Virus record (IMG/VR): IMGVR_UViG_2721755497_000004 | Direction: 5' to 3' (one strand) | Length of the DNA: 47,379 nt | Origin: a virus | Taxonomy: Duplodnaviria > Heunggongvirae > Uroviricota > Caudoviricetes | Part shown: positions 1 to 47,379 of the stretch, piece by piece | How positions within the stretch are numbered: the first letter of the stretch is position 1 | Layout of the letters: every line of letters starts with the position of its first letter | Made by a program: the position numbers and the translations under genes | The notes under the pieces: model-generated | Seen by the model: only the letters and a program-made list of their open reading frames with translations | What the model was told of the DNA's origin: nothing | The model's database searches: none

Positions 1-675
1 TTATTCCTGTGCCCAGCCAACCTTATATGCCAGTATATCATCCGCACTGGTCAGCTTTTCCAGCTCTTTCTTCATCATGCGCTGGCGAACGTGGATTTCC
101 ATCCCTTTCTGAAACATCGCCTTTTCTGCCGCAGCACTGAGCGCGATCAAAGCCTCCGCTGTCATCGGCACGTCATTATTTTCTGCATCTGTCCAGAAAA
201 ATCCCTCCGGCAGTATTCCCGCTTTTGCTGCTGCCACCGACGGCTCAAGACGAACCTGAGTCACCTTGCCGTAGTCCCACTTCCGTCCATTGTACTCAAA
301 CACATACTCCGCATTTTCCATGGCACTTCGCCAGGCATTTATTTCTGCCCCCTTCTGTTCACGTGCTCTGTCAGCCGTCAGCAGGTCGGTGATTTTTTCC
401 CCGTCAAATCCCCAGCGTCCGCTCAGGTCAATTTTCAGGCTTTCCGGTGCGTCCGGCACTTCAGCCACACTCTGGTTCACCGGCCACAACAACTTAATGT
501 CCTTACCATATCCCGTAATCACACCACGGCTGTCATACACCACCTTCAGCGTGTCTTCCGCAAACCTGGAATGGCATTCATACCAGTCCTGACCATCCTC
601 AGATTTCAGGTATATCGCACCCGCCACATCCGGCTCTGCCGGTGTGTAATACGAAAAATTTCTGACATGCATCAT
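1..675 (-). CDS. tfa: tail fiber assembly protein (Tfa chaperone family)
   Basis: 224-aa ORF whose stop is at window position 1-3; N-terminal region resembles tail-fiber assembly chaperones (DWYE...DTLKVVYD); lies directly downstream of stf; its ATG overlaps the stop of the upstream 74-aa ORF (ATGA). Confidence 0.6.
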   Translation of the reverse strand: MMHVRNFSYYTPAEPDVAGAIYLKSEDGQDWYECHSRFAEDTLKVVYDSRGVITGYGKDIKLLWPVNQSVAEVPDAPESLKIDLSGRWGFDGEKITDLLTADRAREQKGAEINAWRSAMENAEYVFEYNGRKWDYGKVTQVRLEPSVAAAKAGILPEGFFWTDAENNDVPMTAEALIALSAAAEKAMFQKGMEIHVRQRMMKKELEKLTSADDILAYKVGWAQE

Positions 676-896
676 TTTCCCGTGCCCTCTTCCGATACCG
701 GCACCCAGACCGGCATTTTTTCCGTACCGACTCCCCGCTTCATGCCCGCCGGTGCAGCATCCGCTGCAAAAACTTTATACACGGCATAGTCCACCTCTAT
801 ACCATCCACAGGCCAGTTCCCGGTAGTCTCGTAAACGGCGCGCAGGGAGGCCGGATAAAACATATTCGTGGACGGTGAAAAAATATAACGCTCCAT
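672..896 (-). CDS. small protein resembling only the N-terminal domain of tail fiber assembly proteins
   Basis: 74-aa ORF MERYIFSPSTNMFYPASL...GNWPVDGIEV...MPVWVP, pattern typical of Tfa N-termini; translationally coupled to the following tfa. Confidence 0.4.
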   Translation of the reverse strand: MERYIFSPSTNMFYPASLRAVYETTGNWPVDGIEVDYAVYKVFAADAAPAGMKRGVGTEKMPVWVPVSEEGTGK

Positions 897-905
897 AATC
901 CCTCC

Positions 906-2312
906 TCAGTATCCGGTCGCTTCCCAGAAAAACTTACCGGAGGTTCCTCTGACAGTCCTCAGTGTCACCGACTGCAATGACGGTGAGGACAGAGTGTATC
1001 CGGGAATTTTCCCGGGCTCCCCCACCGGAGAAACCTGAACATTCAGCACTGCTGAAGGAAAAACCACCGGAAAACGGATGGAGTGCAGTGATAACGCCTG
1101 ACCATCGGATTCACTTATCACAAGCGTCCCCCATTGTCGCATCCGTCCGGTAGCCTCATCACGTTCCCAGCCATTGACAGCCAGACTCGCCGTCGTGGGT
1201 TTATTCCTGGTACCGTAATCCACCCGCCAGTGGTATTTCCGGGTATCGCCATAAACCGTACAGGTACAGACCGTGCCATTAATAAACCCCGTTGCACCGT
1301 ATTCACCAATGGTGACCCGTACAATGGCGGCGTCATATGTTCCCATCACTTCAATGGTACAGCCGCCCAGATTGAGTTTCCCCGGTCCGACATCAGTGAT
1401 GGCCTTATTCATCGCCGCTGGCAGTGATGCCTTCATTATCCAGCAGGTATGGTCAAATGCCCCCTGCTCTTTCAGCCAGGCAACAAACTCTTCTGTCGTC
1501 CACTCACCTGCTCCGGTTGAAATGTCACGCCCGTATGCTCTGGGCACACCAAGCTCACGGATGAAAGCTTCCCTGTCTGTAATATCTTCAAGGCTGCCTG
1601 ATTTTCCCTGAGGCCCGGCAGGCCCCTGTGGTCCCGGATCTCCCTTTGGCCCTGGAGGGCCACCCGGATCTCCTTTCTCTCCCTTTTCACCCCGTTCACC
1701 TCTGGGCCCTGTGTCCCCCCTGTCACCTTTTGGTCCCACAGGACCGGCTTTACCCTCAGGTCCTGTGGCTCCGGTATCCCCTTTGGGGCCCGGAACACCC
1801 TGTGCCCCTGTTGCACCACGCTCACCCTGTGGCCCGGTTGCACCTGTCTCACCTTTCGGTCCCTGTACCCCCTGCGGTCCCGGGTCACCTTTATCACCCT
1901 TCGGCCCCCTGGCATTCTCTGCCCGTTTTTTGGCCTCCTCTGCACTGGCTGCGGAGGCTTCAGCACGCTTCAGTATTTCCGCAGCCACCGCTTCCAGCTC
2001 AGCGAGGGCTTTCGGATAATATGGCGCATCCTCAAAGTCCATCAGGAATTTATTCAGTGTTCCCGGTGCAGAGTCCGCCTTCACCAGAATGTCACCGACG
2101 TATGACGGCATACGCCCTTCTGTGTTCAGGGTCACACGGTACAGCCCCGGTTCAACATCCATACTGTAGCTGCCTGTCTCCCCCGGCTGCCCGTATGCCA
2201 CCGTAGTGACAATCACCGTTTCTGTGGTGCGTCGCGCTTTCAGTTCTATTGTGCATCCCGGTACCGGCTTCCCCGCGCCGTCCTTCAGCACACCCGATAT
2301 TCTGACTGCCAT
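906..2312 (-). CDS. stf: side tail fiber protein with collagen-like Gly-X-Y repeat region
   Basis: 468-aa ORF; N-terminus [17 protein letters not shown] resembles lambda Stf N-terminus; about 100 residues of uninterrupted G-X-Y triplets; position after J. Confidence 0.8.
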
Positions 2313-2325
2313 AGATTTTCCCCAT

Positions 2326-2359
2326 AAAAAAACCGCAGTGCCGGTTTCCCGGTCTGCGG
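2326..2359 (-). terminator. intrinsic terminator-like hairpin plus U-run between J and stf
   Basis: Inverted repeat ACCGCAG...CTGCGGT with inner CCGG arms (2333-2359), followed on the minus strand by a 7-nt T run (plus A run 2326-2332); 14 nt upstream of the stf ATG. Confidence 0.5.
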
Positions 2360-2688
2360 TAAAAATCGTGGTTTACAGGATTAAAAAGGTGCTATCCGGA
2401 ACCGGAATTCACACAGTGAACTGTGGGTGATCCAGATAATGAGCACTACCGTGATACAAATCACGGTGGTTTTTAACGGTTTTTGCGACACAGAACTTGC
2501 TCCTTATTACGGAGAGGCGCTAACCTGCCACTTGCTTAAGGTAGACGGTTCAGGGCCTCGGGTTAACATTGAAGTTGACTCGGGGCCTTTTCACATCAGG
2601 CCTTCAGGTGTTCCCTCCGGCCATCAGCCAAAGGCACCCGCGCATACTGTACGGTTTTATATCCTTCCGGCAATTCCGGTCATCATGT

Positions 2689-5600
2689 TCACGAAATACT
2701 GATACCCGCCGTGGATTTTTTCATGACCACAACCAGTAAATCACTGATGTATGTTGTCGGCGTCCAGTGGTTCACCCCGTTCGACCACACATTAAACGTC
2801 AGGGTCACATGACCCCGTCCTGCCGGCATATCAATGACGGACGAAAACACCCGGGTGACATCCGTTGCCGGCTCATGAAAAATTACCCTTCCGTTCATCT
2901 GCACCTGTAACTGACACGTGGAATACCATGTTGAAGTGTGATCTTTGCTGGACTGGTGCTCATGTCTCGCCCCCCGGAACAGTACCGGTGGAATGATGAT
3001 CTGCCTGTCGAAGCCCTGGTCATCATAAACGGTGACCGTTATAGTGCCACTGGCATAACTGTTATTCCGTGGGAAAGCTTTCCCCACTGTTTTGACCAGG
3101 TCACCTTCAATCTGGTTTGCAGACAGTTTTCCCAGAATCCGGCAGTTCTGGTTAATGGTCACATTATTGAGCGTGCCAGAGTTCGCATTAATATTTCCGC
3201 TGATATCCGCATTACGGGCCGTCAGCCTGCCTTCCGGCGTCAGGGAGAACACAGGGGGATTGCCGGACGAGGTGATGCTCACCGCAAACAACCGCTTCAG
3301 GAATACGTCGTTCATGAACAACTGATTCCCCTGCGCCACAAACAGCGGCGTGGTGTTGCCGTTCTCCGGGTTAATCATCGCGATACGGTCAGCCTGCAGC
3401 AGAATATTGCTCAGGGTCTGGCCATCAACATCCTCAATCCCCGCACCAATACCAGCAACATACGGAATACCGTTTTTCGTTTTCTGCACCTTCAGCATGT
3501 ACAGTGCGCTCAGGCTGTCATCCGTCTCCTTCTGCACACGCTGTATCTGCTGTATGGTGACACTCTGGTCTTCCAGGATTTTATTGACCGTCTGTGTGAT
3601 TTCATTGCGGGTTTCTGTGATGGTGGTCTTCATCTCCGCCATCTCATCATCAAGCTGACTGTTATCAATCAGCTCCCACATCCCCTGTGCCAGATGTGTC
3701 TTCCCGATTTCTCCTTTGAAAAAGTCCAGATAACCTTCCGCATCATTGCTCGCCCGTCCGGTTGCTTCAACAAAAACGGATTTACCCACCAGGTTGACGC
3801 TGCGCACATAAAACCAGAAATCTGTCCCTGGCTTAATGTGCGAGCCGGAGACGCTCCACTGGCTGCCGGTCCCCAGATAACGGGCGGACGTTTCCACCTG
3901 TGCAGTGTTCGTGATGCGTTTTTCTGAGAACCAGAATTCAAACTGTACCGTCGGATCATACAACGCAAGACGCGGCACTGCTGTTATCTGGAAATAGCCG
4001 GGGGTCAGTTCAATGGTGGCAGGTGCTGCCGGTGCGTTAATCCGGAACGTGGTGATGGCGGCTTCACCCTGCTGCCCATAGCTGTTTATCGCCCTGACCA
4101 TCAGGGTGTACTCCCCCTGTGGCAAACCGCTGAAACGGTGCACCGTATCGGCAGTGATGGCGCTGGTCACCAGACGGCTGTTTTCACCGGTTCCGCTGGT
4201 CAGGCGCAGACTGAAGCGCACGCCCTTCACCACCCGCGGCGTGTCCCATTTCGCCACCGCCAGATACTGACCGTCAGACGCGCTTACCTCCACCGTGAGA
4301 TGCTGTACTGCCGGAGGTGTGACACTGTTCAGCGAACCGGACAACGGCTCAAAGGTGGCACCATTATCCACGATGGCCTCCTTCTCCGGCACATGCTGCA
4401 CCGCCGTGATGGCGAAGGTACCGTCCGCATTTTCGCGGATCGCCACACACCGGAACAGACGGCGGCGCAGTCCCGGCAATGCCAGCCCCCAGATACTGTG
4501 TTCCACCACCCCGTCAGGCAGTGTACTGATCTGTATCCTGTCAGGTGATGGCTGCCCGGTAACATCCACACTCACCGGCTTACCGCTGCCGTTTATCAGA
4601 TTCACCGTGGATGTGCCCTTTTCCGGGAGAGTGACTTCACGGTCAAGCGTCAGGGTCCGGCTGGCGTTGTCGACGGACAGGATCCGCCCGCCGATCACGG
4701 TACCGGCATACGCATTATCACTGATTTCAATGATATCGCCCGGCGTGTGACGCAGTCCCTCCGCCCCCACACTGAAATCCACTGTCTGTGTTTCCAGCAG
4801 TTCGGTCTTTATCACCCACAGGCCTGCCCGGTGAGCCTGACCACGGCTGGTACAGCCGAACGCATCCATCTTCAGAAGATTGCGTCCGTAGCGCAGTATG
4901 GCATCCGGATCCTCCACCAGTTCAGTCGATGTCTGCCAGCCATTCTGCGGATCGGTGTAATTCACCTCAACTGCCGTGTGTCTGTCCTTGAGGGCACTGA
5001 AGCTGTAATGAAAACTTACCCCATCCTCCCCCGTCACCACATTACCGGCGGTATAAGTCCAGACAACATCCGATGGTCTGTCCTGAACAAACGTCAGCGT
5101 CTGTCCGTTCCATACCGGCATACAGCGCATTGCAGAGCAGAAATCCCCCAGCACGTCCCACGCCTTACGCTGTTGTGACAGGTACGCATTAAAGGTCATA
5201 CGGGGTTCTGTACCACCAAAGCCATCCGGAACCGGCTGGTCACAGTACTGTCCGAGGGCATAGAGCGCCCACTTGTCCACATCCGCGGCCCCGAGGCGCT
5301 TTCCCATACCATAACGTGGATGCGTCAGCATATCCCACAGACACCAGGCCGGGTTGTTGCTGTATGCCGGTTTCAGAGTCCCGTCCCAGATACCGCTGTA
5401 TGTACGTTTTTCCGGGTCATAGTTTGACGGCACCTGGATGATGCGCCCGCGGATATGGTAGTTCACCGCCATCTGCTGCCCACCGAACTGCTCCGCATCC
5501 ACCTGCAGCCCCACTATGGCTGTGTTCGGGTAGCTCTGTTTCACATCGATGATTTCGGTGTATGACGACCAGAGCGTTCTGTTCTGCAGCTGGTCCGTGG

Positions 5601-6165
5601 TACTGTCCGCCGTCTCCCTGACTATCCGGATATTAAAGGGACGCTCAGGGAGGTTACCGATTATCACCGACGTCAGGTACTGCGAGGTGGTCTTACCGTT
5701 AATGGTGATATCCTTCTCTGTCACCCAGTGCCCGCTACGCTCAAGCTGAATCAGCAACCGGACAGAAGAGGGATTACGGTCACCCTTTGAGGTCGTCTCC
5801 ACCAGTGACTGAACCCCGAAGGTGACCCGCAGACGGTCAATGTTCGCTGACGTGATGGTGCGCGTCACTGGCTTCGCCTTCGTCACCTCCACGCCCAGTG
5901 CGGTTTCCGCACCAGAAGACTCAAAGCCTTCCGGCGGCGTCTGCTCCTGCTCCCCTGCACGCCAGACGGCTGTCACGCCATGTATCACGGGATTACCGTC
6001 CATATCCGTCAGCGGGGTTTTGTTCACCAGAATACTCTGCAGTCCCTTCACCGGACCTTCAACCGGCCCTTCACCAATGGCATCAATCACGCTCATCATC
6101 TGCGTGGACTTCAGGTTATCCTTCGCCTCACGCGGTGTGTGCCCCTTGCCGCCCCCCTTACCCAT
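2689..6165 (-). CDS. J: tail tip host-specificity protein J (central tail fiber)
   Basis: 1158-aa ORF; N-terminus [22 protein letters not shown] and C-terminus DLLVVVMKK closely resemble lambda gpJ as recalled; synteny after I. Confidence 0.95.
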
Positions 6166-6406
6166 TGCGTCACCCTTTAGTGTCTGATATCAGTATCTGT
6201 TTATGTACAAAAACAACAGGCACCCCAGAGGGTGCCTGTCTGCTGAGTGAATAAAATTCCTGAATTTCTTCACACTTCCGGCAATTACCTGTAGCCACCA
6301 TAATTACGCTGCGTTACTGTTTTCCTGCCTGAAAAATAACTCCATAACGTTAATCTTCATCGTTTATTTCCCGCAGCTCCGCTAACTCTGCGGGATTTTT
6401 TTATTT

Positions 6407-7045
6407 TCATCCCCGCCCGATAACCACCACCTTACCGTCTCCGCCTTCATCACGGGTGCTGATGTCCTGGGATATCCGTCGCGACCCCACAAGCATCTCA
6501 CCATAAGGCACCGGCATCGGGTTACCCTGGGCAATCATGTTGTCCAGTGAGGAGAAATACGTGTTCCGTTTACCATTATCTGTTGTCGTGGCAGACGGTG
6601 TTTTCGCCCTGGGGGTGAGCATCTGCGTGATACCCCCCACCATCATGGCCACCCCAAGATTACCGATGACAGCACCAATACCGGTCCAGCTAAACACATA
6701 TCCCACAACAGCCAGAACAGCACCGGCCACCACCTGAAGAACACCGCCGTTTTTTGCCCCCTCCGTCCGGGGCACCAGATGGATAACATCCCCGTCATTC
6801 AACGGCTCACATACTCTGGAATGAAGCTCCTGTTCAGATACATCCCTGCCCGCAATGCGTAACTGATACCATCCCTCATACAGTTTCTGCCGGAATCCCG
6901 GCACCTGCAGCGACAGGGCACGGATGGCCTCCGCTGCCGTGTTCACATACAGGCTGATGCGGCGACCAAATCGTTGTAAATCCCCGTGAAGGCAGATACG
7001 GACCAGTGGCGGTGACGCCAGACAGAATGCGTTCGTCGTTGCCAT
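6407..7045 (-). CDS. I: tail assembly protein I
   Basis: 212-aa ORF similar to lambda gpI (ICLHGDLQRFGRRI..., NTYFSSLDNM...); synteny. Confidence 0.9.
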   Translation of the reverse strand: MATTNAFCLASPPLVRICLHGDLQRFGRRISLYVNTAAEAIRALSLQVPGFRQKLYEGWYQLRIAGRDVSEQELHSRVCEPLNDGDVIHLVPRTEGAKNGGVLQVVAGAVLAVVGYVFSWTGIGAVIGNLGVAMMVGGITQMLTPRAKTPSATTTDNGKRNTYFSSLDNMIAQGNPMPVPYGEMLVGSRRISQDISTRDEGGDGKVVVIGRG

Positions 7046-7686
7046 TTTTCAGAATACCTCTCCCGTTTACTCAGTTGTTCAGGTATATGGTGAAGCAGCT
7101 CACCATTGCCACAGTAAATGGCAGCATGATTGGGTACCGATGAACCAAAACAGCACAGCAGAATGTCTCCCGCCTGTGCACCGGACAGGGATACCCGGTA
7201 AAAGCCGTTTTCCGCCAGATTGTCCAGGTACAGGTTCTGACCGTTGCGCCACCAGTCATCCTCACGCGCAAAATCCGGCAGCGTTATCCCCGCCAGATGG
7301 TATGCATCCCGGAACAGGGTGTAACAGTCCGTCACACCGTGTTCAAAACGCCGTCCGGTGAGGTGCGGAACGCAGCGGAAATGATGAATTTCGCCCTGGC
7401 AGACCAGCCACCAGGGAATTGCACTTTTTACCTGCAGCCGCCGGTCCGCCTCGCTCAGCCAGGGCAGACCGCCGGGATGACTGTGGACCAGCGCCACAAT
7501 CTCCCCCTGCATATCCGCCCGCAACCAGTCTTCCGGCGCAATACGAAAATACGCCTCCGGCTCTGCAGAAATATTCACGCACGGCTGATACTGCTCCCCC
7601 TCCGGCGTTCTCACCACGAAGCCGCACGACTCCGCTGGCGCACACCGCCGTGCATGCGCCAGAATGGCTGATTCAGTCTGTTCCAT
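6943..7686 (-). CDS. K: tail assembly protein K (JAB/MPN plus NlpC/P60-like)
   Basis: MEQTESAILAHARRCAPAESCGFVV...HSHPGG...; start taken at the MEQTES Met; 3' end overlaps the I start by about 100 nt. Confidence 0.85.
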   Translation of the reverse strand: MEQTESAILAHARRCAPAESCGFVVRTPEGEQYQPCVNISAEPEAYFRIAPEDWLRADMQGEIVALVHSHPGGLPWLSEADRRLQVKSAIPWWLVCQGEIHHFRCVPHLTGRRFEHGVTDCYTLFRDAYHLAGITLPDFAREDDWWRNGQNLYLDNLAENGFYRVSLSGAQAGDILLCCFGSSVPNHAAIYCGNGELLHHIPEQLSKRERYSEKWQRRTHSVWRHRHWSVSAFTGIYNDLVAASACM

Positions 7687-7691
7687 GATAA

Positions 7692-8390
7692 TCACTGTGA
7701 AAGTTTATTAATGGAAAGGAAAAAACCGCCGTTTGCCACATTCCCGCGCATTTCACAACCGCGCAGGCACTTGCTGCATTTGTCTTTCCTGATATCCGTG
7801 GTGGGTTTGTCGAACTCGTCAGCCACTGCCGGACCGTTATACCCACATTCCTCTCCACGGTAATCCCACGGACAGGTATTGGCCAGCATGATACGACCGG
7901 GAAACAGCGCCCCGTCCGTCTCTGCCGGTGTCGCCAGGATAAAGGTCGCCTTTTCGCAGGTCAGCGCTGACAACTGCTCCACCACCCAGCGATCTGTCAG
8001 CTCCTGCTCAGGGTCAGCCTCCGGGTTTCCCGCAACAAAATTCACGGCATCGAGAAAACGGGCGTACACCCGGCGGCGAACCACCGTGCCCCCGACCAGA
8101 CTCTGCAAATCCTCCGCCATGCCGGTGACCAGTCCGAACAGATTCGAGACAATCAGCGACGGTCGCGCACTGCTGCCCTTGCCGTTCATCTCAAAGCCGC
8201 TGCCCTCTATCGGGTATGCCTGATACTGACGCCCCTGCCAGGTGACAGGCTCGCCCTTTTCATTGATTTCACCGCAGAAAAAATAGCGTTCGCCTCCCTG
8301 CGCCTTCAGGTCGATTTCCCACAGCACCACGCGGGCGGACTGCGCTGATTTTACTGCCTCGTTCAGACTCTCCTCATGAATATCCTGCAT
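7692..8390 (-). CDS. L: minor tail protein L
   Basis: Translation from the MQDIHEES Met matches lambda gpL along its length; ORF-track start lies further upstream. Confidence 0.9.
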   Translation of the reverse strand: MQDIHEESLNEAVKSAQSARVVLWEIDLKAQGGERYFFCGEINEKGEPVTWQGRQYQAYPIEGSGFEMNGKGSSARPSLIVSNLFGLVTGMAEDLQSLVGGTVVRRRVYARFLDAVNFVAGNPEADPEQELTDRWVVEQLSALTCEKATFILATPAETDGALFPGRIMLANTCPWDYRGEECGYNGPAVADEFDKPTTDIRKDKCSKCLRGCEMRGNVANGGFFLSINKLSQ

Positions 8391-8542
8391 ATGTATCCGC
8401 CCATAAAAAAGGGGCGCAGACGCGCCCCGAACAATACGTTCAGTTTTAAATAAAACCAATAAAGGTAATAACAGAAAATTAAATCAGCATATGCATGGCA
8501 ATTGCTGATGCAGTGACCAATGAAAACTATGTTTTCATTGAT

Positions 8543-8572
8543 ACAGACCGCCTGTAAGGGCAGACGGTCTGT
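8543..8572. terminator. hairpin downstream of the porin gene (putative terminator)
   Basis: ACAGACCGCCTG / CAGACGGTCTGT 11-of-12 bp stem with TAAGGG loop in the 136-bp AT-rich gap between porin stop and L start. Confidence 0.4.
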
Positions 8573-8595
8573 ATTTATTAACTTATCAGCAATAA

Positions 8596-9759
8596 TCAGA
8601 ACTGATAAGTCATCCCAACAGCAACGATATTATCTGTCGCAATACCGGCTTTCTGGGTAAATTCGCTTTCATCAATCAGGTTAATTTTATAATCAACATA
8701 AGTGGACATATTTTTGTTAAAGTAATAAGTCGCACCGACATCAATATATTTAACCAGATCCTGGTCGCCATGGTTCACACCACCAACCATAACATCCTGT
8801 CCGCGGGACTGCAGATAAGCCAGAGATGGACGCAGGCCAAAATCGAACTGATACTGAGCAACCATTTCAAGGTTTTGTGCTTTATCCGCAACCCCGGTAT
8901 CACCAAAAGTGGTCATATTCTGGGTTTCGGAATAAATTGCAGCCAGATACAGATTGTTTGCATCATATTTAAGGCCAGTCCCCCACATCTCAGCATACTT
9001 ACCTTTTGCAACGCTGCCGGAATCAACGGACACTTCTTTTTCCGTCACATCCCCCGTTAAAGGATCTTTGACTTCAATAGTTTTGCTACCATTCAGGCCA
9101 TTAACCTGCTTACCTGTACGATCTGACTTAGTATACGCTGCCACAAAACCAAAACCATCAAACTCATAGCTGGCAGAGAAACCATATCCATCACCATTAG
9201 ACTTCTGGAGGTCATCTCGCTCATTTTTTCCCTGATACTGGGCTGCAAAGTTAAGACCATCCACCAGTCCGAAGAAATCTGTATTGCGGTAAGTCAGCAC
9301 TCCGGAAGTACGAGCAGTCATGAAGTTATCAGTCTGCGTCCAGCCATCGCCACCAAATTCTGGCAGAACGTCTGTATACGAACCGACATCATAAGCGATA
9401 CCATAATTACGCCCGTAATCAATGCTACCTAAATCAGCGAATTTCAAACCGGCAAATGCCAGACGGGTTTTATTGCCTGCCGTCCCTTCAGACTCGGCCT
9501 TATTACCTGAAAACTGATATTCCCAGTGACCAAAACCTGTCAGTTGATCATTGATCTGAGTCTCACCTTTAAAACCAAGACGTGCATAGGTCTTATCGCC
9601 ATCATCACCTTTATCGTCTGAGAAGTAATGGAGAGCAGTTACACGACCATAAAGATCCAGCTTATTACCATCTTTATTATAAACTTCTGCTGCCTGAGCC
9701 CCCGCAGCAAACATCACTGCCACTGCAACAGCAGAAAGTGCCACTGTCATTTTTTTCAT
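8596..9759 (-). CDS. OmpC/NmpC/Lc-family outer membrane porin (phage moron)
   Basis: 387-aa ORF with cleavable signal peptide (…[10 protein letters not shown]), enterobacterial general-porin motifs and C-terminal ...GMTYQF; flanked by AT-rich DNA; inserted between tail genes M and L. Confidence 0.9.
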
Positions 9760-9992
9760 TTATTTAGTCCTTTTTAATCTTTTAACCGAACTGTTCACAA
9801 CAGAAACTGTCATAAACATTATTTAAAATATTTAAAATAGCTGCCCATTCAATATTCAAAATGTAAGAGAATGTAAAAAAAAGATCCAGGCAACACTTTA
9901 TAATAAGAAATGAGACAAATAAATATATAAAATAGCAATTTATTATTTTAATTATTTTCACTACTTTTATTTATTTTATTATTTTATCCACT
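9760..9992 (-). promoter_or_regulatory. AT-rich upstream region of porin moron (probable autonomous promoter region)
   Basis: 233 bp of very AT-rich sequence between M stop and porin start, atypical for the surrounding tail operon. Confidence 0.35.
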
Positions 9993-10322
9993 TCAGCTTA
10001 CTACCTGTTTAAACTCAGCACTAAATTCCACACGCAGCATATTTATCCTGGAGGTCCATTTAGCACACGTCACCTTTATCTGCCTGTACGTATAAGGCGG
10101 CGTCCACAGAAACGCCTTCCAACCCCCGTGCTCTGCCAGAAAATCTTCCAGCCGTCTGGCATCATCACGGGACACAGACAGCGAAACGTTGTAGATTTTC
10201 AGATCCGCATTCAGCCCGGCAGGCGCACGCTGGGAATACCCGTCCCCAAAACGCACTTCCATAACCGACGGCTCAGAGGTCACTTCCATTCCCGGCTTCA
10301 CTTTCCAGCGAAATGTTTTCAA
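9993..10322 (-). CDS. M: minor tail protein M
   Basis: MKTFRWKVKPGM...FGDGYSQRAPAGLNA... near-identical pattern to lambda gpM. Confidence 0.9.
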   Translation of the reverse strand: MKTFRWKVKPGMEVTSEPSVMEVRFGDGYSQRAPAGLNADLKIYNVSLSVSRDDARRLEDFLAEHGGWKAFLWTPPYTYRQIKVTCAKWTSRINMLRVEFSAEFKQVVS

Positions 10323-12901
10323 CGCCCACCTCCGGAGAACATACCGCCATCACGCATCTGTGCCTGGATCTCATCACGGGCTCCCTTACGGGCCATGTCA
10401 TAAACCAGCACCAGTGCCTGCGGACCGATACTGCCATTCGTGGCATCATTCTGAATCACCACATTGTTGTTCTGATTAAAACTGATACCATCTGCCCGCC
10501 GCATCTGAGCCTGACTTCCGGAACCACCCACATAACCGCCATCCGCATACCCCCGCATCAGGCGGTACAGGTTGCCGACACCAATCCGGCTGGTTGCCTC
10601 CTTCGTGAACACAAACTCACCACGGTGAACAATCCCCGCAGGCTCATATTTTCCGCCAGTGCCGGTGAATCCACCGGTCGCAAAATGAAAGTTTGCTGCC
10701 GCAGCCTGAATGGCTGTCCCCGTGGAAGCTGACGCGCCAGCACCACCAATGGCTCCCCCGATGGCGCTGCCGATACTCCCGACAATCCCCACCATGGCCT
10801 GTTTAATCAGGATTTCCGTCATCATGGACAGCACCGAACGGGTGAAACTGCGCCAGTTCTGTTCACTGCCGGTCAGCATTGCCGCCATATTCTGTGCAAT
10901 ACCATCAAAGGTCTGCGTTGCAGCACTTTTAACCTGCGAAAAACTGTCCGTCGCACTTTCAACCCACTCACCCCAGCCAGACTTAAACCCGGCCAGCCAG
11001 TCACTGCGCAGCATATCTTCATCCGCCCATGTCTGCTTCAGTGCCCCGGTGACCTGTGCCAGCGCCTGCGGATTATCGCGGTACACGTCACGAAGACGCT
11101 GCTCTTCAGACTCACGCTGCGCCTGACGATCGGTGAGACCGCGGGCTTTTGCGCTGATGGCCGCCTGCTTCGCGCTCTGCTGCTCTTCAAACCGCGCTGC
11201 CTGCTGTGCCAGCTCATTCAGCCGTTTCTGGTATTCAACCTTGTCGCCCAGGTCAGCCAGCTGGCGTTTGTACTCCAGCGTCTCTTTCTCATGGGCCAGC
11301 AGGGATTTTTCCTGCTCAGATAACTGCCGTTTCGTGGCGGCCTCTTTCAGGACCGCATACTGATTTTCCGCTTTCCATAAATCCCGGCGCTGCTGGCTGA
11401 TTTTCTCATTCGTACCACTGTGTTTTTCCAGCGTCCGGAGCTCGGTATCAAGCGCCAGCAGGGCAGCATGCGCCTGGTCTTCCTGACGCTCACCGGCTGA
11501 CACTTTTACACCTGACGACTTCGGCTTTTTCAGCGTCGCTTCATAATCCTTTTTCGCAGCCGCCATCAGCGTGTTGTAATCTGCCTGCAGGATTTTCCCG
11601 TCTTTCAGTGCCTTCTTCAGTTCCTTCTGGCGGGCGGTATATTTATCCAGCGGCGTCTGCAGGCGTTCATATGCCTTCTGCACCTCTTCGGTGTACTTCA
11701 GCCGTGAGGCCTCTGATTCAGCCCGATCCCGTGCCGCCATTTCGCTGGCTTTTTCCAGGTCTGCCTGCAGTGTCGCCGCTGAAAGACCGAGGCGGGCGTT
11801 TTCGCGGTCGTCCCATGCGCCGCGCAGATTAGAAAGATACGCTGACGTTTTTCCGCGCCGGTTACTGCGACTCTGATACCATTGCCATTTTTTATCCGCC
11901 TCATCGAATGCCTGCTGTGCCTTATTCAGCATTTCTGCAGATGACTCAGGACGCCCGATATCCAGCACTGCATCCCACATGGATTTAAACGCACTGCCGA
12001 CTTTATCCGCCCAGGTCTCCAGCGTTCCCATATTCGCTTTCAGGCGGCGGGTCTGCTCATCAAACCCTTTTGTGGCGGCCTCGTTTGCGGCCTGCAATGC
12101 CCCGGCCTCATCACCGGAACGCTGCAGTTGCGCAACATACGCAATCTGCTCTGCCGTCACGTTACGGAACTGGCGCGCCATCGCCATCAGCCCCGACGTC
12201 GGGTCGGTGGTCAGTTTTCCGAAAGCCTCTGCAATCTTGTCCACTTCCACACCGGATGCAGAAGCAAAACGCGCCACACTCTGATTAATGGCATCAAACT
12301 GTTCACCACCACGCACACCGGCATTCACCAGTGCTGCCAGTGACTCACTCGCCTGATTAAACGTCAGCCCTGCTGCCTGTCCTGCTCTGGAGAGAGTCAG
12401 CATGCGATCTGCGGTCAGCCCGGACTGATTACCGGAAAGAACCAGGGTTTTATTAAACGCTGAAAGCGTGGAGTCCCCCTGGTACCAGGCATACGCCAGC
12501 GCCCCGGTTGCTGCAACGAGTGATGTGATCCCGACAGCAGGCAGCGTGACGGCACCAGCAAGGCTCCGGAACATGGGGATCAGCCCACCGAAGGAGTCCT
12601 TCACCTGTCCGCCCTGCTGCAGCAGGATCAACCACGGACTCTGACCACCGGCAAGCTGCGTGGCGATATCCGTGAACTGTGCGGGCAGGGTACGCATGGC
12701 TGCTTTATACTGCCCGACGGAAATCCCGGCTTTTTGTGCGGCCAGCGCCTGACGGTTCAGACTCTGCTCAACGGCACCGGCGGTTTTTCTGGCGTCGGTA
12801 TCCAGTCCTGAAAAATGACGCCTTACCCGGCTCATCTGCTCATCGAAACGGGCCGCATCCAGACTCAGGTCAATAACAAGATCACCAACCGGCTGGGACA
12901 T
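10319..12901 (-). CDS. H: tail tape measure protein H
   Basis: 860-aa ORF, MSQPVGDLVIDLSLDAARFDEQM... and C-terminal ...MRDGGMFSGGGR as in lambda gpH. Confidence 0.95.
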   Translation of the reverse strand: MSQPVGDLVIDLSLDAARFDEQMSRVRRHFSGLDTDARKTAGAVEQSLNRQALAAQKAGISVGQYKAAMRTLPAQFTDIATQLAGGQSPWLILLQQGGQVKDSFGGLIPMFRSLAGAVTLPAVGITSLVAATGALAYAWYQGDSTLSAFNKTLVLSGNQSGLTADRMLTLSRAGQAAGLTFNQASESLAALVNAGVRGGEQFDAINQSVARFASASGVEVDKIAEAFGKLTTDPTSGLMAMARQFRNVTAEQIAYVAQLQRSGDEAGALQAANEAATKGFDEQTRRLKANMGTLETWADKVGSAFKSMWDAVLDIGRPESSAEMLNKAQQAFDEADKKWQWYQSRSNRRGKTSAYLSNLRGAWDDRENARLGLSAATLQADLEKASEMAARDRAESEASRLKYTEEVQKAYERLQTPLDKYTARQKELKKALKDGKILQADYNTLMAAAKKDYEATLKKPKSSGVKVSAGERQEDQAHAALLALDTELRTLEKHSGTNEKISQQRRDLWKAENQYAVLKEAATKRQLSEQEKSLLAHEKETLEYKRQLADLGDKVEYQKRLNELAQQAARFEEQQSAKQAAISAKARGLTDRQAQRESEEQRLRDVYRDNPQALAQVTGALKQTWADEDMLRSDWLAGFKSGWGEWVESATDSFSQVKSAATQTFDGIAQNMAAMLTGSEQNWRSFTRSVLSMMTEILIKQAMVGIVGSIGSAIGGAIGGAGASASTGTAIQAAAANFHFATGGFTGTGGKYEPAGIVHRGEFVFTKEATSRIGVGNLYRLMRGYADGGYVGGSGSQAQMRRADGISFNQNNNVVIQNDATNGSIGPQALVLVYDMARKGARDEIQAQMRDGGMFSGGGR

Positions 12902-13346
12902 ATCTCACACCTCCTGAAATCCCCGCTGAAGCCATCATTAATGCAACATCATCCTCGCTGACATCCACCACATCTGCAGAAGGTGAAATATCGCCCCCTC
13001 CCTCCCCACCGAACCGGACGCCTCCGGCAAGTCCTGCCGCTTTCTGCATCAGCATGTCTTCCTCATCCGGCATCTCCGTCTGCTCTTCCTCTCGCCGGGG
13101 AGCCAGCAGACTGAAATCCGAGGGATGCATATCCGGATCGCAAAAAAACAGGCTGAGTACGGCGTACATCAGCCCGGAAAAATGCATATCCAGTTGGGTA
13201 TCCTGAAAATAATGCGTGCGGTAAAAATGTCGCCAGTCGGCATATTCGGTGGATGTCATCCCGGCAAGCATGGCGCGCCAGTCAGGCCTCCCCATCTCAC
13301 GCGCCAGTCTGAGGGCAAAATTCAGCTCGCCGTCGAAAACTTTCCC
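12882..13346 (-). CDS. T: T portion of the tail assembly chaperone G-T fusion, reached by -1 frameshift from G
   Basis: Frame -1 relative to G continues from the slippery site as GKVFDGELNFALRLAREMGRPDWRAML..., matching lambda gpGT as recalled; no independent start needed. Confidence 0.85.
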   Translation of the reverse strand, partial: GKVFDGELNFALRLAREMGRPDWRAMLAGMTSTEYADWRHFYRTHYFQDTQLDMHFSGLMYAVLSLFFCDPDMHPSDFSLLAPRREEEQTEMPDEEDMLMQKAAGLAGGVRFGGEGGGDISPSADVVDVSEDDVALMMASAGISGGVRYVPAGW

Positions 13347-13753
13347 GCAGAAAAATCATCATCAGTAAGCACGTTATTTTTCGCCACTTCGGTGATATCA
13401 GTATCCGTATGAACAGGCTCGCTCATCCCGGACAGATGCAACACCACATCTTCCGCCCGGGCAATGGCATCGGCAGGCCAGGTGGTGAGCACTTCCTGCT
13501 CGATCTGCATCACGGCCTCATTCATGGACGGCATCTGCGTTTTCTGTGGATGGTTATGCCACAGGGACATCGCCACCAGAAACGCGCCGGTTCTGACGAG
13601 ATCTTCCACGCTCACCTGCAGGTTACCGCTGGCTTCAGCCTGTTCTGCACGCCGTTTCAGCAGGGCAAGATGCTCAATACGCTGCAGCGCAGACAGCTCA
13701 GAAAGCGTGACGGACACACCGTTATATTCAAATTGTTCTGTTTTCAGAAACAT
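13322..13753 (-). CDS. G: tail assembly chaperone G
   Basis: MFLKTEQFEYNGVSVTLSELSALQRIEHLALLKRRAEQAE... matches lambda gpG. Confidence 0.9.
   Translation of the reverse strand: MFLKTEQFEYNGVSVTLSELSALQRIEHLALLKRRAEQAEASGNLQVSVEDLVRTGAFLVAMSLWHNHPQKTQMPSMNEAVMQIEQEVLTTWPADAIARAEDVVLHLSGMSEPVHTDTDITEVAKNNVLTDDDFSAGKFSTAS
13340..13346 (-). other. programmed -1 ribosomal frameshift slippery heptamer G_GGA_AAG
   Basis: GGGAAAG on the minus strand within the last codons of G (…SAGKFSTAS*), same site type as lambda G/T. Confidence 0.8.
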
Positions 13754-13772
13754 GCTTTATCACTCCCTCAGC

Positions 13773-14522
13773 TTAACCCGCTGCGCCATCCGTGACGGTA
13801 ATTTCCGCCACTGCCGCAAACTCACCATTGCCGGTGACAACAGGGATCTGCGCTTTACCCGCCGCAACACCTTTCACCGTGATTGTGTTCCCCTTCACGG
13901 TAATGGTGGCGAAATTCTGATTTGCCGACGTGGCACGGAAGGTTTTATCCGTCACCCCTTCCGGCTGAACGGCCACGGTCAGGGTGATACTCTGACCTTT
14001 TGCCACATTGCCCGTTGGTGGCGTCACAGTAATCCCCGTGACCGGTGTGATGTCACCCCGATCCTCCGCCAGCGAAGGACGACCGATATTGGTGATCTTC
14101 ACGGTACGGGTGATCACCTCTTTGGCGGTCACCGCTTTACCAATGGCACTCACCCAGCCACGGAACACATCCACCGTGCCATTCGGGAAGCGGATTTTGT
14201 AAGCCCGGGTCTCGCTGCTGTCAAACCAGGCTATCAAATCACGCTGTCCTTGCTCACCCGGTTTCCAGGCCAGCGTAAAACTGGTGTCACCCGCGGATTT
14301 CTGTCCCTGCCCGGTGGATACCCAGTCGGCATCCTCATCATCCAGATAGTTATCGTCGTAGGATTCCGCCGTCATCTCGCCGGGGGTCAGATCCTTTATT
14401 TTTGCCAGACGCGTCCACTCATCATCTGACAACGGGTTTGCATAAGCATCACCCTTGCCGGTGTAAACCCAGAGCGTGGTGCCGGAACCTTTTACCGGCG
14501 CCAGGGGATTTGGTGTTGCCAT
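13773..14522 (-). CDS. V: major tail tube protein V
   Basis: 249-aa ORF matching lambda gpV including the C-terminal Ig-like region. Confidence 0.95.
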
Positions 14523-14529
14523 ATCGTCC

Positions 14530-14925
14530 TCACATTTCGTAGGTAATGGAATAAGTCAGATCAGCAGAACTCCACAATGCCATATCGTCATCACGACGAT
14601 ACTCATAGCCCTGCGTAACCATCGTGGTAATCATGCCTGCCAGTGCAGGGATCGCCGCCATCGCCGGGTAAATCCGGCTTTCCATCCACTGATCAAGCTC
14701 TGAATCCGGTACCTGTGCCGGTAAAAACACCTCAATATGCAGTGTGGCCCGCCAGGTATCTGCATCCAGCTCTTCACCGGTATACTCTGCATCCGTCAGA
14801 TAAACCGCGACCGCCGGAAAATCCTCTTCGTCAAAAACAACGGGGCGACCATCAAACAGCGTCGCCCCGTGTTCATGCTGCTCGAGTGCATCCAGCACTG
14901 CGGCACGAATATCAGTATGTTTCAT
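14530..14925 (-). CDS. U: tail terminator protein U
   Basis: 131-aa ORF, size and synteny between Z and V. Confidence 0.9.
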
Positions 14926-15500
14926 CGTTTTATCGCAATCCTCAGTTGTTGTTTCAGCGCGTATGACAGTTCTTCTGGCAGGCGTTCACGCCGGATACGT
15001 TCAATATTCTGTTTAAATGCTGTGGTCAGCGGCACCGCCATCGGGATTTTTACCACATCAATGGGGTAACGGTTTTTCCCGGCCACACGCTGCATGACAT
15101 GCCACCGGCCATTTTTCAGTTGCTGAATAAACGCGCCGGGAATGCGACGGTTACCCACCACAAGCACACTGCCGCCACCTTTCAGGGATGAACGCTGCCC
15201 CTTTTTACGTCGCCTGCGTCGGGACAGGACAACCCGCGCATTACCCAGCCTGATTACGGGCAAATCCCCCCGGTTAACTTTGATTCTGACCTGAGGATTT
15301 TTAACCGTGGCCCTTTTCAGCCTGGCCCTTCCCTTTACCAGTTTCCGGCGTACCTTTGTCTCACGGGCAACCTGTGACGCCGACTGATTTATTGCCGTTG
15401 TGGCCACACTGTTAATGGCCATTGCTGAAGCAGCAGGAATGGCGTTTTTACGAAACCGGCTCAGATTGTCAATAGCCTGATCAAGCCCTTTTATCACCAT
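14922..15500 (-). CDS. Z: tail completion protein Z
   Basis: MVIKGLDQAIDNLSR...ARETKVRRKLVKGRARLKRATVKNPQVRIKVNRGDLPVI... matches lambda gpZ. Confidence 0.9.
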   Translation of the reverse strand: MVIKGLDQAIDNLSRFRKNAIPAASAMAINSVATTAINQSASQVARETKVRRKLVKGRARLKRATVKNPQVRIKVNRGDLPVIRLGNARVVLSRRRRRKKGQRSSLKGGGSVLVVGNRRIPGAFIQQLKNGRWHVMQRVAGKNRYPIDVVKIPMAVPLTTAFKQNIERIRRERLPEELSYALKQQLRIAIKR

Positions 15501-15514
15501 AATTCACCCTGCGT

Positions 15515-15868
15515 TTATCGTCGCCGGTTAACAGCCGGTGGTTCCCCACGGTTGAGCCAGAGATAACAACTGCCCCCGTCATCCGGAGATACACGATCCA
15601 CCCAGAACATCTCGCCGTTAATGGTCAGCGTGTCACCACGCCGCACAGCACGAACCGTATCCGTCCGCACAAATAATGACGGGCTGCTTCCTTCAATACG
15701 GACCCCGCCACCTGCAAACCCCAGCGACTCCGGATCGTCAAAAACCCCCTGAACTTCGCCGCCACGTTGTGCACCGGATGTGAACTGCGCACGGATCCCC
15801 ATCACTTCAACGATCGTACTGTCCACCCCGGCGAGGGCAGCATCAAAGGCATTCTGAAAATCACGCAT
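15515..15868 (-). CDS. FII: head-tail connector protein FII
   Basis: MRDFQNAFDAALAG...VDRVSPDDGGSCYLWLNRGEPPAVNRRR matches lambda gpFII. Confidence 0.9.
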   Translation of the reverse strand: MRDFQNAFDAALAGVDSTIVEVMGIRAQFTSGAQRGGEVQGVFDDPESLGFAGGGVRIEGSSPSLFVRTDTVRAVRRGDTLTINGEMFWVDRVSPDDGGSCYLWLNRGEPPAVNRRR

Positions 15869-16244
15869 ACTCAGCCGTTCCGTGCTGTATCATGGCCGTT
15901 GCCAGTGATGATGGCACCAGAACACGCATACCCCGTAACGCCAGCTCAACGGGACGACCTGTCTCCGGGCAATACCCCATCACTTGCAGGCACTTCCGTA
16001 CCCGGACGGCTTTAACATCATCCGGAGCATCAGTGTTGTTCAACTGCTCACCATCGTCTGTGTAATTTTGATCAGACCCGCTCTCATCAGAGTGCATAAT
16101 GCCTTCCGGTGAAACAGCAAGCTCCTCTTCCCACTCAGACACACGTTGAGCAATATCCGCTGCACTCCCCGACATATCCACCTCGCGCCCCAGCAGGCCA
16201 GCCAGTTCACGAAGACGTTTCTGATTTTCTTCTTTTGTTGCCAT
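15861..16244 (-). CDS. FI: DNA packaging / head completion protein FI
   Basis: Acidic ~128-aa protein between E and FII; start chosen at the MATKEENQKRL Met; synteny. Confidence 0.7.
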   Translation of the reverse strand: MATKEENQKRLRELAGLLGREVDMSGSAADIAQRVSEWEEELAVSPEGIMHSDESGSDQNYTDDGEQLNNTDAPDDVKAVRVRKCLQVMGYCPETGRPVELALRGMRVLVPSSLATAMIQHGTAEYA

Positions 16245-16295
16245 CTCAGCCCCCTGTGAAAAAAGACACGGGGGCATATCGCCCCCACTCACGGA

Positions 16296-17324
16296 TTATT
16301 TCACCTGTACCACCACAAACTCATCCGGATCCGGCAGCACCATCAGCGGAGCGGACTGCGTCATGGTGAATTCACGGGCCGGATCGCCAACGGTCAGCCA
16401 GTGTTTCGGATAACGGGAAGAGGCCACCACACCTTCGGACAACGCCTGCGCATCCTGAATGGCACCATAGCAACGGATGCCATCAGCAACCGTATTTCCC
16501 AGGACCAGCGTGCCCTCCGGCAGATAACGTTTTTCGGTACCGTCCTCTGCCACATAAGACGTTTTCGCCACCACAATGGCCAGATCACCGTAATACCCTT
16601 TGAAAGACACCACCGACCCCAAGTCTTTCACTGCCGTTTCGAGTTGTGAATTTGAGCCGCGACGGGTATCCAGTTTTTCGCGGAACAGCTTAAAGCCATT
16701 CAGCAGACGCCAGACCGTACCGTCCATAATGGCGATATTCACAAGGCCGCTGGCCTGATCGCAGTAGAGGTCAATATCATGCGTCGGATCAAACGTATCA
16801 CGGTCCTGCTCAGACCATTTTTTACCGTCAGCCTGCTCAATGTTATTTCCTTCAGAGCGCCCGAAATCCACCTCGACAGTATCAAACAGCTCCCCTTCCA
16901 TGGTGTATTTGCCATACAGCACGGCATTCACCGCCTGCATTTCTTCCACCTGGACAATGGCGTGCTCTTCCTGTTTGAGGTTATCGGTGATGATACGCAG
17001 ACGACGGTAGGTCGGGTCGTTCAGCTGCGCCGGATCTTCACCGGGAAGGCGCTCCACCGCCTGCTGGTAATTAAATTCGTGTTTCGGCTTGACGTAGCCC
17101 GGACGCAACACGCGGGTTTCACCACCACGATGACGCAGCACTTTTCCTTCAACAACCGGGGAGACATAGGCTGCCACCGGCGTTTTTCCGGTAATTTTGT
17201 CCAGCATCACCTCTTCGGTGTGGAAATTCACCGTACGGCGGAAAAACAGTTCCAGAAACAGCGCACGAAATTTCACTTTTTGTTCGGTATAACCGAGTAA
17301 CTGGCGGGTCGTAAACAATCCCAT
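16296..17324 (-). CDS. E: major capsid protein E
   Basis: 342-aa ORF matching lambda gpE (…PGYVKPKHE..., ...DPAREFTMTQSAPLMVLPDPDEFVVVQV). Confidence 0.95.
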   Translation of the reverse strand: MGLFTTRQLLGYTEQKVKFRALFLELFFRRTVNFHTEEVMLDKITGKTPVAAYVSPVVEGKVLRHRGGETRVLRPGYVKPKHEFNYQQAVERLPGEDPAQLNDPTYRRLRIITDNLKQEEHAIVQVEEMQAVNAVLYGKYTMEGELFDTVEVDFGRSEGNNIEQADGKKWSEQDRDTFDPTHDIDLYCDQASGLVNIAIMDGTVWRLLNGFKLFREKLDTRRGSNSQLETAVKDLGSVVSFKGYYGDLAIVVAKTSYVAEDGTEKRYLPEGTLVLGNTVADGIRCYGAIQDAQALSEGVVASSRYPKHWLTVGDPAREFTMTQSAPLMVLPDPDEFVVVQVK

Positions 17325-17381
17325 AAATCAGTTCCTTTCATTCAGAAATCAGTCAGGCCAACGCAGTGGCCTGATAACGTG

Positions 17382-17729
17382 TTACGGCAGCGCCGCGTGA
17401 CTCAGGGCACTGCCGGCAAAGGCGTTGGCCTTTTTGTGTTCATCCACACTTTCAGGCCAGCGGATTGCCTCCGTCGCAAAGGTCCCCGACTTGTAATAGG
17501 TCAGCACCGTCTCCGTGCCTTCAAGCGGCAGTACCAGTATGCCAACCGCACTACCGGCTTTCTTTCCGTCCCAGACCACCAGTTTCCCGGTGGCCTCATC
17601 CAGCATCAGGGGTGTCAGTGCTGGTGTTGCCGAGGAAATCCCGCTGCTGCCTGTGGCGGTATGAACCGGATCATTACCGGCAAAAATACGTACTTCCGCA
17701 CGCTGTTCAGTGATGGTTTTCGTCACCAT
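17382..17729 (-). CDS. D: head decoration protein D
   Basis: 115-aa ORF with HTATGSSGIS...TPLMLDEATGKLVVWDG...AFAG as in lambda gpD. Confidence 0.9.
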   Translation of the reverse strand: MVTKTITEQRAEVRIFAGNDPVHTATGSSGISSATPALTPLMLDEATGKLVVWDGKKAGSAVGILVLPLEGTETVLTYYKSGTFATEAIRWPESVDEHKKANAFAGSALSHAALP

Positions 17730-17765
17730 ATTGTTAAAACCTCATATTGATGGTCAGCACTGACT

Positions 17766-19271
17766 TCATGGCATGGCCATGAGCATTTTCACGTCCGCAT
17801 CACCGTCTGCTGACGTCTGTGACACTCCACCCTGCACCGCTGCCGGTGAATGAGTCGCCATGAAACGCTCAAACATGGTGGTTGTTGATGCAGAAACCGG
17901 CTCTGCCTTACCTGATCCCGCAGCCAGCACAGCCCGGGCGCTCTCCACAGTCATTCCCGGGCAGGCCGCCAGTTTTTCAGCCTGCACCTCAGCCCCTTTT
18001 GCCTCATCCAGAGCCATGATCTGATCACGGAGTGAGAGGCCGGCATCCGCCTGCGGTGAAGCAGCCAGGATCGGGCGGGCTTTTTCCACCGTCATCTCCG
18101 GCATCGCCGCCAGCGTTGCCGCCAGTTGTTCACGACCTTTCGCCTCTTCACACGCCATAATGCGATCGGCTTCACTCTGCTCGGATGCCACCGGCTGCTG
18201 TGGTGCTGCCGCGGCCAGAATCGCCCGGGCCTGTTCAACGCTCATGCCCTGTTGTCCTGCCAGCACCGTGGCAAGCTGTTCACGTCCTTTCGCTTCCTGA
18301 CTCGTCAGGATCCCCATCACTCGCTGGTTCTCCTGCGCGGCAGCTTCCGTTGCGGTTAATTGCGGCATAGTGCCTCCTGTATCATGTGTGTTCAGCGCCG
18401 CAGCCATCACACTGATGGCATCCGACGCATTGATTAATTCATCCGCCAGCCCGGCCTCAATACCGGACTGACCTTCAAAAACGGCAGCCTCTGTCCCCGT
18501 GACCGCATCCACAGACAGCCCGGTATACATCGCCACTTTTTCGGCAAACATACGGTGTGCCGCATCAATGCGCTGCTGCATGTCCTGACGCACCTCTGCC
18601 GGTAAGGCTTCAAACTGATTGCCATCCACCTTGTGCGCCCCGGCATAAATCAGCGTGATATCCACTCCGGCCTGCGCCAGATGACCGGCATAGCTGACAT
18701 GGCTCATCATCACGCCAATAGAGCCGATACGGGATGTCTGGGTAACCAGCCGTCGGGAACAGGCCGACGCCAGCAGCATGGCCGCAGAACAGGCCGTGTC
18801 ATTACACAGTGCCCAGACCGGCTTCTGCTGCCGGAGGCGGTAAATCATGTCAGCGCAGTCAAACGCGCCGGCGGCCTGCCCGCCCGGACTGTCAATGTCC
18901 AGCAGTACGCCCCGCACCTGGCTATCCGCCATTGCCTGCTGAAGACAGGCGACAATACCGTCATAGCCTGTCATTCCGGAAAATGGCCGCATACCACCCA
19001 GCCGGTGCACCAGCGTGCCGGTCACCGGCAGTACAGCAATACCGTTCACCACCCTGTAAACACGGGCCGGTCGTTTACCTCCGGCCATGTACTCGTCCGT
19101 TTCAGCCAGCATTCCGGGAGCATCAAACTGTACCTGCTGTTGTGGTACCGAAAGACTTGCTGCCCCCATCTCGCGCCCGAGCGCGCAAAAGAAAACCCGC
19201 GCATAGGCGGGCTCCAGAAGCAGCGGTTCATTGAATGCTGCGGCAATAATGTGTGAAAGATTACGTCTCAC
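17766..19271 (-). CDS. C: prohead protease / scaffold (C with in-frame Nu3-like region), S49 peptidase family
   Basis: 501-aa ORF; N-terminal ClpP/S49-like domain like lambda gpC; C-terminal part carries three tandem ~36-aa repeats (…EAKGREQLA…GMTVE.AR.ILAA…). Confidence 0.9.
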   Translation of the reverse strand: MRRNLSHIIAAAFNEPLLLEPAYARVFFCALGREMGAASLSVPQQQVQFDAPGMLAETDEYMAGGKRPARVYRVVNGIAVLPVTGTLVHRLGGMRPFSGMTGYDGIVACLQQAMADSQVRGVLLDIDSPGGQAAGAFDCADMIYRLRQQKPVWALCNDTACSAAMLLASACSRRLVTQTSRIGSIGVMMSHVSYAGHLAQAGVDITLIYAGAHKVDGNQFEALPAEVRQDMQQRIDAAHRMFAEKVAMYTGLSVDAVTGTEAAVFEGQSGIEAGLADELINASDAISVMAAALNTHDTGGTMPQLTATEAAAQENQRVMGILTSQEAKGREQLATVLAGQQGMSVEQARAILAAAAPQQPVASEQSEADRIMACEEAKGREQLAATLAAMPEMTVEKARPILAASPQADAGLSLRDQIMALDEAKGAEVQAEKLAACPGMTVESARAVLAAGSGKAEPVSASTTTMFERFMATHSPAAVQGGVSQTSADGDADVKMLMAMP

Positions 19272-20853
19272 GTGGTGTTGTCTCCTCTTCCGGCCTGCGA
19301 CTCTCCGCTATCTGCTGCTGATACGCCTGCGCTATCCACACCGGACGTGAGAGTCCGGCTTTTTGCCGCTCTGCAGATTCCCTGACCTGCTGGCGGAAAA
19401 TGTCCTGATAATCCTCGCCCATTAGCGCCAGCTCTTTCTCATACGTGCTCAGTCCGGCCTCAATGCGCATCACTGATTCCTGGACTTCCTTGAGCCCGTC
19501 AATGGCCATTCTTCCTGCACCAATCCACTCTGCCCGTGACCAGGCTGATCGCGCCTGATAAAAATCAAAACGTGCCCGTGGCGGATGAATAATCCCCCGA
19601 AGAAGTGCCTCTTCCAGCCAGCAGGAAAACATCTGCGTGGCCAGCCGGGCCGCAATAAATTTTCGCCGCCCCATAAAATAGCGCCACGACTCATTGGCGG
19701 AGGCGCGGGCACTTGAGTAACTGACCTTCGAGTAATCACGGGACAACTGTTCGTAGGAAACCCCAAGACCGGCGGCGATATACCGCAGCAGCGCCTGTTC
19801 AAGCGCAGAAAATCCATTGTCTGAATCCTGCGCTGTCTGTAGTTTCAGATCATCCCCGGGGAAAAGGTGCGGAATTTTGACACCGCCCAGCGTCACGCTA
19901 TTCGTGTCATACCAGGTGGAGAACTTCTCCAGAATATTCATAAGCGGATTATCCTTCTGCCCCTGCGGCGCACCAGCGATATATTCAAAGGCCTTTTCGG
20001 TATCAAGGTCACTTTCAATCGTCGCTGCATACATGGCTTTGACAATGGCCGACTGAAGCTGTGTTGCCTGCAGGGAATCGAGCATCTTCAGCCGTTCCAT
20101 GACGCTGTAAAACTGATTGGCCCCACGGGTCTGCCCGTCCTCCACCGGCTCGAAAATATGCAGCATGGCCGGACGCCCGGTGGGAAGTTCACGCGGGATC
20201 CGTTCCCATCGTCCACTACCAGAGAACGGAAAATCATCCTCACAGATATGGTACGCGACGGCACGGCCATATCGATCGACCTCCACACCGGCCCGCAGAA
20301 AACGGTTCCCCATACCGTGTCCAGGCGTGTCCACCCGTTTCGGACTCACGGCTTTAAAACGCGTACGGAATAACTGCGTGGTTTCCGTATCCCAGACCGG
20401 CTGCACAAAGATTTCGCCGTTAAACGCATGAACGCCCACACCTTCACGGATAAATTCCGTGAACGTGCGTTTTCCTTCCACGTCGATCTCGCCAAACATC
20501 CCTTCGGCGTATTCCGACCAGGCCGCCTCCACCTCATCGACAAAGCTTTTTGCTGCGGTCTCCCGCATCCCCAGCCAGCGCCAGTTCGGACGGTAGCTGA
20601 TCAGAAACATATGCCCGACAATGTGATCCTTATGCAGAGCCACCGCATTAGCCGCTATTCCGTTATTGCGCACCAGATCATCTGCCCGGGCATTCCCCAG
20701 ACGCAACGCGGGCAGCAGGGCCGCATCGGCACTCTGCGCCGGTGGCAACCACTCAGCCATTTGCCCGCCAAATCCTGCACCGCCCCCGTTGTAGCTGAGA
20801 CTCTCACGAAGCGGAACGCCGTTCACATCAATCAGGACAGGCGTTCGTTTCAT
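19261..20853 (-). CDS. B: portal protein B
   Basis: Start at the MKRTPVLIDVNG Met; strong match to lambda gpB throughout (…EPVEDGQTRGANQFYSVME…). Confidence 0.95.
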   Translation of the reverse strand: MKRTPVLIDVNGVPLRESLSYNGGGAGFGGQMAEWLPPAQSADAALLPALRLGNARADDLVRNNGIAANAVALHKDHIVGHMFLISYRPNWRWLGMRETAAKSFVDEVEAAWSEYAEGMFGEIDVEGKRTFTEFIREGVGVHAFNGEIFVQPVWDTETTQLFRTRFKAVSPKRVDTPGHGMGNRFLRAGVEVDRYGRAVAYHICEDDFPFSGSGRWERIPRELPTGRPAMLHIFEPVEDGQTRGANQFYSVMERLKMLDSLQATQLQSAIVKAMYAATIESDLDTEKAFEYIAGAPQGQKDNPLMNILEKFSTWYDTNSVTLGGVKIPHLFPGDDLKLQTAQDSDNGFSALEQALLRYIAAGLGVSYEQLSRDYSKVSYSSARASANESWRYFMGRRKFIAARLATQMFSCWLEEALLRGIIHPPRARFDFYQARSAWSRAEWIGAGRMAIDGLKEVQESVMRIEAGLSTYEKELALMGEDYQDIFRQQVRESAERQKAGLSRPVWIAQAYQQQIAESRRPEEETTPRET

Positions 20854-21056
20854 AACCTCACTCCCAGCGGACGACGGCGACACCGGGTTGTCCCCAGTAC
20901 CGACTCCGCATCATTAATCGCCCGGTTAAGCTCATCCAGAGAAGCCGCCGTATATTCAATTCTGCGACCATCTTTCTGGACAGACACCACCCGTTTACCG
21001 GTTAATAAATCAAGGCGCGCCTGACGCAGCGCCTGCAGTTCAGCGACTGTAACCAT
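20850..21056 (-). CDS. W: head-tail joining protein W
   Basis: 68-aa ORF, ...LTGKRVVSVQKDGRRIEYTAAS... as lambda gpW; stop overlaps B start. Confidence 0.85.
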   Translation of the reverse strand: MVTVAELQALRQARLDLLTGKRVVSVQKDGRRIEYTAASLDELNRAINDAESVLGTTRCRRRPLGVRL

Positions 21057-22968
21057 TCACTCCTCCGGACAGCTTCGCTGCCAGTTCTTTAAGGGTTGGC
21101 CGGGTCGTCTCTTCTTCCCGGGATTTTGCCAGTACAGCCAGATCAAGCTGCCAGCGTTGCACGGACACACGTAATGCCGCGTAGGCATACACCAGGCAGT
21201 CCAGCGCTTCGTTACGCCGCTTTTTGTTATCCCACAGCAGACGCATCTTTCCTTTTTCCCACTTCTCCACAAGCTCCTCCGCGACCAGTTGCTGCGCCTC
21301 TGTCTGCGAAAAAATCTCCGGATCATCAGGAAAACGGATGGCATATGACGTGGCTTCATCCGCAGGCATGGGATCGGCTTTCATACGGGCATAGAGAATT
21401 TCTTTTGCGGTGTCCGTCCCCACTTCACACAGATACACGCCCCGCTGATTGCGGGTTTTTGGCATGGTGATCACCGGCTTGCCATAGACAGATGCGCCTT
21501 TTACCGGCAGCACCCGGAAAACACCGTGTTTTTTTGACCTCTGATAAACGATTTCGCCATCGATCCCCCCGGTGTCCCAGCAGACACGGGAAATGGTTAT
21601 TTCGGTACCGTCTGCATGGCGGTATTTTTTGTTGATCGCCGCATCCACACGTAACAGCGTCTCTTCCTCATCAGGACGCCCCATAATGATGATTTTATCC
21701 ACCAGAAAGGCTTCCTCTCCCGGAGCCCATCCCCAGACATACATCTCAAAACGGTTTCGCTGCGAGTCAATACCCGCCGTCAGATAAACCACCCGGGCAG
21801 GCACCGCCGCCGTGTAATGAACAACCTTATCCATCAGTACCTGGTGATCGAGTTTTTCGCCCACGGCCTCTTCCCAGGTCTCGCCCAGCGTGGTGTTCAC
21901 AAAGGTTTTCAGGCCGTTGGGATCTTTCAGTGCATCCAGCCAGTCATAGACAATCTGTACCCAGGTGGTGAACGGACTGTACGCCGTCCAGATATGGAAC
22001 GTGATGGAGCGCGGCGGCGGAATTTCATTACCCGCAGCGCTGAAAAACGTCAGACCGTCACGGGTCCACATGCCCGTGTTTTCACAGATCCACCGCCCGT
22101 TGCTCTGGTCAAGTTCAGACTGACGGATCACGCAACCATTATGTTCACAGAGGTAGAAAACACTTTCGGGTCTGTCCTTCTCCCATTTAAGGCCAAAAGG
22201 CGTGGACTCATCGCCAAATTTCAGATACTGCTCCTCCCCACAGTGCGGGCAGGGCACATAAAAACGCATGAAATGTGCCGACTCGTTAGCGGCTTTTTCG
22301 ATCTGGCAGGTGCCTTTGATTTTAGGCGTCGAGCCGCGAATGGATTTTGGCCATACAGAGCCCTCAATACGTTTATCCCCCAGCAGGGTTGGCGAACCCT
22401 CTTTTTCGACATCCGGCTCGAACGAGGAAAGCTCGTCATAACAGACCACATCCACGGATTTTTCACGGTAGTTTTTGGCGGCAGCACCACCCAGGCACCA
22501 GAAGCCCACACCCGATGAAAAGCGTTTCAGCGTGAGAGTATTATCACGATGTTTACGACCCAGCCATGGGGAAAGGTCTTTCAGGCATGGCACGTCCCGA
22601 ATCGTCGCCTCCACATGAGACTTCATAAAATCTTCAGCGGCAGAATCCGTAGGCTGAAAAAGCAGACTGTTTCGGGATTTATGCTCAATAAAATACCCGA
22701 TCACCCCCAGCAACATCTTTGTATAGCCAACACGGGCAGATTTAATCAGATTAACAGTGCGGCTCTGATCATTCCCCATACTGTTCATGATGGCGATCTG
22801 GAATGGCAGCGTTTTCCATTCGCCGTCACCGTATGAGGATTCTTTAGGCAGATAATAATTTTGATCAGCCCATTCAACTGCCGTCATCGGTACAACCCTG
22901 ACCAGAGGCTGCAGCGCAACCGAAACGGCAGCCATCATATTATTCAGTTGTTGCTCTGATATATTCAT
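21040..22968 (-). CDS. A: terminase large subunit A
   Basis: Start at the MNISEQQLNNMM Met; matches lambda gpA along its length (…AVEWADQNYYLPKESSYGDGEWKTLPFQ…). Confidence 0.95.
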   Translation of the reverse strand: MNISEQQLNNMMAAVSVALQPLVRVVPMTAVEWADQNYYLPKESSYGDGEWKTLPFQIAIMNSMGNDQSRTVNLIKSARVGYTKMLLGVIGYFIEHKSRNSLLFQPTDSAAEDFMKSHVEATIRDVPCLKDLSPWLGRKHRDNTLTLKRFSSGVGFWCLGGAAAKNYREKSVDVVCYDELSSFEPDVEKEGSPTLLGDKRIEGSVWPKSIRGSTPKIKGTCQIEKAANESAHFMRFYVPCPHCGEEQYLKFGDESTPFGLKWEKDRPESVFYLCEHNGCVIRQSELDQSNGRWICENTGMWTRDGLTFFSAAGNEIPPPRSITFHIWTAYSPFTTWVQIVYDWLDALKDPNGLKTFVNTTLGETWEEAVGEKLDHQVLMDKVVHYTAAVPARVVYLTAGIDSQRNRFEMYVWGWAPGEEAFLVDKIIIMGRPDEEETLLRVDAAINKKYRHADGTEITISRVCWDTGGIDGEIVYQRSKKHGVFRVLPVKGASVYGKPVITMPKTRNQRGVYLCEVGTDTAKEILYARMKADPMPADEATSYAIRFPDDPEIFSQTEAQQLVAEELVEKWEKGKMRLLWDNKKRRNEALDCLVYAYAALRVSVQRWQLDLAVLAKSREEETTRPTLKELAAKLSGGVNGYSR

Positions 22969-23449
22969 CAAGTAAATCCGGTAATTTATCCCCTGCCCGC
23001 GCACACTGATTTGCGCCCTTTGCAATAAGGGTTTTCAGATGTTCAATATGACGTGGCGTTAAATCCGGGAACTGTCGCTGCATGGATAAAGGGATGGAAT
23101 CAAGCGTACTGGATAACGCCATTGCCAGCTTACTGAGGGCAAAAATACAGAATCCGGTGTCGATCAGTTTTCCTTTTGACACCTCATTTTTTAGCTGTTG
23201 TGTAACGGCCTGTTCTGCTGTCAGTTCCCATCTGGCAATAAGCAATTTCTCTTCATAATCTTCTTCCGGCTCACCATCAGACACATCGTTTTTACTTCTC
23301 CTCAGATACGATATGTAAAAATCACGCCAGGCATCCAGATCCAGTTGCCCTCGCTTATTCGAGACCGGAGCACCCGGTAATTTCTGCAATCTGCGAAGCT
23401 GGCGATCGGTCAGACTTAAATGCCTGGCAACTTCAGTCTGCGTAGCCAC
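22940..23449 (-). CDS. nu1: terminase small subunit (Nu1-like)
   Basis: 169-aa ORF immediately downstream of cos, N-terminal HTH, central/C-terminal similarity to lambda Nu1 (…FCIFALSKLA…LPLSMQRQFPDL…LLDEYI). Confidence 0.8.
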   Translation of the reverse strand: MATQTEVARHLSLTDRQLRRLQKLPGAPVSNKRGQLDLDAWRDFYISYLRRSKNDVSDGEPEEDYEEKLLIARWELTAEQAVTQQLKNEVSKGKLIDTGFCIFALSKLAMALSSTLDSIPLSMQRQFPDLTPRHIEHLKTLIAKGANQCARAGDKLPDLLDEYIRATTE

Positions 23450-23496
23450 TCCTCACCTCGCAAAAACTCTCACCTCACAATCACGACAAAACCGGT

Positions 23497-23595
23497 CATG
23501 TCCGGTTCACATGCTCATTTTTTGCGCATGTCCGGTTCACAGAAGACCTGTTTTTATATTTTTCATATAGTTAACTTGCAGAGAAACCGGACATG
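23497..23595. promoter_or_regulatory. cosB: three Nu1-binding R-site repeats (CATGTCCGGTT) with AT-rich spacer
   Basis: Two direct copies at 23497-23513 and 23527-23540 and one inverted copy at 23584-23595, between nu1 start and cosN. Confidence 0.6.
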
Positions 23596-23631
23596 GATCC
23601 CGGAAAATTTTCATAAATAGTGAAAACGCGC

Positions 23632-23643
23632 GAGGTCGCCGCC
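23632..23643 (-). other. cosN cohesive-end site (GGGCGGCGACCT on minus strand)
   Basis: Exact 12-nt lambda cohesive end sequence, followed on the minus strand by sequence closely resembling the lambda left end. Confidence 0.8.
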
Positions 23644-23678
23644 CCGTAGCCTGCCGGATCGCCGGAAAGGACCCACAA

Positions 23679-23695
23679 AATGATAATAATTATCA
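23679..23695. promoter_or_regulatory. 17-bp perfect palindrome ATGATAATAATTATCAT (Fur-box-like)
   Basis: Inverted GATAAT hexamers (GATAAT-n-ATTATC), about 150 bp upstream of the ylcI-like and cytochrome b561 cargo genes. Confidence 0.3.
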
Positions 23696-23843
23696 TATAC
23701 ATGTCACAACGTGCGTGTACGCCATCAAACCACGTCAAATAATCAATTTTGGCGCAGGTGTCGTATTAATTGATCCGCATCAACTTAACGTAAAAACAAC
23801 TTCAGACAATACAAATCAACGACACTGAATACGGGGCAACCTC

Positions 23844-24038
23844 ATGTCAACTAAGAATAGAACCCGCAGAACAACAACCCGCAACATCCGCTTTCCTAAC
23901 CAAATGATTGAACAAATCAACATCGCTCTTGATCAAAAAGGGTCCGGGAATTTCTCAGCCTGGGTCATTGAAGCCTGCCGTCGGAGACTAACGTCAGAAA
24001 AGAGAGCATATACATCAATCCAAAGTGATGATGAATGA
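23844..24038 (+). CDS. YlcI-like small basic protein (ribbon-helix-helix-like)
   Basis: 64-aa ORF, Arg/Thr-rich N-terminus then RNIRFPNQMIEQINIAL; located between cos and the lysis genes on the opposite strand. Confidence 0.5.
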   Translation: MSTKNRTRRTTTRNIRFPNQMIEQINIALDQKGSGNFSAWVIEACRRRLTSEKRAYTSIQSDDE

Positions 24039-24403
24039 ACATCCCGGTTTCTTCCACCATCGCACCGGAAAAGCGACTATGAGGGTAACCCTGCGTCTGT
24101 CAGCACAGTAAAACCCGGTATGCATCGCTTTTGATTATCTCCGCACACTCGTGCAGAGGAGTATCCCGTAATGGCTGCGGTCTCTGTTAATGCGGGAACA
24201 CGGCGACAATACAGCGCCAGTTATGGGTATGAAAATCCTCACCAGCGCAAAGCTATATCAACCTGTAGTGATGCAAAATTACCCGTAGCAAAAGGTATCT
24301 CCGCACATATGCAAGAACACAGCCTTAAAAACTCAGATGAAATAATGATTTGTTAAGATTTATATTATATGTTCGACATGGTACAACACTTAAGGGATGA
24401 AAT

Positions 24404-24946
24404 ATGAACAGATACTCTAAACTTCAAATTCAATTACATTGGCTGACTCTCGTATTAATAGCTATAGCCTGTGCTGCAATGGAACTTCGAGGTTTGTTTC
24501 CTAAAGGGTCTTCCTCCTATTTGCTTATGAGAGAAACACATTACAATGCTGGTATATTTATTCTTCTACTGATGATAATAAGAGTAATTATCAATAATAA
24601 ATATATAACACCAGCTATTACGCCGCCCCCACCTGCATGGCAAATGATATCAGCCAAATTCATGCAAACCCTGTTATACATATCTTTTTTGGTGTTACCA
24701 GTATCAGGACTTGCAATCATGGTTTTTGGAGGTAAAGCATGGAGCCTTCTGGGGATTGATATTCCCACTTTCGCTAACACCGACGGAGAAGTAAAATCCG
24801 TAGCCAAAACTATTCATGAATCACTTGCAAATATTGGTTATTTATTAATCACACTCCATGCTGGCGCTGCATTAATTCATCATTATATTCAGAAGGACAA
24901 TACACTTGTCAGAATGCTCCCTGAGCACCAGCATGATAAAAAGTGA
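24404..24946 (+). CDS. cytochrome b561 family protein (CybB-like, moron)
   Basis: 180-aa ORF with conserved b561 motifs (…YSKLQIQLHWL…, …HESLANIGYLLITLHAGAALIHHYIQKDNTLVRMLP), four predicted TM helices, AT-rich, RBS AAGGGA. Confidence 0.8.
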   Translation: MNRYSKLQIQLHWLTLVLIAIACAAMELRGLFPKGSSSYLLMRETHYNAGIFILLLMIIRVIINNKYITPAITPPPPAWQMISAKFMQTLLYISFLVLPVSGLAIMVFGGKAWSLLGIDIPTFANTDGEVKSVAKTIHESLANIGYLLITLHAGAALIHHYIQKDNTLVRMLPEHQHDKK

Positions 24947-24968
24947 GGAAGAGAAGAATCATCACTCT

Positions 24969-24992
24969 GACAGGTATTTTATAATACCTGTC
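24969..24992. terminator. perfect 10-bp hairpin between convergent cytochrome b561 and Rz genes
   Basis: GACAGGTATT-TTAT-AATACCTGTC; no clear U-run on either strand. Confidence 0.4.
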
Positions 24993-25020
24993 ACACTCTG
25001 TACCTCAGTTTCAGTGACTA

Positions 25021-25527
25021 TTAATACGTCTCTGTCAGATAACTTGAATCTCTGACTGAATTATAAATGCGTTCACATGTCAATCCAGCGCGGTAATTTT
25101 CGTCAGCGCGTTTAGCATAATATCCAGCTTCTTCTGCAAGGCTTCCGAGCATGTCGGCGAGCATTGCGACGTTGCTTTCGATTGTTTTGCTTCTGACGGT
25201 AGCGGCAATATTTGCGGTATGCTCTGCCGCTTCCAGTCTGACGGTAAGCTTTGTTGCTTTTTCCCGCAACTGACTAACAGTGGCAGATAAACCAGCAGCA
25301 GTAGCATTGGCTTTGACAGCTTTCTCTTGTGCATCTTTGACAGCCTCATCACGGGCAACAATACGCCCCTGTTCAATCATCCTGACAGCAATCTGCGTAT
25401 TAACAATCTGCGACGACTCTTCACTGTCCCGCTCAGCCCATTTCGTTTGCCATTCTCTTTCACACCAGACATTTCCAGCAATAAATGAGCCAATTGACAG
25501 CAATACAATGGCCACAAGCTTAATCAA
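25021..25527 (-). CDS. Rz: Rz-like i-spanin
   Basis: 168-aa ORF after the endolysin: N-terminal TM segment then long coiled-coil; apparent TTG start overlapping the endolysin stop. Confidence 0.55.
   Translation of the reverse strand: MIKLVAIVLLSIGSFIAGNVWCEREWQTKWAERDSEESSQIVNTQIAVRMIEQGRIVARDEAVKDAQEKAVKANATAAGLSATVSQLREKATKLTVRLEAAEHTANIAATVRSKTIESNVAMLADMLGSLAEEAGYYAKRADENYRAGLTCERIYNSVRDSSYLTETY
25080..25334 (-). CDS. Rz1: Rz1-like o-spanin lipoprotein embedded in Rz (+1 frame)
   Basis: Embedded ORF with lipoprotein signal MHKRKLSKPMLLLLVYLPLLVS-C and Pro-containing mature part; start codon uncertain. Confidence 0.45.
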   Translation of the reverse strand: MHKRKLSKPMLLLLVYLPLLVSCGKKQQSLPSDWKRQSIPQILPLPSEAKQSKATSQCSPTCSEALQKKLDIMLNALTKITALD

Positions 25528-26057
25528 TTATCTATCCCCCAGCACGTCAGCATGCTTTCCTGGTCACGCCGTGATACCTGACCAGAGCAGTTGTTTGAGC
25601 GAATACGGCAGTCTTTGCCACCATCCTTAATCCACCAGCGAATCGCCTCGCAGGCACCTTTACGATCACCGGCATTAAGCCGCTTATAAAACGTCGACGG
25701 GAAACACTTACCTGGGCCAATGTTGTACGGACAGAACGACGCGATACCTGCTTTCTGCGGTTCAGTCAGCGGTACCTGGATATTTTCCTCCACCCACGCC
25801 AGCGCCTTATTGCGCTCGATGGCGTTCACCTGCTCGCATTTTGTCTTCGTCAGTTTCATGCCAGGAACGACAGGCTTACCGTCCACCATTGTGGCACCAC
25901 GGCAGATGGTCCAGATACCCGTACCATCACGGTATGCTGTTATGTGGTTGCCTTCCTTTTCATCCAGAAACTGGTCGAGAATTTCAGGCGCAGAAGCCCC
26001 TGCGGCAATCAGCGCCAGAACGGCAGCCGACAGGCCGTATCTGATTTTTGTGTTCAT
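25524..26057 (-). CDS. R: SAR endolysin (T4-lysozyme-like muramidase, phage 21 R type)
   Basis: 177-aa ORF; N-terminal Gly/Ala-rich signal-anchor-release segment (LSAAVLALIAAGASA); catalytic E-x8-D-x5-T spacing in EGNHITAYRDGTGIWT. Confidence 0.9.
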   Translation of the reverse strand: MNTKIRYGLSAAVLALIAAGASAPEILDQFLDEKEGNHITAYRDGTGIWTICRGATMVDGKPVVPGMKLTKTKCEQVNAIERNKALAWVEENIQVPLTEPQKAGIASFCPYNIGPGKCFPSTFYKRLNAGDRKGACEAIRWWIKDGGKDCRIRSNNCSGQVSRRDQESMLTCWGIDN

Positions 26058-26174
26058 GGGGATTTATCGTTTTTTAATCTCTTGATATGTTAAGTATATA
26101 ATCCAACACTCATGGCAGGTCTCATAAACATATCCCTTGAGACACAACAGATAACAACAAATGAGGCCTTATAA

Positions 26175-26489
26175 ATGAACAGTAAAGAAAGTTTGCGCAG
26201 AAGATTTTTACAACTAATGACAGAAAACGTTAAATCAGAGTTACTTCTTCAGATGGCGGACAATAACGAAGTAACGAGCAGCATTCTTGCAGACCCTTAC
26301 GGTAAACTCTCACATAAAACGCTTGATATTATTACCACAACATTAACACCACTGATGCTTCAACGGCTGAAACATAATATCAACGCATGGGTTAATGAAG
26401 AATTAAGTCCTCCCTGCTTATGGGATTCTCGTTACGCATGTCAGCAAAAAATGCGAATTTTCAACTTACTATCACCAAAGCTCAGGTAG
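26175..26489 (+). CDS. hypothetical protein (opposite-strand moron between holin and endolysin)
   Basis: 104-aa AT-rich ORF with RBS TGAGG; occupies a 687-bp insertion separating S and R. Confidence 0.45.
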   Translation: MNSKESLRRRFLQLMTENVKSELLLQMADNNEVTSSILADPYGKLSHKTLDIITTTLTPLMLQRLKHNINAWVNEELSPPCLWDSRYACQQKMRIFNLLSPKLR

Positions 26490-26744
26490 CCATAAAATCC
26501 TGCCCTTCATGGCATACAGGATATCAATGGAATCACAATGACCGCCTCTTGCACAGCTGTGTCCCTGACACCCCGACAACTCAAATTTTCAGTATCTTCT
26601 GCTATCTAAAGAGAAAGCATACAAAGTCAAGGACCTTTCATCACATCCTGTTATTGATTGCCTGTTACCTTTGCATACCTCAGGGAACGTTTTTTCAGTT
26701 AGAAATATTCATTTTACAACCAGTTCGTATTTTTTATTCATCGA

Positions 26745-26960
26745 CTACTCTCCCCGCGCCGCCTTACGACGGTCCTCTTTAATCTTGAAGTACAGGTTCG
26801 TCAGGTACGTTAACAGACCAAACAGCAGACTCCCCAGCACGCCTATTGCCGCCCACTGAGACGGGGATACCCTGTCCAGCAACTGCAGAAACCAGTATCC
26901 CGTCCCCACCGCAGACGTGGTGTATGACACACCTGTTGTGATTTTTTCCATCTGGTACAT
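26745..26960 (-). CDS. S: class II pinholin (phage 21 S type) with dual-start motif
   Basis: MYQMEK...[50 protein letters not shown]; Met1/Met4 dual start; RBS GGGAGG. Confidence 0.8.
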
Positions 26961-27037
26961 ATCCCCGCCTCCCGTTAACCGGAAGCGCACGATAATAAAA
27001 GACCACCGCGATATGCTGGTGGCCTGTGCGTCATGTA

Positions 27038-27343
27038 TCACAGCATGGTTGCTGGCTCCGGCTGCAGAACATCATTTGGTTGTTCCTCACCACCGGTTTG
27101 TGCCTCAGGTCGTTCGCTGCTGTTTTCCACCGGAGAATCTGCTGTATTCTCACCATCCCCTGCCTGTGGCGCAGATGCCCCCTCAGCAGGTCCGATAAGC
27201 TCATCCAGAATCGCTTCCACATCCGCATCAATCTGAGCCTCAAACGTTTTACGGATAGACGCTTTCAGCGTCCCGCGGACTTCTTCAGTGCGCAGCGCTG
27301 ACTTCACTGCATCAGCAGTGACCAGTTTTTTCATTTCTGTCAT
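27038..27343 (-). CDS. hypothetical acidic protein
   Basis: ~101-aa ORF from the [13 protein letters not shown]et, highly acidic C-terminus; between nanS-p-like gene and holin. Confidence 0.4.
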
Positions 27344-27657
27344 GGTTTTTTCTCGCTGTAAGATGTGATTACGGGAGGGACGTGGACTTTGGCTCTGCTG
27401 ACTGACCGGCACTGATTTTTTCAGCCGCCATGGCATCAATCTTTTTACAGATGTAGTTTCGGATGATTTTATAACCGCCACTAACCAGATACAGTGCACA
27501 CACAGCCGTACAGAAATACAGCTGTATTTGCTGAATAAATGACATATACCCTTACCTTTAATATTGACTGGAGAAACAGTTTTAAGGTAAAAAATTACTG
27601 AGTTAATGGTTATCTCTTATTGCAAGCATTGTATCCCTTTATGGGTTGTGAATATCA

Positions 27658-27700
27658 CCCGCCAGTCAACAAATGGCTCTTTGACCGGCGGGATTTTTTT
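27658..27700 (+). terminator. plus-strand intrinsic terminator (hairpin plus T7 run)
   Basis: CCCGCCAGTCAA...TTGACCGGCGGG stem followed by GATTTTTTTAT; no annotated plus-strand gene upstream. Confidence 0.5.
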
Positions 27701-27707
27701 ATCCTGC

Positions 27708-29642
27708 TTACGCGTTATTCACTTCCACCACAATGCTGTCAATCAGCACCGGGTATGTTGCACCATTAGTGATATCGGTCACACGCAACTTGTCTGCCGT
27801 AAAAATTCCGACAGTGGACTGCGACAGCATGAACGGCGTCCCGTCCTGACCATCAATGACCGGCGTCACCTCAATACTGTTGTTACCGGCGAAACGGAAG
27901 CCCAACGTATGCCACTCGTTGTCAAATGCACCGAATGACCCCAGTTTCATGTTTTGCGCCGTATCGCCCTTGTGGTACATCACGTTAAGGTCTGTCGCAT
28001 CGCTCTGAACGTAAAAAGATGCCAGCAGGTTATGACCAGCATTACCTTCCAGGGTAACCCCTTGTGGCAGGGCAGAAACCGGCCAGTACAGCGCCAGTGC
28101 GTACTGATTAGCCGTAAGCGCGCCATCAAGTTTAAAACGACAATTGACAAGGCCGCCTTTGCCCAGCAGGTCGGCACCATTACCGGCATCATGTTCCAGG
28201 TACCAGGAGGATTTTCCCGTCGCTTTGGTAAGCTTCATCGCCTTACCTCCACTGGCTCCGGCATCATCCACAACAGCGGCACTACCTCCGCCAGCCCCCC
28301 AGCCCTGTGGAGTCAGTTGTCCTTCCGAATCGCTGGCCCTGTATGCAAACAGTGTTGTCATCCCGGTAGTTTCACCCGGTGATGTTGATGGAGTGTCAGG
28401 TGATGGCTTCTCATCCGGTGGTGTCACGGCCTGCCCGCCCAGCAGTTCAGCCGTGCGCCCTGCATGGAGCAGAATAGAGGAGGCCAGACGGTCAGAAATG
28501 ATGCCCCTGCGTGCCCATGAACTGAAATGGCTGTCACGCTGTGTCGAGACAAAACTGCCCTGGGTACGGGATGCCGCACCGTAATACCCGACAGCCACAA
28601 TATCCGGATCTTCCGTCGGAGCATTCGTTGGCGTGTTCTGTCCATTCTCATCCGTCAGGAACGGTACAAAGAAAATATTCTGAGTTTCCTTGCCTTTGTA
28701 GCCACCGTATACCGCCTCATATTTATCGGTGCCAGCGTTTTTCCAGTAATACGTGGTATCACCACAAATCCACGGTACCGTGCCAGCATTTCCACTCACG
28801 CACTGCGCAGCAAGCGGAGACAGGTCGGCTCTGAACTGCTGAACCATGGCAGTGAATAAACCATTATGCTGCTGACTTCCCGATGCAAGGTCTGCCTCTC
28901 CCTGCATCCAGACCACAGCCAGAAGTTTGTTTTTCGGGTTCTTCGCCAGCGCGACTTTGGTGCGGCTTACCAGGTCCTGATACAGAGGTTTACCGACTCC
29001 CCAGCGTGAAGAATCAGCGGAAGCACCGCTGGCCTCACTGAATGAACCGTCCGGCCCGGTGGTGAATGCTGACCCGCCACGGCAACAGGGCACCAGAAGT
29101 ATCCCGGCATTCTGCGGGATATAAGGCAGCAGTTTTTTGGCAATATGCAGCCCCTGACTCACACAACCATACTGCCCCTTGTTCAGGTCAGCTTTTGGGT
29201 GGTTTATCCCGCTCATGTCCTGCACATCATGCAGGCAGTGGTCTGCCGGAATGATGTCATTGTATTTACACGGCGTACCACCTGGCGTGACCGTGCTGCG
29301 GCGTGCCAGTTGCTTAATCCGTGGGTCCGGGCGGTCAAATGAATCCGGTAACGGAAGCCCTTCACCATAGGCCATGCCATTTGACTGCCCCGCCAGAACA
29401 ACAACAAAGTAATATTCTGGCTCACTGACTGTGCTCATTACCGTACCGCTGTCACCCGACGGCTTCACCACAACAGGCGTGGTGACATCACCCTCCGCTG
29501 CAATCGCCTGCATCAGGGTATAAGGCGTAATAGCAACCGGACTGCCAAACGGCTGCCAGCCTTCCTTCAGTTTTTGTGACAGTCGCTCCGCAAGCTCTGA
29601 CGGTGAAGCCGCCCTGACCACACCATAATGCTTAAATGTCAT
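27708..29642 (-). CDS. NanS-p-like sialate O-acetylesterase (SGNH/DUF303 hydrolase with C-terminal domain)
   Basis: ~645 aa from the MTFKHYGVV Met (RBS GGGAGGAG); GQSN motif; the position upstream of the lysis genes matches where I recall prophage nanS-p genes sitting. Confidence 0.65.
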   Translation of the reverse strand: MTFKHYGVVRAASPSELAERLSQKLKEGWQPFGSPVAITPYTLMQAIAAEGDVTTPVVVKPSGDSGTVMSTVSEPEYYFVVVLAGQSNGMAYGEGLPLPDSFDRPDPRIKQLARRSTVTPGGTPCKYNDIIPADHCLHDVQDMSGINHPKADLNKGQYGCVSQGLHIAKKLLPYIPQNAGILLVPCCRGGSAFTTGPDGSFSEASGASADSSRWGVGKPLYQDLVSRTKVALAKNPKNKLLAVVWMQGEADLASGSQQHNGLFTAMVQQFRADLSPLAAQCVSGNAGTVPWICGDTTYYWKNAGTDKYEAVYGGYKGKETQNIFFVPFLTDENGQNTPTNAPTEDPDIVAVGYYGAASRTQGSFVSTQRDSHFSSWARRGIISDRLASSILLHAGRTAELLGGQAVTPPDEKPSPDTPSTSPGETTGMTTLFAYRASDSEGQLTPQGWGAGGGSAAVVDDAGASGGKAMKLTKATGKSSWYLEHDAGNGADLLGKGGLVNCRFKLDGALTANQYALALYWPVSALPQGVTLEGNAGHNLLASFYVQSDATDLNVMYHKGDTAQNMKLGSFGAFDNEWHTLGFRFAGNNSIEVTPVIDGQDGTPFMLSQSTVGIFTADKLRVTDITNGATYPVLIDSIVVEVNNA

Positions 29643-29812
29643 TGCTCCTCCCGGACGGGATAATATGTTAACTAAGATGAGAGAGCAGGTGACAGCCCCG
29701 GCCGCATGAAAGTTCTGAGAGGGAAGTGCTGCCTGCTGCTCCATTGCACAGATTAATTACTGTCTGGTAGTATTCAGTGGCTGATTAGAATACTTCACAT
29801 TTTGTTATTTTG

Positions 29813-29847
29813 TGCAGCCCGTTACCATTCGTAGCGGGCTTTTTTTG
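29813..29847 (+). terminator. plus-strand hairpin plus T7 run
   Basis: AGCCCG...CGGGCT stem followed by TTTTTTT. Confidence 0.45.
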
Positions 29848-29850
29848 TCC

Positions 29851-29876
29851 ATAAAAAAGCCCCTCCGGAGAGGGGC
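29851..29876 (-). terminator. minus-strand intrinsic terminator (GCCCCTC-CGGA-GAGGGGC plus U6)
   Basis: Perfect 7-bp GC stem preceded on the plus strand by AAAAAA; lies downstream (minus sense) of repeat element A. Confidence 0.55.
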
Positions 29877-29907
29877 ATACTAGCTATATATCCATTTATC
29901 ATTGGCT

Positions 29908-30037
29908 GCGTGGTGCCGGGTGCCTCCCGGTGAGCTCAGCCTGGTGTCACTGAGCCCGCACATTCTCGATCCAAGTTATCGTCGGAGATAATACCTGATA
30001 CACCAGACGCCCCTCCGCACAGGGGGATTCACCACGC
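29908..30037 (-). repeat. structured repeat element A (closing helix GCGTGGTG/CACCACGC)
   Basis: 5' arm plus CCGGG-TGCCT-CCCGG hairpin ... variable core ... CCCCT-CCGCAC-AGGGG hairpin plus GATT plus 3' arm; strand assigned from the flanking terminators. Confidence 0.7.
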
Positions 30038-30265
30038 GCAGAGAAGGATACTGAACACTATTTTCTCCAGGCAATATGCAATAACATGAAGTGTGAGATG
30101 ACTTACAATTATAAAAAACAGCCTACAGAATACTCCTAAATAAAGCCATATCAAAATGAGTAACACAAAAAGGAACCAGGCAAAAATTTACGAGCAGGTA
30201 TTATCCAGCAACAGTTCAGACGCCATAACTTATTGCCGATAGCTACCATCAATAATTTCTTTCAT

Positions 30266-30289
30266 AAAAAAGCCCCTCTGAAGAGGGGC
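30266..30289 (-). terminator. minus-strand intrinsic terminator (GCCCCTC-TGAA-GAGGGGC plus U6)
   Basis: Near-identical copy of the element A terminator, downstream (minus sense) of element B. Confidence 0.55.
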
Positions 30290-30316
30290 TGACATACGCA
30301 TTTGCTTTCATCATCA

Positions 30317-30439
30317 ATATGGCGCCGGGTGCCTCCCGGTGCTCCATAACTGATTAATATGGAACGCGGTTTCATTCAGTTGCATTCATGAATAACACTC
30401 TAATCAGTCCGCCCCGCCGCTTAGGGGGATTCGCCATAT
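30317..30439 (-). repeat. structured repeat element B (closing helix ATATGGCG/CGCCATAT, compensatory change)
   Basis: Same architecture as A; terminal helix sequence differs from A but remains perfectly complementary. Confidence 0.7.
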
Positions 30440-30574
30440 AAATTGAAAGTACTGAACACATCTGTCACAAACAATATGCAATTGTATGAATTGTGAGATT
30501 ATTATCAATAACACAAAATTACAGCTCTAGTACATAAACAGCAGATTAAACAAGAACAACAAAAGTATTGAATT

Positions 30575-30700
30575 GCACGGTGCCGGGTGCCTCCCGGTGA
30601 ATTCTGCAATGACCAGACAGAATCCGCAACTTGCTACTAACGCTAATGCGACCAAGCCTAACAGTCATTATGCCCCTCCGCACAGGGGGATTCACCATGC
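30575..30700 (-). repeat. structured repeat element C (closing helix GCACGGTG/CACCATGC, one mismatch)
   Basis: Same conserved hairpins GGTGCCGGGTGCCTCCCGGTGA and CCCCTCCGCACAGGGGGATTCACCA; different variable core. Confidence 0.7.
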
Positions 30701-30829
30701 GCTAAAAAAATACAAAACGTCACGTCACTCTGACAATACGAAGCACCATAAAATGTGAGTTATTTATCAATTCTTAATTCTGGTTACAGGAATATTCCGA
30801 ATCAAATCTTTAAAAAAAGAAATTCAAAT

Positions 30830-30932
30830 GCATGGTGCCGGGTGCCTCCCGGTGAACAGACCGTCCGTGATACCAGTCGGCAACACAGGAAATTAATGGT
30901 ATCACCCCACCGCACAGGGGGATTCACCATGC
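30830..30932 (-). repeat. structured repeat element D (closing helix GCATGGTG/CACCATGC)
   Basis: Same conserved hairpins; shorter variable core containing its own 9-bp hairpin GTGATACCA/TGGTATCAC. Confidence 0.7.
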
Positions 30933-31121
30933 AGGCGTTTTCTTAGCAAACTAACTGCGCGCCCGGCAACTCCCAACCACATAAAACGTGGAGTTTGTAG
31001 CATTTATGCACATAACTCACAGGGGTTATCTTAAAAAAAGCTGACCATGCTTCCCCGGCAACGCAATAACTTTATTCCCTGAAGTGGCATCCCCCGTATT
31101 GTCGGCAGGCTCAAAAAGGAG

Positions 31122-31143
31122 CCAGTCATCTGAGGATGACTGG
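31122..31143 (-). terminator. hairpin CCAGTCATC-TGAG-GATGACTGG with nearby U-run on minus strand
   Basis: 9-bp perfect stem; the minus strand continues CTCCTTTTTGA. Confidence 0.35.
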
Positions 31144-31323
31144 AAAAAGGAAAGATAAAAAATTATTCATCATACAACCTTCGTTGCAGGGGAGAATCCT
31201 GCGGTGCAGCAACATACAAAAACATAAGCCAACTAACAATATGCAGGCATAGCATTTTCGGATTTTGTTATATGGCACGGTAACTGAATGCTTACCTGAT
31301 ATACAGTCCGGTATAAAGTTGCA

Positions 31324-31344
31324 AAAAACCGCCAGTTAAGGCGG
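31324..31344 (-). terminator. minus-strand intrinsic terminator (CCGCC-AGTTAA-GGCGG plus U6)
   Basis: 5-bp GC stem followed on the minus strand by TTTTTTG. Confidence 0.5.
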
Positions 31345-31587
31345 CATTCAAACAGACAACAGGATTTTTTCGTAATTTTAACAACTTCGGGGTGGCGCAT
31401 CGTCAGCCCCTGTCAGGAAGTACCAGAGCTCCCACCAACAATATCCCCCCATTCAGCGTTATCAAACACAGCACAGAAACTATCAATGTTTGCTGTTACA
31501 GTTAGGGAAAAAACGATAAATACGCCACAGGCTCTTTTTGCTGTGAAGTAAAAACTGATCTGAAAGACTGCTCATCATTTATTTTGC

Positions 31588-31665
31588 TGGACCGTCACCG
31601 GGGACTCGAACCCCGCATTTTCAACATAAAAAGGTTGATGCTCTTTCCTGATGAGCTAGTGACGG
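31588..31665 (-). tRNA. tRNA-like gene with 8-nt anticodon loop (possible unusual tRNA or pseudogene)
   Basis: 7-bp acceptor stem CCGTCAC/GTGACGG, encoded CCA, D arm GCTC/GAGC, T arm CGGGG-TTCGAGT-CCCCG, but anticodon arm TCAAC-CTTTTTAT-GTTGA has an 8-nt loop. Confidence 0.45.
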
Positions 31666-31667
31666 CA

Positions 31668-31742
31668 TGGTTGCCTTGCTGGATTTGAACCAGCGACCTG
31701 GCGATTATGAGTCTCTCGCTCTCACCACTGAGCTAAAGGGCC
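31668..31742 (-). tRNA. tRNA with CAU anticodon (Ile2/Met-like), acceptor and anticodon stems imperfect
   Basis: GGCCCTTTAGCTCAGTGG...CTCATAA...GCTGGTTCAAATCCAGC...CCA; D and T arms canonical; 3 terminal acceptor pairs and 2 anticodon-stem pairs mismatched; one nt short. Confidence 0.55.
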
Positions 31743-31782
31743 GGGAACAGAATAATAATGGTGCGTAATTAATTCTGCAATC

Positions 31783-32841
31783 TCATCCCTTCTGGCTGAC
31801 TAAATCCTGAACTTCCCTGACCGTCTGCTCAAAACGCTCAGTATCCAGCTCAACGCCAATCGCACGACGCCCCAGTGCCAGCGCCGCTTTGACTGTCGAA
31901 CCCGACCCCATGAAGAAATCCGCAACCAGGTCACCCGGACGACTACTCGCTCTGATTATCTGCTGCAGCATTTCTGCCGGTTTTTCGCACGGATGTTTCC
32001 CGGGATAGAACTGCACCGGTTTATGCGTCCACACATCGGTATATGGCACCTGCGCCGTCACGCCAAAATACCGCCGCAGATGCTTATATTCACACTGCAG
32101 TTCCGCATACTGTCGGTTCAGTAAGGTATACGCGGCAACCAGCTGGTGGTGGGGTTTTTCCAGTTCACCGCGTTGATGCTTTTCTTCTGCCACCCGGGCA
32201 AACAACGCCTGTAATTTCAGATAATCGCGTTCATTCGGTAACTGCCACTGACTGGTACTGAACCAGTGCGACACCATGTTTTTCTTTCCTGTGGCATCAG
32301 CAATCTGTTTTGCCGTTATCCCCAGAGCGGCACGCGCATCACGAAAGTAAGATATCAGCGGGGCCATCACATGCTGTTTCAGTGCCCTGCCCTTCGCCTC
32401 ATAGCCATCATCTTTCGGGCGATACGGTCCCTGATAATGTTCCGCAAACAGAATGCGCTCTGTGGCCGGGAAATACGCACGCAGGCTTTCCTTGTTGCAC
32501 CCGTTCCAGCGTCCGGATGGCTTCGCCCAGATGATATGGTTCAGCACATTAAAGCGTTCACGCATCATGATTTCGATGTCGGATGCCAGGCGATGCCCAC
32601 AGAACAGGTAAATGCTTCCCTCGGGCTTTAATACCCGCCAGAAGTGCGCCAGACACTGGTCCAGCCACTTCAGGTAATCATCATCGCCATTCCACTGGTT
32701 ATCCCAGCCATTGGGTTTTACTTTAAAGTACGGCGGGTCCGTGACTATCAGATCGACAGAGTTTTCAGGTAAGGTCTGGATAAATTCCAGGCAGTCAGCG
32801 TTGATTAACTCACAACTGGATATTTTTACAGTATTAAGCAT
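31783..32841 (-). CDS. DNA N6-adenine (or N4-cytosine) methyltransferase, beta class
   Basis: 352-aa ORF with DPPY catalytic motif (LIVTDPPYF) and C-terminal SAM-binding FxGxG (DFFMGSGST). Confidence 0.85.
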   Translation of the reverse strand: MLNTVKISSCELINADCLEFIQTLPENSVDLIVTDPPYFKVKPNGWDNQWNGDDDYLKWLDQCLAHFWRVLKPEGSIYLFCGHRLASDIEIMMRERFNVLNHIIWAKPSGRWNGCNKESLRAYFPATERILFAEHYQGPYRPKDDGYEAKGRALKQHVMAPLISYFRDARAALGITAKQIADATGKKNMVSHWFSTSQWQLPNERDYLKLQALFARVAEEKHQRGELEKPHHQLVAAYTLLNRQYAELQCEYKHLRRYFGVTAQVPYTDVWTHKPVQFYPGKHPCEKPAEMLQQIIRASSRPGDLVADFFMGSGSTVKAALALGRRAIGVELDTERFEQTVREVQDLVSQKG

Positions 32842-32980
32842 GGATCATTAAGCCTGTCTCTGATAGGCTCATTCTGCTTTTGCGCAAAGCAGTGGGCCTG
32901 AGGTTTGCTTGTGATCCCGATGCATGAGCAGATGGCTGGTGAGTGCCTCTAACACCACCAGCCGCCCATTTACCACAAAT

Positions 32981-33004
32981 AAAAAAGCCTTCAGGACTGA
33001 AGGC
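32981..33004 (-). terminator. intrinsic terminator (GCCTTCAG-GA-CTGAAGGC plus U6) overlapping the stop of the 65-aa ORF
   Basis: Perfect 8-bp stem followed on the minus strand by TTTTTTAT. Confidence 0.45.
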
Positions 33005-33188
33005 GTCTGTAACAACCGAACTGATAGTCTGCCAGACCCGCCATAACAAGCTGGGTCAGTATTAACTGGCAGCGCTCGCGTGAAAGGTAAGTATTCTGCG
33101 CAATCTCCCCGACTGTCGCCGGTTCGGTGACACTTAATTCATTAAACACCACTCTGGCGGTTTCGGTCATATCCTGCTGTTTTAGCAT
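32991..33188 (-). CDS. hypothetical small protein
   Basis: 65 aa from the MLKQQDMTE Met with RBS AAGGGA; first gene after tR'. Confidence 0.4.
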   Translation of the reverse strand: MLKQQDMTETARVVFNELSVTEPATVGEIAQNTYLSRERCQLILTQLVMAGLADYQFGCYRRLQS

Positions 33189-33310
33189 GTCTTTTTCCCT
33201 TTTCCGGTTAACGTGACACACCAATAACTCTTGTCGAAAAAGCCAGCAAGCTGAAAGACCGGTATTCACCACCACCAGCGCGTTTAACGTACTGGACCGA
33301 TTTCAGTCAT

Positions 33311-33332
33311 AAAAAACCCGCCAGGCGGCGGG
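33311..33332 (-). terminator. tR'-like late terminator (CCCGCC-GCCT-GGCGGG plus U6)
   Basis: Strong intrinsic terminator about 80 nt downstream of the Q-like gene stop. Confidence 0.6.
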
Positions 33333-33375
33333 GTGTAAAAACTCTTCTAACGTCAGGCATAAAACGCCCATTGTT

Positions 33376-33403
33376 AGAGCAAAATTACCACAGATTCCGG
33401 AAA
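33376..33403 (-). promoter_or_regulatory. pR'-like late promoter (TTGATT -16 nt- TGgTAATTT extended -10)
   Basis: Sigma70-like elements between the Q-like stop and tR'; would give a ~60-nt transcript ending at tR' unless antiterminated. Confidence 0.4.
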
Positions 33404-33414
33404 AATCAACAACC

Positions 33415-34236
33415 CTATCGCGTTACCCTCTTCAACTGCCACTCTGCCCATGCCTCTGCAATATCAAACCGGACCACCAGCGTGTCATAGAATTGCTTAA
33501 CTGTTTTTTCCCATGAAGCGCGTGTTATCTGATTTGTCACCTCACATATGGCATCAAATGCCTCCGTTGAAGGTAATCTTTCATAGCCACGCCCACCACA
33601 ACGCTGACAGTTTCTGAAAACCGGCATACCTCGTTTTTCAGACTCTTCACGATGAATGGCAACACCGCGCCCACGGCAATCTTTACAGGCAGTGGAGACC
33701 TCCCCCTTTCCACCACACTCCGGACAGGCAACTTTTACCACCTCCCTGACTTTTTTCCATTCCTCCCAGTAAGACGGATACACGCCTTTTGTACACTTTG
33801 CCCATACTGGTGGCTTACCATCCGGATACTGAATCTTGTTTGTAAAAATCTCGCTTTCAATAAATTTTTTTCCGTGACAGCATGGGCACTGTTTTTTGCT
33901 CGCCGCGCTCCGGGCATAATCCTCAAACGCATACGAAGCCATAATGCGCATCACTACCGGTTTTATTTCTGCCGGAAGTTTTCTTAACGCTGCCATCCGA
34001 TCACACCGACTGAGAGCGTATTCTGCCAGCAGTTCTGTTGCCCGCTCCCTGTCATTCATACTGATGCCCATTTTCCCAAGGAACGCAGAAAACCCCATCT
34101 CAGCCCGATTCTGTGTCATGCCCTGCGCGGCCATCACATCAGTGATACTCAGCGCATCTTTTGACGTTGAGGCCGATGCATCGGTCAGGCAAGGGGATTT
34201 TGGGGAGTAGTATTTCGGTAAATCTTCCAGTTTCAT
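33415..34236 (-). CDS. late antiterminator Q-like protein (QuuQ-type, multiple CxxC zinc-ribbon motifs)
   Basis: 273-aa ORF directly upstream of pR'/tR' and downstream of rusA (ATGA-coupled); four CxxC motifs. Confidence 0.6.
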   Translation of the reverse strand: MKLEDLPKYYSPKSPCLTDASASTSKDALSITDVMAAQGMTQNRAEMGFSAFLGKMGISMNDRERATELLAEYALSRCDRMAALRKLPAEIKPVVMRIMASYAFEDYARSAASKKQCPCCHGKKFIESEIFTNKIQYPDGKPPVWAKCTKGVYPSYWEEWKKVREVVKVACPECGGKGEVSTACKDCRGRGVAIHREESEKRGMPVFRNCQRCGGRGYERLPSTEAFDAICEVTNQITRASWEKTVKQFYDTLVVRFDIAEAWAEWQLKRVTR

Positions 34237-34607
34237 TTTTTGACCTGCTCTTCATGCATTATGGGGTAAATCTTCACCCCCATACGTCCACCAGATACTG
34301 GCTGACCACGAACGATATTGGTTTCATCAAACTGCTCATCGTCCATTAACACTCCCGCATGCGTCAGCGCATCCAGCGGTGCTTTCAGGATATTGTCCAG
34401 GTCGCGACGACGCTTATCCGGTGGCTCTGCAATCACCTTTATCGCCAGCCTTCCGGACAGGCTTAATTTCAGCCGCTGCTGGCGAACAATAAGCGCCACA
34501 GCCCGGCGATAACGCTTTCCCTCCTCCGAGATAAAATATGTGCTGCCACGGCGTCGCCAGTAAGTGTTCACCGTCGGCGGGTAAGGTAAAACCAAATCTA
34601 TGAGCAT
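34233..34607 (-). CDS. rusA: Holliday junction resolvase RusA
   Basis: 124-aa ORF; RusA signature incl. ...PDKRRRDLDNILKAPLDALTHAGVLMDDEQ... Confidence 0.85.
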   Translation of the reverse strand: MLIDLVLPYPPTVNTYWRRRGSTYFISEEGKRYRRAVALIVRQQRLKLSLSGRLAIKVIAEPPDKRRRDLDNILKAPLDALTHAGVLMDDEQFDETNIVRGQPVSGGRMGVKIYPIMHEEQVKK

Positions 34608-34619
34608 CAGTCACCTCTT

Positions 34620-35669
34620 TTACCCAAGCACGCCAGTTGCAAAGGCGTGATCAAGAAAACGAAAAATTAAATCAACCTGAGAACCATGCTTTTCTTCGAA
34701 CGCCAGCGGATCCGCATGAAGCTCGTTGTGATGCTCCCGACACAGCGGTAGCGTGAAAATATCGTGAGATTTTGTCCCCATTCCGCCCTGACCATGACCA
34801 ATCAGGTGATGGGGATCGTCGGCTGGCTTACCACAACACGCACACGGCTGTGTCTTCACCCAGCGTGTGTATTTCTCGTTAACCCAGCGGCGACGTTTAG
34901 GTCGTTTCATGAAAGATTCCGGAGACTCAGGATCAACGGCAATGCTGACCACCGTCTTTTCCTGTGGTGGGTTCTGTTGCTGGTGGGCGTGAGGCAGCGG
35001 CGCAAGATTTTTTGTGCGCTGTTTCAGTATGCTGGTGGCGGTCTGCTCTCCCGGTACGATGTCGCTTTCACGGTACATTGAGCGGATTTTTTCCGCACGC
35101 AACCCCAGCGAACGACGTAATACCGCTTCCGGTAGCGCGTCCGCCACCTGATTGCGGACCGCCCACCAGGATAATTCAGCCAAAGATAATTCACGCTCCT
35201 GCGTACCGCTTATTGCGTGACCGATGACGTCAATCATCCATGCTGACAGGTTTTGATGAGCAAGTTGCTCGAGTGATTCGGATGTCTGGTCACGCAGCTG
35301 GTTGTCGCAGTGCCAGCACAACACCATTGCGCCGGTACCATAACGGTGAATGACGGTTTCGCTGTGATGATAATCGCCGTGTGGCCACTGGCAGGATTTA
35401 ATATGGCGCAACAGCCAGTCAGACAATGCACCAGCACCACCAGCAGCACGAATCACCCGTGCGTTACTGAAAAACGGCAGCAATGTTTTGTCTTCCACTA
35501 GCGGCTGGCGAACGGCAGGAACGACCCCGGACGGCAGATTACGCATGCTTTTCGGTTCCGGCTCCACCAGTACCCGGGTATTGTGGAATACCGGCATGGA
35601 TTCACGGCCCGGCTTAACGATCACCAGCCCGAGTTCCGGTACCAGAACAGGTCGAAGTAATACCCGCAC
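34620..35669 (-). CDS. DUF968/YdfU-like protein with C-terminal HNH-like motif
   Basis: 349-aa ORF (true start may be the internal MPVFHN Met); C-terminal CACCGKPADDPHHL...REHHNELH; Nin-region synteny. Confidence 0.5.
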   Translation of the reverse strand: MRVLLRPVLVPELGLVIVKPGRESMPVFHNTRVLVEPEPKSMRNLPSGVVPAVRQPLVEDKTLLPFFSNARVIRAAGGAGALSDWLLRHIKSCQWPHGDYHHSETVIHRYGTGAMVLCWHCDNQLRDQTSESLEQLAHQNLSAWMIDVIGHAISGTQERELSLAELSWWAVRNQVADALPEAVLRRSLGLRAEKIRSMYRESDIVPGEQTATSILKQRTKNLAPLPHAHQQQNPPQEKTVVSIAVDPESPESFMKRPKRRRWVNEKYTRWVKTQPCACCGKPADDPHHLIGHGQGGMGTKSHDIFTLPLCREHHNELHADPLAFEEKHGSQVDLIFRFLDHAFATGVLG

Positions 35670-35670
35670 G

Positions 35671-35949
35671 TTACCTCCAGATGCGTTGCTGGAATGTGCG
35701 GGACGGACGCGGTGGGCGTTCGGAGTAAGGAAGCCTGACGGAGATTATCCAGTGACGATAATCGAGGCTGAGGGCTTTCTTAATCTCGTATCCGTGTCTG
35801 CGGTAGCACTGAATTAGCCACTCGGCCTGTTCTTCAGTGCATGGGGGATGCTGGAACCAGTCAGATTTGAAAGTGCGGGAACGCCGCCCGTGCCTGCTGG
35901 CAAAGACGGCAGAATCATCAGAATTGTGTAATTTGGTATCGTGCGCCAT
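35671..35949 (-). CDS. hypothetical protein
   Basis: ~93 aa from the MAHDTKLHN Met; longer ORF-track start would overlap the hok terminator. Confidence 0.35.
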   Translation of the reverse strand: MAHDTKLHNSDDSAVFASRHGRRSRTFKSDWFQHPPCTEEQAEWLIQCYRRHGYEIKKALSLDYRHWIISVRLPYSERPPRPSRTFQQRIWR

Positions 35950-36021
35950 CGGTTGTCTCTGCTGGCGCAGCAGGTGCCAGTTGTTCAGGCTGGCGTGCGA
36001 ATTGTAAACCAGAATGCTAGG

Positions 36022-36048
36022 AAAAAACAAAACCCGCCGAAGCGGGTT
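36022..36048 (-). terminator. intrinsic terminator downstream of hok (AACCCGC-TTCG-GCGGGTT plus U-run)
   Basis: Perfect stem with tetraloop followed on the minus strand by TTTTGTTTTTT; nearby second hairpin GGCGAGGGA-TTTC-TCCCTCGCC (36088-36109). Confidence 0.55.
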
Positions 36049-36116
36049 AAGTGCGGGTGCGTTGAGGATGCCTGCCACATCAGAGGTGGCGAGGGATTTC
36101 TCCCTCGCCGGGTCTC

Positions 36117-36272
36117 TTACTCCTCAGGTTCGTAAGCTGTGAAGACAGCGACCTCCGTCTGGCCGGTTCGGATTCGTACCTCGCAGAGGTCTTTCCTCGT
36201 TACCAGTGCCGTCACTATGACGGTTAAACAGATGACGATCAGGGCGATTAACATCGCCTTTTGCTGCTTCAT
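36117..36272 (-). CDS. hokD: Hok-family type I toxin
   Basis: 51-aa MKQQKAMLIALIVICLTVIVTALVTRKDLCEVRIRTGQTEVAVFTAYEPEE, canonical Hok; nested in the longer mok-like frame starting at 36329. Confidence 0.85.
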   Translation of the reverse strand: MKQQKAMLIALIVICLTVIVTALVTRKDLCEVRIRTGQTEVAVFTAYEPEE

Positions 36273-36329
36273 AGCCTGCTTCTCCTTGCCTTTCGGCACG
36301 TAAGAGGCTAACCTAGATTTGCCGTTCAT
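36117..36329 (-). CDS. mok: Mok-like overlapping reading frame
   Basis: 70-aa frame (MNGKSRLASYVPKGKEKQA…) extending upstream of and in frame with hok. Confidence 0.45.
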   Translation of the reverse strand: MNGKSRLASYVPKGKEKQAMKQQKAMLIALIVICLTVIVTALVTRKDLCEVRIRTGQTEVAVFTAYEPEE

Positions 36330-36483
36330 AGATTGAGCCTCAGATTAATGTTAAGCGTCTTGCAGGACGCGTAATGTTAACTGGGGCTTTTCTCTATCTG
36401 CCTTTGGTGTTCATGCCTGAGACAGATAGCCTCAAGCACCCGCAGCCATTCTACTTAACTCCCGTTACCTCGCCAATATAAAA

Positions 36484-36573
36484 TCAATCAGAAAGGCGAT
36501 CCATAAGAACAACAGCAAGACAATAAATTGCCATTACAGCTGCAATAGCCAGCGCACATTTGAGAACCAGCAC
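36484..36573 (-). CDS. 29-codon hydrophobic small ORF with strong RBS (possible small membrane toxin-like peptide)
   Basis: AGGAGG then 5 nt then GTG CTG GTT CTC AAA TGT GCG...; peptide (M)LVLKCALAIAAVMAIYCLAVVLMDRLSD; not in ORF track (<60 aa). Confidence 0.35.
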   Translation of the reverse strand: MLVLKCALAIAAVMAIYCLAVVLMDRLSD

Positions 36574-37351
36574 GACAACCTCCTGTATTGGACGTACACC
36601 AGTCCTGATAAATATGAGGCTGTCTCATCATTGATGAGATACAACTATTGGGTATAGTTTCTGTGATTTTGTTCTGTAGAAATGGAACACAACAACCAGT
36701 CACCACCAGCACTTCTTTAAATACGCCAAGTCCGACGCAAGCTAACCTTCTAGTCCGCTTTGAGCGAAAAGCGGACATTCCTGTACAAAGCATGGCGTTG
36801 GAATACAGTAAGATCATTGATTAATAAGTGAGTCGAATCAGAACAGTAGCCAATGAAACAAAAAATTCGCAAACGTAACCAAGACTGGATATCAAGGCAA
36901 TTGAAACGTGCGCAAAAGAGGAAATGCCGTTAAGTTTCTTTATTAACTTTCCCTCAATATGAGCAACTGCTTGTAATGGTGTGCGCCTTAAACGGCATGG
37001 TCGTCTCAAGCCGGACTGGAGCCGCGCATTGTTTCATTAGGGTTGGGGAGAAGTGCCTATTGTTGGGCAAAAAGTAGTGTTTACTGGTTTGAGGGATTTG
37101 ATAAGGAGCAATTGCCTGTTGAATGGGGTGCGCTGTGGGAAGATGCCTGAATATATTGGTTTTGATTTGATCTCACAGTGCAACACACAATCAACTCTTA
37201 CAGTCTGCTGTGAGCAAAAATTGCACATTTCTAACAGCCTTCCGTGTGAATCAACGAGGAGCAGGTCACTGGCACAGAGGGGACGTTTAACCCCGTCCGG
37301 CCTCCGCTGAATTGGCTGCCAATTCCGTCCGGTCGTACCTGCCTGAGCCGT

Positions 37352-37576
37352 CTACTTCAGTAAAAACTGAATCAGCATAGCAAACATATATACTGTCGCT
37401 GCAATTTGTATTGTTCGCACTCCCCATCTGAGATATCGCCATTTATGACGTTCTCTGGCATCGGCTTCTTCAATGGTGGATTCAGTATGCTTTCTTCTCT
37501 TTGTCCTGAATGGATCAATTACCCATAGGGCAAGAATAAAGAGAACGATTGTTTTCTGAAGTATGGGATGATCCAC
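37352..37576 (-). CDS. hypothetical small membrane protein
   Basis: 74-aa ORF with two hydrophobic segments, GTG start. Confidence 0.3.
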   Translation of the reverse strand: MDHPILQKTIVLFILALWVIDPFRTKRRKHTESTIEEADARERHKWRYLRWGVRTIQIAATVYMFAMLIQFLLK

Positions 37577-37820
37577 GAAGAGTGACTCCGGCCTGCTCGC
37601 TGATACAATCAGAATAGATGAACAATCCCGAAATAATCAATACTAAATGTATGGCAATTATTTATTTTCGTCCTGGCTGGACTTTGTGACCTGCTCCCAA
37701 CAAATTAACATAGCACAATGTAAGCAAGTTCTGCTTTTGGCACAAAGCGGACAACCACGCTAGCTCTACCCTGTGCCACAAAATGTCAATTTGCATCTGA
37801 ACTAATGCACTTTAATCTCG

Positions 37821-38243
37821 TCACTTCAATAAATACCGAACATCCCCCTGATAAAACGACAATATGCGCTGCATAACTTCGCTCTTCCGGCACTCGCGAC
37901 AGATTATGTTTAGGCGACTGTCGTAGCGACGTATTTCTCCGTCAGGTAATGACCAGATAAGGTCCGGATCAACCACAACCGGTTTCTTCAGCTTTGCCCT
38001 CGATAATTTTTTGCGGGCATTTTGCCAGTCTTTACGAGCCTGTTCAGACGGGAATAACCCGTAGCCAGAATTGTATACATCGCCACTGGCAACCAGCTCT
38101 CTGGCCAGAACGCTCATCAGATATCTTGTTGCCCCAGTTTTAGCTTCCAGTTGTCGTAACGTCTCGCGCCCACTCTGGCGTACGAGTTCAAGAACCTGCC
38201 CTTTAATTTTTTCCCGCTCTTCTTGTGTAAAAACTTTTGCCAC
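37821..38243 (-). CDS. hypothetical protein
   Basis: 140-aa ORF, GTG start with RBS AGGAGG, downstream of the replication gene. Confidence 0.45.
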   Translation of the reverse strand: MAKVFTQEEREKIKGQVLELVRQSGRETLRQLEAKTGATRYLMSVLARELVASGDVYNSGYGLFPSEQARKDWQNARKKLSRAKLKKPVVVDPDLIWSLPDGEIRRYDSRLNIICRECRKSEVMQRILSFYQGDVRYLLK

Positions 38244-38283
38244 AAGCCCTCCTGAAAATTACCTCATGACCAGAAATTAACAC

Positions 38284-39369
38284 TTACCCCCTGAAGCCCG
38301 GCGGAATTTCGTTATCCGGTTCAGAAATATGATTCACACAACGCTGGTTGTTCGTGCCGCTTACCGGGAGCAACCAGTGGTTCTCAAAATTCCGGTCCGG
38401 TCCAAAAAACGTCGTCGCTCGCTGAACAAATTCCGTTCCCGTTTTCCCGGTAGCCGCCAAGTATCTTGCGTAACGCCTCACGCCATCCAGCATGGCCTCT
38501 GGTGGCACCCCCTCGCGTAATCTGGCCTTCCAGGCACTGAAAGCGGATTTCTTCGGGTTTGCCCCGGCACGCAACGGGTATTCCCGCCAGACCTGTTCGA
38601 ACACATCCGGATAATCCACTCGTCCCACAGGCTGCCCGGTGTTTTCCGGGACTACCTGATCGGCTTCCCGCTGAATGGCGGAATCGGCTTCAGGCTGCTG
38701 CAGTTGGTGTGATTGTTCCGGCCTTGCGGTCATCGCCTGCTGCACAGCGCCCGAATCGGCTTCCGGTGTCGTGCCTGCTGGCTGACCTGGATTGACGTTC
38801 TGAACATCCACTGCCTGGTTCGTGGCGATTTTTTCGCCATGAAGCATAGTATTTTTATCCTGATCCTGTTCTTTCTCCTGTTCCTGTTCTTGGCTTAGAA
38901 GCCCCTTTAAAGCCTCTTCGAAGCCCCTTGCTGAATTCCGGCGATTATTCCGCCTCACATCCAGATGGAAATCCGTTTTATATCTGTCGTAAAAGGCTGA
39001 CAGAAAGGCGTTTTCAGGTAATGATGCATACTCATTCCTGACACCTGCACAACGGTTATCTCCAGGCTTCAACGTTTCCCCAACCTGCCAGGCTGCCATT
39101 TCATGGACCCAGACCATCTCGGCATCATGGTCATAGCTACAAAAACCAGCTTCAACAGCCCTTTTAAGCCCCTTCGAAGCCCCTTCCGGACCAAGCCCGG
39201 TTTCATGAGCAAGGTACAAAACTGGCAGGTAATACAAACCCAACATATTTGCGTGAGGGGATGTCATCAGGTAAAAAGCAACAACTTGCGCTTCTGCACC
39301 CGCCTTTCTAAGTTCTCTCCCCGTTTCTCCCAGCCAGAATCGCGGGGAAACTTTTGCATAATCACGCAT
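38284..39369 (-). CDS. putative phage replication protein (YdaU-like)
   Basis: ~361 aa from the MRDYAKVSPRFWLGE Met (RBS GAGGTGA); lies downstream of the cro-like gene where O/P-type replication genes sit; Gln/Glu-rich linker. Confidence 0.45.
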   Translation of the reverse strand: MRDYAKVSPRFWLGETGRELRKAGAEAQVVAFYLMTSPHANMLGLYYLPVLYLAHETGLGPEGASKGLKRAVEAGFCSYDHDAEMVWVHEMAAWQVGETLKPGDNRCAGVRNEYASLPENAFLSAFYDRYKTDFHLDVRRNNRRNSARGFEEALKGLLSQEQEQEKEQDQDKNTMLHGEKIATNQAVDVQNVNPGQPAGTTPEADSGAVQQAMTARPEQSHQLQQPEADSAIQREADQVVPENTGQPVGRVDYPDVFEQVWREYPLRAGANPKKSAFSAWKARLREGVPPEAMLDGVRRYARYLAATGKTGTEFVQRATTFFGPDRNFENHWLLPVSGTNNQRCVNHISEPDNEIPPGFRG

Positions 39370-39448
39370 GTTCACCTCGTCTGGAGCCAAACCTTCCTCT
39401 GGTTATAATCTGTGATTCACCAATCAACAGAACCAGAGGAGGTTCGAC

Positions 39449-39844
39449 ATGGATTTTGCAACTATCACAAGTAGCGTTGTGTTGAGTGCGTGTGTTGCAG
39501 GCGTGGTTTCGCTGGTTAATGGTGCCTGGCAACGCAAATCGGAACGAACCATTGAAGCGCAACGCCGGGCTGCTGAAGCCAGAGCAAAAATAAGAGAAAT
39601 GGCTCTCACCCTCGCATTGAAAGAATGGGAGCTCCACCAAACCATATCGAAGGCAAAGGGGTATGGTGTCAGCGGCCCAGAAGTTTACGTCTTTCGATAC
39701 TTTCGTATGCTCAACCTGATGGAGGAAGACAAATTCACGATTGAAAATCTCAGACTGATCCAGTACGACTCCATGTGTGCTGTTGCAGCAATTCAGGCAG
39801 AGATCGAGCGATATCGGGAGAAAAACGGCCTCCCGATGCCATAA
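39449..39844 (+). CDS. hypothetical membrane-anchored coiled-coil protein (counter-oriented moron)
   Basis: 131-aa ORF with RBS GAGGAGG; N-terminal TM then charged helical region; opposite orientation inside the early-right operon. Confidence 0.5.
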   Translation: MDFATITSSVVLSACVAGVVSLVNGAWQRKSERTIEAQRRAAEARAKIREMALTLALKEWELHQTISKAKGYGVSGPEVYVFRYFRMLNLMEEDKFTIENLRLIQYDSMCAVAAIQAEIERYREKNGLPMP

Positions 39845-39848
39845 ACAA

Positions 39849-40070
39849 TCAGCGTTTTTCATATTTCCAAATCCTCATATCAGGCTTGCGCCCAATGAAC
39901 CGACGAAGACAATTTAAAGTCCATCGGGTGAAGTAATCCCTGAAACCAAAGAGATACCAGGTGAACAGATTCACGATAAAATGTCCGGCCAGAGCCCCAC
40001 CAATACCACAGGCAAGAACAGTAAAAAAATCAGGTAGATTCACAGCCCCCTCCGTCATTGTTAACGCCAT
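39849..40070 (-). CDS. hypothetical small membrane protein
   Basis: 73-aa ORF with ATG start and a hydrophobic core. Confidence 0.35.
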   Translation of the reverse strand: MALTMTEGAVNLPDFFTVLACGIGGALAGHFIVNLFTWYLFGFRDYFTRWTLNCLRRFIGRKPDMRIWKYEKR

Positions 40071-40078
40071 CCGTGCTT

Positions 40079-40504
40079 CTAGTGCATCACCACGGCATTT
40101 CCTGCCGGGCCACCACGGTTCATCTGATTGAAACCGGCAATCGCCACTGCGACAAAATCATCAGCGTCTCTCACCAGTCGTTCCCGCGTCTCCACCAGCT
40201 CCCGAAAATAGGCTGAACTGTGGCTGCGCATTCGGGCCACCAGCAAAGGTGGCATTGCCTTTTCGATCGCTGGTAACAACGCCTGAATTTTTTCAACAGC
40301 ATCAGGGGTGTCTTTCTCTACCCAGCGGAAAATTTTCTGGGTATTACGAGCTAGGGCTTCCGGATGGCTGTCGCCGTACAGTTCCGGAAATGTCATTCCC
40401 AGTTCAAAATACGCTTTGGTAATCTTCGCAGTTGGTACTTTCTCGCCATCCGGATGCGCCCAGGCATTCATCGCCATGCGGATGTGCTCATGGCTGATTT
40501 TCAT
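40079..40504 (-). CDS. ydaT: YdaT-like protein
   Basis: 141-aa ORF MKISHEHIRMAM..., directly downstream of and overlapping ydaS as in the Rac prophage. Confidence 0.55.
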   Translation of the reverse strand: MKISHEHIRMAMNAWAHPDGEKVPTAKITKAYFELGMTFPELYGDSHPEALARNTQKIFRWVEKDTPDAVEKIQALLPAIEKAMPPLLVARMRSHSSAYFRELVETRERLVRDADDFVAVAIAGFNQMNRGGPAGNAVVMH

Positions 40505-40811
40505 GAATCATTTGCCTCTTGATATTTCGGGTATGCTCGTTTTCGTCATTTGGTTGCTTCATCAACATATTCAGCGAATAGCATGACGAGCGTCGTAAGT
40601 ATGACCAGTCAACATCAGGACGAAGTTCTTCGCACAGAACACCACCTCTTGTTGCACGTTCAATTGCTGGACATCGCTCAGCAGGCAACTGACGTACACC
40701 TTTGATCCATTGATTTACGCTTGGAGGTGATACACCTAAAAGCCTAGCCATTGCAGATTGCCCACCGACAACAGCACACGCTCGTTTGAATGAATAGTTC
40801 TCTTTTTTCAT
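40488..40811 (-). CDS. ydaS: Cro-like HTH regulator YdaS
   Basis: MKKENYSFKRACAVVGGQSAMARLLGVSPPSVNQWIKGVRQLPAERCPAIERATRG..., HTH Cro/CI type; divergent from the repressor. Confidence 0.7.
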   Translation of the reverse strand: MKKENYSFKRACAVVGGQSAMARLLGVSPPSVNQWIKGVRQLPAERCPAIERATRGGVLCEELRPDVDWSYLRRSSCYSLNMLMKQPNDENEHTRNIKRQMIHENQP

Positions 40812-40842
40812 CGAATGAACTCCAAAAAAACACGAAACAATA

Positions 40843-40908
40843 TTAGGCGACGCCTAATGCAAATGTCAATAGGCGTCGCCTAACACAAATGAAGTAGGGA
40901 TTGCCTAA
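40843..40908. promoter_or_regulatory. operator region: palindromic TTAGGCGACGCCTAA sites between ydaS and racR
   Basis: Two near-perfect 15-bp palindromes (40843-40857, 40869-40883) and a third degenerate half-site (40895-40908). Confidence 0.5.
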
Positions 40909-40936
40909 TGCAATGAGCATAGGAGAGTATTAAGCA

Positions 40937-41413
40937 ATGCTTAGTGGTAAAGACTTAGGCCGAGCGATAGAGCAGGCCATTAACAAAAAAATTGCATCAG
41001 GATCCGTCAAATCAAAGGCGGAGGTAGCGCGTCACTTCAAAGTCCAACCACCATCAATCTATGATTGGATTAAGAAAGGTTCGATAAGTAAAGATAAACT
41101 TCCAGAGCTATGGCGTTTCTTTTCTGATGTGGTTGGCCCAGAGCATTGGGGGCTTAACGAATACCCCATACCAACCTCCCTCATTTCAGATACAAAAAGT
41201 GAACTTTTAGACATAAACAGCCTTTATCAAGCCGCCTCTGATGAAAAAAGAGCCATTGTGGCTTTTCTCTTATCAGAAAATGCCACGGAACCTAGTTGGG
41301 TTGATCATGACGTTCGCGCCTACATTGCCACAATGGAGATGAAGGTAGGTAAGTATTTGAAAGATCGAGAATCAGAACGGAAAAGCCAGAACATCACCAA
41401 AACGGGAACTTAA
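40937..41413 (+). CDS. racR: prophage repressor (RacR-like)
   Basis: 158-aa ORF, RBS AGGAGAG, N-terminal HTH (…SKAEVARHFKVQPPSIYDWIKKG…), divergently transcribed from ydaS. Confidence 0.65.
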   Translation: MLSGKDLGRAIEQAINKKIASGSVKSKAEVARHFKVQPPSIYDWIKKGSISKDKLPELWRFFSDVVGPEHWGLNEYPIPTSLISDTKSELLDINSLYQAASDEKRAIVAFLLSENATEPSWVDHDVRAYIATMEMKVGKYLKDRESERKSQNITKTGT

Positions 41414-41480
41414 ACTTATATGGTCTGATGGGAACTTCCTAGAGCCCGTTATCTAGCCCCCCATCACCTCTTCCACATAT

Positions 41481-41540
41481 CATCGCCTATTAGGTTTGCG
41501 TCAAAAACATTAGGCTAAGCCTATTGACAATTAATTAGGC
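41481..41540. promoter_or_regulatory. additional TTAGGC-type palindromic sites downstream of racR
   Basis: TTAGGCTAAGCCTAT palindrome at 41509-41523 and related half-sites. Confidence 0.35.
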
Positions 41541-41732
41541 ATTACCTATAGTTCTCCCATACCACCCCACCCCGCCCACAGAACACCGGGCAATACTTCG
41601 AGTTACCCGGCAGTGGTCAGGGGTTAAGTAGCCAGCCTGAGGCGTAAGAACATGACGGCAGGGTTCAACTTTAATAACTATGCAGCAGGTTTTTGTTCCG
41701 CTCCCCCGGCGTTAAGGGGAAATGAGGTCAAC

Positions 41733-41885
41733 ATGGATACGCTCAATCTTGGTAACAACGAATCTCTTGTATGCGGTGTGTTCCCTAACCAGGACGGCAC
41801 CTTCACCGCGATGACGTATACCAAAAGTAAAACGTTTAAAAACGCAGCTGGCGCGTATCGCTGGTTAGCAAGAAACTCTAACTAA
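41733..41885 (+). CDS. hypothetical small protein
   Basis: ~50 aa from the MDTLNLGNNES Met. Confidence 0.3.
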   Translation: MDTLNLGNNESLVCGVFPNQDGTFTAMTYTKSKTFKNAAGAYRWLARNSN

Positions 41886-41998
41886 TGAAGTCTGGTAGTT
41901 AAGGAATCCTCCACGGGGAGAACTGGTGCACACGCGCCGGACACAAGCAAGCATCCGGCATGCTCTTTAACAATCTGGATATCCATAACAGTAACAAT

Positions 41999-42556
41999 CT
42001 ACAGATTGCCGTTCAGTTTTCTGGCCAACTCCTCAATAGATGGAGGCGATACATAATCCGGATTTTTATTCATAAGAAACTGATTTTCACAGTAGAGGCA
42101 CCTGCTTTTATGAAAAAACTCATATTCTCTAACCGGGAATGGTTGAAGTATCGATACTATCTTTTGTCCAAAACATTTTGGACAAAGATGCATGATTATG
42201 CTGCCGCCGTTCACGGTTACCTCCTTCGAGTACACAAAAGTTCCCGACTCAAGTTGGTTAAGGATATAACCTTCCGTCTGAGCCTCAAAGTTTTCAAATT
42301 CTGCAATTTTAGCTTTGAGAGAAGCATTTATTTCTTGATAAGTGCCCACCAGCTCAACGAGAGACACGCATTCGCGCTGAATAGATGCAAGCTTTGAGTT
42401 CAGTTCACCAATAGCCGCATTTACTTCAGCTTGAGTTTTTGCCTCGTTCATTAGTTTTGCAATCTGAGCGGTTTCACGAATAGCCGTCATTGCTGCCGTT
42501 AATTCAGCGATCACATTCAATACTCTTATTGTTGTTGGGGATATCCAGATTAACAA
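41999..42556 (-). CDS. hypothetical coiled-coil protein with C-terminal zinc-ribbon (CPKC...CLYC)
   Basis: 185-aa AT-rich ORF counter-oriented within the leftward early region next to the repressor; exact start uncertain. Confidence 0.5.
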   Translation of the reverse strand: MLIWISPTTIRVLNVIAELTAAMTAIRETAQIAKLMNEAKTQAEVNAAIGELNSKLASIQRECVSLVELVGTYQEINASLKAKIAEFENFEAQTEGYILNQLESGTFVYSKEVTVNGGSIIMHLCPKCFGQKIVSILQPFPVREYEFFHKSRCLYCENQFLMNKNPDYVSPPSIEELARKLNGNL

Positions 42557-42864
42557 GATCCTTGTTGTTGGGGAATAACAGGTCCACCTCGCCTGACGTG
42601 GTTAAAAGCAGGCACACAACACGAAAGCGCTCGGCGAAGTTCGTCTCTCTGTACTTTGTCGTTAAATTTAATTCGACCGTGCGCTTCCGGTTGTGGCAAT
42701 CCGCGAAATAGCGCGGCGGTAAGTATGGCGGGGTTATTCCTTCCCCCATTGAGGACACCGGGTTGTCAGGTTGACCATACGCTTAAGTGACACCCCAGCC
42801 ACAACAACCTCTGTTATCACTTTTCTGGTGATTCGGCGGAAATGGATATCCGCCCTTTTTAAAG

Positions 42865-43020
42865 TGAATTTTGTGATGCGGTGAATGCGGCTATGCGCAC
42901 GCGGAACAGTTAAAACAAGCGGTCTTTTACTTCCGTAACAGACATCAACTAACAATCCGGCGTTAATTGTTAACTGGTTAACGTCATCTGGAGGCACCAG
43001 GCACCGCATCACAAAATTCA
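42865..43020. repeat. pair of perfect 19-bp inverted repeats (TGAATTTTGTGATGCGGTG / CACCGCATCACAAAATTCA) flanking 118 bp
   Basis: Exact reverse complements at 42865-42883 and 43002-43020; interior contains GTTAAC-type palindromes. Confidence 0.6.
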
Positions 43021-43037
43021 TTGTTGAGGACGCGATA

Positions 43038-43226
43038 ATGGAAACGTTATTACCAAACGTTAATACGTCTGAAGGTTGTTTTGAAATTGGTGTCAGTATC
43101 AGTAACCCTGCATTTACTGAAGATGCCATTAATAAGAGAAAACACGAACGGGAGTTATTAAATCAAATATGCATTGTTTCAATGCTGGCCCGTTTACGTC
43201 TGATGCAAAAAGGATACTGGCAATGA
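43038..43226 (+). CDS. hypothetical small protein
   Basis: 62-aa ORF starting right after the inverted-repeat structure; ATGA-coupled to the next ORF. Confidence 0.4.
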   Translation: METLLPNVNTSEGCFEIGVSISNPAFTEDAINKRKHERELLNQICIVSMLARLRLMQKGYWQ

Positions 43227-43414
43227 ATACAGCATTCGCACTCGTTCTGACAGTTTTTCTTAATACCGGCGAACCACTTGATCTTATTGTTGATATACGT
43301 GACTCAATGGAAGAATGCATGGCTGCCGCAGATGAACAGAAAATTCCCGGTAACTGTTATCCGGTAGATAAAGTTATTCGCATGGATAATAACAAAGTCC
43401 CGGCAGGGCTTTAA
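43223..43414 (+). CDS. hypothetical small protein with signal-peptide-like N-terminus
   Basis: ~63 aa MNTAFALVLTVFLNTGEPLD..., RBS AAAGGA. Confidence 0.45.
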   Translation: MNTAFALVLTVFLNTGEPLDLIVDIRDSMEECMAAADEQKIPGNCYPVDKVIRMDNNKVPAGL

Positions 43415-43504
43415 ACCAGCACCGTAATAAATATCCGGTTTCATTTTTATATGCCAGCAATGGCAGGGACTTGTTCACCCTAAAAATGGTTATGAGGTTT
43501 ATCA

Positions 43505-45961
43505 ATGAGCGCTGATAAAGAAGAAATTGCACTATATTACGAAGCCAAAAATGACAAAGTCAGAAAACGTCTTGGGATTAAAGGCGGTTTTTACTGGCGC
43601 ACAGCAAAAAAATTATCGGTTGCAATATCACGCGGTGTTGTCGCAATGGACGATGCTGGATTTGACGAAGAGGATTTTAAAAAACCTGTTCGCGTCCATT
43701 TACCCGTTGTGAATGACCTTCCTCCGGAAGGCGTGTTTGATACCGAATTCTGCAACCGATACGAAAAAGGCGGGGAAGATGGTATCACAATGGTACTTAT
43801 CGCGCCCTCACCTATCGCGCCCTCACCCTCTGTTCAGGACAAACCAGCCAGCACTGACAATACCAACGTCAACGGCGAAGACATGACTGAGATTGAGGAG
43901 AATATGCTCCTGCCGGTTTCAGGTCAGATTCTGCCTGTTCAATGGCTGGCACAGCACGGCAGCGAAAAACCGATCACACACGTTTCGCGGGGCGAACTGC
44001 GCGCATTACATAACGCACAGGATGAAAAACTTCCCGCCGTTACCGCGCTGGCCATCTCAAATAAAGCTGCGCAACTCGAACCGCTGGAAATTCGCGATCT
44101 CCACAAACTGGTTCGTGACACTGACAAGGTTTTCCCTAATCCTGGTAATTCAGACCTGGGGCTGATGACTGCTTTTTTCGAAGCATACCTGGGCGCTGAC
44201 TACACCGATCGCGGTCTGCTGACAAAAGAGTGGATGAAAGGAAATCGTGTTTCACGCATCACCCGCACGACTTCCGGTGCTAATGCCGGTGGAGGGAACA
44301 AAACCGATCGCAATCCGAATTTAGTACACACCCTCGACACACTGGATGTGGAGATTGCAGCAGCCACACTTCCGATGGATTTTAATATTTATGAAATTCC
44401 GGGCAGCATTTATCGTCGCGCAAAAGAAGTCGTCCTGAAAAAAGAAAGTCCGTTCAAAGAATGGTCCGCAGCACTTCGTGCAACCCCGGGTATTCTGGAC
44501 TATTCCCGCGCCGCTATTTTTGCACTTATCCGAAGCGCACACCCTGAATTTTATCACTACCCGGGACGCCTTCAGGGGTATATCAACGCCTATTTGACGG
44601 AAACTGATCACGAGACCCCCAGCAAGGAAACTCTCACAGCTGCCCGGCATACGCCGGAAAAAGATATCCTGGAAGAAATTAACCGCGAGGTGGTTACTGA
44701 GCGTGAAACAGAAAAAGAAAAACCACAACCATCTGACGCAATGGCAGGTGAACAGGCAACAACTGAAACAATGGAACAGGATACAACTGAACATTGCCAG
44801 GACGCGCAGTCGCTGGATGCTCAGTCGCAGGTGAGTTCCGCTAACCAATTAAAAGTCACCGCTGACGAAGTAAACAAAATTATGCAGGCAGCCAGTATCA
44901 GCCAGCCTGATGCCGATAAGTTGCTTGCTGTATCGCGTGGTGAATTTGTTGAAGGGATTAGCGATCCGAATGATCCTAAATGGGTGAAGGGGATTGAAAC
45001 CCGCGATTCTGTGAACCAGAACCAGCAAGAAACGGAACAGAACGACCAGAAAGCGGAACAAAACAGCCCAAATACGCAACAAAACGAGCCAGAAACGAAA
45101 CAACCTGAACCAGTAGTGCAACAAGAACCGGAAAAGATCTGCGCCGCCTGCGGTCAGAGCGGTGGCGGCAACTGCCCTGATTGTGGTGCGGTGATGGGCG
45201 ACGCAACATACCAGGAAACATTCGATGACAAGAACCAGGTTGAAGTTCAGGAAGACGATTCGGAGAAAATGGAAGGCGCTGAACATCCACACAAGGAGAA
45301 TGCTGGCAGCGCTCAGGACCACGCCAGCGATAGTGAAACTGACGAGACGGCAGATCCCTTAATTACGGTGAACAGTCATCACGTTATCACATCCACCAGC
45401 AGGACGTGTGACCATCTAATGATCGACCTTGAAACCATGGGAAAAAATCCTGATGCCCCGATTATCTCAATAGGTGCAATATTTTTCGATCCGCAAACCG
45501 GAGATATGGGACCGGAATTTAGTAAGACTGTCGATCTGGAAACTGCTGGCGGAGTCATTGATCGGGACACCATTAAATGGTGGCTTAAGCAATCACGCGA
45601 AGCGCAATCTGCCATTATGACCGATGAAATCCCGTTAGATGATGCACTGTTACAATTGCGGGAATTTATCGACGAAAACTCCGGTGAATTTTTTGTTCAG
45701 GTCTGGGGTAACGGTGCAACTTTCGACAACGTGATTTTACGCCGTTCATATGAACGGCAGGGGATCCCCTGCCCGTGGCGTTACACCAATGATCGCGATG
45801 TAAGAACGATGGTTGCTCTGGGACTGGTGATGGATTTCGACGCAAGAACGACTATTCCATTCGAAGGTGAACGCCATAACGCCCTGCACGATGCGCGTTA
45901 CCAGGCAAAATACGTTTCAGCCATCTGGCAAAAACTGATCCCGAGTCAGGCTGATTTTTAA
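43505..45961 (+). CDS. RecE-like prophage exonuclease with C-terminal DEDDh (DnaQ-like) 3'-5' exonuclease domain
   Basis: 818-aa ORF; N-terminal and central segments resemble the RecE non-catalytic region as recalled; C-terminal ~190 aa has Exo I (MIDLETMG), Exo II (WGNGATFD) and Exo III (HNALHDARY) motifs; acidic linker with CxxC...CxxC. Confidence 0.7.
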   Translation: MSADKEEIALYYEAKNDKVRKRLGIKGGFYWRTAKKLSVAISRGVVAMDDAGFDEEDFKKPVRVHLPVVNDLPPEGVFDTEFCNRYEKGGEDGITMVLIAPSPIAPSPSVQDKPASTDNTNVNGEDMTEIEENMLLPVSGQILPVQWLAQHGSEKPITHVSRGELRALHNAQDEKLPAVTALAISNKAAQLEPLEIRDLHKLVRDTDKVFPNPGNSDLGLMTAFFEAYLGADYTDRGLLTKEWMKGNRVSRITRTTSGANAGGGNKTDRNPNLVHTLDTLDVEIAAATLPMDFNIYEIPGSIYRRAKEVVLKKESPFKEWSAALRATPGILDYSRAAIFALIRSAHPEFYHYPGRLQGYINAYLTETDHETPSKETLTAARHTPEKDILEEINREVVTERETEKEKPQPSDAMAGEQATTETMEQDTTEHCQDAQSLDAQSQVSSANQLKVTADEVNKIMQAASISQPDADKLLAVSRGEFVEGISDPNDPKWVKGIETRDSVNQNQQETEQNDQKAEQNSPNTQQNEPETKQPEPVVQQEPEKICAACGQSGGGNCPDCGAVMGDATYQETFDDKNQVEVQEDDSEKMEGAEHPHKENAGSAQDHASDSETDETADPLITVNSHHVITSTSRTCDHLMIDLETMGKNPDAPIISIGAIFFDPQTGDMGPEFSKTVDLETAGGVIDRDTIKWWLKQSREAQSAIMTDEIPLDDALLQLREFIDENSGEFFVQVWGNGATFDNVILRRSYERQGIPCPWRYTNDRDVRTMVALGLVMDFDARTTIPFEGERHNALHDARYQAKYVSAIWQKLIPSQADF

Positions 45962-46016
45962 TGTTCAACCGTCGCCAGTTGTAGTTGCTATTCTGCAACT
46001 GGCACATTCCGGAGTG

Positions 46017-46292
46017 ATGGCCATGAGCGAACAGTACCTGATAACGCTCGACGAGTGGAAACCTAAACGGTTCAGTCTCCCAATAACAAACACTACCCTG
46101 GTGAAATACGGAAAACTGGGATACATCGTTCCAAGGCCACAAAAAATCCGTGGGCGTTGGCTGATAGATCGCCGAGCAGTATTTGTGGGTCCTGCTGAAA
46201 CAGGAATTGCGCCGGAAATTCATACTGACGATGATGACGCACTGAAGGAGATTTTAACTCATGTCACCGAGGCCACGAAAAAACAGCACTGA
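46017..46292 (+). CDS. xis: excisionase (Xis-like)
   Basis: ~91-aa ORF immediately upstream of and overlapping int. Confidence 0.55.
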   Translation: MAMSEQYLITLDEWKPKRFSLPITNTTLVKYGKLGYIVPRPQKIRGRWLIDRRAVFVGPAETGIAPEIHTDDDDALKEILTHVTEATKKQH

Positions 46293-47379
46293 CATAGCAT
46301 GTCTTTACGAAAAGTTTGATCGCAGAACTGGCAAGGTTTACTACCAGTATAAAAATCCAGTGACTGGAAAATTTCACGGACTCGGTACAGACAAAGGCAA
46401 GGCAGAAAAAATCGCTTCCACGGCTAATCAACGAATAGCTGCAGCAGAAGCAGAATATTTCATGCGCAAAATTGATGAAAGTCCATCAGCAACAAAACGT
46501 CGGGGTATCAGATTAAAAGCATGGGTTGATCGATATCTGAAAATACAGGACTCACGACTGAAAAATGGAGATATTGCAGCTACAACCCACAAAGAAAAGG
46601 CGCGAATGGCTGCATACCTGGTTTCCCGCCTGGGAAATCACCCATTGAAAGACCTGGAAGTAAGAGACTTTGCATTAATACTGGATGAATGGCTGGATAA
46701 AGACATGGTCAGCACAGCGAGAGTAAATCGCGGATTATGGGTTGATATTTATAAAGAAGCACAACATGCAGGGGAAGTTCCTCCTGGATGGAATCCTCCG
46801 GAGGCTACCCGTAAACCGATCCCTAAAGTAACCAGAGCCAGGCTCGCCCTGGAAGACTGGCAAAAAATTTACAACGCAACGCCGGAAAAACACTTTATCC
46901 GTAACGCAATGCTTCTTGCGATTGTCACTGGTCAGCGCCGTGATGACATTTGCCACATGCGTTTTTCAGATGTGTGGAACGAACACTTGCATATCACCCA
47001 GGGAAAAACCGGAATGCGTCTGGCGTTACCGCTTACACTACGCTGTGATGCCATTGGGATAACGTTAAAAGACGTTATTGATGGATGCCGAGACAGAATA
47101 TTAAGTCCATATCTAATCCATAGTCGGCACCAGAAACAACCAAAGCCGATGAGTAAAGACAACCTGAGCGACTACTTTGCCAAAGCGCGGGATCTGGCTG
47201 GAATAATTCCACCAGCAGGAAAAACACCGCCCACATTTCATGAACAACGCTCTCTATCTGAACGGCTGTACCGTGCACAGGGTATCGATACAAAAACCTT
47301 ACTAGGACATAAAGTCCAGGCAACCACCGATCGCTATAACGATACCCGAGGTCAGGAATGGGTTAAGTTGGTTATTTGA
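46261..47379 (+). CDS. int: tyrosine integrase (lambda Int family)
   Basis: 372-aa ORF; C-terminal catalytic region ...HEQRSLSERLY...LLGHK...RYNDTRGQEWVKL resembles lambda Int; stop codon is the last 3 nt of the window. Confidence 0.9.
   Translation: MSPRPRKNSTDIACLYEKFDRRTGKVYYQYKNPVTGKFHGLGTDKGKAEKIASTANQRIAAAEAEYFMRKIDESPSATKRRGIRLKAWVDRYLKIQDSRLKNGDIAATTHKEKARMAAYLVSRLGNHPLKDLEVRDFALILDEWLDKDMVSTARVNRGLWVDIYKEAQHAGEVPPGWNPPEATRKPIPKVTRARLALEDWQKIYNATPEKHFIRNAMLLAIVTGQRRDDICHMRFSDVWNEHLHITQGKTGMRLALPLTLRCDAIGITLKDVIDGCRDRILSPYLIHSRHQKQPKPMSKDNLSDYFAKARDLAGIIPPAGKTPPTFHEQRSLSERLYRAQGIDTKTLLGHKVQATTDRYNDTRGQEWVKLVI

Follow-up and report, generated by a model that had tools for sequence, protein, structure and literature searches.

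A porin moron between tail genes M and L of a lambdoid prophage carries an IpeX-like 3′ untranslated region with predicted complementarity to host porin mRNAs

Tail genes M and L of the Caudoviricetes record IMGVR_UViG_2721755497_000004, an E. coli prophage, are separated by a block of low GC content, which covers 1602 bp on the minus strand (positions 8391–9992 of the 47,379 nucleotides analysed here, referred to as the window) and exactly fills the space from the M stop codon to the L start codon ATG. The evidence presented below supports the identification of this block as a porin moron inserted between both genes. We consider it rather likely that the block serves as a mobile cassette for lysogenic conversion, which would combine an ompC-like promoter region, a general porin with a variable loop L5, a 3′ untranslated region (3′UTR) of the IpeX family antisense to host porins, and a terminator followed by a new ribosome-binding site (RBS) for L. 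The parts of the locus are as follows.

9993–10322, minus strand: tail gene M, 109 amino acids (Pfam Phage_min_tail, E = 1e-37).
9993–9995, minus strand: stop codon TGA of M, left border of the insert; in the empty site it overlaps the ATG of L.
9760–9992, minus strand: upstream regulatory region, 233 bp, 21% GC, with conserved blocks that align across 17 distinct variants.
8596–9759, minus strand: porin coding sequence, 387 amino acids, with a signal peptide (residues 1–23) at 9691–9759.
8391–8404, minus strand: spacer that supplies L with a substitute RBS, ATGGGCGGATACAT; it forms the right end of the inserted block and is kept at the 3′ end of every cassette.
7692–8390, minus strand: tail gene L, 232 amino acids, with its ATG at 8390 (TIGR01600, E = 4e-104; Phage_tail_L; coordinates of the RefSeq CDS).

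An empty site was identified in the closely related prophage L003, which is 97.8% identical to the window across M and L. There, the stop codon of M and the start codon of L overlap as TGATG, and L is coupled to the stop codon of M with no spacer as in ATGGGCGGATACAT. The stf-J-I-K-L block of this prophage is 98.3% identical to that of the window as far as the ATG of L; binding of the cassette to one particular L-K-I-J module was rejected, because a module with 98.3% identity occurs without it. The earlier note on this DNA had proposed a porin moron at this site and suggested a check whether M and L are adjacent in relatives. M and L proved to be contiguous in 1693 of 5426 complete Escherichia coli genomes, and the porin was present in 80 (~1.5%). 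The empty site in a close relative together with about 1,690 genomes with contiguous genes shows that the cassette is a moron and not a structural gene, and with 1693 junctions lacking the porin against 80 filled ones it is not the case that all related prophages carry a porin here. Extra DNA between genes that are adjacent in related phages and a base composition unlike that of the neighbours, both used in the description of morons (PMC3594210), were found at this locus. The GC content amounts to 21% in the upstream region, 44% in the porin gene and 38.5% in the 3′ spacer, compared to 51.5–57% in M, L, H and J. Empty site, deviant GC content, a promoter-like region and a terminator thus bear out the proposed insertion. 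The upstream flank of 233 bp was also correctly delimited, whereas the downstream spacer comprises 205 bp (8391–8595) rather than the 136 bp given before, as L begins at the ATG at 8390 and not at the TTG at 8459; the 3′ boundary had been placed 69 bp short, and the block extends over 8391–9992. The start of L at 8390 was set from the RefSeq annotation and the empty-site alignment.

The protein encoded in the block matched Pfam family PF00267 (Porin_1) over profile positions 1–337 with E = 3.8e-144, and NCBIfam NF007841 'porin OmpC' with 508 bits (cut-off 484), a subfamily model rather than an equivalog, after which RefSeq names the protein. It contains a signal peptide, the L3 motif PEFGGD, an arginine cluster and a C-terminal YQF, the best PDB match was OmpC (3upg, 442 bits), and an AF2 model with a pLDDT of 71.7 revealed a 16-strand barrel. 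Full-length match, signal peptide, barrel, PEFGG and C-terminal Phe, as used to recognise general bacterial porins, were hence all found, which agrees with the first reading of the gene as an OmpC/NmpC/Lc-type porin with a signal peptide. The comparison with Lc/NmpC recommended at that time gave 68% identity to NmpC; identities to P7 NmpC, OmpC of E. coli K-12 and OmpF were 67%, 58% and 55–57%, respectively. We rejected orthology with chromosomal ompC, because identity to OmpC is only 58%, NmpC is closer, the gene is part of the tail operon of a prophage, and the chromosomal ompC is still present in the host. Two further features belong to the porin gene.

9768–9772, minus strand: Shine-Dalgarno sequence AAGGA of the porin gene.
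8998–9120, minus strand: hypervariable surface loop L5, residues 214–254, an insertion relative to OmpC structures.

The porin reading frame was intact in all 36 alleles (364–387 amino acids), and the inactivating lesions that had been considered as a possible objection were not found, although fourfold-degenerate sites of the coding sequence are only 44–64% identical between allele types and thus near saturation. Variable positions accounted for 22% of the strands and 48% of the loops, with conservation of L3 and of the pore residues. Among 14 alleles, 80% of the L5 positions vary and the loop differs in length by up to ~28 residues; in the window it is ~28 residues longer than in OmpC and forms an extra β-hairpin (strands 224–231 and 238–245) in the AF2 model.

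All 31 IMG/VR loci whose porin shares at least 84% identity with that of the window showed the order M-porin-L, and these loci carry two unrelated types of M. In 49 of 49 IMG/VR loci, NmpC-type porins (68% identity) are flanked by Q and the holin gene and are encoded on the opposite strand, whereas the porins at the M|L junction lie on the operon strand in 31 of 31. The M|L porins form a clade with at least 79% identity inside, and the next closest porins reach at most 73%. Membership of the M|L porin in Lc/NmpC was rejected, as neither close identity nor a position in the Q-lysis region was found; M|L porins represent a second lineage within the Lc/NmpC-IpeX design already known from phages and not a new kind of system. 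The cassette persists outside functional tail operons: it is intact, with promoter region and 3′UTR, in a decayed prophage (L012) where L is a pseudogene and other tail genes are fragments, and it is retained with the same two regions in a non-phage island (L119). Its intact state in the decayed prophage may be taken as indirect support for possible expression from the repressed prophage. Copies with at least 97% identity were present in 17 complete E. coli genomes, many of mouse gut isolates and also of human and canine ones, and more diverged alleles are found in other strains, including Shiga-toxin-producing serotypes. A megablast search of deposited phage genomes yielded no sequenced free phage with the cassette and matched only the 3′ part of P7 nmpC; a literature search, RefSeq protein accessions included, found no description of a porin at the M|L junction. 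The C-terminal 300 residues of the J protein of the prophage are 86% identical to long-tailed J proteins of the Stx1a/BP-4795 type; a role of the cassette in removing the receptor of the phage itself would be speculative.

The 3′UTR of 205 nt (8391–8595) consists of three hairpins, a single-stranded motif and a terminator. As in ipeX, the RNA lies between a porin stop codon and a Rho-independent terminator; it covers 8405–8595, starts directly after the TGA and ends with a hairpin and U6, and we put the length of the structured RNA at ~170–200 nt. The following elements were identified.

8541–8574, minus strand: hairpin H1, 14 bp, 4 compensatory pairs, 98.8% of cells paired.
8518–8540, minus strand: hairpin H2, 10 bp, 4 compensatory pairs, 100% of cells paired.
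8483–8509, minus strand: hairpin H3, 7-bp stem, 1 compensatory pair, 98.8% of cells paired; the loop length differs among alleles.
8456–8482, minus strand: single-stranded conserved motif UUAAUUUUCUGUUAUUACCUUUAUUGG, predicted antisense seed.
8405–8428, minus strand: Rho-independent terminator GGGGCGCG-UCUG-CGCCCC followed by U6, detected by a terminator scan and invariant in all alleles.

On the DNA level, the terminator reads GGGGCGCGTCTGCGCCCC followed by T6 at 8428–8405. A hairpin downstream of the porin had been noticed before, but in place of a single one there are three, followed by a canonical terminator. The structure is supported by covariation: over the whole 3′UTR, 99.3% of the cells are paired with 9 compensatory pairs, a result equalled by none of 500 shuffles, and controls with a slid structure gave 37–46% paired. 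As many of the pairs are G-U, the structure was assigned to the sense RNA. The 3′UTR window showed a fold z-score of −8.1, and identity between allele types is 72–98% in the 3′UTR versus 44–64% at the fourfold-degenerate sites. A permissive Rfam scan of positions 8200–10200 gave only matches at chance level, and no family covers the 3′UTR. This structured region, which the earlier note had missed, probably makes up half of the function of the cassette.

A covariance model built from the M|L 3′UTR matched the 3′UTR of nmpC in DLP12, i.e. the ipeX locus (L004, 4364–4537), over the full model with 39.3 bits and an E-value of 7e-7; for the 3′UTR of P7 nmpC and for intact nmpC loci, E-values, which are rough for covariance models, were 7e-9 and 1e-6 to 3e-6, respectively. 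The model gave no match at control loci or near chromosomal ompC and ompF, and its hit to micF was not significant (E = 0.94). Since an nhmmer search with the M|L 3′UTR profile against DLP12 ipeX was marginal (E = 0.03–0.3, terminator part only), we base the relationship on the covariance model and claim no homology from sequence similarity alone. Judged by this match, the M|L 3′UTR appears to belong to the IpeX family.

The core of the putative seed, TTATTACCTT[T/C]AT, is invariant in 12 alleles. The 3′UTR segments UUCUGUUAU and UUAUUACCUU are predicted to pair with the counterparts AUAACAGAG and AAUAAAGG in the ompC leader. Pairing energies were ranked against mononucleotide shuffles and ~7000 genomic windows. 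For the seed of the window and positions −31 to −4 of K-12 ompC, −22.3 kcal/mol was obtained, which none of 7070 background windows reached; complementarity to ompF was modest, with 174 of 7070 windows as good (2.5%). Seeds of type-B alleles were matched by 6 of 7070 windows for ompC and ompF alike. The P7 seed is almost perfectly complementary to the translation start of ompF (−23.4 kcal/mol, a value that none of the 7070 windows reached), and the ipeX motif gave −26.4 kcal/mol with the ompC translation start (background rank 0.0003); the ipeX-ompC duplex computed here comprises 15 bp, which is not as described in the literature. MicF against ompF as positive control ranked at 0.0003, and no signal above the background of 7070 windows was obtained for the seed and the translation start of the cassette itself. 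Conservation of the targeted sequences reaches at least 99% in 5368 of 5371 E. coli genomes for ompC and in 5082 of 5421 for ompF. These complementarities suggest that the 3′UTR may silence host OmpC and OmpF.

Alternatively, the 3′UTR could act exclusively in cis by stabilising or terminating the porin mRNA or by adjusting how L is translated from the late transcript; the complementarity would then be a by-product of AU-rich composition or common ancestry. The location of the terminator 14 nt from the ATG of L and the invariable end of the cassette at the RBS of L fit such a role, as do duplex energies of −19 to −22 kcal/mol, weaker than that of MicF-ompF (−27); furthermore, the literature reports that IpeX action does not rest on complementarity alone. 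However, energies as favourable as the observed ones were rare or absent among composition-matched shuffles and the genomic windows, and the invariant core is exactly the antisense part. M|L type A, M|L type B and P7 have diverged, yet each keeps a long complementarity to a host porin start, and the element accompanies the porin even at loci that lack L or contain it as a pseudogene. We thus consider an exclusive function in cis unlikely and favour an antisense contribution of the 3′UTR to the conversion cassette.

The DNA upstream of the porin gene can be aligned collinearly with the promoter region of K-12 ompC, and the following elements were identified in it.

9858–9877, minus strand: OmpR-box-like direct repeat TTTACATTCT CTTACATTTT with two TTACAT motifs 10 bp apart, kept in all variants.
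9818–9852, minus strand: candidate core promoter with TTGAAT (9852–9847), a 16-nt spacer and TATTTT (9830–9825); the alignment shows the conserved blocks ATTGAAY and AAATATTTT.
9823–9818, minus strand: alternative candidate −10 element AATAAT.

In other alleles the direct repeat reads TTGCATTTACATTTTG or TTTACATTTTGAAACA, each with 16 nt identical to the sequence ...TTGCATTTACATTTTGAAACATCTA upstream of K-12 ompC; we take the repeat to be the OmpR C1 box. The pattern occurs once in the window, with 0.06 occurrences expected by chance. The core elements are less distinct: a promoter scan proposed TGGGCA-18-AATAAT, promoter-like sites numbered 4 versus 4.6 in shuffles, and the −35 and −10 hexamers are weak. 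Assignment of a transcription start from the hexamers was ambiguous and was dropped. The conserved box and the collinearity with ompC suggest a putative promoter of the cassette itself, which would be under OmpR control.

As the porin lies inside the tail operon on the same strand, late transcripts must include it, and the independent promoter is a putative one. The porin might accordingly be made only from the late tail transcript and act late in the lytic cycle rather than in the lysogen, for instance as a decoy or a block that keeps progeny from re-adsorbing to debris or vesicles, or by altering the envelope before lysis. We judge this to be quite improbable, since the cassette possesses a terminator of its own and an ompC-like promoter region in which an OmpR-type box is conserved, since it remains intact in the decayed prophage and the non-phage island described above, and since in LF82 a repressed prophage expresses the sister type NmpC. 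Very AT-rich DNA such as the upstream region with its 21% GC is the kind that H-NS silences, and the cassette is rare in E. coli; nevertheless, a silent passenger that H-NS represses, that has no function at present and whose features are left over from a chromosomal porin locus is highly improbable, given 36 of 36 intact reading frames and a conserved barrel despite near-saturated fourfold sites, and a 3′UTR with compensatory changes that is far more conserved than synonymous sites.

For the conversion cassette, we propose the following sequence of events. The cassette would be transcribed independently in the lysogen, and the phage porin would insert into the outer membrane. The tail of the porin mRNA, or an RNA processed from it, would pair with the translation starts of ompC and ompF and lower the amount of host porins. 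The surface would thereby be re-tiled with a variant porin, which may benefit the host by altering permeability and the availability of receptors for other phages and colicins. In the lytic cycle, polymerase modified by Q would pass the terminator, which would allow L, K, I and J to be made.

The closest known systems are Lc of phage PA-2 and NmpC of the cryptic prophage DLP12. They share with the M|L locus a phage-borne general porin of the same clade and, including ipeX, the 3′UTR order of stop codon, three hairpins, single-stranded U-rich motif and GGGGCG...CGCCCC terminator; apart from genomic position and strand, they differ in hairpin sequences that nhmmer cannot align, and L5 of the M|L porin is long and hypervariable. 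The nmpC gene of the phage-plasmid P7 likewise combines a porin with a homologous 3′UTR (nhmmer, E = 1.2e-5), but it is located between ssb and odaA of a P1-like genome and not in a tail operon. Chromosomal ompC, in a different genomic context, shares the fold, the pore residues and the collinear promoter region with the same box. The seed is similar to the 5′ end of MicF, where UUUAUUUAUUACCGUCAUU occurs; whereas MicF and MicC are separate genes, the antisense part is here fused to the 3′ end of the mRNA of a competing porin.

With respect to location, the Lom-like STM1043 and sodC (STM1044) of Gifsy-2 occupy exactly the same slot between homologues of lambda gpM and gpL and provide an outer-membrane or periplasmic conversion function, although this cargo is unrelated, sodC lies on the opposite strand, and neither a porin nor an IpeX-like RNA is present. 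Gene 15 of HK97, the founding moron, is an independent, compositionally deviant unit inside the tail operon that alters the envelope of the lysogen (PMC3594210); it differs in its junction between assembly-chaperone and tape-measure genes, in its product, a small inner-membrane protein, and in having no RNA component. Location of the porin is therefore not exceptional, and these two cases weaken the assumption that morons are mostly found at the ends of operons.

It is conceivable, albeit still tentative, that the phage porins of enterobacteria, at the M|L junction, of NmpC/Lc and of P7, share one modular family of 3′UTR riboregulators with seeds that are antisense copies of host porin starts, that ompC- and ompF-directed variants recombine independently of the porin alleles, and that the unit of selection is a 'receptor-swap' cassette, which would produce a porin with variant loops and simultaneously silence those already present. 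If so, the mechanism of IpeX would be ordinary base pairing at the ribosome-binding site, and the natural seed variants make this mechanism directly testable. For lambdoid tails, the M|L junction emerges as a recurrent cargo slot. Many antibiotics, colicins and phages enter the cell mainly through OmpC and OmpF. If the proposed function of the cassette is true, one horizontal transfer would alter phage host range, colicin sensitivity, drug permeability and surface antigenicity.

The window represents a lambdoid prophage of E. coli. Mouse isolates M18, M3 and M1 match it at 100% identity, and it adjoins potB. Its genes are arranged as follows.

10319-12901, minus strand: H, first in the minus-strand gene order
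9993-10322, minus strand: M, after H and before a 233-bp spacer
8596-9759, minus strand: porin ORF of 387 aa, between the 233-bp spacer and a second spacer
minus strand: L, then K, I and J, downstream of the porin's 3' spacer

While the tail genes have a GC content of 51.5-57%, the upstream spacer has 21%, the porin gene 44% and the DNA downstream of it 38.5%. The earlier note correctly placed the porin ORF between M and L, but its 136-bp 3' spacer had to be revised: L starts at ATG 8390 instead of TTG 8459, so that the insert comprises 8391-9992 (1602 bp) with a 3' spacer of 205 bp.

An artificial query was made by fusing M directly to L. Strains M3 and M1 harbour a second prophage that matched it in a single piece (97.8% identity). 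At the junction of this prophage (...AACTGATGCAG...) the M stop codon overlaps the L start codon, while in the window a 1602-bp block separates them. Of 5426 complete E. coli genomes, 1693 have M and L directly joined and 80 have the porin between them, so that the porin is not a constant feature of related prophages. The block is an insertion and the porin is no structural gene, which bears out the earlier note's proposal of a porin moron inserted between M and L. Seventeen of the 80 porin-bearing genomes share at least 97% identity with the window; most of the others show about 88% over porin and L and belong to HK97-like prophages with a different M. Window and empty-site prophage share 98.3% identity along the stretch that runs from the side tail fibre genes up to the L ATG, versus 91.4% over M and H, and their head genes are unrelated. 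This shift falls exactly at the M/L junction (window 8390/9993), which therefore doubles as a breakpoint at which tail-tip and tail-shaft modules recombine. Insertion at this point leaves both neighbouring ORFs intact, with L gaining a new ribosome-binding site.

The M/L junction is best regarded as a slot that has repeatedly taken up cargo. In Gifsy-2 it is filled, between the homologues of gpM and gpL, by sodC and a gene for a Lom-like outer-membrane protein, and HK97 gene 15, the element behind the term moron, also sits within the tail operon (PMC3594210). Given these precedents, the position is less unusual for a moron than the earlier note had assumed. A prophage of Actinobacillus seminis (L030 1675-4000) has 2.3 kb of DNA at M/L whose two ORFs, of 179 and 274 aa, resemble Rha or antirepressor proteins, which indicates that the slot is in use outside Enterobacteriaceae. 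A second cargo slot was observed between L and K (L055 6057-8191, also L051, L052, L056, L059 and L060; L027). In some porin-bearing prophages about 2.1 kb lie there, coding for a ClpP-like protein of 178 aa, an antirepressor-like protein of 304 aa and two small proteins that are Arc/ribbon-helix-helix-like; these labels are a reading of the translations. In an Edwardsiella prophage this slot is occupied by about 0.7 kb. In three porin-bearing HK97-like prophages (L006, L007, L009 1742-2155) the slot that gene 15 occupies in HK97, between T and the tape-measure gene, contains a 137-aa ORF that matches no Pfam family.

Further elements were noted elsewhere in the window. A cytochrome b561 (yodB-like) gene at about 24404-24946 (+), equivalent to L001 36105-36647, lies near the lysis cassette opposite the late-gene strand; it has 66.5% DNA identity to chromosomal yodB and is a further moron candidate. 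Four tandem STnc100 sRNA copies (Rfam RF02076, 77-133 bits) occupy 29847-30962 (-) in the early/late boundary region, and two neighbouring tRNA genes lie at 31588-31743 (-), one a tRNA-Met (CAT), the other assigned a four-base anticodon 'tttt' by ARAGORN. The sok antitoxin RNA at 36267-36441 (-) (RF01794, 110 bits) implies a hok/sok module within the prophage; the empty-site prophage has a Hok/Gef gene (L003 9677-9817) between J and the tail fibre gene, where the window has none.

The inserted ORF encodes a general porin that is complete (Pfam Porin_1, E=3.8e-144). The protein has a signal peptide, as the earlier note had predicted, as well as the L3 motif PEFGGD, the arginine cluster and YQF at its C-terminus. 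A barrel of 16 strands is modelled with moderate confidence (pLDDT 71.7), and the best solved-structure relatives are OmpC, PhoE and OmpK36. It scores 508 bits in the NCBIfam 'porin OmpC' subfamily (cut-off 484), RefSeq labels it 'porin OmpC', and PHROGs annotates its family, phrog_410, as 'unknown function'. Its identity is 68% to NmpC and 58% to OmpC (67% to P7 NmpC, 55-57% to OmpF). In IMG/VR the order is M-porin-L at all 31 loci whose porin has 84% identity or more, with an HK97-type M in 28 and a lambda-type M in two (44-49% mutual identity), one contig ending before M. The 49 IMG/VR loci at 68% identity, in contrast, all belong to the NmpC type and lie between Q and the holin gene on the other strand. 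The window porin thus is a separate lineage tied to the M/L slot, where more diverged alleles (80-87%) from E. coli and Citrobacter farmeri likewise reside. Phage porins Lc and NmpC as well as IpeX are already known; we found no description of a porin at the M/L junction or of its 3'UTR in the literature.

All 36 porin alleles are intact. Among 14 distinct porins, 22% of positions vary in strands versus 48% in loops; L5, about 28 aa longer in the window porin than in OmpC, varies in length and at 80% of positions. Hardly any variation is seen in L3 and the periplasmic turns. Such a pattern is the signature of a working pore with its exposed face under diversifying pressure. An 80% allele (P0019, a cluster of 54 sequences) occurs in a decayed prophage (L012 4031-6802; same region in L011), where an intact porin with promoter region and 3'UTR persists amid tape-measure and M fragments and a pseudogene of L. 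Such retention points to the cassette itself as the target of selection. The 3'UTR in L011 is interrupted by an IS66 element, between model positions ~168 and ~159. Another cassette is preceded (L010 4662-5000) by the 3' end of an HK97-type M and by a degenerate copy of the start of L, about 80 nt long and interrupted by an in-frame stop; this looks like a recombination scar left by import of porin and L from an HK97-like into a lambda-like tail module.

Seventeen distinct upstream sequences align along their whole length, with conserved blocks TGTCTT..AAAGTG, TTTACATTYTSWWRCR, ATTGAAY, AAATATTTT, GTTYATGACA, CATGAAYAGTTC and the Shine-Dalgarno sequence AAGGA. The block TTTACATTYTSWWRCR consists of two TTACAT motifs 10 bp apart, a pattern found once in the window versus 0.06 expected. 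In some alleles the pair comprises 16 nt identical to TTGCATTTACATTTTGAAACATCTA upstream of K-12 ompC, a sequence known as the OmpR C1 site. Over its full length the upstream region is collinear with the ompC promoter. A generic promoter scan of this region did not rise above chance and the -35/-10 hexamers are weak, as is expected in activator-dependent promoters. The cassette may possess an OmpR-controlled promoter and regulate its phage porin autonomously, presumably also in the lysogen; late Q-modified transcription would read through the cassette terminator.

The 3'UTR is a conserved structured RNA. That of the window folds at -74.8 kcal/mol (z=-8.1), and in 12 distinct alleles three hairpins and a terminator are 99.3% paired, compared to 37-46% in partner-slid controls. 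Compensatory changes occur in nine pairs (25 cells; 0 of 500 shuffles as good), and the many G-U pairs assign the structure to the porin-sense RNA. Identity between allele types is 72-98% in the 3'UTR versus 44-64% at fourfold-degenerate sites of the CDS; two loci (L050, L053) have a common CDS and differing UTRs, showing that UTR and CDS types recombine.

IpeX is a 167-nt RNA that arises within the porin transcript and controls OmpC (PMC12197685), and is listed as regulator of OmpC and OmpF (PMC7177473). The ipeX gene maps to the nmpC 3'UTR of DLP12, which shares with the cassette 3'UTR a layout of three hairpins, a single-stranded stretch, including TTCTGTTAT and TTACC(C)TTTATT in the cassette, and a GGGGCG...CGCCCC terminator. 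Using nhmmer, the cassette UTR matched DLP12 ipeX only at the terminator end (E=0.03-0.3) and the M/L UTR matched that of P7 nmpC with E=1.2e-5. A covariance model built from the M/L UTR, whose E-values are rough, recovered the DLP12 element (L004 4364-4537 (-)) over its full length (E=7e-7), P7 (7e-9), intact nmpC loci (1e-6 to 3e-6) and a locus in a non-phage island whose porin is 73% identical (1e-18). No significant match was obtained at chromosomal ompC, ompF, Gifsy-2 or the empty-site prophage. The sole weak match in the ompC locus fell on micF (L005 1755-1878 (+), 12.1 bits, E=0.94, not significant); the MicF 5' end and the seed share UUAUUACC.

The invariant single-stranded core at 8456-8482 is predicted to be antisense to host porin leaders.

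Predicted seed-target duplexes, with the number of equally good 80-nt windows of E. coli and prophage DNA (cassette masked, n=7070)
Window seed, ompC -31..-4 (includes Shine-Dalgarno): -22.3 kcal/mol, 0/7070
Window seed, ompF: -15.6 kcal/mol, 174/7070
Window seed, cassette's own translation start: -9.7 kcal/mol, 3033/7070
Type B seed (UUUUCAUUUUAUUACCUUCAU), ompC -14..+11: -20.6 kcal/mol, 6/7070
Type B seed, ompF -17..+9: -18.9 kcal/mol, 6/7070
P7 seed, ompF: -23.4 kcal/mol, 0/7070

In an earlier, larger background the positive control MicF-ompF ranked at 0.0003 and MicF-ompC at 0.18 (not significant). There, the ipeX stretch paired with ompC -32..-6 at -26.4 kcal/mol (rank 0.0003), including a near-perfect antisense 15-bp run of AAACCUUCUGUUAUA against UAUAACAGAGGGUU; this match connects L004 4364-4537 (-) with the ompC Shine-Dalgarno region (L005 1451-1482). 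The original IpeX paper reportedly found no complementarity. Judged by these predicted duplexes, ipeX-ompC complementarity exceeds that implied by reviews, according to which IpeX action does not depend on complementarity only. Leader conservation of at least 99% holds for ompC in 5368 of 5371 E. coli genomes and for ompF in 5082 of 5421.

Rival readings as a late-only accessory gene, as a silent passenger or with a 3'UTR acting only in cis are less consistent with cassettes that persist intact in decayed prophages, with the compensatory changes in the UTR and with invariance specifically at the antisense core. Best supported is a 'porin-swap' moron, in which the phage supplies its own porin and an IpeX-family riboregulator fused to it would lower the resident porins OmpC and OmpF, possibly to the ecological benefit of the lysogen.

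Follow-up and report, generated by a model that had tools for sequence, protein, structure and literature searches.

The stretch of DNA analysed here, referred to below as the window (47,379 nucleotides), is a lambda-like E. coli prophage in which a cytochrome module has taken the place of the bor cargo module in the interval from Rz to cos. The genes for the large terminase subunit (terL, 21040-23025), the Nu1-like small subunit (terS, 22940-23449), Rz (25021-25527) and lysozyme (25524-26057) all lie on the minus strand, so that the cytochrome gene on the plus strand runs against the late genes, as the original prediction had stated. The features of the region, with the evidence for each, were as follows.

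23633 to 23644, no strand: cosN-like cohesive-end sequence AGGTCGCCGCCC, by direct reading.
23668 to 23674, minus strand: cosQ, AGGACCC on the plus strand (= GGGTCCT), aligned to the feature "cosQ; termination of DNA packaging" of phage 434 (OL657226).
23680 to 23696, no strand: 17-bp perfect palindrome ATGATAAT-A-ATTATCAT, a perfect 7-1-7 Fur motif, from sequence, statistics and conservation.
23680 to 23707, minus strand: sigma-70-like promoter GTGACA-16 nt-TATCAT (10/12), from a consensus scan, reading towards cosQ, cosN and Nu1.
23844 to 24038, plus strand: DUF3950 / YlcI-YnfO gene of the lambda-type backbone, 64 aa (PF13132, E 5e-20; NF041551; phrog_949).
24218 to 24308, no strand: junction segment between the end of lambda/434 homology and the start of b561-module homology.
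24309 to 24403, plus strand: conserved 5' region of the cytochrome module, about 95 bp, from alignment with phage-borne, Citrobacter and K-12 yodB sequences, blastn and a motif scan.
24404 to 24946, plus strand: predicted YodB-family di-haem cytochrome b561, 180 aa, phage cargo in place of bor, from PF01292, a structure model and homologue alignment.
24968 to 24993, no strand: perfect 11-bp stem with a 4-nt loop (arms 24968-24978 and 24983-24993) between the convergent cytochrome and Rz genes.
25021 to 25527, minus strand: Rz-type spanin (DUF2514), right neighbour of the cytochrome gene and end of the late lysis cassette (Pfam PF10721, E 2e-44).

The borders of the module were located by comparison with related phages. 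Between 23600 and 24217 the window is about 94% identical in DNA to phages 434 and Turner and to the Qin prophage, resemblance to lambda/434 extends to 24217 and no further, and from about 24309 the window matches other cytochrome b561 modules (blastn). On the other side, Rz homology resumes at about 25044, and the cytochrome-Rz junction is collinear with that of loci L022-L024 (blastn). The module of about 0.7 kb (about 24309-24993) consists of a conserved putative promoter region, the intact cytochrome gene and a 3' stem-loop, and is oriented against the late operon. Alignment of phages 434 and Turner with the window puts bor in the slot occupied by the cytochrome gene, in line with the placement given for bor in the original prediction. 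In its position the gene corresponds to a moron, with conserved phage modules on both sides and no counterpart in the homologous phages 434 and Turner, and its reading as cargo is borne out by this slot together with the opposite strand, its own ribosome-binding site and the 3' hairpin. The bor moron of lambda and 434 shares with it the slot, the orientation against the late operon, a promoter of its own (putative in the cytochrome module) and the convergence with Rz, whereas the two proteins are unrelated, Bor being an outer-membrane lipoprotein and the window protein a predicted inner-membrane haem protein. Bor is Iss-like and is associated with serum resistance. The open reading frame at 24171-24356, annotated as a hypothetical protein in RefSeq, is probably not a gene, as it has no family match and spans the recombination junction.

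The cytochrome reading frame begins with ATG, with the ribosome-binding site AAGGGA (24392-24397) located 6 nt upstream, and its base composition (GC 0.38, GC3 0.32, compared with about 0.47-0.54 in the flanks) agrees with the AT-rich gene with its own ribosome-binding site that had been described. The HMM search recovered PF01292 (Ni_hydr_CYTB) above its gathering score (E 6e-25, 88.5 bits against a cut-off of 30.1), and residues 3-173 covered profile positions 1-178 of 179. Sequence comparison matched the protein to E. coli CybB (PDB 5OC0) with E 8.6e-42. Hydropathy showed four segments, and the AlphaFold2 model (pLDDT 92) contained helices H6-29, H37-66, H78-109 and H128-162; with this model, the only significant Foldseek match was 5OC0 (TM 0.90, rmsd 1.5 A). 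The full-length profile match, the four modelled helices and the fold similarity support the earlier description of a CybB-like protein with four transmembrane helices. Its conserved haem ligands were recovered as well, since His12, His46, His138 and His152 were invariant across 48 aligned homologues and align to H13, H45, H137 and H151 of CybB. The reading frame is therefore, as judged from alignment and model, an intact CybB-like di-haem cytochrome b561. The PADLOC defence-system models gave no match for the cytochrome or for the DUF3950 protein.

Within the b561 family the window protein is closest to YodB (61% protein identity) and its Salmonella counterpart STM1253 (55%), followed by CybB (43%) and YceJ (29%), and its score with the CybB equivalog (NF008566 / PRK11513) was 163.7 bits, below the cut-off of 170. 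Synteny in locus L059 identified STM1253 as the zinT-linked yodB orthologue. YodB (b1974) and STM1253 (STY1868) resemble the window protein over their full length and share the four histidines, Arg60, His159/His160 and Asp165; their genes have a homologous promoter region, the same layout of box, N10 and TAnnnT, and similar AT-richness. The module, its putative promoter included, is thus homologous by sequence to chromosomal yodB of enterobacteria. The two differ in that yodB and STM1253 are chromosomal beside zinT, while the window copy is an additional paralogue within the same cell, carried by a prophage in its Rz-cos interval, with a degenerate distal PmrA half-site and the substitutions H88Q and K64N.

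CybB, a superoxide:ubiquinone oxidoreductase (5OC0), has in common with the window protein the fold, the haem ligands, the quinone-site pair His158-Asp164 and the antenna residues R30, R35 (Lys in the window protein) and K134, but belongs to another clade and a non-phage context, and carries R38, R108 and H87. Based on the residue roles reported for the antenna and quinone site of CybB (PMC11869295), three of the five superoxide-antenna cations are kept in the window protein (R29, K34, K135), and the quinone-site residues are conserved as H159 and D165. The positions of the other two antenna residues, R38 and R108, are Ser37 and Gly109, and these arginines are conserved nowhere in the YodB clade; Lys111, near the R108 position, is almost invariant in the clade. 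Two further changes are confined to the window lineage: the proton-donor position His87 of CybB is Gln88, where all 15 other aligned sequences have His, and Asn64 replaces Arg63/Lys. The H87A mutant of CybB keeps 50-80% of its activity (PMC11869295). The literature search on the function of yodB returned nothing specific, nor did that on phage-borne cytochrome b561.

The 5' region of about 95 bp is common to the cytochrome module and chromosomal yodB. In the window it consists of AATAAT-GATTT-GTTAAG (24341-24357), 10 nt, a -10-like TATGTT (24368-24373) and the ribosome-binding site. A PmrA box is a direct repeat YTTAAK-N5-YTTAAK overlapping the -35 region. At the same aligned position, STM1253, locus L061, K-12 yodB, Pragia and Hafnia each have a repeat of this kind with at most one mismatch, and TAnnnT follows it at the same N10 spacing. 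The window repeat has three mismatches, which is at chance level (270 found against 227 expected in the window); it is not significant alone and was retained as a positional homologue rather than as independent evidence. STM1253 is PmrA-regulated (PMC2653508) and is induced 30- to 372-fold by PreA (PMC3344905). Because the architecture xxTAAK-N5-GTTAAG-N10-TAnnnT matches that of the PmrA/PreA-induced STM1253, control of the BasR(PmrA)/QseB type, sensing Fe3+ and mild acid, appears more likely for the cytochrome gene than control by Fur. The sigma-70 scan found no consensus -35 conserved across the cytochrome family, and the plus-strand sigma-70 match ATGAAA-18-TATATT (9/12) near the gene was discarded, such matches occurring at chance frequency (4 found, 4.7 expected).

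At the 3' end, a perfect hairpin had been described with 10-bp arms; the hairpin is present and perfect, and its arms are slightly longer, at 11 bp. In a 77-nt context it reaches -23.3 kcal/mol (z = -2.6), and no U-tract follows it on either strand. Homologous modules have different, equally strong hairpins at this place (L034, -21.7 kcal/mol, z -3.5; L010, -22.3 kcal/mol, z -4.4). Rfam at its gathering threshold found nothing within 23679-24992.

The best explanation overall, which we consider reasonably probable, is that the module is a bor-replacing redox module of the YodB family, for which control of the PmrA/QseB type is likelier, and that the palindrome is a separate Fur element of the cos flank. 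Under this proposal, the cytochrome would be expressed in the lysogen from its own promoter, as with other morons. The protein would reside in the inner membrane and bind two b haems through His12/His152 and His46/His138, and electrons would pass between the quinone pool, at a cytoplasmic-side site formed by His159-Asp165, and an oxidant or radical in the periplasm. If CybB is a guide, the likeliest partner would be superoxide, and the lysogen would gain additional redox protection of its envelope; the oxidative-stress handling originally suggested for the cytochrome may reasonably be inferred from what CybB does. Superoxide dismutases of the periplasmic Cu,Zn type are also prophage-borne, as with sodC of Gifsy-2, Fels-1 and O157 prophages. 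Prophage sodC and the window cytochrome are alike, as an analogy only, in being phage cargo that would act on periplasmic superoxide; they differ in protein, in genome slot and in chemistry, dismutation in the one case and oxidation to O2 with electrons passed to quinone in the other. The points that stand against the proposal include the two missing antenna arginines, Gln88 and Asn64, a higher dN/dS among the closest copies, the chance-level match of the window repeat to a PmrA box, and the STM1253 mutant, which as cited in PMC3344905 had no mouse virulence defect.

Some of these points would suit a quinol-linked protein that reduces or detoxifies something that is not superoxide, either a periplasmic reductase of Fe3+ or other metal or a detoxifier of lipid radicals resembling the YceJ/LcoA-lipocalin system, and we regard this as the foremost alternative, if an unlikely one. 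The separation of the YodB clade from CybB and its lack of the two arginines are consistent with it, an Fe3+ reductase would fit the Fe3+-sensing PmrA regulon given that the STM1253 orthologue belongs to the PmrA/PreA regulons, and a b561-lipocalin system is described as detoxifying lipid peroxyl radicals (PMC9113575). However, no lipocalin or YceI gene lies beside the phage copies in the loci inspected, the window protein is only distantly related to YceJ, and metal reduction is not known from this family.

The 17-bp perfect palindrome that had been placed about 700 bp upstream of the gene occupies 23680-23696. Its centre precedes the cytochrome ATG by 716 bp, and it lies 6 bp away from cosQ and some 36 bp away from cosN. 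The cosN-like sequence is what we take to be the reverse complement of the lambda left end; immediately to its right the linear record of phage 434 ends, and Turner and Qin match through. The palindrome is a perfect 7-1-7 unit TGATAATnATTATCA. It was the sole match in the window both to TGATAATNATTATCA at two or fewer mismatches (0.10 expected) and to the 19-mer Fur consensus at three or fewer (0 expected), and against the 19-bp consensus GATAATGATAATCATTATC it gave one match of 16/19 and two overlapping matches of 15/19. Here Fur scoring means consensus matching calibrated on the validated Qin site. The palindrome is the positional orthologue of that site, the K-12 "nohA -233" site, and has the same consensus score. 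The latter ranks among the Fur clusters of E. coli K-12 with the strongest predictions, was confirmed by a gel shift with 150 nM Fur, was recovered by in vivo selection for Fur binding, and was also classed by Chen et al. (2007) as a predicted Fur-controlled promoter (PMC2189734). The resemblance to a Fur site noted originally is thus well founded.

The K-12 Fur site of nohA (Qin) and nohB (DLP12) (Vassinova and Kozyrev 2000; Chen et al. 2007) shares with the window palindrome the position next to cosQ, the 7-1-7 arms and the distance upstream of the start of the Nu1 homologue (233 bp for the Qin site, 239 bp in the window), whereas the central base (A in the window, G in Qin) and the flanks differ, as does the setting, an apparently intact prophage as opposed to a cryptic one. 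The arms are constant and only the free central base varies, being A in the window, 434 and Turner, G in Qin and T in locus L034, and no other block of the cos right flank is conserved as well as the palindrome across diverged phages. The -10 element and spacer of the leftward promoter-like site lie inside it, and the palindrome most likely represses this putative promoter facing cos and Nu1. As far as sequence can tell, the palindrome is a separate and conserved element of a Fur-binding type already known for the cos right flank, and is not the cytochrome's.

Its fixed distances from cosQ and cosN, and its conservation to the right of cosN despite diverged flanks, could also be expected of a packaging subsite of cos or of a site for another protein, with Fur binding only incidental. 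We consider this improbable, as the arms are perfect 7-1-7 arms in all three variants and nothing but the free central base changes, which is the pattern predicted from selection for Fur binding, and the Qin copy was obtained through such selection in vivo and shifted in vitro.

The iron control of the cytochrome through this palindrome, proposed in the original prediction, was not supported, because the palindrome stands 6 bp away from cosQ, is the same in the bor-carrying phages 434 and Turner, and overlaps a leftward promoter-like site facing Nu1; the DUF3950 gene and a further 365 bp stand between it and the cytochrome gene. A Fur box overlapping the cytochrome promoter was not found, and in the 365 bp upstream of the gene (24039-24403) the best Fur-like match was 12/19, which is background. 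In most other phages the palindrome lies only 134 bp upstream of the cytochrome ATG, an arrangement in which Fur may have some influence on the cytochrome family. In the window itself, Fur at the palindrome could repress a rightward transcript through the DUF3950 gene into the cytochrome gene, which would then be made under iron limitation. The site is genuinely of the Fur type, the only terminator-like hairpin between the two genes is a weak one (5-bp stem, 24166-24180), the palindrome abuts the module at -134 in most other prophages, and for E. coli yceJ, another b561 paralogue, a strong Fur cluster is predicted (Table 4, PMC2189734). We nevertheless find such a route doubtful in the extreme, as the palindrome keeps its place next to cosQ whatever lies downstream, the scan found no plus-strand -35/-10 pair over it and a good promoter match on the minus strand, a whole gene intervenes in the window, even at -134 it would lie about 100 bp upstream of the inferred start and outside the usual position for occlusion by Fur, and iron starvation would be an unusual inducer for a haem protein.

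The distribution of the module was then compared across sequence collections. In IMG/VR, 38 loci carried a homologue, 35 of them with holin, lysozyme or Rz nearby on the opposite strand. Homologues in the post-lysis slot were also found in Salmonella prophages with other terminase types (L010/L011 and L061), beside HNH/P27-type packaging genes (L027), and in Citrobacter (L063). Diverged copies, 59-71% identical, occupy the same slot in Salmonella, Citrobacter and other hosts, together with at least three kinds of packaging genes. The phage-type copy is carried by four of 5426 complete E. coli genomes, each of which also has chromosomal yodB, and megablast and tblastn searches of the 50,697 phage records of INPHARED found no phage-borne copy. 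The sole phage-record match, SerU-LTIIb (KU052038), was set aside, being the host yodB that flanks a serU prophage. The dN/dS was 0.10-0.18 against distant copies and 0.29-0.43 against close copies. On these results the cytochrome gene is cargo that recurs but is rarely sampled, and it is under purifying selection. Two prophage remnants showed further neighbours of the homologue: sodC adjoins it in L009, a single rearranged locus, and PmrD and LpxR lie near it in L079, a degraded prophage.

A host gene copied by illegitimate recombination and carried as a neutral or decaying passenger of no benefit to the lysogen would account for the rarity in E. coli, for hosts that already carry yodB, cybB and yceJ, for the lineage-specific changes at two functional positions (H88Q and K/R64N), and for the higher dN/dS among close relatives with one copy in a degraded remnant (L079), but it is hardly probable with the reading frame intact in every copy examined, a low dN/dS over long distances, the putative promoter, ribosome-binding site and 3' hairpin retained, and position and orientation kept while the module passed between phage backbones (at least three) and host genera (four).

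The broadest form of the preferred reading, that lambdoid phages spread a YodB-type conversion factor switched by BasSR/QseBC while a cosQ-side Fur operator couples iron to cos/terminase transcription or to packaging, is put forward as a speculation with a rather small chance of holding as a whole. If it were true, the YodB-type protein would take electrons from superoxide in the periplasm, or from other radicals of host origin, and deliver them to the quinone pool, a defence comparable to that of phage sodC, and lambda-type prophages would change their terminase expression or the processing of cos under iron starvation. Should the protein act like CybB, it would be a phage-delivered antioxidant linked to the respiratory chain, by which a membrane haem enzyme would join Bor, Lom, SodC and toxins, and it would offer a testable role for YodB/STM1253, an uncharacterised but widespread protein of the PmrA regulon. 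That the module recurs at a single position in several phage backbones illustrates modular cargo exchange clearly. In addition, the presence in lambda-type phages of a Fur operator, validated in its Qin copy, 6 bp away from cosQ, and its conservation in cos regions that have diverged, that of the lambda-derived Qin among them, point to an unexplored tie between iron status and late or packaging functions of these phages.

In the window, a lambda-like prophage, the late genes lie on the minus strand, and the interval between the terminase and lysis genes is organized as follows:

21040-23025, minus strand, large terminase
22940-23449, minus strand, small terminase, Nu1-like
23633-23644, cosN-like AGGTCGCCGCCC, between the small terminase and Rz
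23668-23674, cosQ (AGGACCC), which aligns with the annotated cosQ of phage 434
23680-23696, palindrome of 17 bp
23844-24038, plus strand, DUF3950/YlcI-YnfO gene
24404-24946, plus strand, cytochrome b561 ORF of 180 codons
24968-24993, perfect hairpin of 11 bp, right end of the interval
25021-25527, minus strand, Rz (DUF2514)
25524-26057, minus strand, lysozyme
Also to the right of the terminase genes, class II holin

Every element listed in the original prediction could be read from the window sequence where it had been placed. In the profile search the cytochrome ORF matched Pfam PF01292 from end to end (E 6e-25), and its sole solved-structure relative among PDB sequences was E. coli CybB, 5OC0 (E 8.6e-42). 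The AlphaFold model, based on an alignment of 48 homologues, showed four long helices (pLDDT 92) and was superimposed on 5OC0 with a TM of 0.90 and an rmsd of 1.5 A, while the PDB structure search with this model returned no significant match besides 5OC0. His12, His46, His138 and His152 aligned to CybB His13, His45, His137 and His151 and were invariant in the homologues, as were Arg60, His159 and Asp165. The proposed identity as a cytochrome b561 with haem histidines is supported by the full PF01292 match, the four helices and the alignment of all four histidines to CybB, so an ORF lacking the haem ligands is not what is encoded here; gene family, fold and ligand residues can be regarded as established.

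Among the E. coli paralogues, protein identity of the cytochrome was 61% to YodB, 43% to CybB and 29% to YceJ, and its NCBI CybB equivalog score of 163.7 bits was just under the cut-off of 170 bits. Superoxide is collected in CybB by five cationic residues, R30, R35, R38, R108 and K134 (PMC11869295). In comparison to CybB, the cytochrome retains three of the five (R30, R35 as Lys, and K134) as well as the quinone-site pair His158-Asp164, while R38 and R108 are absent throughout the YodB clade, and in the window's lineage alone Gln takes the place of the proton donor His87 and Asn that of Arg63/Lys. The Gln is common to the compared proteins P0001 and P0021. Since H87A CybB retains 50-80% activity (PMC11869295), the Gln would, by analogy, not be disabling. 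The cytochrome appears to be an uncharacterised new YodB-clade member of PF01292 encoded by a phage moron.

DNA identity to lambda-type relatives (434, Turner, the Lambda_ev series and Qin) was about 94% from cos to 24217, where the homology ends; in the genome alignment 434 and Turner have bor next, which shares the strand of the cytochrome and converges on Rz. Other cytochrome b561 modules align from about 24309, 95 bp 5' of the ATG, to near the stop codon, and in three compared prophages (L022-L024) the homology runs on directly into Rz, so that the cytochrome-Rz junction is common to them. AT-richness (GC 0.38, GC3 0.32) is a trait that the gene shares with its whole family, chromosomal yodB included. 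The slot is established, and judged from these alignments the cytochrome module is cargo in place of bor.

No phage-borne copy of the cytochrome was found in 50,697 deposited phage records; the single tblastn match there was a host yodB adjoining a serU-integrated prophage. The gene was present in 4 of 5426 complete E. coli genomes, i.e., mouse isolates M1, M3 and M18 and human isolate CI5, each of which also has chromosomal yodB and carries the gene annotated as "cytochrome b", and any second copy occurred in at most about 10 E. coli genomes. In IMG/VR, 38 prophage contigs had homologues of 59-71% identity, 35 of which encode the homologue on the strand opposite to a holin-lysozyme(-Rz) cassette, at most a few kb downstream of it. 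The packaging genes across from the homologues were of at least three types: Nu1/A in the window itself, DUF1441/GpA in Salmonella loci L010 and L011, and HNH with P27-type terS/terL in L027. In another Salmonella prophage the gene adjoins a lambda-type Rz (PF03245), a Citrobacter portucalensis contig also bears it, and its PHROGs counterpart is phrog_31729, a family of unknown function. The dN/dS was 0.10-0.18 against distant copies and 0.29-0.43 against the two closest copies. With recurrence and purifying selection established, the cytochrome is, by all sequence indications, mobile cargo that recurs as a module and is under selection; by chance it is not among the sequenced phage isolates.

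The 95 bp before the cytochrome ATG align with the corresponding DNA 5' of yodB genes from phages, Citrobacter and K-12, which establishes a shared promoter region. The conserved core of these yodB-type regions is xxTAAK-N5-GTTAAG, 10 nt, TAnnnT, and the PmrA-box consensus is YTTAAK-N5-YTTAAK. The core of Salmonella STM1253, TTTAAG-GTTCT-GTTAAG, has one mismatch to this consensus, and at most one mismatch was found at the same aligned position in K-12 yodB, Salmonella prophage L061, Pragia and Hafnia. The zinT linkage in locus L059 marks STM1253 as the yodB orthologue; STM1253 is PmrA-regulated and was induced 30-fold (arrays) and 372-fold (qRT-PCR) by PreA(QseB) overexpression (PMC2653508). 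Macrophage uptake and survival of an S. Typhi STY1867-68 mutant were weaker (PMC3344905), while mouse virulence of an STM1253 mutant was unaffected, in so far as it is cited in PMC3344905. In the window, the box AATAAT-GATTT-GTTAAG (24341-24357) retains the proximal half-site and spacing, and the -10 TATGTT (24368-24373) is also retained, with the three mismatches of the box in total making it a chance-level match on its own. Given the core common with PmrA-regulated STM1253 and the degenerate box in the window, BasR/QseB-type control is the leading hypothesis, which we only infer.

The predicted perfect hairpin after the gene is present with arms of 11 bp rather than 10 bp; its 77-nt context folds at -23.3 kcal/mol (z = -2.6), and a U-tract is absent from it on either strand. 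Homologous modules have equally strong hairpins of unlike sequence just past the stop codon, which argues for a kept 3'-end structure between the convergent cytochrome and Rz genes.

The palindrome, ATGATAAT-A-ATTATCAT, holds a perfect TGATAATnATTATCA unit, the Fur 7-1-7 motif. Against the 19-bp Fur consensus it scored 16/19, and overlapping matches shifted by 6 bp scored 15/19; at the Fur-consensus thresholds applied it was the only match in the window. In the K-12 Qin prophage, TGATAATGATTATCA is in the equivalent position, its centre preceding the nohA start by exactly 233 bp, and scores alike by the Fur-consensus measure. This "nohA -233" site, at 22.3 bits among the genome's strongest Fur clusters, was shifted with Fur in a gel assay (Chen et al. 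2007, PMC2189734); it was earlier recovered in the in vivo Fur-binding selection of Vassinova and Kozyrev, as far as the account in PMC2189734 goes, and the DLP12 copy (nohB) has 25.3 bits (PMC2189734). Since the Qin orthologue was shifted and the consensus scores are equal, the proposed Fur resemblance can be taken as real and as already published for Qin, and the identity with a published Fur site is established.

Control of the cytochrome by this palindrome, which the original prediction had raised as a possibility, is unsupported. The palindrome is identical in the bor carriers 434 and Turner, lies at a 6-bp gap from cosQ, and, cosN aside, is the most conserved block in 14 aligned cos right flanks, diverged flanks included, its three perfect variants carrying A, G or T at the free central base and being otherwise alike. 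Scanning for promoters gave a strong leftward sigma-70-like match, GTGACA-16-TATCAT (10/12; 23680-23707, minus strand), with its -10 within the palindrome, facing cosQ, cosN and Nu1, and no comparable plus-strand promoter over the palindrome; PMC2189734 likewise predicts a 'nohA promoter'. Between palindrome and cytochrome the window has a whole gene and a further 365 bp, and consensus scoring found no Fur-like match above background in this 365-bp interval. In many other prophages, which do not have the DUF3950 gene, the cos-palindrome block abuts the cytochrome module, a proximity that would come from shared location. Relative to the ATG the box is then at -134, which would still leave about 100 bp between it and the inferred start. 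The palindrome therefore appears to be a known element of lambda-type cos regions, not tied to cytochrome cargo.

Another Fur-like match, GATAATAAGAGTAATTATC (24574-24592, plus strand; 15/19), lies within the cytochrome ORF inside an imperfect 13-nt inverted repeat (24553-24565/24593-24605) and is probably only a side effect of AT-rich codon use. In the IMG/VR prophages L025-L045 (HNH and P27-type terS/terL), a lambda-like cosN/cosQ-like stretch, CCCCGTAAC...GGATTACCAGAAAG (e.g., L027, 5775-5900), is followed by a Fur-type palindrome, an arrangement that points to the cos right flank having been reused in mosaic fashion.

A second cargo gene of the prophage encodes a 387-aa OmpC-type porin (8596-9759, minus strand; 'porin OmpC' in the RefSeq CI5 prophage; phrog_410, E 1.6e-193) within the tail cluster, flanked by the genes for minor tail protein L and the tail protein upstream of the tape measure. 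The Rfam sRNA family STnc100 is present in four tandem copies (29847-30962, minus strand; 77-133 bits), bounded by the tRNA/antiterminator region on one side and the DUF6645 gene on the other. Of two phage tRNAs (31588-31743, minus strand), the first has a 4-base anticodon 'tttt' by ARAGORN (RefSeq tRNA-Lys) and the second the anticodon CAT (ARAGORN Met versus RefSeq tRNA-Ile). A hok/sok-type toxin-antitoxin is at 36267-36441 (minus strand; Rfam sok 110 bits; hokD in the CI5 annotation), and a second Hok/Gef gene is at about 2390-2500 (minus strand) between gpJ and the tail fibre gene. In Citrobacter (L005-L008, 3017-6983) the chromosomal yodB-like gene lies amid a Bor homologue, DinI and an EAL protein, which are typical phage-moron genes, and pagC (Lom family), cspH and msgA (DinI) lie close to Salmonella STM1253; the surroundings of yodB may themselves be remains of an old prophage.

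In the proposed mechanism, the cytochrome would be expressed in the lysogen under PmrA/QseB regulation, bind haem and move electrons between quinone and a periplasmic oxidant, by analogy with CybB most likely superoxide, and the lysogen would gain from it; Fur would repress the leftward promoter at cos. Weak circumstantial backing comes from two remnant loci. In L009 (4869-6540) a 68% identical homologue lies beside a Cu,Zn superoxide dismutase gene (Sod_Cu, sodC) with IS elements on both sides, and cos-like sequence and a Fur-type box persist upstream; in L079 (E. coli GCA_017002875.1, 8001-15300) a 98% identical cytochrome lies in a degraded prophage next to trpEDCBA-yciGFE, with PmrD and LpxR genes a few kb away. 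Overall, the cytochrome cargo and the Fur-type palindrome are confirmed, and the proposed reading is right in part: control of the one by the other is unsupported. If active, the leftward promoter would let transcription into the packaging genes under Fur repression, in an intact prophage. The finding is chiefly of use as a starting point for working out what YodB/STM1253 does and what explains the Fur site next to cosQ.

What the first reader, a model, noticed from the sequence alone, without database searches (positions are those of the whole stretch)
26058..26744. Lysis cassette interrupted by an opposite-strand gene between pinholin and SAR endolysin
In the phage 21-type cassettes I recall, S and R are adjacent. 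Here a 687-bp AT-rich insert carrying a 104-aa plus-strand ORF (RBS GAGG) separates them. The insert may carry its own promoter and would be transcribed antisense to the late operon, which could affect lysis timing or simply represent a moron.
Basis: partly seen in the sequence, partly recalled or inferred. Interest (0 to 1): 0.5.

Follow-up and report, generated by a model that had tools for sequence, protein, structure and literature searches.

The report
Orphan accessory gene inside prophage lysis cassette
Between the holin and endolysin genes of this E. coli prophage lie a small, well-conserved opposite-strand gene of unknown function and the decayed stub of a second gene; this layout recurs in about a tenth of such lysis cassettes, so it is ordinary but uncharacterised.

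Summary
A P21-type holin S (26745-26960, minus) and a lysozyme R with a SAR-like N-terminus (25524-26057, minus) are separated by 687 AT-rich bases (GC 0.38 against 0.53-0.54). The gap holds a 104-codon plus-strand ORF (26175-26489).

The ORF is a real gene. dN/dS is 0.12-0.39 across homologs and the length stays at 104-106 codons. It matches PHROG 1853 (unknown function) and has no Pfam, NCBIfam, PADLOC or structural relative.

The other 255 bases (26490-26744) are the relic of a YdfR/DUF1327-type late gene. That gene is intact at the same place in Stx2 phage 86 (orf5, with orf6 as the ORF homolog).

The same 687-base insert is in 628 of 5,426 complete E. coli genomes, about 9.5% of P21-type S copies. 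Most sequenced phages of this type have S and R adjacent.

The ORF also survives intact in prophage remnants where R, S and the neighbour gene have decayed. It also occurs upstream of a phage porin gene. It is always antisense to the late operon, and most subtypes keep a TATAAT box upstream.

Best reading: a self-transcribed accessory gene ("moron") acting as a protein in the lysogen, not a lysis-timing device. Its biochemical role is unknown.

The parts
26745..26960 (-). S, a P21-type class II holin (predicted pinholin), 71 aa, with a Met1/Met4 dual start
   Evidence: PF04971 E 7e-33. PGAP names it 'class II holin family protein'. Sequence read.
26490..26744 (-). Pseudogene relic of a YdfR/DUF1327-phrog_1085 late gene (the 'orf5' of Stx2 phage 86). 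Three pieces can be recognised. The first ten codons MNKKYELVVK plus a stop lie at 26709-26741. A middle fragment lies at 26537-26665. The C-terminal 'MKGRI' lies at 26496-26519.
   Evidence: 28 bases are 96% identical to the start of phage 86 orf5, and MNKKYELVVK* aligns with MKKKYELVVKGI. The best six-frame hit of the whole window to an HMM built from four orf5-family proteins falls here, but it is weak (E 0.002, 6 bits). tblastn against the 12E129 protein gives 31% identity over 73 aa with in-frame stops. One E. coli hit to bases 217-253 of this segment is annotated 'YdfR family protein'.
26175..26489 (+). ORF104: a 104-aa (12.1 kDa, pI 9.3) soluble all-helical protein of the PHROG 1853 family, function unknown
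   Evidence: phrog_1853 E 4e-45. dN/dS 0.12-0.39. Only 17 clusters and 19 representatives exist in the two large protein libraries. AlphaFold2 gives pLDDT 79.5 with five helices. No transmembrane segment (maximum Kyte-Doolittle 19-residue window 0.52).
26163..26166 (+). Shine-Dalgarno GAGG for the 26175 start codon
   Evidence: Read from the sequence. The 14 codons upstream of the start chosen by PGAP (26217) are conserved in homologs, and the phage-86-type homologs have Ile where the window has the internal Met.
26097..26102 (+). Candidate -10 box TATAAT of the ORF104 promoter; the -35 is poor (TTAATC at 26074-26079)
   Evidence: The box is conserved in the window-type, L003-type, L006, L013 and porin-context L014 homologs. 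It is TACAAT in L009. It is absent from the phage-86-type and L072-type loci. The consensus scanner did not call a promoter because the -35 matches only 3 of 6 positions.
26058..26174 (.). 117-base region shared by the 5' end of R (leader ...CGATAAATCCCC-ATG, no Shine-Dalgarno) and the ORF104 promoter and 5'UTR
   Evidence: Alignments. The R-proximal leader is shared with the YdfR-only and phage 86 arrangements.
25524..26057 (-). R, a lysozyme with a SAR-like N-terminus (predicted SAR endolysin)
   Evidence: PF00959 E 7e-25. N-terminal sequence read.
25021..25527 (-). DUF2514 spanin-like gene overlapping the end of R; it closes the lysis cassette
   Evidence: PF10721 E 2e-44. An embedded ORF with a lipobox is visible.

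Best explanation
The S-R gap is a recurrent variable slot in P21-type lysis cassettes. In this prophage it holds two things.

1. An intact accessory gene, or 'moron' (ORF104, PHROG 1853). It is read from its own sigma-70-type promoter (TATAAT at 26097-26102), away from R and against the late operon. It makes a 12-kDa basic, soluble, helical protein that serves the lysogen or the prophage as a protein.

2. The 255-base wreck of a YdfR-family late gene that once followed S and used the ribosome-binding site inside the end of S.

Lysis itself is not disabled. Q-antiterminated late transcription from upstream of S reads through the 687 bases. R is then translated from its own leader, as it is in the functional Stx2 phage 86, which has the homologous but longer arrangement.

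Shown here: the gene is real, the relic can be identified, and the distribution and contexts are as described. Inferred: promoter use, expression in the lysogen, read-through of the gap, and that the benefit is to the lysogen (for example exclusion or defence against other phages, or host regulation). The biochemical activity is not known.
For: - Coding selection. dN/dS is 0.12-0.39 in all pairs for which dS could be estimated, and length stays at 104-106 codons. The ORF is intact in 70 of 75 IMG/VR loci.
- The gene behaves as a discrete module. Homology to the porin-context loci L014-16 begins and ends exactly at the ORF (window 26174-26488). There it sits upstream of a phage porin gene, between Q and a different holin.
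- It outlives its neighbours. In L006-8 and L013, R is a 100-430-base stub, S is absent and orf5 is in fragments, yet the ORF is full length. In O157:H7 PV15-279, R is cut by an IS3-family transposase gene and the terminase and portal genes are frameshifted, yet the ORF is intact. The orf5 gene has decayed independently in several lineages.
- Moron hallmarks. GC is 0.38 against 0.53-0.54 in the flanks. The insert is present in some cassettes and absent from otherwise homologous ones: 41 of 45 phage records in which both flanks were joined are adjacent. The orientation is opposite to the late genes in every locus. A -10 box is conserved upstream.
- Frequency. The full-length insert is in 628 of 5,426 complete E. 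coli genomes (750 places), against 7,890 P21-type S copies.
- Compatibility with lysis. The same R leader, with a 1.26-kb S-R gap, is in Stx2-converting phage 86.
Against: - No expression data could be found. The promoter has a perfect -10 but a poor -35 and was not called by the scanner.
- No intrinsic terminator follows the ORF on the plus strand.
- The phage-86-type and L072-type homologs lack the TATAAT box.
- No sequence or fold relative gives any hint of activity.
- The constant head-to-head position next to the first downstream lysis gene could mean something more than a neutral landing site.
- The window-type insert is absent from 50,697 phage records. No isolated phage with exactly this arrangement is therefore known to lyse normally.
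Confidence: 0.6

Rival explanations
1. Cis-acting safety catch or timer. What matters is transcription from the ORF104 promoter rather than the protein. It runs head-on into any leaky late transcription before that reaches R, and it produces RNA antisense to the relic and to S. This would damp basal expression of the dangerous SAR endolysin and holin in lysogens, or delay R relative to S after induction.
For: The gene is always antisense to the late operon. Its 5' end always faces the 5' end of the next lysis gene: R in more than 70 loci and a different holin in L014-16. No plus-strand terminator lies between the ORF and S, so read-through antisense to S is plausible.
Against: Purifying selection acts on the amino-acid sequence. 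Homology in the porin context is confined to the ORF itself. The gene stays intact in remnants with no S and a dead R, where there is nothing left to regulate. About 90% of P21-type cassettes do without it. From general knowledge of lambda Q, Q-modified polymerase is highly processive and late transcription is strong, so a promoter with a poor -35 is unlikely to slow it.
Confidence: 0.15
2. ORF104 is half of a two-gene convergent module with the orf5 (phrog_1085/DUF1327) gene, for example a toxin-antidote or defence pair. The window would then carry a broken module in which only one partner survives.
For: In 25 of 75 IMG/VR loci, in phage 86 and in the 12E129 phages, the two genes converge with their stop codons about 9-11 bases apart. 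The window carries the relic of the partner at the matching position.
Against: ORF104 stands alone and intact in about 50 window-type loci, in the L072 type and in the porin context. YdfR-type genes stand alone without ORF104 in 733R4-type phages and, judging by the gap size, in the unannotated Stx1a phage records. From memory, K-12 Qin is the same. No PADLOC model matches either protein. The orf5 gene has decayed repeatedly while ORF104 is kept.
Confidence: 0.1
3. ORF104 encodes a lysis accessory protein, for example a cytoplasmic regulator of the pinholin or of SAR endolysin release, and belongs functionally to the cassette.
For: In most loci it sits inside the lysis cassette, tightly linked to R.
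Against: It is on the wrong strand to be part of the late transcript. It has no membrane segment or signal peptide. It occurs with unrelated holin and lysin types (PF16931, PF05449, GH108) and outside any cassette. It persists where the lysis genes are dead.
Confidence: 0.08
4. The ORF is a chance open frame in AT-rich spacer DNA.
For: No Pfam or NCBIfam family matches. PGAP calls a shorter, 90-aa version.
Against: dN/dS is 0.12-0.39 with saturated dS, and homologs as low as 47% identity keep the full length. The PHROG 1853 match has E 4e-45. Between the window and the O157 allele the ORF is the most conserved part of the insert: 10 of 315 positions differ, against 12 of 117 upstream and 19 of 255 downstream.
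Confidence: 0.01

Closest known systems
orf5/orf6 of Stx2-converting phage 86 (AB255436 / NC_008464), and the same pair in the Stx2a phages Stx2_12E129
   Same: The order and strands are the same: S (minus), a YdfR-family gene (minus), a 104-aa opposite-strand gene (plus), then R (minus) with the same R leader. orf6 matches PHROG 1853 (E 8e-50) and aligns with the window protein at 47% (full-length alignment) to 52% (local tblastn over residues 12-100).
   Different: In phage 86 orf5 is intact (268 aa); in the window it is a 255-base relic. The upstream region of orf6 has a hairpin followed by a U-run instead of TATAAT. Neither gene has a described function.
Lambdoid morons on the opposite strand of the late region (bor of lambda; lc/nmpC porin of PA-2/DLP12). 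These examples are from general knowledge.
   Same: A small AT-rich unit set against the late operon close to the lysis genes, present in some otherwise homologous phages and absent from others. One ORF104 homolog lies directly upstream of such a porin gene.
   Different: bor and lc encode envelope proteins with known lysogen phenotypes and mapped promoters. ORF104 is a soluble cytoplasmic protein with no known phenotype, an unmapped promoter and no recognisable terminator.
YdfR (DUF1327) between the holin and lysozyme genes (733R4-type phages; K-12 Qin from memory)
   Same: It occupies the same S-R slot and starts 3-4 bases after the S stop codon. The window relic keeps its first ten codons.
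   Different: YdfR is co-directional with the late operon and is unrelated to ORF104. In the window it is a pseudogene.
Canonical phage 21 / 933W-type S-R cassette
   Same: The holin family is the same (PF04971) and the lysozyme has the same SAR-like N-terminus. The S end ...CGGGGAGAGTA(G/A) is conserved.
   Different: In those phages R starts 4 bases after S (Min27). Here 687 bases intervene and R uses a different leader and N-terminus (MNTKIRYG rather than MSRKLRYG).

Membership tests
PHROG 1853 (phage protein family, unknown function) | Significant match to the family HMM over the whole protein | tested here: met
   E 4.1e-45, residues 1-102 against profile positions 57-158 of 159.
Moron (accessory transcription unit of lambdoid phages) | Present in some genomes and absent between the same flanking genes in close relatives | tested here: met
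   41 of 45 phage records in which both flanks were joined have S and R adjacent. The insert is at 750 places against 7,890 S copies in E. coli genomes.
Moron (accessory transcription unit of lambdoid phages) | Base composition distinct from the neighbouring phage genes | tested here: met
   GC 0.38 against 0.53-0.54.
Moron (accessory transcription unit of lambdoid phages) | Own promoter upstream | tested here: inconclusive
   A perfect TATAAT at 26097-26102 is conserved in most homolog groups. The -35 matches only 3 of 6 positions, the scanner made no call, and two homolog groups lack the box.
Moron (accessory transcription unit of lambdoid phages) | Own terminator downstream | tested here: not met
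   No intrinsic terminator lies on the plus strand between 26490 and S. In phage-86-type loci the convergent gene ends 9 bases away, which leaves no room for one.
Moron (accessory transcription unit of lambdoid phages) | Expressed from the repressed prophage | not testable with these tools
   No expression data were found.
P21-type pinholin / SAR-endolysin lysis cassette | Class II holin of the S21 family with a dual-start motif | tested here: met
   PF04971 E 7e-33. Met1 and Met4 read in the sequence.
P21-type pinholin / SAR-endolysin lysis cassette | Lysozyme with a weakly hydrophobic Gly/Ala-rich N-terminal signal-anchor-release domain and an E-8-D-5-T triad | tested here: met
   PF00959 E 7e-25. 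YGLSAAVLALIAAGASAP and EGNHITAYRDGTGIWT read. Actual release from the membrane was not tested.
YdfR / DUF1327-phrog_1085 gene (for the 255-base relic) | Recognisable homology in the right place, order and strand | tested here: met
   The N-terminal ten codons are 96% identical at DNA level. The middle segment is the best HMM hit in the window. The C-terminal MKGRI lies next to the ORF104 stop, as in phage 86. The pieces are interrupted by stop codons, so the gene is not functional.
Known anti-phage defence systems (PADLOC-DB 2.0) | Match to any defence-protein model | tested here: not met
   No families matched ORF104, phage 86 orf6 or four orf5-type proteins at E up to 0.1.
Known regulatory RNAs (Rfam 15) | Covariance-model match within 25900-27100 | tested here: not met
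   No match at E up to 1 and none at gathering score in this region.

The most novel reading that the evidence does not exclude
ORF104 is a lysogen-expressed factor with a new activity. It could be a small basic protein that excludes or defends against superinfecting phages. Alternatively, protein plus head-on transcription could form a 'safety catch' that keeps the self-releasing SAR endolysin silent in the prophage. Either would explain why the gene is kept next to lysis genes, always antisense, and why it outlives them in decaying prophages of STEC and other E. coli.
Probability: 0.2. Interest if true: 0.55.

Novelty: new member of a known kind. Interest (0 to 1): 0.3.

Why it matters
The gene is carried by roughly one in nine complete E. 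coli genomes, often in several copies. The carriers include the major STEC serotypes O157:H7, O145:H28, O111, O26 and O121. Every source still names it 'hypothetical protein'. It survives under purifying selection in prophage wrecks, which marks it as a candidate for a host-beneficial or prophage-selfish function that is worth one cloning experiment. It also documents the S-R junction of P21-type cassettes as a variable cargo slot holding YdfR, a larger YdfR-family gene, PHROG 1853, or nothing. For annotation there are three practical points: the PGAP start is probably 14 codons too short, the adjacent 255 bases are a pseudogene, and the spanin gene hides an unannotated lipoprotein frame. None of this changes current understanding of lysis.

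Tried and rejected
- Remote homology for ORF104 gave nothing informative. Pfam, NCBIfam and PADLOC had no hits. The PDB profile search gave only noise. The exhaustive profile search of 1.84 billion representatives found only 19 family members, all about 105 aa or fragments.
- The first tblastn of three orf5-type proteins against the insert found nothing. A second attempt with the phage 86 and 12E129 proteins and small word size, followed by an HMM, found the relic. nhmmer with the DNA alignment found nothing.
- A conserved RNA structure in the ORF104 5'UTR was considered. The single-sequence fold sequesters the Shine-Dalgarno (z -2.7). RNAalifold on nine homologs supports only a weak 6-bp local hairpin (-2 kcal/mol), so I dropped it.
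- A terminator inside the gap for either strand was sought. Only weak, non-significant hairpins were found.
- Rfam found nothing in the region.
- The scan of GTDB species-representative genomes found no relative. An alignment including the more divergent members was too divergent for the locus finder.
- Literature searches (WP_000138558, ydfR + holin, DUF1327, phage 86, moron/holin/antisense) turned up nothing on this gene.

Full report
**1. What is in the sequence**

The window is a complete-looking lambdoid prophage of E. coli. Its late operon lies on the minus strand, and the gene set runs from integrase to tail fibre. The 687-base gap itself is 100% identical in the mouse strains M1, M3 and M18 and in the human strain CI5. 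The S gene is 100% identical in M1 and M3 and 99.1% in CI5.

Around the finding the minus-strand genes, in order, are:
- a SASA/DUF6645 esterase at 27708-29744;
- a DUF1378 gene and a DUF826 gene;
- a P21-type holin S at 26745-26960 (PF04971, E 7e-33);
- a lysozyme R at 25524-26057 (PF00959);
- a DUF2514 spanin-like gene at 25021-25527.

S starts MYQM, which gives the dual-start arrangement. R has the N-terminus YGLSAAVLALIAAGASAP, rich in Ala and Gly, and an E-8-D-5-T motif. 'Pinholin plus SAR endolysin' is therefore a fair prediction from sequence.

Between the stop of S and the start of R lie exactly 687 bases (26058-26744). Their GC content is 0.38, against 0.53-0.54 for the flanking genes. 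They contain the plus-strand ORF at 26175-26489, preceded by GAGG at 26163-26166.

**2. The ORF is a real gene**

Only 17 clusters among 5.8 billion proteins, and 19 representatives among 1.84 billion, are related to it. Every one that carries a name is from E. coli or Enterobacteriaceae, and every name is 'hypothetical protein'.

Homologs down to 47% identity keep 104-106 codons. Nei-Gojobori dN/dS is 0.12-0.39 in every pair for which dS could be estimated, with dS from 0.1 up to saturation.

Between the window and the common O157-type allele, the ORF differs at 10 of 315 positions. The 117 bases upstream differ at 12 positions and the 255 bases downstream at 19.

The protein matches PHROG 1853, a family of unknown function (E 4e-45). 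It has no Pfam, NCBIfam or PADLOC family.

PGAP starts the gene at 26217, giving 90 aa. However, the 14 upstream codons are conserved, and the phage-86-type homologs have Ile at the internal Met. The 104-aa reading is therefore preferred.

**3. The rest of the gap is a pseudogene**

Three bases after the S stop codon, the minus strand reads ATG AAT AAA AAA TAC GAA CTG GTT GTA AAA TGA, that is MNKKYELVVK followed by a stop. In Stx2 phage 86, the gene that follows S (orf5, 268 aa, N-terminal DUF1327 = YdfR family, PHROG 1085) starts MKKKYELVVKGI at the same spacing. The YdfR gene of phage 733R4 starts MTQNYELIVKGI.

Further into the gap, 26537-26665 is the best six-frame hit in the whole window to an HMM built from four orf5-type proteins. 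That hit is weak (E 0.002) and contains in-frame stops. A C-terminal 'MKGRI' lies at 26496-26519, just before the ORF104 stop. This mirrors phage 86, where the two genes converge 9 bases apart. One E. coli hit to the segment is annotated 'YdfR family protein'.

The 255 bases at 26490-26744 are therefore the collapsed remains of a co-directional late gene. They are not spacer DNA that arrived together with the ORF.

**4. Distribution and contexts**

The whole 687 bases occur full length in 628 of 5,426 complete E. coli genomes, at 750 places. Six genomes match at 99% or better. The rest match at about 94% and belong largely to STEC O157:H7, O145:H28, O111, O26 and O121. P21-type S genes occur at 7,890 places, so about 9.5% of such cassettes carry this insert.

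No record in the phage collection has the insert, even at blastn sensitivity. Four Stx2 phages carry a homolog at 52% local identity.

In the phage collection most cassettes have S and R adjacent. A minority carry YdfR alone, DUF1327 plus DUF1823, or larger inserts.

Across 75 IMG/VR loci and the other loci fetched, five contexts recur:
- (a) The window type: R, 117 bases, the ORF, about 258 bases, then S. About 48 loci.
- (b) R, the ORF, an intact orf5-type gene of 191-385 aa, then S.
- (c) R, the ORF, about 100 bases, then S, with no relic.
- (d) Between Q and an unrelated holin, directly upstream of a phage porin gene. Here DNA homology is limited to exactly the ORF.
- (e) Prophage remnants in which R is a frameshifted stub, S is gone and orf5 is in fragments, yet the ORF is full length.

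In every locus that has late genes, the ORF is antisense to them. It is intact in 70 of 75 loci. The orf5 gene has been frameshifted or deleted independently several times.

**5. How it most likely works**

The pattern is that of a moron: a discrete AT-rich unit, present or absent between conserved neighbours, set against the late operon, kept by selection on its protein, and outliving the phage genes around it.

A perfect TATAAT at 26097-26102 is conserved in most subtypes, including the porin context. A transcript starting near 26109 is therefore the likely source of the mRNA. The -35 is poor and the scanner did not call a promoter, so this step is inferred.

Lysis should still work. This follows from general knowledge of Q antitermination, and from the fact that phage 86 carries the homologous, longer arrangement with the same Shine-Dalgarno-less R leader.

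What the protein does is unknown. My best guess is a lysogen-level function such as exclusion or defence, or regulation, because the gene is retained where the lysis genes are dead.

**6. Rivals**

- A purely cis-acting antisense 'safety catch' or lysis timer fits the constant head-to-head placement next to a lysis gene. It does not explain selection on the protein, or persistence without S and R.
- An obligatory two-gene module with orf5 is contradicted by the many solitary occurrences of each gene.
- A lysis accessory protein is unlikely given the strand, the solubility, and the occurrence with unrelated holins and outside cassettes.
- A chance ORF is excluded.

**7. Comparison and novelty**

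The closest described thing is the unannotated-function pair orf5/orf6 of Stx2 phage 86. In kind, the gene resembles opposite-strand morons of lambdoid late regions such as bor and the lc/nmpC porin (general knowledge).

The family is already catalogued (PHROG 1853) and annotated as hypothetical in hundreds of genomes. The arrangement is therefore not new, and only the function is open.

I rate it a new, uncharacterised member of a known kind, of modest interest. The added findings are that the gap is composite (gene plus YdfR-family relic) and that the S-R junction is a recurrent cargo slot.

Noticed in passing
window 29847-30962 (-): Four tandem copies of the sRNA family STnc100 (RF02076, 77-133 bits) lie between the tRNA genes and the SASA/DUF6645 esterase gene, upstream of the lysis region.
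   Followed up: no
window 25080-25376 (-), inside the DUF2514 gene 25021-25527: An embedded out-of-frame ORF carries a lipoprotein signal and lipobox (MHKRKLSKPMLLLLVYLPLLVSC...) and a Pro-rich mature part. It looks like an Rz1-type outer-membrane spanin, and it is not annotated in the RefSeq record.
   Followed up: partly
window 23844-24946 (+): A second plus-strand AT-rich cluster lies between the spanin and terminase genes. It comprises a YlcI/YnfO (DUF3950) gene, a 61-aa ORF and a cytochrome b561 gene (GC 0.378, PF01292 E 6e-25), and is probably more morons.
   Followed up: partly
window 8596-9759 (-): A porin gene annotated as OmpC (387-aa ORF in the window) is embedded among the tail genes, between the minor tail protein L gene and a tail protein gene.
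   Followed up: no
window 36267-36441 (-) and about 35972-36127 (-); also about 2380-2490 (-): A hok/sok type I toxin-antitoxin locus lies in the early region (sok RF01794, 110 bits; hokD coding sequence). A second Hok/Gef family gene lies next to the tail fibre genes.
   Followed up: no
window 26217 versus 26175 (+): RefSeq/PGAP starts the ORF at 26217 (90 aa). Conservation of the 14 upstream codons, the GAGG at 26163-26166, and loss of the internal Met in distant homologs all favour 26175 (104 aa). The original GenBank annotation of CI5 (AKC12284.1) used 104 aa.
   Followed up: yes
window 26117-26169 (+): In the predicted ORF104 5'UTR, AGGUCUCAU can pair with the Shine-Dalgarno region AUGAGGCCU (MFE -13.5 kcal/mol, z -2.7). 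It can alternatively form a local GUCUCA/UGAGAC hairpin. Comparative support is weak.
   Followed up: partly
L017 3880-3925 (+) (Stx2 phage 86) and the L081-L093 type loci: The phage-86-type homologs lack the TATAAT box. Between the R start and the ORF they carry instead a GC-rich hairpin followed by a U-run on the plus strand (CCGCCAGCGG...CACUGGCGUUUUU), which looks like a terminator in an unexpected place.
   Followed up: no
window 26058-26090 (-) and L096/L017 equivalents: R has no Shine-Dalgarno sequence in this arrangement. The leader ...GATAAATCC(TGATAAATATCC)ATG is shared by the YdfR-only, phage 86 and window types, and the window lacks one copy of the ATAAAT(A)TC repeat.
   Followed up: partly
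L006-L008 (Logan metagenome contigs), 4317-5330: An intact ORF104 homolog (71% identity) with a 100-base R stub sits in a non-phage island, next to a PerC-family regulator gene and fimbrial genes.
   Followed up: partly
L028 3498-6152 and L055; L002 4339-5551: IS3-family elements have inserted repeatedly in and around this module. In L028, two similar transposase ORF pairs lie between the ORF and S. In L055, foreign sequence replaces the region immediately upstream of the ORF and removes the -10 box. In O157:H7 PV15-279, one lies in R.
   Followed up: no

What the first reader, a model, noticed from the sequence alone, without database searches (positions are those of the whole stretch)
27560..27700. 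Orphan plus-strand terminator: candidate small RNA antisense to the late operon
A strong plus-strand intrinsic terminator (11-bp stem plus T7) lies just past the nanS-p-like stop with no plus-strand gene upstream. A TTGACT -35-like hexamer sits about 90 nt upstream (around 27571). This could be a ~90-nt sRNA, or the terminator of an antisense transcript opposing late transcription.
Basis: seen in the sequence. Interest (0 to 1): 0.35.

Follow-up and report, generated by a model that had tools for sequence, protein, structure and literature searches.

The report
Prophage small RNA gene facing late operon
The orphan terminator is real and closes a roughly 100-base small-RNA gene that points against the phage late genes; it belongs to a kind of prophage RNA already known to bind the Hfq chaperone in pathogenic E. 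coli, so it is a new member of a known kind.

Summary
A + strand hairpin at 27658-27692 has 11 pairs, one A.C mismatch and an 11-nt loop (about -17.5 kcal/mol). T7 follows at 27694-27700, 7 nt before the nanS-p-like stop codon. TTGACT lies at 27564-27569, then 18 nt, then TAAAAA at 27588-27593.

This layout recurs between nanS-p and DUF1378 in divergent prophages: a promoter-like pair, 65-105 nt, a hairpin and a T-run. The hexamers stay fixed while the spacer and stem sequence change, with compensatory changes in the stem.

A covariance model built without this variant finds window 27618-27700 (+) at E = 3.6e-5.

The O157 Sakai Sp18 relative lies in the ECs4993-ECs4994 spacer. In published CRAC data that spacer is Hfq-bound on the antisense strand only (EcOnc37).

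The validated EPEC sRNAs PasA and PasC hold the same position next to a 57%-identical esterase gene. Their published 5' ends lie exactly 30 nt after TTGACA. Sequence and structure profiles do not link them to this element.

Best reading: a separately transcribed, probably Hfq-binding sRNA of about 100 nt with a hypervariable 5' half and a conserved 3' scaffold. Expression, the start site and targets are inferred. It is a new member of a known kind, of modest interest.

The parts
27564..27569 (+). -35-like hexamer TTGACT
   Evidence: TTGAC is invariant in all 14 aligned units, including PasA, PasC and EcOnc51. It is followed by a spacer of 18 nt (17 in a few) whose sequence varies, then TAAAAA. 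The combined pattern is unique in the window, with 0.04 expected.
27588..27593 (+). -10-like hexamer TAAAAA (non-canonical: no T at the last position)
   Evidence: It is conserved at the same spacing in the W, Sp18, Stx2a-phage and L017-type units. The Pas units carry CAGAAA or GAAAAA at the same place. The function is inferred, not shown.
27600..27700 (+). predicted sRNA of about 100 nt (EcOnc37-type). The start is inferred within about 2 nt; the 3' end lies in the U-tract.
   Evidence: The published 5' ends of PasA and PasC lie exactly 30 nt after their TTGACA. The same rule gives 27599-27601 here. CM R1, built without this variant, matches 27618-27700 at 34.8 bits, E = 3.6e-5. nhmmer matches 27559-27701 at E = 3.1e-5.
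27600..27643 (+). hypervariable 5' half (candidate targeting domain)
   Evidence: It is only 33-54% identical to the closest relatives, whose flanking nanS-p 3' end is 89% identical and whose RNA 3' half is 86-96% identical. No stable conserved fold was found: whole-RNA z = -0.66.
27644..27657 (+). conserved single-stranded A/U-rich stretch just before the terminator (candidate Hfq contact). The CCUUUAUGGG motif lies just upstream at 27635-27645.
   Evidence: It is conserved across W-type relatives and in Sp18-type units and is aligned by CM R1.
27658..27692 (+). terminator hairpin: 12 stem positions, 11 pairs, one A.C mismatch, 11-nt loop
   Evidence: At least 12 different stem sequences occur at this position in relatives. 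Four of 9 stem pairs show changes on both sides; the covariation score is 0.199 against 0.088 in shuffles, reached by 0 of 500.
27694..27700 (+). T7 tract (U7 tail)
   Evidence: A run of T5-T8 lies on this side of the hairpin in every relative examined.
27708..29744 (-). nanS-p-like sialate O-acetylesterase gene (the likely start is the internal ATG used by RefSeq annotation, giving 644 aa)
   Evidence: Pfam DUF1737, SASA and DUF6645. It is 57% identical over its full length to the E2348/69 esterase that precedes PasA.
27369..27545 (-). DUF1378 gene, the next late-operon gene; its start codon lies 19 nt from the -35 hexamer on the opposite strand
   Evidence: Pfam DUF1378, E = 3.5e-28.

Best explanation
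This is a small-RNA gene set into the spacer between the nanS-p-like esterase gene and the DUF1378/DUF826/holin genes, and it is transcribed against the late operon.

Inferred steps: host RNA polymerase starts near 27600 from a promoter with a near-consensus -35 (TTGACT), an 18-bp spacer and an A-rich -10 (TAAAAA). It makes about 100 nt and stops at the hairpin plus U7 (27658-27700), just short of the esterase stop codon. Little antisense RNA therefore enters that gene.

The RNA has two modules. The 3' half is conserved: an A/U-rich single strand, a G+C-rich terminator and a U7 tail. This is the usual Hfq-binding layout. The 5' half differs almost completely even between close relatives and is the likely pairing domain.

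By analogy with EcOnc37, PasA and PasC, it is probably made in the lysogen, bound and stabilised by Hfq, and acts by base-pairing on host or prophage mRNAs.

It is also fully complementary to the late transcript's nanS-p-DUF1378 spacer. During induction it could therefore pair in cis.

Shown here: the sequence features, their conservation, stem covariation and family membership. Inferred: the start site, expression, Hfq binding and all targets.
For: 1. The terminator is strong and non-random, and it works in one direction only.

2. TTGACW-N18-TAAAAA is unique in the window, with 0.04 expected.

3. The same unit lies between nanS-p and DUF1378 in the O157 Sp18 Mu-like prophage, in Stx2a phages such as P13374 and in many IMG/VR contigs. 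The hexamers and T-run are fixed, while the spacer, body and stem sequences change.

4. The stem covaries: 4 of 9 pairs change on both sides, and 0 of 500 shuffles reach the observed score.

5. Profiles built without this variant find the window locus as the top hit: nhmmer E = 3.1e-5 and CM R1 34.8 bits, E = 3.6e-5, with the next hit at 19.4 bits.

6. Sakai ECs4993...ECs4994 is rank 57 among Hfq-CRAC intergenic regions. Reads are 15921, 5032, 11303, 91585 and 2303 on one strand, against 0, 0, 1, 187 and 0 on the other. I read the first column as the minus strand, because the rRNA operons, omrA, csrA, gadY, fnrS and chiX rows fit that reading. The two genes are on the + strand. EcOnc37 is listed on the - strand in Sp18, in 5 of 5 data sets, with a terminator.

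7. PasA and PasC hold the same position, convergent with a 57%-identical esterase. They are northern-validated and Hfq-dependent, and their 5' ends lie 30 nt after TTGACA. PasC and the minor PasA product end at the terminator that abuts the esterase stop.

8. The 5' half is 33-54% identical between close relatives, against 86-96% for the 3' half. Published work describes the same pattern for PasA versus PasA-2 and for AsxR/AgvB.
Against: - There are no expression data for this strain or this variant.
- The -10 lacks the highly conserved final T, and the tool's sigma-70 scan found no promoter here.
- The PasA 5' end has been suggested to arise by processing of a longer transcript, so the +30 rule may not mark a true start.
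- The + strand stem carries an A.C mismatch that would be a G.U pair on the - strand. The - strand fold of the region scores somewhat better (z = -2.24 against -1.35).
- Sequence and structure profiles do not connect this element to PasA or PasC.
- EcOnc37 has Hfq-crosslinking evidence only. No northern blot is listed for it.
- No pairing partner inside the window stood out above shuffled controls.
Confidence: 0.7

Rival explanations
1. The element is only an insulator. The terminator stops stray + strand transcription, from spurious promoters or from + strand morons further downstream in the lysis region, before it runs antisense into nanS-p. Any short RNA made has no function.
For: The terminator always abuts the esterase stop codon. 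The -10 is weak. The 5' half of the RNA is not conserved. + strand ORFs and morons exist further upstream at 24404-24946 and 26175-26489.
Against: A fixed-distance -35/-10-like pair is conserved together with the terminator. Sequence just upstream of the stem is conserved as well. The homologous RNA is strongly Hfq-bound, and PasA and PasC have many RIL-seq partners. Two earlier + strand terminator-like sites, at 27304 and 27396, would already catch long upstream transcripts.
Confidence: 0.12
2. The RNA acts mainly in cis, like lambda OOP. It pairs with the late polycistronic mRNA across the nanS-p-DUF1378 spacer. This would trigger RNase III cleavage, or convergent transcription would interfere with late transcription. 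Either way it would tune expression of the downstream DUF1378/DUF826/holin genes or guard against leaky lysis in lysogens.
For: The RNA is perfectly complementary to about 100 nt of the late transcript, because it is convergent. Its promoter sits 19 nt from the DUF1378 start codon. PasA chimeras with the 3' ends of the adjacent esterase mRNAs appear among its RIL-seq targets (file 9).
Against: The RNA does not overlap the DUF1378 ribosome-binding site or any coding sequence in this window. A purely cis role would not explain Hfq binding. It would also not explain why a conserved 3' scaffold carries a hypervariable 5' half. The cassette also sits in a Mu-like prophage away from any holin gene.
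Confidence: 0.12
3. The hairpin works on the - strand, as a 3' stabiliser or processing site of the nanS-p message within the late transcript. The T-run and the upstream hexamers would then be incidental.
For: In this variant and in the Sp18 type the - strand hairpin is fully paired (G.U where the + strand has A.C). The - strand fold is more unusual, z = -2.24.
Against: The T-run lies on the same side of the stem in every relative, and no U-run follows the - strand hairpin. Variants L050 and L086 carry G.U or U.G pairs that hold only on the + strand. Hfq-bound reads in Sakai come from the antisense strand only.
Confidence: 0.05

Closest known systems
EcOnc37 (predicted Hfq-binding sRNA of prophage Sp18, E. 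coli O157:H7 Sakai; Tree et al. 2014, PMC4104026, Tables S1B and S2)
   Same: It lies in the same spacer (nanS-p-like ECs4993 to DUF1378 ECs4994) on the same antisense strand. It has the same TTGACT-N18-TAAAAA pair, the same CCCGCCAG...CCGGCGGG-A-T7 terminator with the same A.C mismatch, and the same CCUUUAUGGGUU motif. The spacer region is about 74% identical by BLAST. It belongs to the profile and covariance model that recover the window element.
   Different: The 5' half is unrelated. The Sp18 type has an internal ACUCC-UUCG-GGAGU hairpin followed by U5AU4, which this variant lacks. The host element is a Mu-like prophage rather than a lambdoid one. EcOnc37 is known only from crosslinking; no northern blot, start site or target has been reported.
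PasA / PasC (EcOnc51 / EcOnc52), prophage sRNAs of EPEC E2348/69 (Pearl Mizrahi et al. 2021, PMC8550237; Zhu, Shabalina and Storz 2026, bioRxiv 10.64898/2026.05.13.724894)
   Same: They hold the same position and orientation, just downstream of and convergent with a homologous esterase gene (57% identity) and ahead of the lysis genes. They have TTGACA, then 18 nt, then an A-rich hexamer. Their terminator contains GCCAG, is followed by T7AT and abuts the stop codon. A CCUUU motif lies upstream of the stem. They are 78-85 nt long. PasA variants likewise combine a variable 5' half with a conserved 3' half.
   Different: No sequence or structure similarity is detectable by profile. The Pas-only HMM finds nothing at this locus or in any DUF1378-linked unit. 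CM R1 scores the Pas units at only 7-12 bits, no better than unrelated terminators. There is no intact DUF1378 gene next to the Pas units.
AsxR / AgvB anti-sRNAs (Rfam RF02703 / RF02702; Tree et al. 2014)
   Same: They are short prophage RNAs convergent with late-region transcription, and they bind Hfq. They have a variable 5' pairing end on a conserved 3' terminator scaffold.
   Different: They lie on the other side of nanS-p, between the moron and nanS-p, back to back with an STnc100-type RNA. They are 51-60 nt long and unrelated in sequence. Rfam finds no match to them at this locus.
Lambda OOP antisense RNA (from general knowledge, not tested here)
   Same: It is a short convergent RNA with its own promoter and an intrinsic terminator, and it ends at the 3' end of a phage gene.
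   Different: OOP overlaps the cII coding end and acts in cis through RNase III. Here there is no overlap with coding sequence, and relatives bind Hfq.

Membership tests
EcOnc37-type sRNA (nanS-p / DUF1378 spacer) | Sequence-plus-structure similarity to other members | tested here: met
   CM R1 was built from 17 units and excludes this variant and its close relatives. It matches window 27618-27700 (+) at 34.8 bits, E = 3.6e-5, and the next hit scores 19.4 bits. nhmmer gives E = 3.1e-5 over 27559-27701.
EcOnc37-type sRNA (nanS-p / DUF1378 spacer) | Position: in the spacer between the esterase stop and the DUF1378 start, on the strand opposite to both genes | tested here: met
EcOnc37-type sRNA (nanS-p / DUF1378 spacer) | Intrinsic terminator whose stem is maintained by compensatory changes | tested here: met
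   Four of 9 pairs change on both sides, and 87.6% of cells are paired against 20.9-66.0% when the partner columns are slid by 1-3. No shuffle of 500 reaches the covariation score.
EcOnc37-type sRNA (nanS-p / DUF1378 spacer) | Binding to Hfq in vivo | not testable with these tools
   This is shown only for the Sakai homologue, by CRAC.
PasA / PasC | Position and orientation relative to the sialate esterase gene and the lysis genes | tested here: met
PasA / PasC | Nucleotide similarity to PasA or PasC. This is the criterion used by Zhu et al.: blastn, and cmscan at E below 0.005. | tested here: not met
   The Pas-only nhmmer profile gives no hit at the locus and none in 474 kb of related loci. 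R1 scores on Pas units are 7-12 bits, E = 0.8-9.
PasA / PasC | Promoter layout and 5' end: TTGACA, about 18 nt, an A-rich hexamer, and an RNA start 30 nt after the -35 | tested here: inconclusive
   The layout is shared. No start site has been mapped for the window element. The PasA 5' end may come from processing.
PasA / PasC | Hfq-dependent stability and RIL-seq partners | not testable with these tools
   This is published for the EPEC RNAs only.
Rfam families (any of 4227) | Score at or above the family's gathering threshold | tested here: not met
   There is no hit at 27560-27700 at the gathering threshold. In the lax search of 27200-28000, which lists matches up to E = 10, the best match there was E = 0.26 at 21.5 bits against a gathering score of 45, so only chance-level matches. 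Rfam also finds nothing at the PasA, PasC, EcOnc37 or P13374 units.

The most novel reading that the evidence does not exclude
The nanS-p / lysis junction of lambdoid prophages, and of at least one Mu-like prophage, may carry an undescribed, widespread family of modular Hfq sRNAs. A conserved promoter and a conserved 3' Hfq/terminator scaffold would be kept, while the 5' pairing domain is swapped wholesale between close relatives. PasA, PasC and EcOnc37 would be diverged branches of one ancestral gene. The variant here occurs in 20 of 5426 complete E. coli genomes, many of them from mice, and is annotated in none. It would carry a 5' domain aimed at targets not yet seen in pathogen studies.
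Probability: 0.35. Interest if true: 0.55.

Novelty: new member of a known kind. Interest (0 to 1): 0.35.

Why it matters
Prophage sRNAs rewire host regulation in EHEC and EPEC; AsxR, AgvB, Esr41 and the Pas RNAs are examples. This locus shows that the same kind of gene sits unannotated in prophages of commensal, mouse-derived E. coli.

It also shows that EcOnc37, so far only a line in a supplementary table, belongs to a conserved family with Stx2a-phage members. No Rfam model exists for that family.

The contrast between the variable 5' half and the conserved 3' half offers a simple natural test of how phages retarget an sRNA scaffold. The practical gain is better annotation. The conceptual gain is modest.

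Tried and rejected
- **Rfam:** no family matches, at the gathering threshold or in the lax search.
- **Built-in promoter/terminator scan:** it missed both features. Its loop limit is 8 nt and it requires a T at -7.
- **Pas-only sequence profile against the window and 474 kb of loci:** no link. R1 against the Pas loci gave no link above generic terminators.
- **DUF1378 remnant next to PasA/PasC (tblastn):** nothing significant. Only a match of about 10 nt (ATAAATGACA) lies beside the -35, too weak to use.
- **Small protein on the + strand:** the ORF at 27606-27938 (110 aa) runs through the terminator, has no Pfam match and is closed after 5 codons in the 90%-identical relative. Rejected.
- **Tiny - strand ORF after AAAGGGA in the spacer:** not conserved in the Sp18 type. 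Rejected.
- **Pairing partners of the 5' half inside the window (RNAduplex, both strands):** the best energy, -38.4, lies within the range of shuffled queries, -33 to -42.
- **Esr055:** it lies upstream of nanS-p at the STnc100-type position, not at this locus.
- **Paper search for ECs4993, EcOnc37 and Z4502:** only irrelevant hits.
- **Sakai coordinates:** the EcOnc37 coordinates are for NC_002695.1 and the copy held here is .2, which is 128 bp longer by my recollection of the .1 length. I therefore relied on the gene-named spacer row of Table S1B rather than on coordinates.

Full report
**What is in the sequence**

- On the + strand, CCCGCCAGTCAA (27658-27669) pairs with TTGACCGGCGGG (27681-27692) across an 11-nt loop. 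There are 11 pairs, 8 of them G-C, and one internal A.C mismatch. An A and then T7 (27694-27700) follow.
- RNAfold predicts this hairpin in every fold of the region, at about -17.5 kcal/mol for the hairpin alone.
- The tool's own terminator scan missed it because it allows loops of at most 8 nt.
- A scan written for the purpose required at least 9 pairs, at most 1 mismatch, a loop of 3-12 and at least T6. It finds this site and four others in the 47-kb window on both strands, against 0.33 on average in 100 dinucleotide shuffles.
- On the - strand the hairpin is preceded by A7 and followed by UGAUAUUCAC. It can therefore terminate only + strand transcription.
- The stop codon of the - strand esterase ORF is at 27708-27710. 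The next late gene, DUF1378, starts at 27545.
- The window is 100% identical to a prophage of mouse E. coli strain M18. RefSeq annotates nothing there between these two genes and no + strand gene nearby.

**A promoter-like pair**

- TTGACT lies at 27564-27569, followed by 18 nt and TAAAAA at 27588-27593. TTGACW-N18-TAAAAA occurs once in the window, with 0.04 expected.
- The -10 is non-canonical because it lacks the final T. This is why the sigma-70 scan reports no promoter. The promoter is an inference from conservation.

**The unit is conserved**

I collected spacers from several sources:
- E. coli genomes;
- Stx phages;
- an IMG/VR scan with a conserved esterase 3' motif;
- an IMG/VR scan with the DUF1378 protein.

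Almost all nanS-p-DUF1378 spacers carry, on the strand opposite to the genes:
- TTGAC[A/T/G];
- a spacer of 18 nt (17 in a few) whose sequence varies;
- TAAAAA;
- 65-105 nt of body;
- a G+C-rich hairpin and a run of T5-T8 that abuts, and in Sp18 overlaps, the esterase stop codon.

At least a dozen different stem sequences occur. Examples are CCGCCAG/CTGGCGG, GCCGCCGG/CCGGCGGC, CACCGGCAG/CTGCCGGTG and CTCCCG.CAGG/CCTG.CGGGAG.

On a 17-sequence alignment that excludes the window's own variant, 4 of 9 stem pairs change on both sides. There, 87.6% of cells pair, against 20.9-66.0% when the partner columns are slid by 1-3. No shuffle of 500 reaches the covariation score.

Three distant DUF1378 homologues in another gene context lack the unit.

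**Family membership**

- An nhmmer profile of 12 units, without the window or its 90% relative, finds window 27559-27701 (+) as the top hit, E = 3.1e-5. Stx-phage units alone give E = 0.002.
- Covariance model R1 has 17 units and none of the window's type. It finds 27618-27700 (+) at 34.8 bits, E = 3.6e-5. The next hit, an unrelated terminator, scores 19.4 bits.
- No Rfam family covers this locus or its relatives.

**Experimental anchors from the literature**

*EcOnc37.* The Sakai Sp18 copy lies between ECs_4993 (nanS-p-like) and ECs_4994 (DUF1378), both on the + strand. Its spacer region is about 74% identical to the window by BLAST.
- Tree et al. 2014 list the spacer ECs4993...ECs4994 as rank 57 among Hfq-CRAC intergenic regions. 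Reads are 15921, 5032, 11303, 91585 and 2303 in one strand column and 0, 0, 1, 187 and 0 in the other.
- The rows for rRNA operons, omrA/omrB, csrA, gadY, fnrS and chiX show that the first column is the minus strand. That reading rests on my knowledge of those genes' orientation.
- Their Table S2 lists EcOnc37 in Sp18 on the - strand, in 5 of 5 data sets, with a nearby Rho-independent terminator.
- So the homologous RNA is made and is Hfq-bound in a lysogen. No northern blot is listed for it.

*PasA and PasC.* In EPEC E2348/69, PasA (85 nt, with a minor 236-nt form) and PasC (78 nt from the published coordinates 1290909 to 1290832; the table lists 79) were validated by northern blot. They are destabilised without Hfq and have many RIL-seq partners.
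- They lie just downstream of, and convergent with, esterase genes. The PP2 esterase, compared directly, is 57% identical to the window's over its full length.
- Their published 5' ends fall exactly 30 nt after a TTGACA hexamer.
- PasC and the minor PasA form end at the terminator that abuts the esterase stop.
- Applying the same +30 rule here puts the start at about 27600 and gives an RNA of about 100 nt.
- Zhu et al. 2026 place the PasA/PasC family between the sialate esterase and the holin/lysozyme genes. [quoted passage not shown]

**Limits of the PasA/PasC link**

- A profile of the Pas units finds nothing at this locus or in any DUF1378-linked unit.
- R1 scores the Pas units no better than unrelated terminators.
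- The window element therefore works like PasA and PasC and sits where they sit, but it fails the sequence criterion for that family. I file it with EcOnc37.

**Modular evolution**

- Against its closest relatives, the window's RNA 3' half (57 nt) is 86-96% identical and the esterase 3' end is 89% identical.
- The RNA 5' half (about 45 nt) is only 33-54% identical, about what I would expect for unrelated sequence under this alignment method; this baseline was not measured.
- The whole RNA has no unusual fold apart from the terminator, z = -0.66.
- This fits a conserved Hfq/terminator scaffold that carries an exchangeable pairing domain, as described for AsxR/AgvB and PasA/PasA-2.

**Mechanism and rivals**

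The best reading is an independently transcribed, probably Hfq-dependent base-pairing sRNA made in the lysogen. It may also act in cis on the late transcript, to which it is perfectly complementary.

| Rival | Main evidence against |
|---|---|
| Pure insulator terminator | The conserved promoter pair, the conserved pre-stem sequence and Hfq binding of the homologue |
| OOP-like cis antisense role | Cannot be excluded, and it may coexist with a trans role |
| Hairpin working on the - strand message | The fixed polarity of the T-run, + strand-only G.U pairs in some variants and antisense-only Hfq reads |

- One observation favours the - strand reading. The A.C mismatch of this variant would be a G.U pair on the - strand.
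- A + strand ORF at 27606-27938 is not conserved and has no domain match.
- No pairing partner inside the window stands out. Host targets could not be searched.

**Distribution and novelty**

- This variant of the unit occurs in 20 of 5426 complete E. coli genomes. Many are from mice, and none has an annotation under the match.
- The kind of element is known. This member, and the wider DUF1378-linked family with its Stx2a-phage members, are not described as such in the papers I read and have no Rfam model.

Noticed in passing
window 29780-29846 (+): A second orphan + strand unit. A TAGAAT -10-like hexamer is followed by about 50 nt ending in the hairpin GCCCGTTAC/GTAGCGGGC (29817-29839) and T7 (29840-29846). 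It sits back to back with the terminator of an STnc100 copy (29847-30067, -). AsxR abuts STnc100 in the same way in Stx2a phage P13374 (L004 5101-5153 and 5155-5360). The promoter region aligns with that of AsxR, but the body differs, and the Rfam AsxR and AgvB models do not match. It is a candidate new anti-sRNA-type variant.
   Followed up: partly
window 29847-30962 (-): Four tandem copies of the STnc100 / PasD-type sRNA (133, 99.6, 100.5 and 76.6 bits) lie between the tRNA genes and the esterase gene. Esr055 of EDL933 occupies the same kind of position.
   Followed up: no
window about 26060-26745; L001 2709-3395: About 690 bp separates the holin and lysozyme genes and carries a + strand ORF (26175-26489, annotated as a hypothetical protein in strain M18). 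In the related prophage of strain 8178 the lysozyme gene follows the holin gene directly. This looks like a moron inserted inside the lysis cassette.
   Followed up: no
L002 / L007 (O157 Sp18, Mu-like prophage): The esterase - sRNA - DUF1378 - DUF826 block sits between the gin invertase and com/mom of a Mu-like prophage, far from any holin gene. The block, with its sRNA gene, therefore appears to move as a cassette between unrelated phage types.
   Followed up: partly
L005 2266-2541 (E2348/69 PP2); L009 1411-1684 (Sakai Sp12): These prophages carry two tandem convergent sRNA units. One is PasA/EcOnc51. The second is an EcOnc52-like unit with its own TTGACA-N18-GAAAAA pair, whose terminator abuts the esterase stop. 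The published minor 236-nt PasA form is read-through from the first unit to the second terminator.
   Followed up: partly
window 36267-36441 (-) and 24404-24946 (+): A sok antitoxin RNA match (110 bits) and a + strand cytochrome b-like moron lie in the same prophage.
   Followed up: no
window 6336-6402 (+): Another strong terminator, CCCGC...GCGGG-A-T7, was picked up as the second-best hit of model R1 (19.4 bits). It resembles the family only in its terminator.
   Followed up: no

Follow-up and report, generated by a model that had tools for sequence, protein, structure and literature searches.

The window analysed here, a DNA stretch of 47,379 nt, contains a late region whose layout is that of an ordinary toxin-free Escherichia coli prophage with the gene order of Shiga toxin (Stx) phages. 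With a probability of roughly 80 %, we interpret it as an stx-negative late "moron" region that carries an array of small RNA (sRNA) genes as cargo and became mosaic by recombination. The region would be Q-dependent and belong to a lambda-like, long-tailed prophage with RacR-type immunity from rodent-associated E. coli. The window was 100 % identical to a prophage of the mouse E. coli strains M1 and M3, and at least 80 % of positions 29700-31800 was present in 17 of 5426 complete genomes. According to the annotation, the genes for head and tail are of a lambda-like, long-tailed type, and the prophage outside the late region is intact. Transcription of the late region runs from high to low coordinates (Table 1), in the order Q antiterminator, tR'-like terminator, small ORF, DNA methyltransferase, two tRNA-like genes, a 1.9-kb non-coding stretch, NanS-p-type esterase, DUF1378 protein, DUF826 protein, holin, lysozyme and Rz. 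Every element of the order given in the original prediction was located, all on the minus strand. The DUF1378 gene had been absent from that list.

Table 1. Features of the late region, in window coordinates
Feature	Position	Strand	Basis
Q antiterminator, quuQ type, 273 aa	33415..34236	-	Pfam PF03589, E 2e-51
Candidate pR' promoter: TTGATT, 16-nt spacer, TGgTAATTT (extended -10)	33382..33409	-	read by eye
tR'-like intrinsic terminator, CCCGCCGCCTGGCGGG + T6	33311..33332	-	terminator scan (33332-33317)
Small ORF, 65 aa	32991..33188	-	phrog_331, E 1e-37; PGAP CDS
N6/N4 DNA methyltransferase	31783..32841	-	PF01555, E 4e-45
ileZ-like tRNA, anticodon CAU	31668..31742	-	ARAGORN and Rfam
tRNA-Lys(UUU)-like gene, argN position	31588..31665	-	ARAGORN, anticodon reported "tttt"
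Non-coding leader, 625 bp	30963..31587	-	no Pfam or PHROG match for its ORFs
STnc100 unit c1	30784..30962	-	RF02076, 76.6 bits
STnc100 unit c2	30530..30729	-	RF02076, 100.5 bits
STnc100 unit c3	30260..30465	-	RF02076, 99.6 bits
STnc100 unit c4	29847..30067	-	RF02076, 133 bits
Convergent element, ~59 nt, terminator at end	29789..29847	+	plus-strand terminator 29816-29840 (scan)
NanS-p-type sialate O-acetylesterase	27708..29642	-	DUF1737 + SASA + DUF6645
DUF1378 small protein	27369..27545	-	PF07125, E 3.5e-28
DUF826 acidic protein (acidic ORF of the original prediction)	27038..27343	-	PF05696; PGAP CDS
Lysis cassette	25021..26960	-	Pfam
P21-type holin	26745-26960	-	Pfam PF04971
Lysozyme	25524-26057	-	Pfam PF00959
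Rz-like DUF2514	25021-25527	-	Pfam

As expected for a moron site, a Q-family antiterminator lies immediately upstream of the cargo site, 91 % identical on the amino acid level to quuQ of the Stx2a phage Stx2_EH1910, and a holin/endolysin/Rz cassette (PF04971, PF00959, DUF2514) follows downstream. The candidate pR' promoter was not flagged by the consensus promoter scan, whose criteria it fails. Homology to Stx2 phages starts exactly at the tR'-like terminator. The small ORF had a weak TrmB-like helix-turn-helix match, is followed by a terminator at 33004-32987 and shares 97 % amino acid identity with its Stx2 phage ortholog; for the methyltransferase, the identity to the Stx2 phage methylase was 92 %. 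Holin and lysozyme were 100 % and 87.5 % identical to Stx2a phage proteins. The esterase has the domains expected of a NanS-p protein, i.e., a SASA catalytic domain with DUF1737 on its N-terminal and a lectin-like domain on its C-terminal side, and is 69 % identical to NanS-p of Stx2 phage. Its presence had been anticipated correctly, but with the start of the longest ORF (29744) instead of the PGAP start at 29642.

Neither tRNA-like gene combines the 7-pair acceptor stem with the 7-nt anticodon loop of functional tRNAs. The ileZ-like tRNA scored 47.6 bits compared with 72.5 in Stx phages, and comparison to an intact relative revealed a damaged 3' acceptor strand with four of seven acceptor pairs; it is probably defective. 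The anticodon loop of the Lys-type gene has 8 nt (CUUUUUAU). Both features are intact in the relative of strain 8178, including a normal CTTTTAT loop in the Lys-type tRNA, and by sequence comparison the lesions are specific to the lineage of the window. A purpose-built tRNA with a four-base anticodon was rejected, since the loop has its regular length of 7 nt in a relative with 96.7 % identity; for the same reason, the additional T is attributed to slippage in a T run. An exact-pattern scan found no other copy of the odd tRNA in IMG/VR.

The repeat array between the tRNAs and nanS-p consists of four copies of the Rfam family STnc100 (RF02076), all above the gathering threshold of 47 bits (77-133 bits). 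They are arranged head to tail on one strand at distances of 233-398 bp. The 18-nt core motif CACCGGGAGGCACCCGGC occurred four times in the window and never in 100 shuffles. The units share a closing helix and two conserved hairpins; among 11 sequences, four pairs of the 8-bp closing helix were changed on both sides and none was broken. The four units are distinct subtypes, each with an ortholog in another prophage: the cores are 76-100 % identical, while the inserts are 19-36 % identical between the window units, compared with 78-83 % to their orthologs elsewhere. Orthologs of c1, which has a short insert, are the units M11_a and C9, while c2 and c3 correspond to M11_b and M11_c. Unit c4 is, according to the breakpoint map, the ortholog of the unit that Stx2 phages carry 75 nt behind stx2B (EcOnc27 region), and its insert is 80 % identical to the Stx2d copy. 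Terminators were detected for c3 (30290-30271) and c4 (29876-29859). Units c1 and c2 may not be independent sRNA genes, because they lack G+C-rich terminators. A strong match to the promoter consensus was seen at c3 alone (30508-30481, 10 of 12 consensus positions); promoter-like sites in the region were not in excess (7 versus 7.6 in shuffles). Self-targeting by the variable inserts was rejected, as their complementarity to the prophage itself within the window, 10-11 nt, is at chance level. Arrays of three to five STnc100 units exist elsewhere as a minority.

Several reports describe the behaviour of this family. In Stx phages, STnc100 is located 75 nt downstream of stxB (PMC12370729), where it overlaps the Hfq-bound EcOnc27 (PMC12711010). 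The 11 copies in strain EDL933 are transcribed without induction, one of them verified by northern blot (PMC5331693), the LT2 copies are bound by RpoD (PMC10794520), and the structural homolog PasD is among the abundant sRNAs in Hfq RIL-seq (bioRxiv 10.64898/2026.05.13.724894). Discrete transcripts and Hfq association are known only for homologs of the units in the window. It is conceivable, though rather unlikely, that the units act mainly in cis, within the late transcript or the DNA, as processing or stability elements, terminators that insulate morons or conserved patches of homology used in module exchange, and not as trans-acting sRNAs. Such roles would suit their position at the borders of cargo in several prophages (after stx2B, before and after a TolA-like gene, before iraM), the terminator-free c1 and c2, the location of homology breakpoints and of a deletion in strain A39 at the conserved cores, and the conservation of a structured scaffold instead of a single-stranded seed. 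Against this stand the homologs, which bind Hfq and build up as discrete RNA species without induction, and the compensatory changes, which indicate selection on RNA structure and not only on DNA homology.

The non-coding gap (29643-31587) is the position at which Stx2 phages carry argO and stx2AB, with or without iraM. Searches with Stx1A, Stx1B, Stx2A and Stx2B (tblastn) gave a best match in the window of E = 0.42, located outside the gap, and a single match of E = 9 within it, while the positive control on an Stx2a phage yielded E = 0 to 1e-31. The operons of stx1 and stx2, used as blastn queries, had no match in the gap either. Toxin genes are absent, as had been claimed, also in a degraded form, and the phage is not of the Stx-converting type. 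Upstream of the gap, window positions 33331-31588 (the tR'-to-tRNA block) align to 3001-4753 of the Stx2d phage L001 with 91.5 % DNA identity; downstream, positions 30038-27198, extending from the last STnc100 unit across nanS-p to DUF826, align to 6277-9132 with 69 %. Between these blocks, 1549 bp of the window face 1523 bp of L001 with argO and stx2AB. The swapped-in material is confined to the 625-bp leader and three additional STnc100 units. The proposal that the repeat array occupies the toxin slot is right for these three units, but not for c4, the unit nearest to nanS-p, a backbone feature also present in Stx phages. The leader contains two intrinsic-terminator hairpins (31345-31328 and 31143-31122). 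As a whole it had no match in the phage collection; its 3' half (31271-30963) is common to many lambdoid prophages and widespread in E. coli prophages.

The original prediction had offered an stx-negative relative or a general cargo site as alternatives; both apply and do not exclude each other. The relationship is evident from the DNA identity of the tR'-to-tRNA block to Stx2d/Stx2a phages and from proteins collinear with those of Stx2_EH1910. The cargo at this position differs among related phages: the stx-negative phage 640R1 has two STnc100 units and iraM, and the prophages of E. coli M11 and C9 have leader, STnc100 and TolA-like genes. The units recur in M11, where c1 and c2 are separated by a TolA-like CDS; strain A39 has three units, the endpoints of its deletion lying inside STnc100 cores. 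Tree et al. 2014 (PMC4104026) state a general cargo site explicitly for Sp5 together with seven further prophages of Sakai, and also described the convergent sRNAs at this moron site.

We regard it as improbable that the region is the remnant of a decayed Stx phage, in which stx2AB was deleted and the gap filled later, and not part of a separate stx-free lineage. Both flanks are 69-92 % identical to Stx2 phages and the lesions in both tRNAs represent some decay, but a remnant of stx was found neither on the protein nor on the DNA level, the prophage is otherwise intact according to its annotation, and the 96.7 %-identical relative has the same array together with intact tRNAs. Moreover, orthologs of the slot content exist in the stx-free prophages M11 and C9, so that this content was acquired in one piece. 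In the exchange, stx may have been lost or may never have been present.

Unannotated small proteins encoded in the 1.9-kb gap are a very improbable explanation and were rejected. ORFs of 42-63 aa are present, and three start within the conserved core, two with MVNPPVR and the c3 equivalent with MANPPKR; yet Pfam and PHROG gave no significant match for any of them (at best E 0.007, over 13 residues), neither frame nor length is kept from unit to unit or among relatives, a 15-aa mini-ORF is frame-shifted by a 1-nt indel in strain C9, and PGAP calls nothing in the gap. Least tenable is the idea that one sRNA gene gave rise to the array by recent tandem duplication in place: the head-to-tail arrangement would fit, but the subtype comparison refutes it, the low insert identity between units and the high identity to orthologs pointing to old paralogs that were assembled into a set.

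In our reading as an stx-negative moron region, the backbone is the module also found in Stx2 phages (tR', small ORF, methylase, tRNAs, STnc100, nanS-p, DUF1378, DUF826 and lysis genes), and what differs is the cargo site, flanked by the tRNAs and the last STnc100 unit. Transcription from pR' would end at tR' in the lysogen, and the STnc100 units, by analogy with their homologs, may be transcribed from their own sigma-70 promoters and act as Hfq-associated base-pairing sRNAs, whose target range the subtype-specific insert would set. After induction, Q-modified RNA polymerase would pass tR' and the internal terminators, leading to expression of methylase, tRNAs, sRNA array, NanS-p and lysis genes. 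Homologous recombination between lambdoid prophages may have generated the mosaic, with the conserved STnc100 cores as crossover patches. More tentatively, STnc100 could be a modular cassette of a conserved structured clamp and a hypervariable insert, its cores serving as crossover points for morons, stx included, and its arrays being accumulated repertoires; if so, arrays would represent regulatory RNAs of differing specificities left by successive cargo exchanges.

The feature is real, had been read correctly and is largely known: the literature already covers the moron site, the sRNA family and nanS-p prophages free of stx, and the current understanding is unchanged. The window demonstrates base by base that the late module of Stx phages circulates toxin-free in commensal, rodent-associated E. 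coli, with an exchanged segment bounded by a tRNA gene and the conserved core of an sRNA gene. This provides context for the gain and loss of stx and an example of a prophage whose cargo is wholly regulatory RNA.

The gene order ydfU, rusA, Q, small ORF, methylase, tRNAs, cargo slot, STnc100, convergent element, nanS-p, DUF1378, DUF826, holin and lysozyme is shared with the phages Stx2_EH1910 (LC567834, Stx2a) and Stx2_112808 (LC567830, Stx2d). Amino acid identities to Stx2_EH1910 ranged from 46 % to 100 %, and the tR'-to-tRNA block was 91.5 % identical to the DNA of Stx2_112808. In contrast to these phages, the window lacks argO, stx2A, stx2B and iraM and has the leader and the three extra units instead, the second tRNA is of the Lys(UUU) type in place of argN, and head and tail are encoded by genes of the lambda-like, long-tailed type. 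The induced coliphages vB_EcoS-640R1 and 813R8 (ON470612, ON470619) are, like the window, stx-free with STnc100 units in the slot, and share with it the Q gene (92 % amino acid identity), holin and lysozyme; 640R1 differs in lacking the methylase and in having only a DUF1737 fragment of nanS-p. The moron site 3' of pR' in the Sakai prophages Sp3-Sp17 (PMC4104026) has the same position, between Q/pR' and a conserved downstream ORF, and there too a unit of the STnc100/EcOnc27 type lies opposite a short convergent RNA ending in a terminator. The convergent element of the window sits at the position of the anti-sRNAs AsxR and AgvB and aligns with the Stx2d and M11 regions. Unlike the Sakai site, it had no match to AsxR (RF02703) or AgvB (RF02702) in 29640-29900 at E values up to 10; the best Rfam matches there, RybB with 21 bits (cut-off 40) and Esr41 with 15 bits (cut-off 102), were sub-threshold. 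An identity as AsxR or AgvB was rejected, as neither the window nor the Stx2d phage gave an Rfam match. Units c1 and c2 differ from Rfam STnc100 and the PasD of EPEC in lacking the terminator hairpin. Finally, a Sakai site has one STnc100 unit and EDL933 carries its copies one per prophage (PMC5331693), whereas the window holds four subtypes in tandem on the same strand.

The late region was confirmed to contain all elements predicted for it, in the layout of Shiga-toxin phages and without a toxin gene; all of them lie on the minus strand (see table). PGAP placed no annotation in the 1945-bp stretch between the second tRNA-like gene and the NanS-p-type esterase (29643-31587), referred to as the slot, which has a G+C content of 41-46 % versus 52-57 % in its flanks. 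Within 26900-33500, terminator-like hairpins were enriched (19 versus 7.0 ± 2.5 in shuffled sequences), promoter-like sites were not (7 versus 7.6). Searches by tblastn with Stx1A, Stx1B, Stx2A and Stx2B yielded best E values of 0.42 for the window as a whole and of 9 within the slot, while the same queries reached E values of 0 to 1e-31 on a control phage. With both operons, stx1 and stx2, blastn gave no match in the slot. Thus, neither search found stx-like sequence there, and the predicted absence of the toxin holds.

Features of the late region and accessory genes in the window
Feature	Coordinates	Strand	Family or remark
Q antiterminator	33415-34236	-	PF03589
Intrinsic terminator (tR' hairpin)	33332-33317	-	terminator scan
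65-aa ORF	32991-33188	-	phrog_331
N6/N4 DNA methylase	31783-32841	-	
ileZ-like tRNA (CAU)	31668-31742	-	
Lys-type tRNA	31588-31665	-	
Leader	30963-31587	-	625 bp, non-coding
sRNA-like unit in leader	31322-31465	-	
sRNA-like unit in leader	31122-31236	-	
STnc100 unit c1	30784-30962	-	insert ortholog: M11_a and C9 units
STnc100 unit c2	30530-30729	-	insert ortholog: M11_b
STnc100 unit c3	30260-30465	-	insert ortholog: M11_c
STnc100 unit c4	29847-30067	-	insert ortholog: post-stx2B unit
Convergent element	29789-29847	+	~59 nt
NanS-p-type esterase	27708-29642	-	DUF1737 + SASA + DUF6645
DUF1378, DUF826 (acidic ORF), P21-type holin, lysozyme, Rz-like gene, in this order		-	
OmpC-like porin	8596-9759	-	
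Cytochrome b	24404-24946	+	
hokD with sok RNA	36117-36441	-	sok: Rfam, 110 bits
Second Hok/Gef gene	2381-2491	-	

A megablast search of 27000-34300 against 50,697 phage records matched 300, more than half of them named Stx-converting phages; none of the 300 covered 80 % of the region. The map to the Stx2d phage Stx2_112808 was sharp. A block of 91.5 % identity (33331-31588) begins exactly at the tR' hairpin and stops at the 3' end of the second tRNA, a second block of 69 % identity (30038-27198) reaches from the last STnc100 unit across nanS-p to DUF826, and between both, 1549 bp of the window are opposite 1523 bp of the phage carrying argO, stx2A and stx2B. The Stx2a phage Stx2_EH1910 also has the same Q gene as the window, with amino acid identities of 91 % for Q, 89 % for RusA, 97 % for the small ORF, 92 % for the methylase, 69 % for NanS-p, 60 % for DUF1378, 46 % for DUF826, 100 % for the holin and 87.5 % for the lysozyme. 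This map and these identities support the interpretation as a Stx-phage-type region.

Four full-length matches to STnc100 (RF02076) were located in the slot, scoring 76.6, 100.5, 99.6 and 133 bits at a gathering score of 47. The cores of all units, consisting of a closing helix and two hairpins, were 76-100 % identical, and the 8-bp closing helix presented four pairs with compensatory changes and no broken pair among 11 sequences. Recent tandem duplication of one unit was rejected as origin: the inserts between the hairpins share 19-36 % identity within the window versus 78-83 % with a unit in another prophage, e.g., that of Escherichia coli M11 (units M11_a to M11_c), hence four subtypes are present. 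Unit c4, adjoining nanS-p, is the ortholog of the single copy just after stx2B in Stx2 phages, which follows the stx2 operon at a distance of 75 nt (PMC12370729) and overlaps the Hfq-bound sRNA EcOnc27 (PMC12711010). With c4 as query, blastn matched 352 phage records, among them Stx1 and Stx2 phages, nearly always at one site per record. The array is thus not a simple toxin replacement: by homology, the 625-bp leader and c1 to c3 are assigned to the swapped-in material, but c4 to the shared backbone. The 5' part of c4 was 68 % identical to c3 versus 48 % to the Stx copy, so this unit looks chimeric. Units c3 and c4 end in a G+C-rich intrinsic terminator, which c1 and c2 lack; c3 has a promoter-like site with 10 of 12 consensus positions. 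The leader holds two further sRNA-like units, in each of which a hairpin and an intrinsic terminator come after a promoter-like pair of hexamers. Of these two, the downstream unit had no Rfam match and contains a 15-aa mini-ORF whose frame is not conserved; the unit itself is conserved at ~81 % in ~490 E. coli genomes, where it lies upstream of c1-type STnc100 units.

Related prophages hold other cargo at the same place, in agreement with the proposal of a general cargo site that carries RNA elements here: stx2AB and iraM in Stx2_EH1910, two STnc100 units and iraM in the stx-negative coliphage 640R1, the leader, one unit and two TolA-like genes in E. coli C9, and in M11 four tRNAs, the same leader with a c1-type unit, a TolA-like gene and then c2- and c3-type units. 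E. coli A39 has a three-unit array (L250, the extracted A39 stretch, 3601-3627) in which both ends of the deletion fall within the conserved c2 and c3 cores, direct evidence of core recombination; the junctions point to recombination at conserved STnc100 cores. The nanS-p gene of A39 is frameshifted. The main rival explanation regards the units chiefly as cis elements or as homology patches flanking morons, i.e., accessory cargo genes, and appears rather unlikely beside the expression data on homologs. The eleven STnc100 copies of EDL933 are expressed without induction, one verified by northern blot (PMC5331693), and RpoD was bound at the copies in Salmonella LT2 (PMC10794520). By analogy, the units of the window would act as sRNAs, each driven in lysogens by a sigma-70 promoter of its own. 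They may then act with Hfq, as EcOnc27 was Hfq-bound in CRAC data (PMC12711010, PMC4104026) and PasD, a structural homolog, is an abundant sRNA in RIL-seq (bioRxiv 10.64898/2026.05.13.724894). After induction, general lambdoid biology suggests that Q-modified polymerase would read through tR' and the internal terminators.

Four-unit arrays are uncommon, but not unique. Sampled loci with the STnc100 core motif comprised 91 singles, 12 pairs, 2 triples and 2 quadruples in IMG/VR, and 82 singles, 5 pairs, 3 triples, 4 quadruples and 1 quintuple in species-representative genomes. No two copies are adjacent in EDL933 (PMC5331693), and the consulted literature passages on STnc100 contained no description of tandem arrays. 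The megaplasmid pAPP145_2 of Pantoea sp. App145 (L060, the extracted stretch, 1100-2050) carries five short STnc100-like units in tandem, with ~95-125 nt matched, ~125-370 bp between successive units and a strongly covarying closing helix. The scaffold is widespread in Enterobacterales, also outside prophage late regions.

The second tRNA gene occupies the argN position of Stx phages and is of the Lys(UUU) type with compensatory stem changes (PGAP: tRNA-Lys). The copy in the window has an 8-nt anticodon loop, CUUUUUAU (ARAGORN anticodon 'tttt'), a lesion shared by A39. In the ileZ-like tRNA, the 3' acceptor strand reads AAGGCA instead of AAGGGCC, so that 4 of 7 pairs remain, and the Rfam score is 47.6 bits versus 72.5 in Stx phages; this tRNA is probably non-functional. 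In strain 8178, both genes of a relative with 96.7 % identity are intact, with a normal 7-nt CTTTTAT loop. The lesions are therefore recent, and a designed four-base decoder was rejected in favour of a 1-nt slippage in the T run.

A chromosomal prophage of the mouse isolates E. coli M3 and M1 is 100 % identical to the window. Of 5426 complete E. coli genomes, 17 contain at least 80 % of 29700-31800, many of these 17 being rodent isolates. One IMG/VR viral contig has the same region at 93.6 % identity. According to PGAP, the window is a lambda-like, long-tailed prophage that looks complete, with dicB, xis, int and an immunity of the RacR/YdaS/YdaT type. The OmpC-like porin gene, a separate moron, interrupts the row of tail genes, where it separates the gene for minor tail protein L from the next upstream phage tail protein gene, the cytochrome b gene adjoins the lysis genes, and the second Hok/Gef gene is near the tail fibre.

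The biology of this locus is largely known, with respect to stx-free nanS-p prophages (PMC10462455), the moron site with its sRNAs and the STnc100 family. What is modestly new is that the cargo slot is filled by four distinct STnc100 subtypes alone, with junctions suggestive of core recombination. The site 3' of pR' was described as moron insertion site with convergent sRNA pairs, exemplified by Sp5/stx2, and seven further Sakai prophages are organised alike (Tree et al. 2014, PMC4104026). The window likewise has a convergent partner; however, this element had no Rfam match to AsxR/AgvB and stayed below threshold for every Rfam family. It occupies the AsxR/AgvB anti-sRNA position facing c4, has a terminator at its end and shares homology with the corresponding site of the Stx2d phage and of M11.
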